Source: Eledone cirrhosa (Eukaryota). From it: a DNA stretch of 64,000 nt. Both the position numbers and the translations under genes were made by a program. Below are positions 1 through 64,000 of the stretch, one piece after another (position 1 is the stretch's first letter; each line of letters opens with the position of its first letter). The stretch covers positions 54,932,001 through 54,996,000 of the forward strand of contig OZ024750.1 of assembly GCA_964016885.1 (NCBI GenBank). The letters are read 5' to 3'. The notes beneath the pieces were generated by a model. The model saw only the letters and a list, made by a program, of their open reading frames with translations. It searched no databases and had not been told where the DNA came from.

Positions 1-1750
1 TTAATTTTAAGGCCTTTTGATTCTAGGCCGTGCTTCCATGTTTGGAATTTCTTCTCTAGTTCGGTCATTGATTCAGCTATGAGCGTTAGATCATCTGCGT
101 ATAGGAGTTCCCATGGGCAGCCGGTCTTGAACTCCTCTGTTATAGCCTGAAGGGCAATAATAAATAGTAGGGGGCTAAGAACAGAGCCCTGATGGACACC
201 AACTTTTACGCTAAACTCTTCACTATATTCGTTGTTAATTCTAACCTTACTGACTGTTTCTTTATACATGGCTTGTATAGCTCTCACAAGCCATTCGTCA
301 ACACCTAGTTTTCTAAGAGACCACCAGATAATGGAACGGGGGACTCTGTCGAAGGCTTTCTCCAAGTCGACGAAAGCTAAGTATAGGGGTTTACTTTTAG
401 CTAGGTACTTCTCCTGTAGTTGTCGTACAATGAAAAGAGCGTCTGTGGTACTTTTGCCTGACACAAACCCGAACTGCATTTCATCTAGATCAATTCTCTC
501 TCTGATTAGTTGCGCTATTACTTTTTCCGTGACCTTCATGACCTGGTCGATTAATTTAATGCCTCTATAGTTACTCCTATCTAGGGCATCTCCTTTTCCC
601 TTATAGCAGTTAACGATGATGCTGCTACGCCATTCCTTCGGAACAACCCCATTCTGTACGACTTGGTTAACTATCCGGGTGACCATGGTGTGTCCCACCG
701 AACCAGATGCCTTCAGCATCTCAGCAACTATTTCCGAAGGCCCAGCCGCCTTACCCGTCTTCATATCTTTGATTGCCTTACTTATTATACTACCTTCAAC
801 TAACACTGCTGGTCCCTCTATTGGATCGATCTGGGGGAGACTGTCTTTCTCCCATTTGTTCTCCTCATTTAGAAGCCTTTCGTAGTGACACTTCCAAGCT
901 ACCTTCTTATCAGCGTCGGTGATGGCAAGTACGCCATCATCGTTAAGTACACACTTCTCCCCGACAATATCACGGTTTTCCTTGACACATTGCCTGGCAA
1001 TCCTGAACACCTCACGTTTTTGGTCCTCACGTTGTAGAACATGCTTGAACTTTCTTTCCTCTGCTTCCCTTCTTGCGAAGTACACTTGTCTCCTAGCTTC
1101 CCTCCTGGCCACTTGATAGTCTTCTCTACTTCCCCCATCCCGCCATACTTTCCAAGCCTGCTTTTTGGCCTTAATTGACTCCTCCACCTTACTGTTCTAC
1201 CACCATGTTACTCTCCTCCTACCTACAGGCCTGCTCCAGCCACAGACTTCGTCTGCCGCCGTCAGCAGGTTTGCTCTCAGGAATTCCCACTGTTCCTCTA
1301 TATTATACGACTCTAATTGCTCTTCCTTACTGTCGAAAGCGTCAAGTAATATGCTTTGAAATTTATTTCTGGCTATGGGGTCCTTTAGCTTCCATATTTT
1401 TCTCCTGAGGATAGTCCTCTTCCGCTGTCTAGTACGTCTCGTCCTGACTATGAGGTCGCTAATTATCAGTCTATGTTGGGAGGTGAATTCTTCATGGGGG
1501 TGGGATTTAGTGTTAACAACAGACACTCTGTCACGTCTTCTGGTAAGGATATAATCTACCTGGCTTGTGTGTTCCCCCGATCTATAGGTGATCAAGTGAT
1601 TGTCTCGTTTTTTGAAGTTAGTGTTACAGATAGTTAAGTTATTTGCGTCGCAGAATTCCAGGATTCTGGAGCCTTCCTCATTTCTAGTACCGAACCCATA
1701 GCCTCCATGGATTCCGTCATAGCCGTCACAATGTTGTCCAACGTGACCAT
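1..1750 (-). mobile_element. RTE-clade LINE, 5'-truncated and frameshifted (APE endonuclease C-terminal part plus RT), continuing beyond the window start
   Basis: Minus-strand frames give EN motifs (GYGFGTRN..G..ILEFC, ITYRSG..SQVDYIL, SQHRL) and RT motifs (MQFGFV..KSTTDA, FVDLEKAFDRVP, GVHQGSVLSPLLF, LLYADDL). Positions 1-690 are nearly identical to the plus-strand copy at 58929-59620. Confidence 0.9.
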
Positions 1751-1853
1751 ATATATATATATATATGTGTGTATATATATGTATATGTGTATATATGTGT
1801 ATATATATGTATATGTGTATATATGTATGTATGTGTATATATAGGTATATGTG
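1749..1853. repeat. (TA)/(TG) microsatellite
   Basis: Direct reading. Confidence 0.9.
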
Positions 1854-3123
1854 TGAGAGGGGATCAAAAAGTTCGCGGAATTTTCAGAAAATAATCTATT
1901 TTTCAAAAAATATGATTTACCTTCAATTTATTTTTCTACATAGTTGCCATCCAGGTCAATATACTTCACAAGGCAATGCTTCCAGCTTCATAAGCCGTCT
2001 AAAGAAAGTTGAAGGCCTTGTTCGAAGCCATGTGTTGGCAGTGTTTTTATCTTCTTCAAAACAGGTTCCTTTTAGCATTTCTTTGAGTTTTGGAAAGAGG
2101 AAAAAGTCTGATGGGGCTAAATCTGGACTATAAGGCGGGTGAGGAAGCACTTCCCATCGAAATTCTCGAAGAACTTCTTTTGCAACCCGCGCAGAATGCA
2201 CTGGTGCATTGTCATGGTGAATCAAGATCCCACCATGAAGTTTCTCTTTTCGTTTCTTCACTAATGCCTCTTTCAGCTTCCTTAAAACATTTGCATAGTA
2301 AGCTCCTGTCACAGTTCTTTGACCTTCAAGATAATCTATTAGTATCACCTCATCTGAATCCCAGAAAATGGTGGCCATCACAGTTTGATCCGACTTTTGA
2401 GATTTCAACTTGATTGGCCCCGATGATCCACGTGAGAGCCACTGTTTTGACTGCTGTTTGGATTCAGGATCATACTGGTAGATCCAGGTTTCATCTCCGG
2501 TGATGATTCTGGTCAAGAAATGCTCTTCATCAACTTCAATTTTGTTTAATATCGCCAAAGACAGATCACTTTGAAGAATCAGCTAATCAGGGCGCAACGC
2601 TTTTGGGACCCATCGCGCTGGAAGCTTGCTTAGTCCCAAATTATCGTGCAGAATTGAATTTGCCGAACCATATGAAATGTCTAGGGAATTAGCTAACTGA
2701 TTAACTGTTATTCTTCAATCTTCTTCAATTAAAGTCTGAGCAGCCTCAACGTTTTGGTCATTTTTTGATGTTCCTGGTCTTCCAATGCGATGGTCGTCTC
2801 TCCCTTGTTTGAATCGCTGAATCCACTTGTAGACAGCAGTAGTACCGTAAACTTTAACTAAAGCCTCCATAAGCTGTGTCCCTTTCCATTTGAGTTTCAC
2901 CAGAAACTTGATATTCGATCTTATCTCAAAATAACTATTTTCCATTGTTCCAAAAAGAGGTTTTTTAAAGAGTGTCAGTACTGTACAATAGTCCACGCAT
3001 GACTGACTGCAAGTGACTGCAAGGTAAACACCCAGTGACAATGTTCTGACATGTTTAATATTGTTTTAACCTGATTTTTTTCTTGCTACGATAAAATTCC
3101 GCGAACCTTTTGATCCACTCTCG
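1854..3123 (-). mobile_element. Tc1/mariner (mariner-type, DD34D) DNA transposon, defective
   Basis: ~30-bp imperfect TIRs (tgagaggggatcaaaaagttcgcggaatttt at 1854; aaaattccgcgaaccttttgatccactctcg ending at 3123), followed by TA at 3124-3125. Length is ~1.27 kb. Confidence 0.92.
1956..2945 (-). pseudogene. mariner transposase pseudogene
   Basis: Motifs ITGDETWIYQYDPE, HHDNAPVH and PYSPDLAPSDF, plus an N-terminal HTH part (VYKWIQRFKQGR). The frame is broken into separate ORFs (2715-3041, 1956-2558). Confidence 0.9.
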
Positions 3124-3340
3124 TATATATATATGTATATATATATCTGTATAAATTTATATATATATATATATATATAGTTAAAAGAATAGAGGTGTAA
3201 CACACAAGTTATTATATATTGGTAAACGGAATAGAAAATGCTGACAAATTGTTCACAGTTGAAAAATGGTTTAATTAGGAATAAAAGAGTATTAGTGATT
3301 GTATGGGTTAGTATTCAGTTGTGGTTTTAAGTTTTTAAGT

Positions 3341-3377
3341 TTTTACCGGTTGCGCATTTCTAAATGCTTTTCAAAAA
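3341..3377 (-). ncRNA. variant minimal type I hammerhead motif (PLE1 pLTR)
   Basis: ttt-TTGAAAA-gcatt(taga)aatgc-GCAA-CCGG-TA-aaa. It has the U3/A8 covariant core and palindromic P3, but GCAA replaces GAAA. Confidence 0.55.
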
Positions 3378-4301
3378 TAATTTTGAGATAGAGTGTCCGT
3401 GCTGTTTGCTCTGATCTGATTAGTTTTGGGAATTCTACCTGTGTTTTATGTTAAAAAAATGGCTCCAGCGTTATTTTTGTGTTGCAAAAATGCTTGTGGT
3501 CAAAACAATTTTGATTGGTCGGTAGAGGTCATGTGAATGTAAAAAGTTGATTTTGCGCCAAGACTGTTTTTATGTTAAAATGTTAGAAAAGTGGCTCCAG
3601 CAAAAATTATTGGTCAAAACAATTTTGATTGGTCGGTAGAGGTCATGTGGATAAAAAATTGGTTTTGCGCCAAGATTGAGAAATGACTCTTTCACAACAA
3701 ATATGTGTGTGTGTGTGTGTGTGTGTGTGGTAGTAGTAGTAAGGTGTTCGATGCTGCGACAATAGCCAGCAGCGATGTGTGTCGAATGGCTATTAAGATA
3801 AGTGTGTGTGTGTGTGTGTGTGTGTGCGTACATACACACAGCAGAGTCATTCGAAGGTCAAAAGATATTTTTCAGCTTTTGTCTTATACGGAGAAGTGCG
3901 TGTGTGTGTATAAGTCTCTTTGTATGTTGATGTACGCGTGTGTATGTGTTTGTGTATGTGTGTGTGTGTGTGGGTGGACCAGTATTTTTTCCCCCTGGTA
4001 AAATGGTGTACATTATTCGATTTTTTCAGTAAAATCGGTTCTCTTAATAGAACATCAACAATCTTAACAATAAAAGGTGTGAAATGATATTCACTATATA
4101 TATACACACACACACACACACATATATATTTTCACTACATATATATATATATACATATATACATACATATATATGCACATATATTTTTTTGTATTGCACC
4201 ATAGATCATGTGTGTTTACGTGTGTCATTGTGTTTATATGTGGGTAGAGATGTGTGCTGATGTAGGTATGTATGTTGACGTGTGTATGTTGTGGGTTCGT
4301 C

Positions 4302-5390
4302 TTAGGGAGAAGTGTTTAGACGGGGTCCGTATTTGTTAATGAAGTAAGATTCCTTGCTGATGCGCTGGGTGTGGGTGGCATTATCTTTAAATTTGTAGAG
4401 GGGAAAGATTCTGAAGTTGGGATGATTTTGGGCGGCACAGGTATCAATGTGTTCACTCAGTGGTATTTTCCTGTATTCCCGTATTTTAATTTGGGATCTA
4501 TGGACAGTCATGCGTTGGCGGAGGCTGTTTTTGGTCTGGCCTATGTATTGTTCTCGACAACCTGAACAAGTTAATACATATATTAAATTTTCCGATGCAC
4601 ATGTGAAATTGTGTTTTACTATAAAACGTTGTCCATCTTTGAAATAGAATTCCGAACCCTCTATTAGGTTGATGCAAATGCCACAATTGGGTCTATCGCA
4701 TTTTTTTACTGTGGGTTTCGTTGTTGTGGTTGGCAGTACTTTGGTATGTGTTAAGATGTTTTTCATTGACTTGGATTGTCTTTTGCTCTTTATGATATTG
4801 TGTGTTCGTAGAATTTGGTTCATTCTATGGTCCTTTTTCAATACAGGGATGTTCTGGAGGATGGTGTCAAAGGCCTCATTGTTGAGGGGGTTGTGTGTGG
4901 AGATGTATGGAAGAGCTTTTAGTTTTGGTTGATTTACTTTAGGGTGTCTAAGGTCCTGGGTACTGAGTTTTAGGGCACGTTGGATTCCATTGTCAATTAG
5001 TGATGCAGGGTAGTCCCTGCCTATGAGTGTGTCCTTTAGTTCTTGTAGCCGTAAGTAGCAGATGTTTTTATTGGAGACTATAGTACAGATTCTCTTGGCT
5101 AAGTTGTAGGGAATATTAATTTTAACGTGTCTAGGGTGGCAAGAGTTGAAGGGGAGGTATTGCTTGGAGTCTGTGGGCTTGTAGTATATGTCTGTTTCTA
5201 TTTTTTTGTTATGGATCTTAATGAGGATGTCGAGGAAGGGGAGTTGTTGATGGCTGTATTCCATCGTGAAGTTAATATTTGTGTTGAGCCCATTTATAAG
5301 GGTGTGAAATTCTTTAAGTTTTTCGATGTTTTCGTGCCAAAGGATGAAGCAGTCATCTAGATATCGCTTCCAGTTCCTTTCAATGTGTAA
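4302..5390 (-). pseudogene. 5'-truncated PLE RT/thumb-Zn linker-GIY-YIG ORF
   Basis: WKRYLDD, LPFLDI, YKPTDSKQYL, CDRPNCGIC linker, NLIYVLTCSGCREQYIGQT, stop at 4302. It starts at the inversion junction and has no true start. Confidence 0.9.
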
Positions 5391-5928
5391 TTCTATTTCA
5401 AAGATGGACAACGTTTTATAGTAAAACACAATTTCACATGTGCATCGGAAAATTTAATATATGTATTAACTTGTTCAGGTTGTCGAGAACAATACATAGG
5501 CCAGACCAAAAACAGCCTCCGCCAACGCATGACTGTCCATAGATCCCAAATTAAAATACGGGAATACAGGAAAATACCACTGAGTGAACACATTGATACC
5601 TGTGCCGCCCAAAATCATCCCAACTTCAGAATCTTTCCCCTCTACAAATTTAAAGATGATGCCACCCACACCCAGCGCATCAGCAAGGAATCTTACTTCA
5701 TTAACAAATACGGACCCCGTCTAAACACTTCTCCCTAAGACGAACCCACAGCATACACACGTCAACATACATACCTACATCAGCACACATCTCTACCCAC
5801 ATATAAACACAATGACACACGTAAACACACATGCTCTATGGTGCAATACAAAAAAATATATGTGCATATATATGTATGTATATATGTATATATATATATA
5901 TATGTAGTGAAAATATATATGTGTGTGT

Positions 5929-7088
5929 CATCATCATCATCATCATCACCGTTTTACGTCCGTTCTTCCACGCTAGCATGGGTTAGACGGGTTGTCCTGT
6001 TGTGGGCAGTGTCTGGTCGGCTGACCATGCCTTGCTCATACAGGAACTGATCTGGCTTGATTTCTACAGCTGGATGCCCTTCCTAACACCAACCTCATTT
6101 ACAGTGAGTGCTGGGTGCTTTTTCGTGGCGCCTACACGTCCACTTTACAGTGTGGGCTGGGTGCTTTTTTGCCGTGGCACCTCCACGACCACCTTGCGGT
6201 GGGGTGGGGGGGCATATTGTTTATATGCTTCAGCATGTACCCATGGGAGGTCGGGTACCCTGTATTACTGCGTGACGCCAGAAGTCACGGTCGTGTGTCA
6301 TTGACTTTGAGAGGTGTAGTTGGGTAAGGTCGGCTTTTATCACCTCATCCCAAGTCATCTTGGGTCTCCCCACTCCGCGGTTTCCATCAACTTCTAGTGC
6401 TCTGCACCTTTTTATGCAGCTGTCATCCTTCATACGCATCACATGTCCATACCAGCGTAACCGCCTCTCCTGCACGCAGCATTTGATTCCTCTTATGCTC
6501 AGTCTCTCTCTCAATTCATTTATGCTTTGTCGTTCACGTATATTACTGTTACACATCCATCGGAGCATGCAGGCTTCGTTTCTCTCTAATCTACGTAAGT
6601 CTTCCACCTTCAGCGCCCAGGTCTCACTACCATGCAACATCGCTGTTCGGATACACGCATCATACAGTCTGCCTTTCATTCTGAGGGAGAAGCCTTTTGC
6701 AGCTAGCAGTGGTAGTAGTTCCCTAAACTTCTTCCATCCCGTTCTTACCCTAGTTATTGTACTTTCTGAGCACCCACCTCCGTTGCTAATTCGGTCACCT
6801 AGGTAGCAGAAGCTGTCTACTGTTTCTACAGGGCCCTCCCAGAGATTGGTGGTACTTGTTTCCTGTGGCTGTTTGCTTGCTGTTTCAGCACAGCTGCTGC
6901 ATGTGAATCCTACATTCTTAATTAAGCTTCCTGAGATCCCGCTACATCTCTTGTGTACCCATTGTTTGCATTTGGGGCAAAGAATGGAGTTCCTACCTAC
7001 ACCTTTCCTACATACTGAGCAAGGCCATTTCCCTGAGGGGATCTGGGTTCTGTTTTCTCGTCTACTTATAAGGACCTTAGTCTTTGTC
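5929..7088 (-). mobile_element. 5'-truncated RTE LINE with (GAT)n tail and 10-bp TSD
   Basis: ORF 6230-7090 (WPCSVC..CPKC..WVHKRC, FCYLG, MLHGSETW, RLRWYGHVMR). The tail reads (CAT)n at 5929-5948 on +. TSD atgtgtgtgt at 5919-5928 and 7089-7098. The insertion is absent from the sister arm at ~4090-4120. Confidence 0.92.
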
Positions 7089-7229
7089 ATGTGTGTGTGT
7101 ATATATATATAGTGAATATCATTTCACACCTTTTATTGTTAAGATTGTTGATGTTCTATTAAGAGAACCGATTTTACTGAAAAAATCGAATAATGTACAC
7201 CATTTTACCAGGGGGAAAAAAATACTGGT

Positions 7230-7268
<39 letters not shown>

Positions 7269-7393
7269 CACAAACACATACACACGCGTACATCAACATA
7301 CAAAGAGACTTATACACACACACACACTTCTCCGTATAAGACAAAAGCTGAAAAATATCTTTTGACCTTCGAATGACTCTGCTGTGTGTATGT

Positions 7394-7427
<34 letters not shown>

Positions 7428-7502
7428 ATCTTAATAGCCATTCGACACACATCGCTGCTGGCTATTGTCGCAGCATCGAACACACTACTATTACTACTAC
7501 AC

Positions 7503-7560
<58 letters not shown>

Positions 7561-7883
7561 TTGTTGTGAAAGAGTCATTTCTCAATCTTGGCGCAAAACC
7601 AATTTTTTATCCACATGACCTCTACCGACCAATCAAAATTGTTTTGACCAATAATTTTTGCTGGAGCCACTTTTCTAACATTTTAACATAAAAACAGTCT
7701 TGGCGCAAAATTAACTTTTTACATTCACATGACCTCTACCGACCAATCAAAATTGTTTTGACCACAAGCATTTTTGCAACACAAAAATAACGCTGGAGCC
7801 ATTTTTTTAACATAAAACACAGGTAGAATTCCCAAAACTAATCAGATCAGAGCAAACAGCACGGACACTCTATCTCAAAATTA

Positions 7884-7920
7884 TTTTTGAAAAGCATTTA
7901 GAAATACGCAACCGGTAAAA
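7884..7920 (+). ncRNA. variant minimal hammerhead motif, inverted-arm copy
   Basis: Same as 3341-3377, with one G>A change in stem II at 7906. Confidence 0.5.
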
Positions 7921-8042
7921 ACTTAAAAACTTAAAACCACAACTGAATATTAACCCATACAATCACTAATACTCTTTTATTCCTAATTAAACCATTTTTC
8001 AACTGTGAACAATTTGTCAGCATTTTCTATTCCGTTTACCAA

Positions 8043-8408
<366 letters not shown>

Positions 8409-8593
8409 GATAAATCTACCAAGAGTTTACGGTAGTGTCCAATCCGTATGAAGAACTCAATGTATTCCGGATATCATGGAAAGAAGAGATGTAATGAAAA
8501 TCCACTTTCGGTGAAAGATAAACGGTATACAGAGTCAAGATAAAATATTAAACAAATAATGAACAAACAATTCCTTATATTAAACAAAAAAAG

Positions 8594-8748
8594 TTCACTA
8601 TTTAACGATCGTTTCTAGGGTATATATGTGTTATAATTGGTATGCATATTTAACAGATCTATGTACAAAATTATACAAAATTATACAAATTATCAAGATT
8701 AAATATACATACCTAACTCATATATACGCCGTCTTCAGAAATAATGAA
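8594..8748 (-). ncRNA. type I hammerhead ribozyme with extended stem II
   Basis: Reverse complement of 9419-9573. Confidence 0.75.
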
Positions 8749-9418
8749 GTATATTTATTGATAATAACAACAATTCAAAATATCAGTTCAAAATTGACCA
8801 ATGAAAACACAAAGGGTTAAAAGCAGTTTGGTGTGTGTATATACATGTAAAAACCTTACACATATTTTACAATTATTTTTCTTAATTTATAGATACATTT
8901 ATATTAGGCAGTCTGGTCTGACAATCTAATACTGACCCCTCCCCCCCCCTCCCACCTAATTTCTGTATCTTGATCTTGAAATGTGTGTGCCAGTGTTTTT
9001 ATGTGAGTGACTTAATTTCTATTTGCTTATGATTTTATATCCACATATATAAATGTGAGTGGGGGAGTGTGTGTGTTTGTATGTTCGTGGTTATGTGTAT
9101 ATTTATGCATATACGCACATGTATGTGTGATTATACTGATATGTGTGAGTATGAAAAAAATATATTTATATGCTTGACTCCATAAGTATCATTGAGTATC
9201 TTATCAGCGCATTAAGCTTACAGAGATATTAACCTTGAAATTTTGTGTTTGCATCCATCTTTTTAGTATGCACATACAAATTATACACACATTATTGTAA
9301 AATATGTGTAAGGTTTTTACATGTATATACACACACCAAACTGCTTTTAACCCTTTGTGTTTTCATTGGTCAATTTTGAACTGATATTTTGAATTGTTGT
9401 TATTATCAATAAATATAC

Positions 9419-9573
9419 TTCATTATTTCTGAAGACGGCGTATATATGAGTTAGGTATGTATATTTAATCTTGATAATTTGTATAATTTTGTATAATTTT
9501 GTACATAGATCTGTTAAATATGCATACCAATTATAACACATATATACCCTAGAAACGATCGTTAAATAGTGAA
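9419..9573 (+). ncRNA. type I hammerhead ribozyme with ~115-nt stem II
   Basis: Stem I ttcattattt/aaatagtgaa (10 bp), CTGAAGA 9429-9435, stem II helices gtatatatg/catatatac and ggtatgtatatttaa/ttaaatatgcatacc, GAAA 9552-9555, palindromic CGATCG, GTT cleavage triplet. Confidence 0.78.
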
Positions 9574-9627
9574 CTTTTTTTGTTTAATATAAGGAATTGT
9601 TTGTTCATTATTTGTTTAATATTTTAT

Positions 9628-9908
<281 letters not shown>

Positions 9909-10167
9909 TAAATGTAAGTATGCATGTATACGTACATACATATATGTATACAGACGTACAGTAGCATGCACATATATATATATATATACATATATACATA
10001 CATATGCATACAGGTACACATACATATATGCACGTATCAGTTTAGCGGCGCTAACGTCGCTTTGTTCGTTTGTAAACAAACTGTATATGCAAATTAGGCT
10101 GCTCAGCCGTTAATTTTCATAAGGAAAGTATATACTTTCGAACGTTCAACTATCTGGCAGATGGGTA

Positions 10168-10212
10168 AACGGTGCTGATGATAGCTAACAAGCTTGAAAC
10201 TAGTACATCGTT
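10168..10212 (+). ncRNA. minimal type I hammerhead ribozyme, unit 1
   Basis: aacggtg-CTGATGA-t-agct(aaca)agct-t-GAAA-CTAG-TA-catcgtt: canonical core, palindromic P3, 7-bp stem I. Confidence 0.9.
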
Positions 10213-10633
10213 CCTGTGTCAGTGTTGAACAAAAAGGTGACGTGGTTGCCTTAACACCGTATGGCATAAATTCAGGCTGTTCAGTTTGTTTACAAACGAA
10301 CAAAGCGACGTTAGCGCCGCTAAACTGATACGTGCATATATGTATGTGTACCTGTATGCATATGTATGTATATATGTATATATATATATATATGTGCATG
10401 CTACTGTACGTCTGTATACATATATGTATGTACGTATACATGCATACTTACATTTAAGTAAGTGCCATACTAAGAGTGAGAAATGAAATTTCGTTTTCAT
10501 TTTGTTTCAATTTATCGTTTTCGGTATGCCTGACCGATTTAACTCACTCAATATGCAAATTAGGCTGCTCAGCCGTTAATTTTCATAAGGAAAGTATATA
10601 CTTTCGAACGTTCAACTATCTGGCAGATGGGTA

Positions 10634-10678
10634 AACGGTGCTGATGATAGCTAACAAGCTTGAAACTAGTACATCGTT
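10634..10678 (+). ncRNA. minimal type I hammerhead ribozyme, unit 2
   Basis: Identical to 10168-10212. Confidence 0.9.
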
Positions 10679-11099
10679 CCTGTGTCAGTGTTGAACAAAA
10701 AGGTGACGTGGTTGCCTTAACACCGTATGGCATAAATTCAGGCTGTTCAGTTTGTTTACAAACGAACAAAGCGACGTTAGCGCCGCTAAACTGATACGTG
10801 CATATATGTATGTGTACCTGTATGCATATGTATGTATATATGTATATATATATATATATGTGCATGCTACTGTACGTCTGTATACATATATGTATGTACG
10901 TATACATGCATACTTACATTTAAGTAAGTGCCATACTAAGAGTGAGAAATGAAATTTCGTTTTCATTTTGTTTCAATTTATCGTTTTCGGTATGCCTGAC
11001 CGATTTAACTCACTCAATATGCAAATTAGGCTGCTCAGCCGTTAATTTTCATAAGGAAAGTATATACTTTCGAACATTCAACTATCTGGCAGATGGGTA

Positions 11100-11144
11100 A
11101 ACGGTGCTGATGATAGCTAACAAGCTTGAAACTAGTACATCGTT
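11100..11144 (+). ncRNA. minimal type I hammerhead ribozyme, unit 3
   Basis: Identical to 10168-10212. Confidence 0.9.
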
Positions 11145-11565
11145 CCTGTGTCAGTGTTGAACAAAAAGGTGACGTGGTTGCCTTAACACCGTATGGCATA
11201 AATTCAGGCTGTTCAGTTTGTTTACAAACGAACAAAGCGACGTTAGCGCCGCTAAACTGATACGTGCATATATGTATGTGTACCTGTATGCATATGTATG
11301 TATATATGTATATATATATATATATGTGCATGCTACTGTACGTCTGTATACATATATGTATGTACGTATACATGCATACTTACATTTAAGTAAGTGCCAT
11401 ACTAAGAGTGAGAAATGAAATTTCGTTTTCATTTTGTTTCAATTTATCGTTTTCGGTATGCCTGACCGATTTAACTCACTCAATATGCAAATTAGGCTGC
11501 TCAGCCGTTAATTTTCATAAGGAAAGTATATACTTTCGAACGTTCAACTATCTGGCAGATGGGTA

Positions 11566-11610
11566 AACGGTGCTGATGATAGCTAACAAGCTTGAAACTA
11601 GTACATCGTT
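11566..11610 (+). ncRNA. minimal type I hammerhead ribozyme, unit 4
   Basis: Identical to 10168-10212. Confidence 0.9.
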
Positions 11611-12031
11611 CCTGTGTCAGTGTTGAACAAAAAGGTGACGTGGTTGCCTTAACACCGTATGGCATAAATTCAGGCTGTTCAGTTTGTTTACAAACGAACA
11701 AAGCGACGTTAGCGTCGCTAAACTGATACGTGCATATATGTATGTGTACCTGTATGCATATGTATGTATATATGTATATATATATATATATGTGCATGCT
11801 ACTGTACGTCTGTATACATATATGTATGTACGTATACATGCATACTTACATTTAAGTAAGTGCCATACTAAGAGTGAGAAATGAAATTTCGTTTTCATTT
11901 TGTTTCAATTTATCGTTTTCGGTATGCCTGACCGATTTAACTCACTCAATATGCAAATTAGGCTGCTCAGCCGTTAATTTTCATAAGGAAAGTATATACT
12001 TTCGAACGTTCAACTATCTGGCAGATGGGTA

Positions 12032-12076
12032 AACGGTGCTGATGATAGCTAACAAGCTTGAAACTAGTACATCGTT
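12032..12076 (+). ncRNA. minimal type I hammerhead ribozyme, unit 5
   Basis: Identical to 10168-10212. Confidence 0.9.
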
Positions 12077-12497
12077 CCTGTGTCAGTGTTGAACAAAAAG
12101 GTGACGTGGTTGCCTTAACACCGTATGGCATAAATTCAGGCTGTTCAGTTTGTTTACAAACGAACAAAGCGACGTTAGCGCCGCTAAACTGATACGTGCA
12201 TATATGTATGTGTACCTGTATGCATATGTATGTATATATGTATATATATATATATATGTGCATGCTACTGTACGTCTGTATACATATATGTATGTACGTA
12301 TACATGCATACTTACATTTAAGTAAGTGCCATACTAAGAGTGAGAAATGAAATTTCGTTTTCATTTTGTTTCAATTTATCGTTTTCGGTATGCCTGACCG
12401 ATTTAACTCACTCAATATGCAAATTAGGCTGCTCAGCCGTTAATTTTCATAAGGAAAGTATATACTTTCGAACGTTCAACTATCTGGCAGATGGGTA

Positions 12498-12542
12498 AAC
12501 GGTGCTGATGATAGCTAACAAGCTTGAAACTAGTACATCGTT
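12498..12542 (+). ncRNA. minimal type I hammerhead ribozyme, unit 6
   Basis: Identical to 10168-10212. Confidence 0.9.
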
Positions 12543-12841
12543 CCTGTGTCAGTGTTGAACAAAAAGGTGACGTGGTTGCCTTAACACCGTATGGCATAAA
12601 TTCAGGCTGTTCAGTTTGTTTACAAACGAACAAAGCGACGTTAGCGCCGCTAAACTGATACGTGCATATATGTATGTGTACCTGTATGCATATGTATGTA
12701 TATATGTATATATATATATATATGTGCATGCTACTGTACGTCTGTATACATATATGTATGTACGTATACATGCATACTTACATTTAAGTAAGTGCCATAC
12801 TAAGAGTGAGAAATGAAATTTCGTTTTCATTTTGTTTCAAT

Positions 12842-15442
<2,601 letters not shown>

Positions 15443-15510
15443 AAAAAGGGATGAAATCGAAAATGCAACTGAAGTCTTATTTTTTTAAAAATATATATAT
15501 TTATTTGATT

Positions 15511-15548
15511 CCTTTACCGGTTTCGCAGTTCTTCTGCTTTTCAAAAGG
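15511..15548 (-). ncRNA. minimal type I hammerhead (U3-A8 variant), inverted pLTR
   Basis: Reverse complement of 18317-18354. Confidence 0.8.
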
Positions 15549-16067
15549 TGAGTTGAGATGGAGGGTCTGTGGTTTTTCTCACATCTGGTTGGTCTCTAAA
15601 TGTTACTTGTTTTATATGGAAAAACTGGCTCGAAAACCAAGTTTTTCGAGAAGTAATTTGATTGGTTTGTCAATAATTATAATAAATTTCGCGCCAGTTC
15701 GCGTTACAATAGTTCTTCAAATAAGAGAGGGGGGGGGGGGGGGGGTTTGTCACAGGTTGTTTTTTCATATATGAGTGTTTGAATTTCTTTTTACTTGAAA
15801 AAATGAGGCTCACGAAGGCTTTTTTTTGGTTGGTTATAAATGAAATTTGGCTGTCACGTGAACAAGTTTTCATTACATTTTTGCGCCCTTATTTGGAAAA
15901 CTATTCTGTAGTCTATAGTGAATGTTATGACGATGGAGAGATAGTGGTCAAGGGAAAAGGGATTGGGAGAAATGTTCTGGTTCAGTGAATATGGCCAGCT
16001 GTCAGAGTTCAGGTGTCAGAGTTCAGATTTTCTATTGAGACTGAAGATATGTGTTTATTTGTGTGCT

Positions 16068-16106
<39 letters not shown>

Positions 16107-16356
16107 ATTGGAAGATGATTCTATTAGTAGAGATGGGGGAGGGAGTTGTGTGTGTGTGTATATGGGTGTTATGTGTGTGTGTGCGAGTATGTTAGATAGA
16201 GAGAATATATATTTTTTGTGTGTGTGTATATATATATGTGTGTAGGAAAGTGGTTCTATTAGTAGAAATGGGGAGGGTGTTGTAGGTGTGGGGGTTTTTA
16301 TGTGTGTGTATGGGTGTTATGTGTGTGGGAGTATGGTTAGCATGTTAAGATGAAGA

Positions 16357-16397
<41 letters not shown>

Positions 16398-17470
16398 GTG
16401 TGTGTATGTGTGTGTGTAGGAAAATGATTCCTTTAGTAGGAATATTTTTGAATGAACATATTTTCCTGACTTTTTCGTGTTTGCTGTTGTATTGCCAGTG
16501 CAAACGTATGTTTAAGGTTTATTTAGTTCGGGTTTTTATTTTCTAAAGTAGGTGTTATGTGTGTGTGTGTATGTCATATTGTGGTGTTGACATAATGTAT
16601 ATTAAACCTTATTTAATGTTGGTCTATATTTTTGAATAAACATATTTTCCTTATTTATTCGCATTTGTTCTGTTGTATTGTTAGCGCAAAGGTAAAATGG
16701 GAAGACTTGGAATTTGGGTGTCTTATTACTTGCGCAAATGTCTAGATGTGCACTTAGTGGTATTTGTCTCGTGGTTGGATCTCGTAATTGTTGGCGATGA
16801 ACTGTCATTCTGTTTCTGAGTGTGAGTTTAGTTTGTCCTATATAATCTTCATTGCATCCTTTACATTTAATGGCATAAATTAGATTTTTTGATGAGCAAG
16901 TGAAGTGATTTTTTACAGTAAAATTTTGTCCTGATTTAAATGTATACGTGTTGCCTTCAATGAGGTGAGTGCAGGTTCCACAATTAGAGCGACCATTAAA
17001 TGTAAAGGATGCAATGAAGATTATATAGGACAAACTAAACTCACACTCAGAAACAGAATGACAGTTCATCGCCAACAATTACGAGATCCAACCACGAGAC
17101 AAATACCACTAAGTGCACATCTAGATATTTGCGCAAGTAATAAGACACCCAAATTCCAAGTCTTCCCATTTTACCTTTGCGCTAACAATACAACAGAACA
17201 AATGCGAATAAATAAGGAAAATATGTTTATTCAAAAATATAGACCAACATTAAATAAGGTTTAATATACATTATGTCAACACCACAATATGACATACACA
17301 CACACACACATAACACCTACTTTAGAAAATAAAAACCCGAACTAAATAAACCTTAAACATACGTTTGCACTGGCAATACAACAGCAAACACGAAAAAGTC
17401 AGGAAAATATGTTCATTCAAAAATATTCCTACTAAAGGAATCATTTTCCTACACACACACATACACACAC

Positions 17471-17507
<37 letters not shown>

Positions 17508-17753
17508 TCTTCATCTTAACATGCTAACCATACTCCCACACACATAACACCCATACACACACATAAAAACCCCCACACCTACAACACCCTCCCCATTTCT
17601 ACTAATAGAACCACTTTCCTACACACATATATATATACACACACAAAAAATATATATTCTCTCTATCTAACATACTCGCACACACACACATAACACCCAT
17701 ATACACACACACACAACTCCCTCCCCCACCTCTACTAATAGAATCATCTTCCA

Positions 17754-17798
<45 letters not shown>

Positions 17799-18168
17799 AG
17801 CACACAAATAAACACATATCTTCAGTCTCAATAGAAAATCTGAACTCTGACACCTGAACTCTGACAGCTGGCCATATTCACTGAACCAGAACATTTCTCC
17901 CAATCCCTTTTCCCTTGACCACTATCTCTCCATCGTCATAACATTCACTATAGACTACAGAATAGTTTTCCAAATAAGGGCGCAAAAATGTAATGAAAAC
18001 TTGTTCACGTGACAGCCAAATTTCATTTATAACCAACCAAAAAAAAGCCTTCGTGAGCCTCATTTTTTCAAGTAAAAAGAAATTCAAACACTCATATATG
18101 AAAAAACAACCTGTGACAAACCCCCCCCCCCCCCCCTCTCTTATTTGAAGAACTATTGTAACGCGAAC

Positions 18169-18255
18169 TGGCGCGAAATTTATTATAATTATTGACAAAC
18201 CAATCAAATTACTTCTCGAAAAACTTGGTTTTCGAGCCAGTTTTTCCATATAAAA
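18169..18255 (+). promoter_or_regulatory. putative pLTR promoter: E2F-like site, CCAAT box, TATA box
   Basis: TGGCGCGAAA 18169-18178, CCAAT 18200-18204, TATAAAA 18249-18255, ~70 bp upstream of the HHR core. A similar motif set is present in PLE1. Confidence 0.4.
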
Positions 18256-18316
18256 CAAGTAACATTTAGAGACCAACCAGATGTGAGAAAAACCACAGAC
18301 CCTCCATCTCAACTCA

Positions 18317-18354
18317 CCTTTTGAAAAGCAGAAGAACTGCGAAACCGGTAAAGG
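18317..18354 (+). ncRNA. minimal type I hammerhead (U3-A8 variant), 5' pLTR
   Basis: cctt-TTGAAAA-gcag(aagaa)ctgc-GAAA-CCGG-TA-aagg. Predicted cleavage is after 18350. Confidence 0.82.
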
Positions 18355-18518
18355 AATCAAATAAATATATATATTTTTAAAAAAATAAGACTTCAGTTGC
18401 ATTTTCGATTTCATCCCTTTTTCTTTATACTTCCACTCGTGTAGGACACCTCGGTTATTTTTCATTTTGTAAAAAAAACCTCACTTTCTAATATATACCC
18501 ACCACACGAAGACCGAAA

Positions 18519-19721
18519 ATGCCACCAAAGTCTCAACAAAACAACAACTCACGGAACCAGGACATCTTAAATGAACTCAAAGAGATTTCCTCTAAACTCT
18601 CAATTTTGACCAACAAAGTGGACCAAATACACATCTATAAAAAAGGACCCCACGAAGAAACAGAAAATACCCAAGAGACGAATATTACTCCAGTATTAAC
18701 TAAGCTAATCGAAACCATTGAAACAACAATGCTCCAAAAGCTTGAACAACCGTTAGAACCCAATCTACGAGATGTCCACTCAGTGAAAAACACCCTAATC
18801 AACATATGGACTCAAAAGCTCACAGCCCGCAAATTCGCCCTTTGGAATCTCCTAAAAAATAATGGCAAGGCAGACATATATGAAAAGTGGCTAAACTCTA
18901 CCCCAATCATCCTCCCCAAAAAACTCCAAATAAAACCCATCCCGAATGAACCAGAAAACCAACAAAGACTTAGGGAAAAGATGGCATTGGAAAAATTTAA
19001 AACAGAAATAGAACTGTTGCGATTAAGAGCCAACTCCAACGAAGAAAAATTCAAGTCACTCGACCAACAGATGGACACAGAAATCTCAAAGCACTCTGAA
19101 GGCCTACTCTACAAAAAAACCCTAAAACTTTGGAAAGAAAACTGTGAGGATGAAGAACTCACATCCCTCCAGCGATGGGAAAAAAACGCCACCTGGTTCA
19201 ACAACTACGAAATGGACTTCAAAAATGAACAACATACAGGTAACCCATTTTTAAAACAAACTAAAACTCACACACCACATGCACAACAAATAACAAAAAA
19301 AGTAACAAAACGTCCAACATACCCCCAGCAAAACTATAACGATAATCCCAGAAACCATAGACAAAACTATAACCCTACTAACAAAAACCAAAGATCCCCG
19401 AACACAAGGCAGGACCTGATCCGCAGATCACAACCCACACAAAACCTATTCCAAAACCGTAGACCCCTGCCCACACAGAGCCTGTTCCAAAACCATAGAT
19501 CCCAACCCACACAAAGGAACCAAATCTACAACCCGGACTATCAACAAACCGAACCTCAATACGTCCGAAACTTCTATACAAGACCACACAACAACAGGGG
19601 AAATACCATTAGATATAATAATACCAATGAAAAAACATTCCAGAAAAATCATTTTTTAGACCAAGGCTACAGGACTCACGACACCCGGTGGCACAAACCG
19701 ATTTTGAAAAACCGAAAATAA
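18519..19721 (+). CDS. PLE ORF1, 400 aa: coiled-coil/helical N-terminal part and Q/N/R-rich low-complexity C-terminus
   Basis: ATG 21 nt after the pLTR end. Heptad-like segments (ILNELKEISSKLSILTNKVDQI; LEKFKTEIELLRLR). Repeats RSQPTQNLFQNR/RPLPTQSLFQNH. Overlaps ORF2. Confidence 0.85.
   Translation: MPPKSQQNNNSRNQDILNELKEISSKLSILTNKVDQIHIYKKGPHEETENTQETNITPVLTKLIETIETTMLQKLEQPLEPNLRDVHSVKNTLINIWTQKLTARKFALWNLLKNNGKADIYEKWLNSTPIILPKKLQIKPIPNEPENQQRLREKMALEKFKTEIELLRLRANSNEEKFKSLDQQMDTEISKHSEGLLYKKTLKLWKENCEDEELTSLQRWEKNATWFNNYEMDFKNEQHTGNPFLKQTKTHTPHAQQITKKVTKRPTYPQQNYNDNPRNHRQNYNPTNKNQRSPNTRQDLIRRSQPTQNLFQNRRPLPTQSLFQNHRSQPTQRNQIYNPDYQQTEPQYVRNFYTRPHNNRGNTIRYNNTNEKTFQKNHFLDQGYRTHDTRWHKPILKNRK
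19652..19692 (+). promoter_or_regulatory. putative programmed -1 ribosomal frameshift signal
   Basis: T_TTT_TTA heptamer 19652-19658 in the ORF1 frame, 7-nt spacer, stem gctacagg/ccggtggc. ORF2 is in the -1 frame and is open from 19631. Confidence 0.75.
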
Positions 19722-21946
19722 TTAACATTTCAAATACAAACCTCTCAGCCCAACAAGTAAAAATTCTCTCCAAAGGTCTGAAATTCACACCAACACCACA
19801 ATATCCTAACCCCAACGAGATAAATGACGATATCTCACACTTCTGTAGAAAATTACGTCTCACAGAGGAATTCTTTGACAAGGAGAATAACGACGAATCA
19901 ATTGTACGGAATAAAAGCAGCTACAACCCAACAAAAGGTAGAAACAGAGTTCTGGACAAATTTTGTGACCACATAGCTACCTTCCCATACCATGAACTAC
20001 CGCAACCTAAACCCAAACCCAACACAAGTCGAAGGGAATGGGAGATTATCCATGAACTAAAAAACAATCCGGACATTGTAATTAAGGAAGCGGACAAGGG
20101 AAGTACTGTTGTCATTATGGAGGCTGAAAAATATAAAAATTCTATGTTCTCTCTCTTACAAAATGCTAATTACTATGAAAGAGTAAAAAACTACCAGCAA
20201 TCAAAAATAATGACCAAATTAAACACACTGATTTATCGATACCAGGAAGACCTAACTAAAAAGGAACGCGATTATTTAACAAATTTTGAATACAAAACCA
20301 GCAACCTTTACGGACTTCCGAAGATCCACAAATGTAAAATAATCAACGATGCCTGTAAACAATCCACCTCAGCCTGCGTGAACACACAATACCCCACAGA
20401 CCTTAAATTAAGACCAATTGTAGCGGGCCCACAATGTGAAACACACAGATTGAGCAACTTTATAGACATACTACTGAAACACATACCAAGCCTTGTAAGA
20501 GACGATCTGGACCTCTTAAACCACCTCCCCAAACATGTCAACAACGACACTATTATTGTATCTTTCGATGTAGTGAATCTCTACACAACGATCCCACACC
20601 AATACGGACTAGAAGCAATAGGATTCTGGCTAGAGAAATATCCCAATGAGATACCTGACAGAATAGAAAAAAGCTTCATCACCGAGGGATTAAAATTCAT
20701 CCTACAGAACAACTTTTTTGATTTCGATGGCAATACTTACAAGCAAATATCGGGGACTGCGATGGGCACAAAAGCCGCTCCAACTTATGCCAACTTAGTC
20801 ATGGCATACTTAGAAGTCCAGATATATGAACAGTCCAAATCAAAATACGGATTGAACTTCCACAAATATTTATCAGAGAATTGGAAACGCTACTTGGATG
20901 ATTGCCTCATTCTTTGGTCCCACACACTCGACCAACTGAAGGTTTTCAAAAACTTAATAAACGGCATCAATAACCACATCCAATTCACAATGGAATACAG
21001 CCAAGATCAACTCCCATTTCTGGACATTTTAATCACAAAAAAAGACACAAATATCGAAACTGACATACACTACAAACCAACAGATTCCAAACAATATCTG
21101 CTATTCACCTCCAACCATCCAAAGCACACGAAGACGAACATTCCTTTTAACCTAGCAAGAAGAATTTGCACAATTGTCTCCAATTATGAAACGCGAAATA
21201 AAAGACTTCAAGAATTAAAGGAAATTCTACTTGAGAGAGAGTACCCACTATTACTAATAAATAATGGAATAGAAAGGGCTAAAGCAATAGGCATTGATGA
21301 ATTACGGAAACAGAAACAAATTCAAGGTACGTCCAATATTCTATCATATATCTCAACACACAACCCAAGAAATGCGGAAGCTTACAACACTATTCACAAT
21401 AACATCCCACTACTAAAACAAAACCCAAGAATGAAAAAAGCCCTTGAAACACACAAAATAATCAAAAGCAAAAGACAACCAAAATCACTGAAAACATTAC
21501 TCACCAATGCCAAATTACCTACCACAAACCCACAACCAAGTATCAAAAAATGTGGTCGCTCTAATTGTGGAACCTGCACTCACCTCATTGAAGGCAACAC
21601 GTATACATTTAAATCAGGACAAAATTTTACTGTAAAAAATCACTTCACTTGCTCATCAAAAAATCTAATTTATGCCATTAAATGTAAAGGATGCAATGAA
21701 GATTATATAGGACAAACTAAACTCACACTCAGAAACAGAATGACAGTTCATCGCCAACAATTACGAGATCCAACCACGAGACAAATACCACTAAGTGCAC
21801 ATCTAGACATTTGCGCAAGTAATAAGACACCCAAATTCCAAGTCTTCCCATTTTACCTTTGCGCTAACAATACAACAGAACAAATGCGAATAAATAAGGA
21901 AAATATGTTTATTCAAAAATATAGACCAACATTAAATAAGGTTTAA
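19658..21946 (+). CDS. PLE reverse transcriptase - Zn linker - GIY-YIG endonuclease (ORF2), probably expressed as an ORF1 fusion
   Basis: IKEADKG, LYGLPKIHK, LRPIV, SFDVVNLYT, GTAMG, WKRYLDD, LPFLDI, CGRSNCGTC, NLIYAIKCKGCNEDYIGQT. No stops, and no ATG before ~aa 140. Confidence 0.93.
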   Translation, partial: RPRLQDSRHPVAQTDFEKPKIINISNTNLSAQQVKILSKGLKFTPTPQYPNPNEINDDISHFCRKLRLTEEFFDKENNDESIVRNKSSYNPTKGRNRVLDKFCDHIATFPYHELPQPKPKPNTSRREWEIIHELKNNPDIVIKEADKGSTVVIMEAEKYKNSMFSLLQNANYYERVKNYQQSKIMTKLNTLIYRYQEDLTKKERDYLTNFEYKTSNLYGLPKIHKCKIINDACKQSTSACVNTQYPTDLKLRPIVAGPQCETHRLSNFIDILLKHIPSLVRDDLDLLNHLPKHVNNDTIIVSFDVVNLYTTIPHQYGLEAIGFWLEKYPNEIPDRIEKSFITEGLKFILQNNFFDFDGNTYKQISGTAMGTKAAPTYANLVMAYLEVQIYEQSKSKYGLNFHKYLSENWKRYLDDCLILWSHTLDQLKVFKNLINGINNHIQFTMEYSQDQLPFLDILITKKDTNIETDIHYKPTDSKQYLLFTSNHPKHTKTNIPFNLARRICTIVSNYETRNKRLQELKEILLEREYPLLLINNGIERAKAIGIDELRKQKQIQGTSNILSYISTHNPRNAEAYNTIHNNIPLLKQNPRMKKALETHKIIKSKRQPKSLKTLLTNAKLPTTNPQPSIKKCGRSNCGTCTHLIEGNTYTFKSGQNFTVKNHFTCSSKNLIYAIKCKGCNEDYIGQTKLTLRNRMTVHRQQLRDPTTRQIPLSAHLDICASNKTPKFQVFPFYLCANNTTEQMRINKENMFIQKYRPTLNKV

Positions 21947-22150
21947 TATACATTATGTCAACACCACAATATGACATACACACACACACATAACACCTAC
22001 TTTAGAAAATAAAAACCCGAACTAAATAAACCTTAAACATAGGTTTGCACTGGCAATACAACAGCAAACACGAAAAAGTCAGGAAAATATGTTCATTCAA
22101 AAATATTCCTACTAAAGGAATCATTTTCCTACACACACACATACACACAC

Positions 22151-22187
<37 letters not shown>

Positions 22188-22437
22188 TCTTCATCTTAAC
22201 ATGCTAACCATACTCCCACACACATAACACCCATACACACACATAAAAACCCCCACACCTACAACACCCTCCCCATTTCTACTAATAGAACCACTTTCCT
22301 ACACACATATATATATACACACACACAAAAAATATATATTCTCTCTATCTAACATACTCGCACACACACACATAACACCCATATACACACACACACAACT
22401 CCCTCCCCCATCTCTACTAATAGAATCATCTTCCAAT

Positions 22438-22468
<31 letters not shown>

Positions 22469-22988
22469 CACACACAAGCACACAAATAAACACATATCTT
22501 CAGTCTCAATAGAAAATCTGAACTCTGACACCTGAACTCTGACAGCTGGCCATATTCACTGAACCAGAACATTTCTCCCAATCCCTTTTCCCTTGACCAC
22601 TATCTCTCCATCGTCATAACATTCACTATAGACTACAGAATAGTTTTCCAAATAAGGGCGCAAAAATGTAATGAAAACTTGTTCACGTGACAGCCAAATT
22701 TCATTTATAACCAACCAAAAAAAAGCCTTCGTGAGCCTCATTTTTTCAAGTAAAAAGAAATTCAAACACTCATATATGAAAAAACAACCTGTGACAAACC
22801 CCCCCCCCTCTCTTATTTGAAGAACTATTGTAACGCGAACTGGCGCGAAATTTATTATAATTATTGACAAACCAATCAAATTACTTCTCGAAAAACTTGG
22901 TTTTCGAGCCAGTTTTTCCATATAAAACAAGTAACATTTAGAGACCAACCAGATGTGAGAAAAACCACAGACCCTCCATCTCAACTCA

Positions 22989-23026
22989 CCTTTTGAAAAG
23001 CAGAAGAACTGCGAAACCGGTAAAGG
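22989..23026 (+). ncRNA. minimal type I hammerhead (U3-A8 variant), 3' pLTR
   Basis: Identical to 18317-18354. Confidence 0.82.
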
Positions 23027-23156
23027 AATCAAATAAATATATATATTTTTAAAAAAATAAGACTTCAGTTGCATTTTCGATTTCATCCCTTTTTCTTTAT
23101 ACTTCCACTCGTGTAGGACACCTCGGTTATTTTTCATTTTGTAAAAAAAACCTCAC

Positions 23157-25654
<2,498 letters not shown>

Positions 25655-26476
25655 CTGAGGATCTCTCAACTTTGTTTCTTGGATTAGATTAGAGATTATC
25701 AATGTAAGATCTTCTGCAAATCCCTCTTCATTATAAAACTGTTTCCAACTACAAACTACCCTGTGGGTATTGTTAAACTTTATATGATTATAATCTTGTA
25801 ATTTATATTTTCATTTTAATTTCAAGTTAATTTCCATTTTAAAAAAACAACAACAATATATAATTAATTACTTATGAAGCCAAAAGAATGCATATTTTAT
25901 TTGAAATTGGAAAAGCTCATCAAATATATCACACATACACACATACATACGGAAAAGTATTTAAAATTCAGTTATCCTAAGGAAATATTCCTTGACACTG
26001 TCAGTTTTCTAATACAGAAATATTTACATCTGTTGAGAACTAATTTACAAAATAATCAAATAACTAGGAAATTCAATAATCAAATGATTTTAAAGAATAA
26101 AACAACCCTGTCTAGAACATATAGATACAATTACCCCTTCATGTTAATTTTATTTTGCTATATATATATTTGAGCCCCAAATTACAGTAGCCTTCTGAGG
26201 AACTGTATGTTGTCACTGCTGACTGGAGCTTTGTTCCCTCATGTCTCTGTTTGAAAGGTTTGCTCATCTAAAATAAATTCTTCTTAGTATGCAGAAAGTT
26301 AAATTTTTCTATGTACATATGTATGGATGGATGAATAGAGTGTATAGAATGTATTACATAATTACATATTTGTAGGAAAAGATAGATAAGTCACATATTA
26401 TTTGACTTTACAAATAACACTAAAGAAATTTAGGCAACTTTTACCTTTATGCTTTCGTTATTATTATTATTATTTA

Positions 26477-26705
26477 AGGGTGGTGGATTGGCAATAATGG
26501 TAGAGCTTTGAACATTCTTTGCAGTGTTTAGTTACAATTTTCTGTTCTGAGTTCAAATCCCCACCTCCAGGTTAGCTCATCCTTTTATCCTTACAGGATT
26601 GATAAAATAAAGTACCAGTAACACATTAGATCGATTTAATCAACTTTCTCCTCCCCACAAAATTGTTGACCTTGAGCTTAAATCAGAAACCATTATTATT
26701 ATTAC
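26477..26705 (+). mobile_element. degenerate tRNA-derived SINE (Meta-domain-like centre)
   Basis: A-box-like tggcaataatgg, B-box gagttcaaatcc, central ccttttatcc..gataaaataaagtaccag, (TTA)n tail. Confidence 0.6.
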
Positions 26706-26721
26706 TAATGATAATCATAAG

Positions 26722-26995
26722 AGGGTGGTGTGTTGGCAGAAATGGTAGCATGCCAGACTAAATGCCTGACTGTATCTAGTCTCACCTCTCTATATATATT
26801 CAGAGTTCAAATACCTCACCCTGAGAGTCAACTTTGTCTTTTATTCTCTTTTGTGGGCATGTTAATAAAATAAGTACCAATAATATACCGAATTCCTCAA
26901 TTTACTCTATTTCCTTCCTTACCAAATAAAAAAAAAATAAAAATTTAATTATTGACCTCATATCTAAGAAAGAAATCATTAATAATGATAATAAT
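26722..26995 (+). mobile_element. degenerate tRNA-derived SINE, same family
   Basis: tggcagaaatggtagcatgcc..aaatgc..gagttcaaat..gtcaactttgtc..taaaataagtacca. Confidence 0.6.
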
Positions 26996-29900
26996 AATCA
27001 AGATGAGAATGATGATGTAATCAATAGTGATTGATTATCATTATGATTGAGCAATTTATAATCTTATTGGACTAAAACTAAAAGAACTATACCCTGAACA
27101 TTTTTGACAGATATAACAGATACAGTCACACACATATTCGTTAATCTATGTATACTTGAATCTAATTGTTTTGTTTGTTTTTTGTGACACAAATAAGCAA
27201 AATTAAATTCTACAGGCTTCCAATCCTGCTTAATTCTGTTTTAATGCCAGTGTGATTTTGATTTACAATTAATTAAAATTGATTAGATTGTAATTAGATT
27301 AGCTATTCTTGTTATTTTTAATTTTAAGTTTTTTAATTATTAAAAACATTCTAAACTAAAAACTGTTGTTTAACTCTTACGTGATAATATTTCTAATGAA
27401 ATATGCTCTATTTCATTTAATTAATTAAGAATTTTTAGGAATTTACTAAAATTATTATTATTCCATTATTAAGATTACAGCTTAACATATGGGTCTTATT
27501 TAAAATTATGTTGGGATATTTTAATTTAAATAGGAACTGGAGCTAGTTCGGCTGAATTAGTATGAAAAGGGTTATCTCTTTAATCCAATTAAGTATATTT
27601 TTTAGCTGATATGCCTAAATTTCCCTTGTATATATCACAAACTTAATCAGGCTTTATTTGTGTTTGTTTAATATGAAAGAATATTTTAGAATATTTGTTA
27701 CAAAGTTTTCATAATTCTCTAACATTCAACTGTTTTATTTATTTAAAAATCTCAATGATATTTTTTTTTATTACATAGAAAGATTGTCCTTTATTTTAGA
27801 TATTACTATTAGATCAAAAGAAGTTTAGCTAAGGCTTCTCTCACCCTCGTATTTCTAGTTAGCTTATCAACATGTAATTTCGATAACATTACACTGTACT
27901 CTAACTAATTTATTTCATGAAAATATAGACATTTTTATTTTGACTGGATTATAAATCTCTATTTGCTTGTATAGAAGCTCTTAAAAATTTACAGTGTCTA
28001 TTTTAGGGAACTAAAATTAAGACTTATTTAACAATTGAAGTACATATAGTCATTTGAGATAAATATAGACTATGAGGTACATATTGCTTAGGAGGTATAT
28101 ATATATTATAGTTAATTTCAACAGTGACATATATAGGTACTTAATTTTAAACAAAGTCTGTACTACAATATATATATGTGTGTGTGTGTGCATTCAGAGT
28201 AATGGGTTTGTATTTCTAACATACAAACCTTATTATACCATTGAGTGAGTAATAGACGGCCAAAGATGTACCAATTCTCTTCAGCTAGCTTCACAAACCA
28301 ATATATGTATATATATATATATATGTGTGTGTAGAGAGAGAAAGAGAAACCATCATAAGCATTTAAAGCTTCCAGCAATTTTAGTTGATGTATAAAGTTT
28401 TTTGGTTCCCGTTTTAACTTTGTCTGAATATACATTTATCATTGCAGACTAGGTTATATGCTCAAACTAGCAACCATTTTTGGTAAGACCTTAATATGTT
28501 AGCTTTTAATTCTGTGATCATTGTTTAAAATTAAGCTCTTTTTAAACTGAAGATGCTTTTTTAGCTTTAAAAAAATAATCTATAATTTTTGCCTACCATG
28601 CTCAATTGCATCAACGTAAGACTATATCAATAATTTGATATTAAAGAAAGGTATCCTATCCTATCCTATCTTGCATTTTGTTTGTATGTGTGTATGTGTA
28701 CATGTTGATTCCAACAAGACAGATACTGATATCCCCACCACACACACACACACACACACACACACAACAGAGCAACCTACACATGTATATAGACATTGGT
28801 TGTGAGACTGTGATCATGCTGCACCAGGACTACTAAAGCAACAAAAATTTACATCCTGTTGTGTAACTGATCTTCCTAAGGCATAAACTGAATCAGATGC
28901 ATGCTCTAAAAGGTACCAGCTCTTAAGCAGTTAAACCCTAGTTAGCTTTAGAAATAAATTAGTTCCACTGAAAATAATGGGAAGCAGTATTATTTGTTTA
29001 TTTATTTGAAAGGGAGATCTTTATTTACTTATTTCAAATTATTTTATTTTGATTTAATATTTTCTCCCAACTGCTTCTGTTTTCCTCTATCAATGCACCC
29101 ATACAAGTTAATATATGTCCAGCACCCCTCCCCTTATGGTTTTTTTTTTTTTTTTTTTTTTTTTTGCTGATTCTTAAGCAGAAATGTTCTGCTCAGCAAA
29201 TGATATGTTTGGCATCAAATTCAAACAACTGTTTCATTTGCTTACGTGTAAGATTAAAATTGTGTTGTATAACTTACTACATATGTGTGATTCAATAGTT
29301 AGATGTTCCCAGAGATCTACTTCTGACTACTTACTTATACACCTGCCATAGTTCATCTCCATGGCAAGTTTCCCCCTTCATTTTATAAACAGTGAGTGTT
29401 GTTCTTGTAGCCATTGTATATAAGTGATATGATCTGTGATCCTCTACCTTCTACGAAGGTTGTACTTGTTCATGTAGGAGACTATACAAGGCCTTTCAAA
29501 ATGGCTCCTTTCTCTTGCAGCTTCTGTCAGTTTTAAAACCCTTTCCTAAGACTTTTCTGCATCAAAGAAGTCTTGTTTAACTAATAAAATTTCTTAGTTA
29601 AAAATATATATATATATAAATGTTTTTTTAATTAATCTTTAGACAGTTATAATTTTGCAGGCAGATTCTGTAATTGTGATTGTTTCTCCCTATCCTAAGA
29701 ACTTCATGGATTAGTACAACCTAAGACCAATGCAACACTGATAGAGAAACTCAACAAAAACAAAAAAAAAACTTATGCTATGTCAAAAGACTTTGTTTTG
29801 CACATTTTGTTTCTGTAACAATTAATGAGTATAGACAAACTTGGTTCGAAAACTCAGGCCACAGATCTCAACATCTTAAACAAGAAGTCTAGGTTCTACT

Positions 29901-30184
29901 TCATATTTGACTTAAACTTTAACAAATCCCTTCATCTTTGATTGTTCAGTTTCCTTGTAACCCTTTATTAAACCTGGTTTAAAAAAAAAAAAAAAGTTGG
30001 TCAAAAATGTGAATAAATTGCTCACTTAGAGATTATTGTAATCATTGACTTGTTCTTTTTGTTTGTTTATTCTTCATGCTACATGCTGGCATTTTGTGTA
30101 TGATTTATCTTTTAGAAAAGTGGATGATGGAGCGTGTCTACCTGAAATGGAAAAAAAACGTTTTTTAAGGTGGTGTTGATATGT

Positions 30185-30835
30185 GACCTGGGTCACATAT
30201 CGACACCACCTTAAAAACAATTGGAGCATTTACATCAGATGTGTCTCAGATGGATCCATGGCGTTCACTGGAGGGACTGCATCAGTGATGTTGAGATTTT
30301 GGAAAGCTCTCTGTGTGACAGTATAGAAGCTCTTGTGCTTAAGCAAAGACTCCGTTGGAGTGGTCACCTTGCCAGGATGAAGGAGTCTAGAATACCAAAA
30401 CAACTCTTATGGTGAGTTAGTTAAAGGAAAGTGACCTCCACATAAACCAAAAAAAGGTATAAGGATTGGTTGATAGACGCTAACATCTCTGCTGATTCAT
30501 GGGAAAATGTTGCTGCTGATCGTAATAAATCGAGAAAGACTATATGAGGGGAAAGTTGCCTTTGGGGCATCTCGAATCGCATATGAGAAAGTAAAGAGGG
30601 ATGTGAGGAAGGGCATTACTGTTGCATTTCCAGACAGCGAAGGTCCTCCTATGACATGCAGCGTCTGTGCAAGGCTCTGCCTCAGTAAAGCTGGACTTGA
30701 AAGTCATCTTCGCAGTCATAAAGTGAGACCAGGCTGCTGTTGGAGATGCTACTCATCATGCCTGCCAAGCATGTGGTAGAGAATATAAATCAGCAGGAGG
30801 GCTCAAACGACATGCAAAAGTACATGAACTCAACC
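30185..30835 (+). mobile_element. degenerate RTE/BovB-like LINE 3' fragment with C2H2 zinc fingers
   Basis: TWVTYRHHLK..LEHLHQMCLRWI..WRD, LRWSGHLARM..RIPKQLL, CSVCARLCLSKAGLESHLRSH. Contains stops and frameshifts. Confidence 0.75.
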
Positions 30836-30854
30836 ACAGCCGACTATTCCCAGT

Positions 30855-31190
30855 GAATGATCTGGCAACAGCCAAGCGCCCTCACGAGGAACATCACCTG
30901 TTACCTCAGGTGTTGGGGTGCTGGCATAGTCAAGTGCCCTCACGCCCATCACCAGTTACCTCGTGTGAGGCAAGGCTGAGGTGCTGGAATAGCCAAGCGC
31001 TCTCATGAAGAGCATCACCAGTTACCTCTTTGATGGCAAGGGTGAGATCCGGCAACAGCCAAGCGCCCTCACAAGGAACATCACCAGTTACCTCAGGTGA
31101 TGGCGAGGGTTAGATCCGGCAGCTCCAAGCGCCCCCCCGAAGAACATCTCCTGTTACCTTGGGTGAGGTGCTGCAACATCCAAGCCACTG
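30855..31190. repeat. GC-richer minisatellite, ~55-65-bp units (agccaagcgccctcac..catcaccagttacctc); related copy at ~32265-32360
   Basis: About five to six diverged units visible. Confidence 0.75.
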
Positions 31191-33094
31191 CCCCAGTGTA
31201 CTGAAATAGTTGTATGGTTCTGTGTTCAGAACACTATTCTGCCACTTTTTCCTCACCAGAATGACAATCTGGGACTTGGACAGGTGCATATCTGAGACGT
31301 AGGTCCACATCTTCCCCGGATTCATCCTAACCCTTAGGTTGGTTGCTATCAAGTTGGCCTGCAGCAGGCTGTCTCTCAGTACTCTTCCATTTCGGTTGGT
31401 GTTGTTAGGGAATTACCAGCGAATTACCAAAAGTATAAACAATTATTTGATTCTAAGTTGTTCAATAAAGAAATATATCTATCTATCTACCTACATATCT
31501 ATTTATCTATCTCAAAACCTTTTGCAACGTCTATCTTGAGATGTCACACACACTCTTCCTCCATAAGATGCATGTTTACCAAGGGGAGATAATTACATGA
31601 TTGACTTTATGACACACGTGCGTACACACCCAAACAAACCTAGACACACCCATATGCAGCAATGGTAGACGAACGGCGGTGAAAGTTTGATAAGCGTCAA
31701 CGTAACAATTGTTTACTAAGTTGTGTTTCATTGTTTGAACAAATGGACCACTGTATTCTCCAAACTTTTTTTAATTTCTTCTTACCCTCCTTTCTCGTCA
31801 ATGGAAGCAAATAAGACATTTATTTTACAAGAGAGTCACTTCAGAAAATTGCGTTATCAATATTGATACAGCGCATAATAGTGATAACCATTTCAATGCA
31901 ACAACTAACTTAAAGAACAATAATATTAATGATATAAGGAAAAAGAGTTCAGAGGAAATTTAACAGAAGAAATGAATTAAGAGAGGAAACTAGAATTTCT
32001 CACAATGAAGCAAGACGAAGACGAAGGTATGCTAAAATGCGTAGTTCTGTTAAATATTTAATTGGTTTTATTTACAGGTGTTTAAATAACATTACAAATT
32101 GTTCACATTTCTTTCAGAATGAAAATAAAAACACATATAATACAATGTGTATAAAAATATCTCTATTTGATTTCTAGCTTTGAAAAACTCTCACAATTTA
32201 TTTATGAAAATGCAAAGGAAGGATTCAGCGAGGAGTACTGGGCAATCTCTCTAATGATTTTTGAGGCAAGCCAGCACATTGGCAGTGTTACCTCGGGTGA
32301 TGGCGAGGCTTAGGTGCTGGAACAACCATGCGCCCTCGCCAGATTCGCCAGTTACCTCTGTTTATTTGCGAATTTACTGGGGTGTAGCGACTCTATCCAC
32401 TCTCACCTTCCTTCTGAAATGGTACTTAAAGAAGGGGATGAGTTTTTGTCCGGAGAGAAAGGTGTTTGCCCTGATAGATAGATAGATAGATAGGTAGGTA
32501 GGTATATAGATATCTTTCTTTATTTGCCACAGCGACGTACTATAGATAGATACAGAGTTATAAATAGAGCTACAAATCAATGTGTGTGTGTGTTGTAGAA
32601 ACTAAGTTTATTTTGCTGTCATTTCTAGCAAGACAAGTTACCACAACATGGTCGTTAGGTCGTGTACGACAGCAGGCATACAGACAGATAGAGAAAGGGC
32701 CAACTTCAATCACTCTTCGTCTCATCCATCATTTCCTCTTACCACCGGATTCTGTTACCCGGAGAGGCGATATCCAATTTTAGCGGCCTAAATGCCGCTT
32801 ACTTGCTGTAGTTGCTGCTTACTTCAATGTATGAGGCTATTCCAACATATTTACATTCCCTTTTTTTTAGCCGTTAAAAGAAATATAGATTTATTTATTG
32901 TTTTTTTTTTTTTGCTATTTATTTGTTGCCACGTTTTTGTTTGTTTGTTTGTTTTTTTGCGACCTTTCTGCCAGGGAGCACAGAGAGAAGGGGGGGGGGG
33001 TGCTCCTTTCTCTTACCTGTACAAACCATTTGTTGGCCGGCGACATATCCCCACAGTTTCCTCGTTCTTTCATACTTATCCCCTTCAACTACAC

Positions 33095-33230
33095 ATGGAT
33101 ATTTGTCTTACTGTGGAGAAGGAATTAGAAACAGTTTTATCAAAATTCACTGCTATTCGGGAACATACAAAGCGAACTTTGGGTGACATACCAACTTCTG
33201 TTGATAATATAAGGAAAGAAATCAGTGAAG
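33095..33230 (+). CDS. RMND5: first coding exon of an RMND5/Gid2-like E3 ligase subunit (CTLH/GID complex)
   Basis: MDICLTVEKELETVLSKF matches the RMND5A N-terminus as I recall it (MDQCVTVERELEKVLHKF). It ends at a phase-1 donor GAAG|GTATTT. No later exons were recognised in the window. Confidence 0.72.
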
Positions 33231-33489
33231 GTATTTATTACATTTTGATTGCATTTTTATTACAACCACTAATACTTACAATTATACCGAGGGGTCCTGC
33301 CCGTTCGGGAAAGGCTCTACAGACACGCATTTAATCATCATCATTTTAAGTCCGCTTTTTCCCTGCTTCCAAGGGTGGGACGGGAACTGATTCTGGCTAG
33401 ATTTCTACAGCTGGATGCCCTTCCTAACACCAACCTCATTTACAGTGAGTGCTGGGTGCTTTTTTGCCGTGGCACCTCCACGACTACTT

Positions 33490-33668
33490 TGCAGTGGAAT
33501 GATATGGACCCCAGTCCCTATCATCTCATTTCTACAGCTGAGTAAACTGGAGCAATGTGAAATAAAGTGTCTTGCTCAAGGAAACAACACATCACCCGGT
33601 CTGAGAATTGAACTCACAACCTTTCGATTGCCAGGCCAATGCTCGAACCACTAAGCCATGTGCCTCCA
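33490..33668 (-). mobile_element. tRNA-derived SINE fragment (copies at ~39430-39605, ~45380-45555, ~51325-51495)
   Basis: Minus strand ggaggcacaTGGCTTAGTGG..GAGTTCAATTC..ccttgagcaagacact..tgctccag. Confidence 0.7.
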
Positions 33669-34185
33669 TATACATATACATATACATACACATACATATA
33701 CATACATATATATATACATACATACATATATACATATACATACATACACATACATACACATATACATACATATATATACATACATACACATACATACATA
33801 TATATATATACATAATATAAATATACATACATACACATACATAAGCATATACACATAAGTATATATACATATACACACGTATATATACATATACATACAT
33901 ACATATATACATATACATACATATACATACATATATACACATACATACATATATACATACATACACACATATACATACATATATACATATACACATACAT
34001 ACATATACATACATATACACATACATACATATATATATATACATACACACAAATATATACATACACACACATATATACAAACACATACATATACACATAC
34101 ATACACATACATATACATACATATACACATATACACTCATATATACATATACATACATACACACACATACATACATATATACATA

Positions 34186-34732
34186 AAGACAAATCCACCT
34201 CATCGACGAGAATGCAAGGGCTCCTCCTCTTTGTTTCGGCCGCGGATGGCTAACATAACCCCATCCCCGCTCCCCACCGCTCCCACCCTCCAAACGCAAT
34301 CCAAAACTTCAGAGTTAGTACCATGAATGTAGGCACCTTAAAGGGTGGCTCTAACGAGGTTGTAGAAATGCTTGAACGTAAGGAGGTCGATGTTTGTTGT
34401 ATTCAAGAGACCAGGTGGAGGGGTGGGTCTGTTAGATTCATCGTGGGTAAAGAACGATGCTATAAGCTTTTCTGTGTGGGAAATGACAATGGGCTGGGTA
34501 TACACATACCACCCCACCACCCCACCGCAAAGTGGTCGTGGAGGCGCCGCGGCCAAAAAGCACCCAGCCCACACTGTAAAGCTGACGTGGAGGTGCCACG
34601 GAAAAAAAAAAGCACCCAGCACTCACTGCAAACGGGGTTGGCGTCAGGAAGGGCACCCAGCTGTAGAAACCAATCCAGAATCAGCTCCCACCCCACCCTT
34701 GCAAGCATGGAAAAGCGGACGTATGATGAAGT

Positions 34733-34737
<5 letters not shown>
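34186..34737 (+). mobile_element. internally deleted RTE: EN N-terminus fused to 3' UTR/tail (one per unit)
   Basis: [24 protein letters not shown] is followed directly by the RTE 3' motif aggaagggcacccagctgtagaaa..tgcaagcatggaaaagcggacgt and a GAT-type tail. Confidence 0.75.
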
Positions 34738-34813
<76 letters not shown>

Positions 34814-36682
34814 TATATATATACACATATATATATACACACATATATATCAGTGTACATATATATATACATATATATAAATATAAATGAATATTTATTC
34901 AATTTAAAGCGCCAATTATCTATATATAACAAGATATGAATTTTTCTAGGGATGGAGAAATTTTCAGTTTGTTTTTATAATTTCACTTCATTTTTTACTT
35001 TCTATTTAATACAGTCTTTGATCCAATATAATCCTGACAGTATTTGAACCAGTTTACCTCATATATATGTATGCACACACAACACTCAAGTTTCGCCATC
35101 TACTGCTATTTCATTCATATTTATTGTTTAATTAACTCTGGTCTAATTCATCAACTATTGTTAATTATATTATTACGTAGATTTCTTATAAAATCTAGTG
35201 CATATATACGTGTATATATACAGGGAGACACTGTAATAGATGTAAAGAGAGTGGGAGATAGAGTTATAGAAGTAAAGAGAGGGGGAGAAATAAGCGGTAG
35301 ATAGAGTAATAGATGTAAAGAGAGGGTTAGAACGTTCAACTTGACAGTCAGTACAATGTTCAGCATGGTAGCCAGTACATATGCCAACTACCCAACCGGC
35401 CAGCCAGCCGTATTTGCGGTTGACTGGCCAGTTGGGCGGTTGGTATGTGGAACGTTCAACTACGCAGTCAGTACCAAAGTTCAACATTGTAGCCAGTGCA
35501 TATGCCGATCGCCGCGCCCTCTTTGCTCTATTTCAATGACCTGGAACTAAGTAAAAAGAGTAGGAGATAACTCGACAAGAGCGGAGAGGGTGAGATTCGA
35601 ACCATGTTAAAGTCGTTGGCTCCTGAAGTTCGTAAGCGGGGCTGCTACTGACCGAGCAACGCCGGCAGCAAGGCAAATCGCGCAAAAAATAACGCTTATA
35701 TCGACAAAAAAACAACAAAAATTTCAATGTTGCACTCTTGTTTGTTGTTCTTTTATTTTACGTAAACATTTCGCTGCTCTAGCCTCTTGTTTCCTATTAG
35801 ATTACACTTAATTCCATTAAACATTCATTCTTAGTCTCGTGGTAAACTATTTCATCTATTTTTATATCGCTGTTACAGCCTTTTATTTCTACATCTATCA
35901 CCTATAGCCACTGTTACGCCGGTAGTATAAGTAGCTTTATAACAAGAAACGATGATATAACTCCACAAAATGTCTTCTTGAGCAAGACACTTCACTTCAT
36001 GTTGCTCCAGTACACCGAGTTACACATAGACAGATACATACATACACATATATATGTACACAGATAGAAATAAGAGGGAGATAGAGTAAAAGATGTAAAG
36101 ATAGTGTAAAAGATTTAAAGAGAGGGTGAGAGTGTGACACACATTTATCTGTCTATCTCTCTCTATTTTAACACCGGTCGTTATAATTAGTTTTATAACA
36201 CCGCTATATTACCGACATGAAAGAGGTAAATAATTATTTCTTAAATGTTTAGAACATGTTTCTCTTGTCTTCTTAAATGTATAGAACATGTTTCTTATTT
36301 ATATTCTTAACATAGCTAGGACCTTATCTCATTTACTGGTCTCTACTTTTAGGATTTTGCTGGTCCCATGTGCCCTCCATGAAGACACACACGTCCTTCT
36401 CTCTGAGCCCCCCGTACTAATTACTACACATACGTATATATATTTATTTTAAGAAACCTTAATGACAAATAATATAAAGTGTTTGTAAAGTGGGGAAGAG
36501 TAGTTTTACGGTGGGGTTGTTATATAGATATCGTTTTTGCAGTGGGGTTGTGACTGGCGTATAATAACGAGTCACTGTTGATGTATATACAAATCCTGTT
36601 TTGGATATAAGTGAAGTTATTTAAGAGATTTAGTTGTTTTGTATACATTCCAGTTGTTGTCTCCCTGTTTCTTCTTCAACAA

Positions 36683-38590
36683 CTATAACGGTACGCGATG
36701 GGGCCCACCCACAGCCACGGCGGACAGAATGGAGAAGGCGTTTCCTCGGAGCACGGCAAGGGAGACGCGCTGGAAAAGCCACTCCAACTCGCGGGGCTCA
36801 CACCTGCGGCTGGCCAGCTCAGCGCCTGTGGTGGTGAGTAAAGAGGTAGCCCTGGGGCTGAGGACACCAGAAGTCTCCACTTCCAGGGGTACGACCGCAA
36901 ACCTGTCGGAGAGTGAACGATATGTGAGGAGTTTGGCCCCCTCAGCCTGACGTGCAGCAGAACCTGGGCCAGTCGCAGACTGCACCAGGTTGCGGCTGCA
37001 GAAAGTGTCGGTGCAAGTGGCATCCCAGACGAGGGGTTTGCCACCGCGGAACGGGAAGATGGTCATGCCATCTGGCCTTTTGCCATCCCCTGGAAAGCGG
37101 GTGGAGGCCGAAAGAGTCCATGGTGGAACGGCAGCGACATTGGTGTGAGGCCGAGCCTCAGGGAAACGCCGATGCGCAAGCTATGGTTGTCTAGCTGCGT
37201 GCGAGTGGAGAAGGAGGGCAGGGCATGGAGCCAGGCACCACTGTGGGGTTTGGAGGCCGCACGAAAACATACAAGGCGGTGCTGGTCGAGCTGGCGCGTG
37301 AGCCTGTCTGAGGCCAGGCTGCACTGGATGGCATCCCAAGTGTGTTGGGGGGACTTGACGTCAACAGGGGGAGAAGGAGGAGGTACGTCTACTGGGCTAA
37401 GTCCCAGCCAGTCCCACGTCTCACAGGCGGCCACGCGTTCTCTGAACACAGAGGGTTCTGTTGTGTTTTGAAGAACCCTGCTGAGGAGGACGTGGTACTA
37501 GGTTACCGACGAAAGATACGCCGGCAAAGCTAGTGAGATCGGGGACTGGAGGCGAAGGCCGCCAAACCCGACAGGTAAAGTTGCATATCTCATTGGCTGC
37601 TGCTCGGATACAAGTTTAGGTGTAGCACAGAGTGTATAGAGGAGCTTCGGCATGGCGTAGCAGTTCCTCAGCAGAAAGAAAACTGGGTGGCCATCAATCA
37701 AGCCCAGTCGGCTCGTGAGAGTCTGGACTTGATGGAGGAGCGGATGGCCGGCGGGTGGATCGGTGAGGGCATCCTCCTTGGGGGTCACCTGAACCTGGCG
37801 GAGAATGGACCGCACGTCCAAGACGGAGACTGCAAAGCTTGCAGCATCGAGGCTGACATTCACCACCTCCGACTTGGCTGAGTTGACCTGGAGGTCGATT
37901 CCCGCCAGGGCAGGAACCACCGATTGAAGGTCATGGCAGACCGCCTGTACGGGCCCACCCAAAGTAGCATCATCCAGATACCAAACGTTGAGAGAGGCCG
38001 TTATACTCCGGGCGATGTGGTCAATACCAAGGGTGAACAGGAGGGGTCCCAAAGGGTTGCCCTGTTGGATCCCAGTAGCCAAGGGTATGACCGTATCAGC
38101 AGCAAGGCGCATGCTTGGGGCTCCATATGACAGGTAGGCAGAGGGGGCTCGGCTGAGGCAGGCCTCGAGCAGATGATCCCAGCGTAAAGAGTTGAAGGCA
38201 TTCCTCATGTCAAACTTGACAATGAGGTGGCTGGAGGCCCTGGATGCCGGTTCCGAGTGTTACGGACTTGCAGATTACCTTGGCAGCCAGCCTCCGGAAG
38301 ACATTGCCCACAGCAATGGGGCGTATACCATCCTTTTCTTCCTGAGAGCGGTGAGGCTGGCCGAAAAAAAGAGGCCTCGAGCATAAGAGTCCGGGGCGCC
38401 ATGGATGAGCCTATTGGTGAGCGCCACAATTGCACTCAGAAGGCGGCGCCCGGCCTCAGCGGAGAGGGGAGATATAAACTCCTTGAGGAGGCCTGGTCAG
38501 AGACCATCAACATCTCTGCAGCTGCTAGCTGGGAAGGACCTGATGGCGGACATGATGTCTGCATCAGAAGCCACAAGGAGCAAGTGTGGA
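36683..38590 (-). mobile_element. degenerate CRE-like non-LTR retrotransposon (RT plus restriction-like endonuclease), unit 1
   Basis: RPIAVGNVFRRL, AFNSL, GIQQGNPLGPLLF, WYLDDATL, LPV..GGL, SGAWLHALP, LRLG, PDGMT..LVWDATC, VETSG, FQRVSLAVLRGNA. Frameshifted. Confidence 0.8.
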
Positions 38591-38639
38591 TTACAATACA
38601 AAACCTCTGAGAATGATTTCTAAGATATTTCACCATAAT

Positions 38640-38940
38640 TAATTTTCATCAATATATATTAATATTATTATTGTTTATTAGGTCAGGTGGATTGGCCAGA
38701 ACAATTCTACTCTTCTTTTTTAGATGTCACGATTTTTCATGGCATTCCTGAGATCATTAATCTCCAGCTGGAGATCCAGAGACATCTGATGTATGTAGGT
38801 GAACCTCAGTCATCCCACTTGGGTCTTACTATGTTTAGGTATCCACCACAGGAGCCAGCTCATCAGGTCATCCTACCCTCAGCAGCAATGTCCAGCATCT
38901 ATTGACTTCCGCTCCCTAGTTATTGTGGTAATCTTCGATA
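38640..38940 (-). mobile_element. old LINE C-terminal fragment (one per unit)
   Basis: Minus-strand AGHC..LLWWIPKH..FTYIHQM..D..LRNAMKNRD with stops. Confidence 0.5.
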
Positions 38941-39034
38941 TCTGGGAATATATTTCTTCTGCTTAAGGGAGTAATAAATATATAGTTTTAAAAAAAACAT
39001 ATATATACACACACATATATATATGTTGACATTT

Positions 39035-39182
39035 ATAAGAGTTCTCTATCAAAAGCCTTCTCTATGTCCAAAGCTAAGTATAGTGGCTTATTTTTCTCTA
39101 AGAACCTCTTTTGTAGTTGTCTCACTAAGAAGAGGGCATCTGTTGCACTTTTCAGCGGCACAAAACCAAACTGCATCTCATA
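39035..39182 (-). mobile_element. RTE RT fragment (one per unit)
   Basis: EMQFGFVP.KSATDALFLVRQLQ..KPLYLA.DIEKAFDR. Confidence 0.75.
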
Positions 39183-39234
39183 CACATACATACATATACA
39201 TACATACATACATATACACATACATACATACATA

Positions 39235-39276
<42 letters not shown>

Positions 39277-40653
39277 TTCGTTTTAAGTCCGCTTTTTCCC
39301 TGCTTGCAAGGGTGGGACGGGAACTGATTCTGGCTTGATTTCTACAGCTGGATGCCCTTCCTAACACCAACCTCATTTACAGTGAGTGCTGAGTGCTTTT
39401 TTGCCGTGGCACCTCCACGACCACTTTGCAGTGGAATGATATGGACCCCAGTCCCTATCATCTCATTTCTACAGCTGAGTAAACTGGAGCAATGTGAAAT
39501 AAAGTATCTTGCTCAAGGAAACAACACATCACCCGGTCTGAGAATTGAACTCACAACCTTTCGATTGCCAGGCCAATGCTCGAACCACTAAGCCATGTGC
39601 CTCCATATACATATACATATACATACACATACATATACATACATATATATATACATACATACATATATACACATACATACATACATACACATATACATAC
39701 ATATATATACATACATACACATACATACATATATATATATACATAATATAAATATACATACATACACATACATAAGCATATACACATAAGTATATATACA
39801 TATACACACGTATATATACATATACATACATACATATATACATATACATACATATATACACATACATACATACATACATACACACATATACATACATATA
39901 TACATATACACATACATACATATACATACATATACACATACATACATATATATATATACATACACACACATATATACAAACACATACATATACACATATA
40001 TACACATACATACACATACATATACATACATATACACATATACACTCATATATACATATACATACATACACACACATACATACATATATACATATACATA
40101 CATAAAGACAAATCCACCTCATGGACGAGAATGCAAGGCTCCTCCTCTTTGTTTCGGCCGCGGATGGCTAACCCTAACCCCATCCCCGCTCCCCACCGCT
40201 CCCAACCTCCAAACGCAATCCAAAACTTCAGAGTTGGTACCATTAATGTAGGCACCTTATAGGGTGGCTCTAACGAGGTTGTAGAAATGCTTGAACGTAA
40301 GGAGGTCGATGTTTGTTGTATTCAAGAGACCAGGTGGAGGGGTGGGTCTGCTAGATTCATCGTGGGTAAAGAACGATGCTATAAGCTTTTCTGTGTGGCA
40401 AATGACAATGGGCTAGGTATACACATACCACCCCACCATCCCACCGCAAAGTGGTCGTGGAGGCGCCGCGGCAAAAAAGCACCCAGCCCACACTGTAAAG
40501 CTGACGTGGAGGTGCCACGGAAAAAAAAAAAAGCACCCAGCACTCACTGCAAACGGGGTTGGCGTCAGGAAGGGCACCCAGCTGTAGAAACCAATCCAGA
40601 ATCAGCTCCCACCCCACCCTTGCAAGCATGGAAAAGCGGACGTATGATGAAGT

Positions 40654-40726
<73 letters not shown>

Positions 40727-42559
40727 TATATATATACACATATATATATACACACATATATATCAGTGTACATATATATATACATATATATATATAAATG
40801 AATATTTATTCAATTTAAAGCGCCAATTATCTATATATAACAAGATATGAATTTTTCTAGGGATGGGGAAATTTTCAGTTTGTTTTTATATTTTCACTTC
40901 ATTTTTTACTTTCTATTTAATACAGTCTTTGATCCAATATAATCCTGACAGTATTTGAACCAGTTTACCTCATATATATGTATGCACACACAACACTCAA
41001 GTTTCGCCATCTACTGCTATTTCATTCATATTTATTGTTTAATTAACTCTGGTCTAATTCATCAACTATTGTTAATTATATTATTACGTAGATTTCTTAT
41101 AAAATCTAGTGCATATATACGTGTATATATACAGGGAGACACTGTAATAGATGTAAAGAGAGTGGGAGATAGAGTTATAGAAGTAAAGAGAGGGGGAGAA
41201 ATAAGCGGTAGATAGAGTAATAGATGTAAAGAGAGGGTTAGAACGTTCAACTTGACAGTCAGTACAATGTTCAGCATGGTAGCCAGTACATATGCCAACT
41301 ACCCAACCGGCCAGCCAGCCGCATATGCGGTTGACTGGCCAGTTGGGCGGTTGGTATGTGGAACGTTCAACTACGCAGTCAGTACCAAAGTTCAACATTG
41401 TAGCCAGTGCATATGCCGATCGCCGCGCCCTCTTTGCTCTATTTTAATGACCTGGAACTAAGTAAAAAGAGTAGGAGATAACTCGACAAGAGCGGAGAGG
41501 GTGAGATTCGAACCATGTAAAGTCGTTGGCTCCTGAAGTTCGTAAGCGGGGCTGCTACTGACTGAGCAGCGCCGGCAGCAAGGCAAATCGCGCATAAAAT
41601 AACGCTTATATCGACAAAAAAATAAAAAAATTTCAATGTTGCACTCTTGTTTGTTGTTATTTTATTTTACGTAAACATTTCGCTGCTCTAGCCTCTTATT
41701 TCCTATTAGATTATACTTAATTCCATTAAACATTCATTCTTAGTCTCTATTTCATCTATATTTATATCGCTGTTACAGCCTTTTATTTCTACATCTATCA
41801 CCTATACCCACTGTTACGCCGGTAGTATAAGTAGCTTTATAACAAGAAACGATGATATAACTCCACAAAATGTCTTCTTGAGCAAGACACTTCACTTCAT
41901 ATTGCTCCAGTACACCGAGTTACACATAGACAGATACATACATACATACACAGATAGAAATGAGAGGTAGATAGAGTAAAAGATTTAAAGAGAGTGTGAG
42001 AAGTACGAGTTAGATAGTGTAAAAGATTTAAAGAGAGGGTGAGAGTGTGACACACATTTATCTGTCTATCTCTCTCTATTTTAACACCGGTCGTTATAAT
42101 TAGTTTTATAACACCGCTATATTACCGACATGAAAGAGGTAAATAATTATTTCTTAAATGTTTAGAACATGTTTCTCTTGTCTTCTTAAATGTATAGAAC
42201 ATGTTTCTTATTTATATTCTTAACATAGCTAGGACCTTATCTCATTTACTGGTCTCTACTTTTAGGACTTTGCTGGTCCCATGTGCCCTCCATAAAGGCA
42301 CTCTAGTCCCTTCTCTGAGGCCCCGTACTAATTACTACACATACGTATATATATTTATTTTAAGAAACCTTAATGACAAATAATATAAAGTGTTTGTAAA
42401 GTGGGGAAGAGTAGTTTTACGGTGGGGTTGTTATATAGATATCGTTTTTGCAGTGGGGTCGTGACTGGCGTATAATAATGAGTCACTGTTGATGTATATA
42501 CAAATCATGTTTTGGATATAAGTGAAGTTATTTAAGAGATTTAGTTGTTTTGTATACAT

Positions 42560-44550
42560 TCATAACGGTACGCGATGGGACCCGCCCACAGCCCCGGCGG
42601 ACAGAATGGAGAAGGCGTTTCCCCGGAGCACGGCAAGGGAGACGCGCTGGAAAAGCCACTCCAACTCGCGGGGCTCACACCTGCGGCTGGCCAGCTCAGC
42701 GCCTATGGTGGTGAGTAAGGAGGTAGCCCTGGGGCCGAGGACACCAGAAGTCTCCACTTCCAGGGGTACGACCGCAAACCTGTCGGAGAGTGAACGATAT
42801 GTGAGGAGTTTGGCCCCCTCAGCCTGACGTGCAGCAGAACCTGGGCCAGTCGCAGACTGCACCAGGTTGCGGCTGCAGAAAGTGTCGGTGCAAGTGGCAT
42901 CCCAGACGAGGGGTTTGCCACCGCGGAACGGGAAGATGGTCATGCCATCTAGCCTTTTGCCGTCCCCTCGAGCTGGGAAGGGAAGCCTGCAGCGTCCAAG
43001 CCATGCTTAATGACTTCGTTGAGGGCAGCATGGCGTGGATTGCGGCTGGCACTGTGGCGACAGGAAAGCGGGTGGAGGCCGAAAGAGTCCATGGTGGAAC
43101 GGCAGCGACATTGGTGTGAGGCCGAGCCTCAGGGAAACGCCGATGCGCAAGCTATTGTTGTCTAGCTGCGTGCGAGTGGAGAAGGAGGGCAGGGCATGGA
43201 GCCAGGCCCCACTGTGGGGTTTGGAGGCTGCACGAAAACAAACAAGGCGGTGCTGGTCGAGCTGGCGCGTGAGCCTGTCTGAGGCCAGGCTGCACTGGAT
43301 GGCATCCCAAGTGTGTTGGGGGGGACTTGACGTCAACAGGGGGAGAAGGAGGAGGAACGTCTACTGGGCTAAGTCCCAGCCAGTCCCACGTCTCACAGGC
43401 GGCCACGCGTTCTCTGAACACAGAGGGTTCTGTTGTGTTTTGAAGAACCCTGCTGAGGAGGACGTGGTACGAGGTTACCGACGAAAGATATGCCGGCAAA
43501 GCTAGTGAGATCGGGGACTGGAGGCGAAGGCCGCCATACCTGACAGGTAAAGTTGCATATCTCATCGGCTGCTGCTCGGATACAAGTTTAGGTGTAGCAC
43601 AGAGTGTATAGAGGAGCTTCGGCATGGCGTAGCAGTTCCTCAGCAGAAAGAGAACTGGGTGGCCATCAATCAAGCCCAGTCGGCTCGTGAGAGTCTGGAC
43701 TTGATGGAGGAGCGGATGGCCGGCGGGTGGATCGGTGAGGGCATCCTCTTTGGGGGGTCACCTGAACCTGGCGGAGAATGGACCGCACGTCCAAGACGGA
43801 GACTGCAAAGCTTGCAGCATCGAGGCTGACATTCACCACCTCCGACTTGGCTGAGTTGACCTGGAGGTCGATTCCCGCCAGGGCAGGAACCACCGATTGA
43901 AGGTCATGGCAGACCGCCTGTACGGGCCCACCCAAAGTAGCATCATCCAGATACCAAACGTTGAGAGGGGCCGTTATACTCCAGGCGATGTGGTCAATAC
44001 CAAGGGTGAACAGGAGGGGTCCCAAAGGGTTGCCCTGTTGGATCCCAGTAGCCAAGGGTATGACCGTATCAGCAGCATGGCGCATGCTTGGGGCTCCATA
44101 TGACAGGTAGGCAGAGGGGGCTCGGCTGAGGCAGGCCTCGAGCAGATGATCCCAGCGTAAAGAGTTGAAGGCATTCCTCATGTCAAACTTGACAATGAGG
44201 TGGCTGGAGGCCCTGGATGCCGGTTCCGAGTGTTACGGACTTTCAGCCAGCCTCCGGAAGACATTGCCCACAGCAATGAGGCGTATGCCATCCTCTTTCT
44301 TCCTGAGAGCGGTGAGGCTGGCCGAAAAAAAGAGGCCTCGAGCATAAGAGTCCGGGGCGCCATGGATGAGCCTATTGGTGAGCGCCACAATTGCACTCAG
44401 AAGGCGGCGCCCGGCCTCAGCGGAGAGGGGAGATATCAACTCCTTGAGGAGGCCTGGTCAGAGACCATCAACATCTCCGCAGCTGCTAGCTGGGAAGGAC
44501 CTGATGGCGGACATGATGTCTGCATCAGAAGCCACAAGGAGCAAGTGTGG
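42560..44550 (-). mobile_element. degenerate CRE-like retrotransposon, unit 2
   Basis: Near-identical to unit 1. Confidence 0.8.
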
Positions 44551-45193
44551 ATTACAATACAAAACCTCTGAGAATGATTTCTAAGATATTTCACCATAAT
44601 TAATTTTCATCAATATATATTAATATTATTATTGTTTATTAGGTCAGGTGGATTGGCCAGAACAATTCTACTCTTCTTTTTTAGATGTCACGATTTTTCA
44701 TGGCATTCCTGAGATCATTAATCTCCAGCTGGAGATCCAGAGACATCTGATGTATGTAGGTGAACCTCAGTCATCCCACTTGGGTCTTACTATGTTTAGG
44801 TATCCACCACAGGAGCCAGCTCATCAGGTCATCCTACCCTCAGCAGCAATGTCCAGCATCTATTGATTTCCGCTCCCTAGTTATTGTGGTAATCTTCGAT
44901 ATCTGGGAATATATTTCTTCTGCTTAAGGGAGTAATAAATATATAGTTTTAAAAAAAACATATATATACACACACATATATATATATGTTGTCATTTATA
45001 AGAGTTCTCTATCAAAAGCCTTCTCTATGTCCAAAGCTAAGTATAGTGGCTTATTTTTCTCTAAGAACCTCTTTTGTAGTTGTCTCACTAAGAAGAGGGC
45101 ATCTGTTGCACTTTTCAGCGGCACAAAACCAAACTGCATCTCATACACATACATACATATACATACATACATACATATACACATACATACATA

Positions 45194-45226
<33 letters not shown>

Positions 45227-48200
45227 TTCGTTTTAAGTCCGCTTTTTCCCTGCTTGCAAGGGTGGGACGGGAACTGATTCTGGCTTGATTTCTACAGCTG
45301 GATGCCCTTCCTAACACCAACCTCATTTACAGTGAGTGCTGAGTGCTTTTTTGCCGTGGCACCTCCACGACCACTTTGCAGTGGAATGATATGGACCCCA
45401 GTCCCTATCATCTCATTTCTACAGCTGAGTAAACTGGAGCAATGTGAAATAAAGTGTCTTGCTCAAGGAAACAACACATCACCCGGTCTGACAATTGAAC
45501 TCACAACCTTTCGATTGCCAGGCCAATGCTCGAACCACTAAGCCATGTGCCTCCATATACATATACATATACATATACATACACATACATACATATACAT
45601 ACATATATATATACATACATACATATATACACATACATACATACACATACATACACATATACATACATATATATACATACATACACATACATAGATATAT
45701 ATATATACATAATATAAATATACATACATACACATACATAAGCATATACACATAAGTATATATGCATATACACACGTATATATACATATACATACATACA
45801 TATATACACATACATACATATATACATACATACACACATGTACATACATATATACATATACACATACATACATATACATACATATACACATACATACATA
45901 TATATATATACATACACACACATATATACATACACACACATATATACAAACACATACATATACACATATATACACATGCATACACACATATACATACATA
46001 TACACATATACACTCATATATACATATACATACATACACACAAATACATACATATATACATATACATACATAAAGACAAATCCACCTCATGGACGAGAAT
46101 GCAAGGGCTCCTCCTCTTTGTTTCGGCCGCGGATGGCTAACCCTAACCCCATCCCCGCTCCCCACCGCTCCCAACCTCCAAACGCAATCCAAAACTTCAG
46201 AGTTGGTACCATTAATGTAGGCACCTTATAGGGTGGCTCTAACGAGGTTGTAGAAATGCTTGAACGTAAGGAGGTCGATGTTTGTTGTATTCAAGAGACC
46301 AGGTGGAGGGGTGGGTCTGCTAGATTCATCGTGGGTAAAGAACGATGCTATAAGCTTTTCTGTGTGGCAAATGACAATGGGCTGGGTATACACATACCAC
46401 CCCACCACCCCACCGCAAAGTGGTCGTGGAGGCGCCGCGGCAAAAAAGCACCCAGCCCACACTGTAAAGCTGACGTGGAGGTGCCACGGAAAAAAAAAAA
46501 AGCACCCAGCACTCACTGCAAACGGGGTTGGCGTCAGGAAGGGCACCCAGCTGTAGAAACCAATCCAGAATCAGCTCCCACCCCACCCTTGCAAGCATGG
46601 AAAAGCGGACGTATGATGAAGTTGATATATATATATATATATATATATTAGTATATATATACACATATATATATACACACATATATATCAGTGTACATAT
46701 ATATATACATATATATATATATAAATGAATATTTATTCAATTTAAAGCGCCAATTATCTATATATAACAAGATATGAATTTTTCTAGGGATGGGGGAAAT
46801 TTTCAGTTTGTTTTTATATTTTCACTTCATTTTTTACTTTCTATTTAATACAGTCTTTGATCCAATATAATCCTGACAGTATTTGAACCAGTTTACCTCA
46901 TATATATGTATGCACACACAACACTCAAGTTTCGCCATCTACTGCTATTTCATTCATATTTATTGTTTAATTAACTCTGGTCTAATTCATCAACTATTGT
47001 TAATTATATTATTACGTAGATTTCTTATAAAATCTAGTGCATATATACGTGTATATATACAGGGAGACACTGTAATAGATGTAAAGAGAGTGGGAGATAG
47101 AGTTATAGAAGTAAATAGAGGGGGAGAAATAAGCGGTAGATAGAGTAATAGATGTAAAGAGAGGGTTAGAACGTTCAACTTGACAGTCAGTACAATGTTC
47201 AGCATGGTAGCCAGTACATATGCCAACTACCCAACCGGCCAGCCAGCCAGCCGCATATGCGGTTGACTGGCCAGTTGGGCGGTTGGTATGTGGAACGTTC
47301 AACTACGCAGTCAGTACCAAAGTTCAACATTGTAGCCAGTGCATATGCCGATCGCCGCGCCCTCTTTGCTCTATTTTAATGACCTGGAACTAAGTAAAAA
47401 GAGTAGGAGATAACTCGACAAGAGCGGAGAGGGTGAGATTCGAACCATGTAAAGTCGTTGGCTCCTGAAGTTCGTAAGCGGGGCTGCTACTGACTGAGCA
47501 GCGCCGGCAGCAAGGCAAATCGCGCATAAAATAACGCTTATATCGACAAAAAAATAAAAAAATTTCAATGTTGCACTCTTGTTTGTTGTTCTTTTATTTT
47601 ACGTAAACATTTCGCTGCTCTAGCCTCTTATTTCCTATTAGATTACACTTAATTCCATTAAACATTCATTCTTAGTCTCGTGGTAAACTATTTCATCTAT
47701 ATTTATATCGCTGTTACAGCCTTTTATTTCTACATCTATCACCTATAGCCACTGTTACGCCGGTAGTATAAGTAGCTTTATAACAAGAAACGATGATATA
47801 ACTCCACAAAATGTCTTCTTGAGCAAGACACTTCACTTCATATTGCTCCAGTACACCGAGTTACACATAGACAGATACATACATACATACACAGATAGAA
47901 ATGAGAGGTAGATAGAGTAAAAGATTTAAAGAGAGTGTGAGAAGTACGAGTTAGATAGTGTAAAAGATTTAAAGAGAGTGTGACACACATTTATCTGTCT
48001 ATCTCTCTCTATTTTAACACCGGTCGTTATAATTAGTTTTATAACACCGCTATATTACCGACATGAAAGAGGTAAATAATTATTTCTTAAATGTTTAGAA
48101 CATGTTTCTCTTGTCTTCTTAAATGTATAGAACATGTTTCTTATTTATATTCTTAACATAGCTAGGACCTTATCTCATTTACTGGTCTCTACTTTTAGGA

Positions 48201-48492
48201 CTTTGCTGGTCCCATGTGCCCTCCATAAAGGCACTCTAGTCCCTTCTCTGAGGCCCCGTACTAATTACTACACATACGTATATATATTTATTTTAAGAAA
48301 CCTTAATGACAAATAATATAAAGTGTTTGTAAAGTGGGGAAGAGTAGTTTTACGGTGGGGTTGTTATATAGATATCGTTTTTGCAGTGGGGTCGTGACTG
48401 GCGTATAATAATGAGTCACTGTTGATGTATATACAAATCATGTTTTGGATATAAGTGAAGTTATTTAAGAGATTTAGTTGTTTTGTATACAT

Positions 48493-50500
48493 TCATAACG
48501 GTACGCGATGGGACCCGCCCACAACCCCGGCGGACAGAATGGAGAAGGCGTTTCCCCGGAGCACGGCAAGGGAGACGCGCTGGAAAAGCCACTCCAACTC
48601 GCGGGGCTCACACCTGCGGCTGGCCAGCTCAGCGCCTATGGTGGTGAGTAAGGAGGTAGCCCTGGGGCCGAGGACACCAGAAGTCTCCACTTCCAGGGGT
48701 ACGACCGCAAACCTGTCGGAGAGTGAACGATATGTGAGGAGTTTGGCCCCCTCAGCCTGACGTGCAGCAGAACCTGGGCCAGTCGCAGACTGCACCAGGT
48801 TGCGGCTGCAGAAAGTGTCAGTGCAAGTGGCATCCCAGACGAGGGGTTTGCCACCGCGGAACGGGAAGATGGTCATGCCATCTAGCCTTTTGCCGTCCCC
48901 TCGAGCTGGGAAGGGAAGCCTGCAGCGTCCAAGCCATGCTTAATGACTTCGTTGAGGGCAGCATGGCGTGGATTGCGGCTGGCACTGTGGCGACAGGAAA
49001 GCGGGTGGAGGCCGAAAGAGTCCATGGTGGAACGGCAGCGACATTGGTGTGAGGCCGAGCCTCAGGGAAACGCCGATGCGCAAGCTATTGTTGTCTAGCT
49101 GCGTGCGAGTGGAGAAGGAGGGCAGGGCATGGAGCCAGGCCCCACTGTGGGGTTTGGAGGCTGCACGAAAACAAACAAGGCGGTGCTGGTCGAGCTGGCG
49201 CATGAGCCTGTCTGAGGCCAGGCTGCACTGGATGGCATCCCAAGTGTGTTGGGGGGGACTTGACGTCAACAGGGGGAGAAGGAGGAGGAACGTCTACTGG
49301 GCTAAGTCCCAGCCGGTCCCACGTCTCACAGGCGGCCACGCGTTCTCTGAACACAGAGGGTTCTGTTGTGTTTTGAAGAACCCTGCTGAGGAGGACGTGG
49401 TACGAGGTTACCGACGAAAGATATGCCGGCAAAGCTAGTGAGATCGGGGACTGGAGGCGAAGGCCGCCATACCTGACAGGTAAAGTTGCATATCTCATCG
49501 GCTGCTGCTCGGATACAAGTTTAGGTGTAGCACAGAGTGTATAGAGGAGCTTCGGCATGGCGTAGCAGTTCCTCAGCAGAAAGAGAACTGGGTGGCCATC
49601 AATCAAGCCCAGTCGGCTCGTGAGAGTCTGGACTTGATGGAGGAGCGGATGGCCGGCGGGTGGATCGGTGAGGGCATCCTCTTTGGCGGGGTCACCTGAA
49701 CCTGGCGGAGAATGGACCGCACGTCCAAGACGGAGACTGCAAAGCTTGCAGCATCGAGGCTGACATTCACCACCTCCGACTTGGCTGAGTTGACCTGGAG
49801 GTCGATTCCCGCCAGGGCAGGAACCACCGATTGAAGGTCATGGCAGACCGCCTGTACGGGCCCACCCAAAGTAGCATCATCCAGATACCAAACGTTGAGA
49901 GGGGCCGTTATACTCCAGGCGATGTGGTCAATACCAAGGGTGAACAGGAGGGGTCCCAAAGGGTTGCCCTGTTGGATCCCAGTAGCCAAGGGTATGACCG
50001 TATCAGCAGCATGGCGCATGCTTGGGGCTCCATATGACAGGTAGGCAGAGGGGGCTCGGCTGAGGCAGGCCTCGAGCAGATGATCCCAGCGTAAAGAGTT
50101 GAAGGCATTCCTCATGTCAAACTTGACAATGAGGTGGCTGGAGGCCCTGGATGCCAGTTCCGAGTGTTACGGACTTGCAGATTACCTTGGCAGCCAGCCT
50201 CCGGAAGACATTGCCCACAGCAATGGGGCGTATGCCATCCTCTTTCTTCCTGAGAGCGGTGAGGCTGGCCGAAAAAAAGAGGCCTCGAGCATAAGAGTCC
50301 AGGGCGCCATGGATGAGCCTATTGGTGAGCGCCACAATTGCACTCAGAAGGCGGCGCCCGGCCTCAGCGGAGAGGGGAGATATCAACTCCTTGAGGAGGC
50401 CTGGTCAGAGACCATCAACATCTCCGCAGCTGCTAGCTGGGAAGGACCTGATGGCGGACATGATGTCTGCATCAGAAGCCACAAGGAGCAAGTGTGGATT
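48493..50500 (-). mobile_element. degenerate CRE-like retrotransposon, unit 3
   Basis: Near-identical to unit 2. Confidence 0.8.
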
Positions 50501-51138
50501 ACAATACAAAACCTCTGAGAATGATTTCTAAGATATTTCACCATAATTAATTTTCATCAATATATATTAATATTATTATTGTTTATTAGGTCAGGTGGAT
50601 TGGCCAGAACAATTCTACTCTTCTTTTTTAGATGTCACGATTTTTCATGGCATTCCTGAGATCATTAATCTCCAGCTGGAGATCCAGAGACATCTGATGT
50701 ATGTAGGTGAACCTCAGTCATCCCACTTGGCTCTTACTATGTTTAGGTATCAACCACAGGAGCCAGCTCATCAGGTCATCCTATCCTCAGCAGCAATGTC
50801 CAGCATCTATTGATTTCCGCTCCCTAGTTATTGTGGTAATCTTCGATATCTGGGAATATATTTCTTCTGCTTAAGGGAGTAATAAATATATAGTTTTAAA
50901 AAAAACATATATATACACACACATATATATATGTTGTCATTTATAAGAGTTCTCTATCAAAAGCCTTCTCTATGTCCAAAGCTAAGTATAGTGGCTTATT
51001 TTTCTCTAAGAACCTCTTTTGTAGTTGTCTCACTAAGAAGAGGGCATCTGTTGCACTTTTCAGCGGCACAAAACCAAACTGCATCTCATACACATACATA
51101 CATATACATACATACATACATATACACATACATACATA

Positions 51139-51171
<33 letters not shown>

Positions 51172-52553
51172 TTCGTTTTAAGTCCGCTTTTTCCCTGCTT
51201 GCAAGGGTGGGACGGGAACTGATTCTGGCTTGATTTCTACAGCTGGATGCCCTTCCTAACACCAACCTCATTTACAGTGAGTGCTGAGTGCTTTTTTGCC
51301 GTGGCACCTCCACGACCACTTTGCAGTGGAATGATATGGACCCCAGTCCCTATCATCTCATTTCTACAGCTGAGTAAACTGGAGCAATGTGAAATAAAGT
51401 GTCTTGCTCAAGGAAACAACACATCACCCGGTCTGAGAATTGAACTCACAACCTTTCGATTGCCAGGCCAATGCTCGAACCACTAAGCCATGTACCTACA
51501 TATACATATACATACACATACATATACATACATATATATATACATACATACATATATACACATACATACATACACATACATACACATATACATACATATA
51601 TATACATACATACACATACATAGATATATATATATATACATAATATAAATATACATACATACACATACATAAGCATATACACATAAGTATATATACATAT
51701 ACACACGTATATATACATATACATACATACATATATACACATACATACATATATACATACATACACACATATACATACATATATACATATACACATACAT
51801 ACATATACATACATATACACATACATACATATATATATATACATACACACACATATATACATACACACACATATATACAAACACATACATATACACATAT
51901 ATACACATACATACACATACATATACATACATATACACATATACACTCATATATACATATACATACATACACACACATACATACATATATACATATACAT
52001 ACATAAAGACAAATCCACCTCATGGACGAGAATGCAAGGGCTCCTCCTCTTTGTTTCGGCCGCGGATGGCTAACCCTAACCCCATCCCCGCTCCCCACCG
52101 CTCCCAACCTCCAAACGCAATCCAAAACTTCAGAGTTGGTACCATTAATGTAGGCACCTTATAGGGTGGCTCTAACGAGGTTGTAGAAATGCTTGAACGT
52201 AAGGAGGTCGATGTTTGTTGTATTCAAGAGACCAGGTGGAGGGGTGGGTCTGCTAGATTCATCGTGGGTAAAGAACGATGCTATACGCTTTTCTGTGTGG
52301 CAAATGACAATGGGCTGGGTATACACATACCACCCCACCGCCCCACCGCAAAGTGGTCGTGGAGGCGCCGCGGCCAAAAAGCACCCAGCCCACACTGTAA
52401 AGCTGACGTGGAGGTGCCACGGAAAAAAAAAAGCACCCAGCACTCACTGCAAACGGGGTTGGCGTCAGGAAGGGCACCCAGCTGTAGAAACCAATCCAGA
52501 ATCAGCTCCCACCCCACCCTTGCAAGCATGGAAAAGCGGACGTATGATGAAGT

Positions 52554-52608
<55 letters not shown>

Positions 52609-54457
52609 TATATATATACACATATATATATACACACATATATATCAGTGTACATATATATATACATATATATATATATATAAATGAATATTTATTCAAT
52701 TTAAAGCGCCAATTATCTATATATAACAAGATATGAATTTTTCTAGGGATGGGGAAATTTTCAGTTTGTTTTTATATTTTCACTTCATTTTTTACTTTCT
52801 ATTTAATACAGTCTTTGATCCAATATAATCCTGACAGTATTTGAACCAGTTTACCTCATATATATGTATGCACACACAACACTCAAGTTTCGCCATCTAC
52901 TGCTATTTCATTCATATTTATTGTTTAATTAACTCTGGTCTAATTCATCAACTATTGTTAATTATATTATTACGTAGATTTCTTATAAAATCTAGTGCAT
53001 ATATACGTGTATATATACAGGGAGACACTGTAATAGATGTAAAGAGAGTGGGAGATAGAGTTATAGAAGTAAAGAGAGGGGGAGAACTAAGCGGTAGATA
53101 GAGTAATAGATGTAAAGAGAGGGTTAGAACGTTCAACTTGACAGTCAGTACAATGTTCAGCATGGTAGCCAGTACATATGCCAACTACCCAACCGGCCAG
53201 CCAGCCGCATATGCGGTTGACTGGCCAGTTGGGCGGTTGGTATGTGGAACGTTCAACTACGCAGTCAGTACCAAAGTTCAACATTGTAGCCAGTGCATAT
53301 GCCGATCGCCGCGCCCTCTTTGCTCTATTTTAATGACCTGGAACTAAGTAAAAAGAGTAGGAGATAACTCGACAAGAGCGGAGAGGGTGAGATTCGAACC
53401 ATGTAAAGTCGTTGGCTCCTGAACTTCGTAAGCGGGGCTGCTACTGACTGAGCAGCGCCGGCAGCAAGGCAAATCGCGCATAAAATAACGCTTATATCGA
53501 CAAAAAAAAAAAAAAAATTTCAATGTTGCACTCTTGTTTGTTGTTCTTTTATTTTACGTAAACATTTCGCTGCTCTAGCCTCTTATTTCCTATTAGATTA
53601 CACTTAATTCCATTAAACATTCATTCTTAGTCTCGTGGTAAACTATTTCATCTATATTTATATCGCTGTTACAGCCTTTTATTTCTACATCTATCACCTA
53701 TAGCCACTGTTACGCCGGTAGTATAAGTAGCTTTATAACAAGAAACGATGATATAACTCCACAAAATGTCTTCTTCAGCAAGACACTTCACTTCATATTG
53801 CTCCAGTACACCGAGTTACACATAGACAGATACATACATACATACACAGATAGAAATGAGAGGTAGATAGAGTAAAAGATTTAAAGAGAGTGTGAGAAGT
53901 ACGAGTTAGATAGTGTAAAAGATTTAAAGAGAGGGTGAGAGTGTGACACACATTTATCTGTCTATCTCTCTCTATTTTAACACCGGTCGTTATAATTAGT
54001 TTTATAACACCGCTATATTACCGACATGAAAGAGGTAAATAATTATTTCTTAAATGTTTAGAACATGTTTCTCTTGTCTTCTTAAATGTATAGAACATGT
54101 TTCTTATTTATATTCTTAACATAGCTAGGACCTTATCTCATTTACTGGTCTCTACTTTTAGGGCTTTGCTGGTCCCATGTGCCCTCCATGAAGACACACT
54201 CGCCCCTTCTCTCTCAGTCTCCGTACTAATTACTACACATACGTATATATATTTATTTTAAGAAACCTTAATGACAAATAATATAAAGTGTTTGTAAAGT
54301 GGGGAAGAGTAGTTTTACGGTGGGGTTGTTATATAGATATCGTTTTTGCAGTGGGGTCGTGACTGGCGTATAATAATGAGTCACTGTTGATGTATATACA
54401 AATCATGTTTTGGATATAAGTGAAGTTATTTAAGAGATTTAGTTGTTTTGTATACAT

Positions 54458-56435
54458 TCATAACGGTACGCGATGGGACCCACCCACAGCCCCGGCGGAC
54501 AGAATGGAGAAGGCGTTTCCCCGGAGCACGGCAAGGGAGACGCGCTGGAAAAGCCACTCCAACTCGCGGGGCTCACACCTGCGGCTGGCCAGCTCAGCGC
54601 CTATGGTGGTGAGTAAGGAGGTAGCCCTGGGGCCGAGGACACCAGAAGTCTCCACTTCCAGGGGTACGACCGCAAACCTGTCGGAGAGTGAACGATATGT
54701 GAGGAGTTTGGCCCCCTCAGCCTGACGTGCAGCAGAACCTGGGCCAGTCGCAGACTGCACCAGGTTGCGGCTGCAGAAAGTGTCGGTGCAAGTGGCATCC
54801 CAGACGAGGGGTTTGCCACCGCGGAACGGGAAGATGGTCATGCCATCTAGCCTTTTGCCGTCCCCTCGAGCTGGGAAGGGAAGCCTGCAGCGTCCAAGCC
54901 ATGCTTAATGACTTCGTTGAGGGCAGCATGGCGTGGATTGCGGGTGGAGGCCGAAAGAGTCCATGGTGGAACGGCAGCGACATTGGTGTGAGGCCGAGCC
55001 TCAGGGAAACGCCGATGCGCAAGCTATTGTTGTCTAGCTGCGTGCGAGTGGAGAAGGAGGGCAGGGCATGGAGCCAGGCCCCACTGTGGGGTTTGGAGGC
55101 TGCACGAAAACAAACAAGGCGGTGCTGGTCGATTTGGCGCGTGAGCCTGTCTGAGGCCAGGCTGCACTGGATGGCATCCCAAGTGTGTTGGGGGGGACTT
55201 GACGTCAACAGGGGGAGAAGGAGGAGGAACGTCTACTGGGCTAAGTCCCAGCCGGTCCCACGTCTCACAGGCGGCCACGCGTTCTCTGAACACAGAGGGT
55301 TCTGTTGTGTTTTGAAGAACCCTGCTGAGGAGGACGTGGTACGAGGTTACCGACGAAAGATATGCCGGCAAAGCTAGTGAGATCGGGGACTGGAGGCGAA
55401 GGCCGCCATACCTGACAGGTAAAGTTGCATATCTCATCGGCTGCTGCTCGGATACAAGTTTAGGTGTAGCACAGAGTGTATAGAGGAGCTTCGGCATGGC
55501 GTAGCAGTTCCTCAGCAGAAAGAGAACTGGGTGGCCATCAATCAAGCCCAGTCGGCTCGTGAGAGTCTGGACTTGATGGAGGAGCGGATGGCCGGCGGGT
55601 GGATCGGTGAGGGCATCCTCTTTGGGGGTCACCTGAACCTGGCGGAGAATGGACCGCACGTCCAAGACGGAGACTGCAAAGCTTGCAGCATCGAGGCTGA
55701 CATTCACCACCTCCGACTTGGCTGAGTTGACCTGGAGGTCGATTCCCGCCAGGGCAGGAACCACCGATTGAAGGTCATGGCAGACTGCCTGTACGGGCCC
55801 ACCCAAAGTAGCATCATCCAGATACCAAACGTTGAGAGGGGCTGTTATACTCCAGGCGATGTGGTCAATACCAAGGGTGAACAGGAGGGGTCCCAAAGGG
55901 TTGCCCTGTTGGATCCCAGTAGCCAAGGGTATGACCGTATCAGCAGCATGGCGCATGCTTGGGGCTCCATATGACAGGTAGGCAGAGGGGGCTCGGCTGA
56001 GGCAGGCCTCGAGCAGATGATCCCAGCGTAAAGAGTTGAAGGCATTCCTCATGTCAAACTTGACAATGAGGTGGCTGGAGGCCCTGGATGCCGGTTCCGA
56101 GTGTTACGGACTTGCAGATTACCTTGGCAGCCAGCCTCCGGAAGACATTGCCCACAGCAATGGGGCGTATGCCATCCTCTTTCTTCCTGCGAGCGGTGAG
56201 GCTGGCCGAAAAAAAGAGGCCTCGAGCATAAGAGTCCAGGGCGCCATGGATGAGCCTATTGGTGAGCGCCACAATTGCACTCAGAAGGCGGCGCCCGGCC
56301 TCAGCGGAGAGGGGAGATATCAACTCCTTGAGGAGGCCTGGTCAGAGACCATCAACATCTCCGCAGCTGCTAGCTGGGAAGGACCTGATGGCGGACATGA
56401 TGTCTGCATCAGAAGCCACAAGGAGCAAGTGTGGA
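54458..56435 (-). mobile_element. degenerate CRE-like retrotransposon, unit 4
   Basis: Near-identical to the other units; longest open stretch is 55024-56052. Confidence 0.8.
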
Positions 56436-57367
56436 TTACAATACAAAACCTCTGAGAATGATTTCTAAGATATTTCACCATAATTAATTTTCATCAATAT
56501 ATATTAATATTATTATTGTTTATTAGGTCAGGTGGATTGGCCAGAACAATTCTACTCTTCTTTTTTAGATGTCACGATTTTTCATGGCATTCCTGAGATC
56601 ATTAATCTCCAGCTGGAGATCCAGAGACATCTGATGTATGTAGGTGAACCTCAGTCATCCCACTAGGGTCTTACTATGTTTAGGTATCCACCACAGGAGC
56701 CAGCTCATCAGGTCATCCTACCCTCAGCAGCAATGTCCAGCATCTATTGATTTCCGCTCCCTAGTTATTGTGGTAATCTTCGATATCTGGGAATATATTT
56801 CTTCTGCTTAAGGGAGTAATAAATATATAGTTTTACAAAAAACATCTATATACACACACATATATATATGTTGTCATTTATAAGAGTTCTCTATCAAAAG
56901 CCTTCTCTATGTCCAAAGCTAAGTATAGTGGCTTATTTTTCTCTAAGAACCTCTTTTGTAGTTGTCTCACTAAGAAGAGGGCATCTGTTGCACTTTTCAG
57001 CGGCTTAATTAATTAATGAGGTTTAATTAATGAGGAATTTTGAGGTATTTATAACAATTATTAATTATTTCATTACTGAGATATCATTTGAAGGACTTAC
57101 TAATGTTTTTATTTATTAATTATTTTATTAGTAACTTAACATGTGGTTCTTGTATAAAATTATGTTGGAAGATTTTAGGAAGATGCTATGTAGCCGGTCG
57201 CAGTAAAATAGACGCCCAGGCTATGTAGCCGGTAAGAGTGTCAGACTCCATGTGTTGCGGCCCTTTATGGTCTGAGTTAAGACAATTTAAAATCTTTTCC
57301 ACCATCAATTGTTAAAAAACAAGTTAAAATCATTTTGTCGTCCATTTGTAACGTACGTTACACTTTA

Positions 57368-58162
57368 GTTACATACACATATACTATGTTACATACACAC
57401 ATCTACTGTGTTACATACACACACATCAACTGGGTTACATACACACACATCTACTGCGTTACATACACATCTACTGTGTTACACACACATCTACTGTGTT
57501 ACATACACACACATCTACTGAGTTACATACACACACATCTACTGTGTTACATACACACACATCTTCTGTGTTACATACACACATCTACTATGTTACATAC
57601 ACACATCTACTATGTTACATACACACATCTACTGTGTTACATACACACACCTGTGTTACATACACACACATCTACTGAGTTACATACACACAGATCTACT
57701 GTGTTACACACATCTTCTATGTTACATACACACAATCTACTGTGTTACATACACACATCTACTGAGTTACATACACACACATCTACTGAGTTACATACAC
57801 ACACATGTACTGTGTTACTTACACACATCTACTGTGTTACATACATACACATCTACTGTGTTACATACATACACATCTACTGTTACATACACACATCTAC
57901 CGTGTTACACACACACATCTACCGTGTTACACACACACATCTACCGTGTTACACACACACATCTACCGTGTTACACACACACATCTACTGAGTTACATAC
58001 ACATATACTGAGTTACATGCAAACACACATCTACTGTGTTACATATACACATCTACTGTGTTACATACACATCTACTGTGATACACACACACACATCTAC
58101 TCATACATATTCATAAATAGACACACATTATACAAATAATTATTACATACACACACATCTCT
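57368..58162. repeat. minisatellite, ~20-24-bp unit (ctactgtgttacatacacacacat)
   Basis: More than 30 units, direct reading. Confidence 0.9.
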
Positions 58163-58927
58163 GTAATAATTCAGGAAGGAAGGGGCTGGTGAAACGCTAT
58201 AGCAATGTGTGTGTGTTGTGTACCTTTCAGGTTTACCGGTTTCGTAGCCTATTTGAAGATTTTATTATAATTATGAACCTTATAATTCAATTAATTATGA
58301 ATAATTTTGAGCTATTTATCACAATTGTTAGTTAATTACTAACATAGTAACTTACCATATGGTTGTTATATAGAATTTTGTTGGAAGACTTTAATTTAGA
58401 TAGGAACCATTTCCATAGTACGAGAACTAATTTTGGTTGGGTTTCTACCAAAAGAGTTAATGAAGAATTTTGAACAATTTACTAAAATTATTAATTATTT
58501 CATTACTAAGATAATGTGTGAATACACAATTATATGTGTGTATATATATATAAACAGTATATATATATATAGTATATATATATATAAACAGTATATATAT
58601 ATATAGTATATATATATATAAACAGTATATATATAGTATACAAAAGATGTAGTGGGATAGTGTGTAGTCTTAAGACAAGTCTGTCCAGATAGCTGCGCTG
58701 TAACTTACACTTATTGGGACTGTGTGTTGGCAAGCAGGCCTGTATTTTGGGATCTAGCTGGTCCATTATGAGGGAGGTCTGGTTAGTTGGCAGCACCATG
58801 CCTTACTTGTGGTATATGTATGTATAGAAATAAGTTATTGTATATGCATAACTGTCCATCTATATGTATACATGTATGTTTACTTATATCTTTGCATACA
58901 TATATACATTTTCAGATGTATACACGT

Positions 58928-60848
58928 AATGGTCACCCGGATAGTAAACCAAGTCATACAGAATGGGGTTGTTCTGAAGGACTGGCGTAGCAGCATCATC
59001 ATTAACTGTTACAAGGGTAAAGGAGATGCCCTAGATAGGAGTAACTATAGAGGCATTAAATTAATCGACCAGGTCATGAAGGTCACGGAAAAAGTAATAG
59101 CGCAACTAATCAGAGAGAGAATTGATCTAGATGAAATGCAGTTCGGGTTTGTGTCAGGTAAAAGTACCACAGACGCTCTTTTCATTGTACGACAACTACA
59201 GGAGAAGTACCTAGTTAAAAGTAAACCCCTATACTTAGCTTTTGTTGACTTGGAGAAAGCCTTCGACAGAGTCCCCCGTTCCATTATCTGGTGGGCTCTT
59301 AGAAAACTAGGTGTTGAGGAATGGCTTGTGAGAGCTATACGAGCCATGTATAAAGAAACAGTCAGCAAGGTTAGAATTAACAACGAATATAGTGAAGAGT
59401 TTAGCGTAAAAGTTGGTGTTCATCAGGGCTCCGTCCTTAGCCCCCTACTATTTATTATTGCCCTTCAGGCTATAACAGTGGAGTTCAAGACCGGCTGCCC
59501 ATGGGAACTCCTATACGCAGATGATCTAACGCTCATAGCTGAATCAATGGCCGAGCTAGAGAAGAAATTCCAAACATGGAAGCAAGGCCTAGAATCAGAA
59601 GGCCTTAAAATTAACCTGGCTAAGACTAAAGTTCTAGTTTGTAGGAAAGAAAATAAGGCGCCGGTCCCTTCCGGGAAATGGCCATGCTCAGTGTGTAGGA
59701 AAGGCGTAGGTAGAAACTCCATTTTATGTCCCAAATGCAAAGTATGGGTTCATAAAAGATGTAGTGGGATCACAGGTAAGCTAACTAAGAACATAGATTT
59801 TACATGTGGCCGGTGCTCTGGTGCAATAAGTAGCAGCAAGTGCCCACAAAATACTAGCTCTTTCAATTGCGCAGAGGGTTCTATAGAAATAGTGGACAGC
59901 TTCCGTTACCTGGGTGACAAAATCAGCAGTGGGGGAGGGTGCTCTGAAAGTACAGTAGCTAGAGTCAGAACTGGATGGAAAAAGTTCAGAGAGCTTATAC
60001 CACTATTAGCCGCTAAAGGGTTCTCCCTAAAAATGAAAGGCAGGTTGTATGATGCCTGCATATGAACAGCAATGTTGCATGGCAGTGAGACCTGGGCATT
60101 GTGTGCAGAGGATATACGCAGACTAGAGAGGAACGAAGCTTGCATGCTTCGCTGGATGTGTAATAGTAATATATGTGAACGGCAAAGCATAAACGAACTA
60201 AGGGAAAAATTAGAAATAAGAGGGATCAGATGTTGTGTACTCGAGAGAAGACTACGTTGGTATGGTCCACGTGATGCGGATGAAAGACGACAGCTGTATA
60301 AAAAAAATGCAGGGCAATAAAGATAGACGGTAGCCACGGAGTAGGCAGACCCAGAAAAACCTGGGACGACTTGATAAATTCCGACCTCACACACTTACAC
60401 CTCTCCAAGACAATGTCACTGGACCGAGATCTTTGGCGGTACTCAGTAATAGAGAAGACCCGCCTTACCTAGATACAAAGTAAAACCTACTACAGTCAGT
60501 AGGCACCTCTAACAAAATACACCCCCACCCCATCCACACCGCCCCTTTCAATGTAAAGTTATGTTGGTGCCACAACATCCAGGCCGAAACAAATGAGGTC
60601 GTGTAGGTGTCACGACAAAAAAAAAAAACACAGTCCACGCAGTAATGTGGCCGTGTAGGTAACACGGTAAAAACCTCTCAGTCCCACACTGTAAATGCGG
60701 TTGGTGTTAGGAAGGGCATCCAGCTGTAGAAAACCCGCCAGACAGTCCTATGCGAGCAAGACAACCACTCTTGCCTCAAGTGGGAAAATTCCCGTCCAAA
60801 CCCATGCAAGCGTGGAATATGGACGTTAAACGATGACGATGATGATGA

Positions 60849-60852
<4 letters not shown>
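58928..60852 (+). mobile_element. 5'-truncated RTE LINE with (GAT)n tail
   Basis: RT motifs (YKGKGD..NYRGIKL, LEKAFDRVP, YADDL), PHD-like Cys cluster, premature TGA at 60063-60065, frameshift near 60268, 3' UTR ending gatgacgatgatgat. Confidence 0.92.
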
Positions 60853-60882
<30 letters not shown>

Positions 60883-60886
<4 letters not shown>

Positions 60887-62003
60887 CTTTGACATTTCTT
60901 AGAAAAAAAATGAAAAAGTTTTGTGAGAACCCCAATGTTTATTTATTTTATTTTATTTTTAAATAAAATTAATAACATTAATTTTATTTTGAAATTAGGT
61001 TTATAAATATTAATTATCAGCAGACCTTTGTAGCAGTCTTGGCGGCTTAGTGGGAAGTACCAGAGATGGTGAGGTCCTTGTCTGTAGGTTCAATCCTGGT
61101 CTGGGAGTTCAATCATTGCTGTAATGTGTCCTGTTAATCTTTTTTTAAATTTTCCTCAGAAAAAACTGAAAATCTTTGGTGAGAACCCCAATGTCTATTT
61201 ATCTAATATAATTTAATTTATTTTATTTTACTTTAGTTAAATTGTCAAAACCACTGGTGATCTAAAGTTAGAGGAGACAGATAAAATAGACATATTGTCT
61301 CCTCAACCTTTAGATCTTCAGTGTTTTCGACAATTTAACTAAAATAAAAAATTAAATTCAATATAATTAAATAAATAGGGGTTCTCTTTTTCAAAGAGAT
61401 ATAGAAAGAAAATTATAAAAGATTAACATGACACCTTACATGTATCTCATGGACCAGGATTGAACCTGAGTCCCCAATTCAACCCTCAGACCAGGATTGA
61501 ACACCCAGAACAGGATCTCACCATCTCTGGTACTTCCCACTAAGCTACCGAGACTGATACAAAGATGTACTGAAATTTAATATTTATAAACCTACTTTCA
61601 AAATAAAATTAAAAATAAAATATATATATATATATATTCCTTTGACATTTCTTAGAAAAAAGAACTGAAAAAGTTTTGTGAGAACGCCAATGTCTATTTA
61701 TTTTATTTTATTTTTAATTAAATTAGTTATATTTTGAAAGTAGGTTTATAAATATTAATTTTCAATAGACCTTTGTAGCAGTCTTGGTGGCTTAGTGGGA
61801 AGTACCAGAGATGGTGAGATCCTTGTCTGTAAGTTCAATTCTTGCTTGGAGACATGTCTAATGTGTCCTATTAATCTTTTTTAAATTTTCCTTTTACATC
61901 TCTTAGAAATAACTGAAAATCTTTGGTGAGAACCCCAATGTCTATTTATCTAATATAATTAATTTAATTTAATTTAATTTAATTTTTATTTTAGTGAAAC
62001 CAC
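60883..62003. repeat. fold-back (MITE-like) element with tRNA-like A/B boxes in its arms, plus a partial direct duplicate
   Basis: ~60980-61279 is an imperfect reverse complement of ~61296-61612. 61636-62003 repeats 60883-61255. Confidence 0.7.
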
Positions 62004-64000
62004 TGTTGTATTCAAGAGACCAGGTGGAGGGGTGGGTCTGCTAGATTCATCGTGGGTAAAGAGCGGTGCTATGAACTTTTCTGGGTGGGAAATGACAATG
62101 GGCTGGGTATACACATACCACCCCACCACCCCACCGTAAAGTGGTCGTGGAGGCGCCACGGCAAAAAAGCACCCAGCCCGCTCTGTAAAGCTGACGTGGA
62201 GGTGCCACGTAAAAAAGAAAAGCACCCAGCACTCACTGCAAACTGGGTTGGCGTCAGGAAGGGCACCCAGCTGTAGAAACCAATCCAGAATCAGCTCCCA
62301 CCCCACCCTTGCAAGCATGGAAAAGCGGACGTATGATGAAGTTGATATATATATATATATATTAGTATATATATACACATACATATGTACACATATACAC
62401 ATACATATATATATATATATACACACACATATATATCAGTGTACATATATATATACATATATATATATATATAAATGAATATTTATTCAATTTAAAGCCC
62501 CAATTATCTATATATAACAAGATATGAATTTTTCTAGGGATGGGGAAATTTTCAGTTTGTTTTTATATTTTCACTTCATTTTTTACTTTCTATTTAATAC
62601 AGTCTTTGATCCAATATAATCCTGACAGTATTTGAACCAGTTTACCTCATATATATGTATGCACACACAACACTCAAGTTTCGCCATCTACTGCTATTTC
62701 ATTCATATTTATTGTTTAATTAACTCTGGTCTAATTCATCAACTATTGTTAATTATATTATTACGTAGATTTCTTATAAAATCTAGTGCATATATACGTG
62801 TATATATACAGGGAGACACTGTGTAATAGATGTAAAGAGAGTGGGAGATAGAGTTATAGAAGTAAAGAGAGGGAGAGAAATAAGCGGTAGATAGAGCAAT
62901 AGATGTAAAGAGAGGGTTAGAACGTTCAACTTGACAGTCAGTACATATGCCAACTACCCAACCGGCCAGCCAGCCGTATTTGCGGTTGACTGGCCAGTTG
63001 GGCGGTTGGTATGTGTAACGTTCAACTATGCAGTCAGTACCAAAGTTCAACATTGTAGCCAGTGCATATGCCGATCGCCGCGACCTCTTTGCTCTATTTA
63101 AATGACCTGGAACTAAGTAAAAAGAGTAGGAGATAACTCGACAAGAGCGGAGAGGGTGAGATTCGAACCATGTAAAGTCGTTGGCTCCTGAACTTCGTAA
63201 GCGGGGCTGCTACTGACTGAGCAGCGCCGGCAGCAAGGCAAATCGCGCATAAAATAACGCTTATATCGAGAAAATAAAACAAAAATTTCAATGTTGCACT
63301 CTTGTTTGTTGTTCTTTTATTTTACGTAAACATTTCGCTGCTCTAGCCTCTTATTTCCTATTAGATTACACTTAATTCCATTAAACATTCATTCTTAGTC
63401 TCGTGGTAAACTATTTCATCTATATTTATATCGCTGTTACAGCCTTTTATTTCTACATCTATCACCTATAGCCACTGTTACGCCGGTAGTATAAGTAGCT
63501 TTATAACAAGAAACGATGATATAACTCCACAAAATGTCTTCTTGAGCAAGACACTTCACCTCATATTGCTCCAGTACACCGAGTTACACATAGACAGATA
63601 CATACATACACATATATATGTACACAAATAGAAATAAGAGGGAGATAGAGTAAAAGATGTAAAGATAGTGTAAAAGATTTAAAGAGAGGGTGAGAGTGTG
63701 ACACACATTTATCTGTCTATCTCTCTCTATTTTAACACCGGTCGTTATAATTAGTTTTATAACACCGCTATATTACCGACATGAAAGAGGTAAATAATTA
63801 TTTCTTAAATGTTTAGAACATGTTTCTCTTGTCTTCTTAAATGTATAGAACATGTTTCTTATTTATATTCTTAACATAGCTAGGACCTTATCTCATTTAC
63901 TGGTCTCTACTTTTAGGGCTTTGCTGGTCCCATGTGCCCTCCATGAAGACACACTCGCCCCTTCTCTCTCAGTCTCCGTACTAATTACTACACATACGTA
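62004..64000 (+). repeat. fifth, partial copy of the 5.94-kb unit (equivalent to ~34395-36435), running off the window end
   Basis: Same sequence order; ORF 62632 matches 35044. Confidence 0.92.

What the first reader, a model, noticed from the sequence alone, without database searches (positions are those of the whole stretch)
9909..12841. 466-nt retrozyme concatemer: footprint of rolling-circle reverse transcription of a viroid-like circular RNA
Seen: 5.9 almost identical units with one canonical HHR each. The array starts and ends at points unrelated to the cleavage site, carries a PLE-style inverted 175-bp head, and sits in (TA)n next to an intact PLE. The unit is rich in hairpins and palindromes (ggctg/cagcc, gaaagtatatactttc, agcgacg/cgccgct, tcggt/accga, gaaatgaaa/tttcgtttt) and has no credible ORF. 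Known: metazoan non-LTR retrozymes are tandem HHR repeats that yield circRNAs of a few hundred nt, and PLE mobilisation has been proposed for them. Inference: a single event copied a circle about six times, and the shared inversion and target are structural evidence that a PLE RT/EN did it.
Basis: partly seen in the sequence, partly recalled or inferred. Interest (0 to 1): 0.85.

Follow-up and report, generated by a model that had tools for sequence, protein, structure and literature searches.

The report
Penelope-mobilised hammerhead retrozyme array
This is one of thousands of genomic insertions of a 466-base non-coding repeat that carries a predicted self-cutting hammerhead RNA; their two fixed ends, inverted arm and TA-repeat targets match the footprint of Penelope-like retrotransposons, which likely copied it, probably from an RNA circle that has not yet been observed.

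Summary
Observation confirmed: 5.9 units of 466 nt (two substitutions), six type I hammerhead cores, a perfect 175-bp inverted arm, (TA)n on both sides. The ribozyme is the weak type (palindromic helix III, U·U at helix II) and likely cuts as a dimer. The family is large (10,718 exact cores). Its 3' ends are not random: 79 of 100 arms end at two sites 59 nt apart, and 43 of 55 inverted arms end at the inner site. This is the Penelope-like (PLE) 'tail', shown in vitro to mark two internal RT starts. 5' ends are scattered, 117 of 118 passes cross the cleavage site, junctions carry no indels (209 of 209), and young arrays are mostly uniform within a locus. This favours a circular monomer template. 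An uncleaved multimer remains a serious rival, and a few long arrays are mosaic. No RNA evidence was obtainable. The neighbouring PLE shares the architecture but no sequence, so the partner is unidentified. Verdict: a new member of the known non-LTR retrozymes, with unusually direct genomic evidence for PLE mobilisation; not a viroid. The scan reported similar arrays in other genomes.

The parts
9909..10083 (-). Inverted arm, unit positions 77-251 (position 1 = first base after the predicted cut); its outer end is the family's inner fixed 3' site (251)
   Evidence: 175/175 complementary to 10282-10456; 43 of 55 inverted arms end at 243-251
10084..10084 (.). One extra base at the head-to-head junction of the two arms
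10085..12841 (+). Main arm: 5.9 head-to-tail 466-nt units, 5' end at unit position 346, 3' end at 306 (the family's outer fixed site, 305-310)
10168..10212 (+). Type I hammerhead 1: 7-bp helix I, CUGAUGA, U·U plus 3-bp helix II, GAAA, palindromic ACUAGU helix III, predicted cut after GUA (10205/10206)
   Evidence: helix I G·U becomes U·G in the sister family
10634..10678 (+). Hammerhead 2
11100..11144 (+). Hammerhead 3
11566..11610 (+). Hammerhead 4
12032..12076 (+). Hammerhead 5
12498..12542 (+). Hammerhead 6
10206..10671 (+). First of five complete cut-to-cut monomers (predicted 466-nt RNA or circle, 36% GC)
10326..10445 (+). Quasi-palindromic TA/TG-rich stretch within each unit, predicted long hairpin; the length-variable part of the family
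12787..12845 (+). 59-nt 'tail' between the two fixed 3' sites (positions 252-310), present on the main arm and absent from the inverted arm; the last four bases overlap the target repeat
9625..9908 (.). Left (TA)n target, interrupted by CTG
12842..15439 (.). Right (TA)n target, interrupted by CTG
15436..23169 (+). Context, not part of the element: PLE with inverted arm 15436-16873, 1.5-kb pseudo-LTRs, a 68-nt tail, ORF 18492-19721 and RT/GIY-YIG ORF 19631-21946 joined by a probable -1 frameshift at 19652-19658, and its own minimal hammerhead (18321, 22993)

Best explanation
This is a non-coding, hammerhead-bearing tandem repeat (a non-LTR retrozyme) whose copies end at two fixed sites in TA repeats, and it was likely inserted in one event by the reverse transcriptase/endonuclease of a Penelope-like element, probably rolling round a 466-nt RNA circle predicted to form after ribozyme self-cleavage. 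Steps: (1) inferred: a genomic array is transcribed as a multimer. (2) Predicted: neighbouring hammerheads pair through the ACUAGU palindrome and cut at GUA; a host ligase would close the monomer, in which the lone ribozyme would be nearly silent. (3) Inferred from the footprint: a PLE protein nicks both strands of (TA)n and primes cDNA from each nick at one of two internal RNA sites (positions 251 and 310, both at AUUUA-like words with 3-5 nt of likeness to the TA primer). (4) Shown in DNA: each arm runs 5'-ward with a roughly constant drop-off (1.2 stops per kb on the main arm) and passes the cleavage site without pause or scar. (5) Inferred: the two cDNAs are joined head to head, which gives a long arm with the 59-nt tail and an inverted arm without it.
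For: 10,718 exact 31-nt cores, 0 for the reversed control. In 53 loci picked by the ribozyme plus the window, 47 of 100 arms end at 302-310 and 32 of 100 at 245-255. Genome-wide there are 1,786 outer-site and 2,343 inner-site junctions to (TA)n under exact patterns. Of 73 loci picked by the outer site, 55 have an inverted arm and 43 of these end at 243-251. A sister family (424 nt, 74% identical) uses the homologous sites, 56 nt apart (9 arms at each among 38 segments). Both PLEs in the window show the same long and short ends (68 nt; about 40 nt). Frangieh et al. (PMC11167929) showed in vitro that a PLE protein cuts and extends both strands and starts RT at two internal sites that define the tail. 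Main-arm 5' ends are uniform over the unit; 117 of 118 passes continue across the cut site (1 stop seen, 1.1 expected); about 0.5-0.6 of arms complete each further lap. 209 of 209 cleavage junctions have no indel. 15 young multi-unit loci carry 10 haplotypes, each fixed within its locus. 48 multi-unit loci show 389 singleton against 10 partly shared variants, and for 17 of 22 loci the own inverted arm ranks in the closest quarter. Retrozymes of coral, mussel and axolotl do give circles (PMC7229834).
Against: No RNA, cleavage or circle was observed here. In the PLE in vitro system, hammerhead mutants inserted normally and unprocessed RNA was the main substrate (PMC11167929). Non-autonomous Chlamys PLEs make multicopy head-to-tail insertions in a clade without canonical hammerheads (PMC8557442), so tandems do not require a ribozyme-made circle. 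Only 1 of 9 predicted Xenopus retrozyme dimers cleaved in vitro (bioRxiv 10.64898/2026.07.22.740005). L092 carries a three-unit variant pattern twice in one arm and once in the other, and L034, L102 and L053 have partly shared variants; one monomer circle cannot give that. Inverted arms stop at positions 1-60 more often than a constant rate predicts (15 against 5.1; partly a detection bias). No PLE with a related pseudo-LTR was found among 50 GIY-YIG loci or the window's elements.
Confidence: 0.6

Rival explanations
1. Same PLE-driven insertion from the same two start sites, but the template was an uncleaved (or re-ligated) multimeric transcript of a long, uniform source array. The hammerhead is incidental to insertion.
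For: Predicts seamless junctions and no stop at the cut site just as well. The ribozyme looks weak. Unprocessed RNA was the main substrate in vitro (PMC11167929). The mosaic L092, with one variant order in both arms, fits a multi-unit template. Arrays of 11-15 units exist as possible sources.
Against: Copying a linear multimer cannot spread a new variant to every unit of an arm, yet 10 haplotypes are each fixed among 15 young loci, and 16 private variants are fixed in 9 loci, 12 of them across both arms. All 51 arm-arm junctions are different, so no source junction was seen re-copied (weak if sources are many). The hammerhead core is kept in two families 26% apart, with a pair-preserving double change.
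Confidence: 0.3
2. A short PLE-type insertion was later expanded in place by DNA-level tandem duplication and homogenised by conversion.
For: Alternating or repeated variant blocks in L034, L092, L102 and L053. Li et al. (bioRxiv 10.64898/2026.07.22.740005) discuss local amplification by unequal crossover.
Against: Partly shared variants are rare (10 against 389 singletons, 4 of 48 loci). Unit numbers fall off geometrically, as for a processive enzyme. In 20 of 55 two-armed loci both arms cross a cleavage site. The window's five full units differ only by two singletons.
Confidence: 0.07
3. The RT copied cleaved linear monomers and jumped end to end, telomerase- or R2-like, with no covalent circle.
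For: Helix I would hold the two ends of a cleaved monomer together, and jumping on one molecule would also give one haplotype per locus.
Against: No excess of 5' ends at the cut (1 of 118 passes; 8 genome-wide (TA)5-to-cut-site joints) and no indel in 209 junctions.
Confidence: 0.03

Closest known systems
Metazoan non-LTR retrozymes (Cervera and de la Peña 2020, PMC7229834; results and discussion read)
   Same: Tandem non-coding units under 50% GC, one type I hammerhead each, thousands of copies, structured predicted circle, PLEs in the same genome. Helix III matches their description of axolotl HHR_Amex1 (one pair plus palindromic tetraloop) and the U·U at helix II matches HHR_Amex2.
   Different: Unit is slightly above their 150-450 bp range and holds a TA-rich hairpin. 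Circles were shown there and not here. In the parts read they describe no inverted arm, fixed 3' ends or tail; their review (PMC7761336, passage) says the repeats show no conserved motif pointing to the partner.
Retrozymes as non-autonomous PLE derivatives (Li, Clavereau and Pollet 2026, bioRxiv 10.64898/2026.07.22.740005; main text read, supplements not seen)
   Same: Same conclusion that PLEs mobilise them; similar copy-number range (75% of families at most seven units).
   Different: Their evidence is co-occurrence and pseudo-LTR homology in Xenopus. Here it is insertion architecture, and no homologous pseudo-LTR was found.
EN+ Penelope-like elements: Poseidon PAc in vitro (PMC11167929, main text read); structure of insertions (PMC8557442, passages)
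   Same: Two internal RT start sites that define a tail, inverted 5'-truncated arm, partial tandems, AT-rich or (TA)n targets.
   Different: No ORF. Tail is 59 nt rather than 30-40. Both start sites show short likeness to the TA primer, whereas PAc started at a site not homologous to the cut DNA.
Non-autonomous Chlamys PLEs such as MRC1 (PMC8557442, passage)
   Same: Non-coding, PLE-mobilised, often multicopy head to tail.
   Different: Clade lacks canonical hammerheads, and those elements generally resemble their autonomous partner at the 3' end.
Hammerhead viroids (Avsunviroidae; defining features recalled)
   Same: Small, non-coding, structured, hammerhead-bearing predicted circle.
   Different: Ribozyme on one strand only, genome-encoded, spread through DNA; nothing points to RNA-to-RNA replication or infectivity.

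Membership tests
Non-LTR retrozyme | Head-to-tail units of a few hundred bp, each with a type I hammerhead | tested here: met
   5.9 x 466 nt, six cores with helices I and II; Rfam match is below gathering score
Non-LTR retrozyme | Non-coding, under 50% GC, no LTR layout | tested here: met
   36% GC, no credible ORF; simple tandem plus inverted arm. PBS and PPT were not searched for
Non-LTR retrozyme | Dispersed, multicopy, monomers to multimers | tested here: met
   10,718 exact cores, 28,207 with a relaxed pattern; arms cross 0 to 15 cleavage sites
Non-LTR retrozyme | Self-cleavage of the transcript | not testable with these tools
   Active helices I and II cost 2.2 kcal/mol over the predicted minimum in the circle; one pair-preserving double change; no assay
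Non-LTR retrozyme | Expressed as linear and circular monomer RNA | not testable with these tools
   No usable RNA run
PLE-mobilised non-autonomous element | Two fixed 3' ends separated by a tail | tested here: met
   79 of 100 arms end in two narrow windows 59 nt apart; same in the sister family
PLE-mobilised non-autonomous element | Inverted, 5'-truncated arm next to the main arm | tested here: met
   55 of 73 loci
PLE-mobilised non-autonomous element | Microsatellite (TA)n target shared with resident PLEs | tested here: met
   flanks listed; the window's PLEs end in (TA)n
PLE-mobilised non-autonomous element | Sequence similarity to the pseudo-LTR of an autonomous partner | tested here: inconclusive
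   None in 50 loci taken from 150 scored of 10,596 GIY-YIG candidates, nor in the window's PLEs; the three hits (L168, L204, L205) are themselves retrozyme-family copies near a PLE
Hammerhead viroid (Avsunviroidae) | Hammerheads in both polarities (recalled) | tested here: not met
   none on the minus strand
Hammerhead viroid (Avsunviroidae) | Infectious RNA-to-RNA replication with no DNA form (recalled) | tested here: not met
   thousands of genomic DNA copies with retrotransposition ends

The most novel reading that the evidence does not exclude
These insertions are a direct genomic record of two-headed rolling-circle target-primed reverse transcription: a PLE RT/endonuclease primes both nicked target strands on one ribozyme-made RNA circle at two fixed internal sites, rolls through the sealed hammerhead up to 15 times, and joins the two cDNAs head to head. 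The same reaction on a circular template would explain the pseudo-LTRs, inversions and tails of PLEs themselves.
Probability: 0.45. Interest if true: 0.75.

Novelty: new member of a known kind. Interest (0 to 1): 0.5.

Why it matters
How animal retrozymes move, and whether the RNA circle is the real template, is proposed but unproven in the papers read. This family gives a large, partly very young set of insertions (many arms 97-100% identical to the window's unit) in which the PLE tail signature, the two RT start sites and the absence of any stop at the ribozyme cut can be counted. It names exact RNA positions (251 and 310) and near-identical PLE copies in the same genome for an in vitro test of circle against linear template. 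That test bears on the unexplained tandem and inverted structure of PLEs, the closest relatives of telomerase RT. The element class itself is known, so the value lies in mechanism, not in a new kind of element.

Tried and rejected
DNA search of the own genome with a 216-nt piece returned nothing, not even the window (common words are skipped), so exact patterns were used. The repeat finder was swamped by (TA)n. My first parser and the relaxed BLAST pairing ran into the inverted arm and into plain TA repeats because the unit's microsatellite is quasi-palindromic; their apparent hot spot of 5' ends in the microsatellite was an artefact and is discarded in favour. The nearest-neighbour test was dominated by ties on short overlaps (31 of 194 strictly own-locus, 69 ties) and was replaced. 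RNA: no RNA holder listed; the one RNA run laid gave 0 reads and is no test. Target-site duplications cannot be read inside (TA)n. Rfam hits to miRNA families come from the TA-rich hairpin and all lie below gathering score. The adjacent PLE as proven partner was rejected: no shared sequence, and only a minority of the 53 first loci have any PLE ORF match within about 5 kb (9 loci). A partner search over 50 GIY-YIG loci found no related pseudo-LTR. A literature search on a guessed host group returned nothing relevant; the host was not identified. Earlier-findings look-ups by a long word list and by place were empty.

Full report
OBSERVATION. The array is real and as described. Periodicity of 466 nt runs from 10085 to 12841 with two substitutions. 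9909-10083 is the exact reverse complement of 10282-10456, and both sides are (TA)n. Six hammerhead cores lie on the plus strand, none on the minus strand, which gives five complete cut-to-cut monomers. I number unit positions from the first base after the predicted cut (10206 = 1). The main arm then runs from position 346 to 306 and the inverted arm covers 77-251.

THE RIBOZYME. It has a 7-bp helix I, the core CUGAUGA...GAAA, a GUA cut site, a 3-bp helix II opened by U·U, and a helix III of one pair plus the palindromic loop CUAG. Cervera and de la Peña (PMC7229834, results read) describe both traits in the two axolotl ribozymes, which cut weakly alone and well as dimers; dimer cleavage is therefore my inference here. 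Rfam finds nothing at gathering score and HH9 at 18.5 bits against 52. Forcing helices I and II in the circle costs 2.2 kcal/mol. A sister family swaps a G·U of helix I for U·G, one pair-preserving double change. The unit folds better than shuffles even without its TA-rich part (z -4.6, but equally on both strands).

THE FAMILY. The 31-nt core occurs 10,718 times in the 3.0-Gb genome, control 0; a relaxed pattern gives 28,207. I fetched the 53 clusters formed by the first 100 listed hits, all on contig C1. Of 100 arms there, including the window's two, 47 end at positions 302-310 and 32 at 245-255, nearly always running into (TA)n (BLAST extension into TA rounds ends towards 310 and 251). Exact patterns count 1,786 outer-site and 2,343 inner-site junctions and 5,784 read-throughs of the outer site. 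For a sample not chosen by the ribozyme I took the first 75 of the 1,786 outer-site hits; two were dropped because their 210-nt context matched another's, leaving 73. A strand-aware parse finds an inverted arm in 55 of 73, ending at 243-251 in 43, inside the microsatellite in 6 and elsewhere in 6. Six of the 73 insertions are as long as the window's. A sister family (424 nt, 74% identical; 20 loci fetched) ends at the homologous sites 221 and 277 (9 and 9 of 38 segments, several of the rest being plain TA matches).

WHO MOVED IT. Craig et al. (PMC8557442, passages) list partial tandems, an inverted 5'-truncated copy, a 30-40 bp tail at one end only and (TA)n bias as PLE hallmarks. Frangieh et al. 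(PMC11167929, main text read) showed that a purified PLE protein cuts and extends both target strands and starts RT at two internal RNA sites, the tail being the sequence between them. This element has that layout with a 59-nt tail. The window's own PLEs show it too: 68 nt for the one at 15436-23169 and about 40 nt for the one at 3124-8144. I put PLE mobilisation above 0.9. The partner is not identified. The neighbour encodes RT and GIY-YIG in two frames with a U UUU UUA site conserved in three PLE families (Craig's Fig. 1 legend mentions such a frameshift), so it may be intact, and copies 96-98% identical exist. But it shares no sequence with the unit, carries a different minimal hammerhead, and 50 further GIY-YIG loci gave no related pseudo-LTR.

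WHAT WAS THE TEMPLATE. If cleaved linear monomers were copied, 5' ends should pile up at position 1. They do not: main-arm stops are uniform over the unit (1.2 per kb), 117 of 118 passes continue across the cut, and arms complete each further lap with probability about 0.5-0.6, up to 15. All 209 junctions read between exact anchors have the same length, and only 8 places in the genome join (TA)5 straight to the cut site. The template was therefore continuous across the cut. Units within a locus mostly share one haplotype: 10 haplotypes among 15 young multi-unit loci; 16 private variants fixed in 9 loci, 12 across both arms; in the second sample 10 private fixed variants, 389 singletons and 10 partly shared variants over 48 loci, and the own inverted arm ranks in the closest quarter in 17 of 22 loci. 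A new variant can fill a whole arm only if one unit is read repeatedly, which is what a circle does.

AGAINST THE CIRCLE. A multimer transcribed from a uniform array gives the same seamless result at any one locus, including the window's. In vitro, hammerhead mutants did not reduce PLE insertion and unprocessed RNA was the main substrate (PMC11167929). Non-autonomous Chlamys elements form head-to-tail multicopies in a clade without canonical hammerheads (PMC8557442). Only 1 of 9 Xenopus retrozyme dimers cleaved (bioRxiv 10.64898/2026.07.22.740005). L092 has a three-unit variant pattern twice in one arm and once in the other; L034, L102 and L053 also have partly shared variants. These need a multimer template or later duplication and conversion. 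Inverted arms stop at positions 1-60 more often than expected (15 against 5.1), which I cannot fully explain. I give the monomer circle 0.6, uncleaved or ligated multimers 0.3, DNA-level expansion 0.07 and template jumping 0.03.

COMPARISON AND NOVELTY. The element meets every testable feature of a non-LTR retrozyme and fails the viroid tests. Circles, the rolling model and PLEs as candidates are in print (PMC7229834; PMC4209133, part 2 of 4 read; PMC7761336, passages), and a 2026 preprint argues for PLE origin from co-occurrence and pseudo-LTR homology. In searches and the texts read I found no report of PLE-type tails, fixed start sites or inverted arms counted on a retrozyme family, or of a test for stops at the cut site. 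The library lacks most subscription papers, and I did not read supplements (those of PMC7229834 and of the preprint may bear on this). PMC9977147 (passages) added only that non-autonomous PLE insertions can be very short. The scan's own notes report comparable arrays in other genomes (unchecked AI notes), one of them a PLE-type tandem in TA repeats with a tRNA and no ribozyme, which would again show that the ribozyme is not needed for such arrays.

VERDICT. New member of a known kind; interest 0.5. The class is known, but the family offers unusually clear genomic evidence for PLE mobilisation and defines a direct experiment on circle against linear template.

Noticed in passing
window 19652-19658: The PLE's two reading frames overlap at an in-frame U UUU UUA slippery site that recurs at the same place in two other PLE families about 55% identical (L206; L197, L201), a probable programmed -1 frameshift. 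Craig et al. Fig. 1 legend notes such frameshifts. L194 has a single 1096-aa frame instead.
   Followed up: partly
window 8406-9625: A second element without a long ORF, with divergent arms in (TA)n; one arm is longer by roughly 130 nt, like a long tail. My scan found no hammerhead in it. Probably another PLE-type truncated or non-autonomous insertion.
   Followed up: partly
window 3124-8144: Truncated PLE (about 56% protein identity to the neighbour PLE) with inverted arms and a tail of about 40 nt; its plus arm is interrupted by a PHD-bearing LINE fragment. Its minimal hammerhead has U3-A8 and GCAA in place of GAAA.
   Followed up: partly
window 18321, 22993 (+) and 15544 (-): Minimal hammerhead of the neighbour PLE with a compensated U3-A8 core and a palindromic ACCGGU helix III.
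   Followed up: partly
window 33334-57004 and 62004-64000: About four tandem copies of a ~5.9-kb unit with RT fragments; each holds a CTGAGGA...GAAA motif (37481, 43453, 49386, 55325) that failed my helix test.
   Followed up: no
window 58758-60065, 1-1883 and 1959-2582: LINE-type RT with a PHD finger, a related RT and endonuclease fragment, and a mariner-type transposase fragment.
   Followed up: no
L092 (G000:C1:69577000-69586900): Array of 15 plus 4 units in which a three-unit variant pattern occurs twice in one arm and once in the inverted arm: multimer template, or later duplication with arm-to-arm conversion.
   Followed up: partly
loci L031-L143, inverted arms: Inverted arms stop at unit positions 1-60 three times more often than a constant rate predicts, while main arms do not.
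   Followed up: partly
window 10457-10790 against runs X4 and X5: Near-identical pieces of the unit, including the hammerhead, lie in contigs of runs labelled as two different organisms; run type is not on record.
   Followed up: no
L185 2581-5123 and loci L174-L193: Sister retrozyme family (424 nt, core CUGACGA) with the same two 3' sites, apparently at least as abundant.
   Followed up: partly
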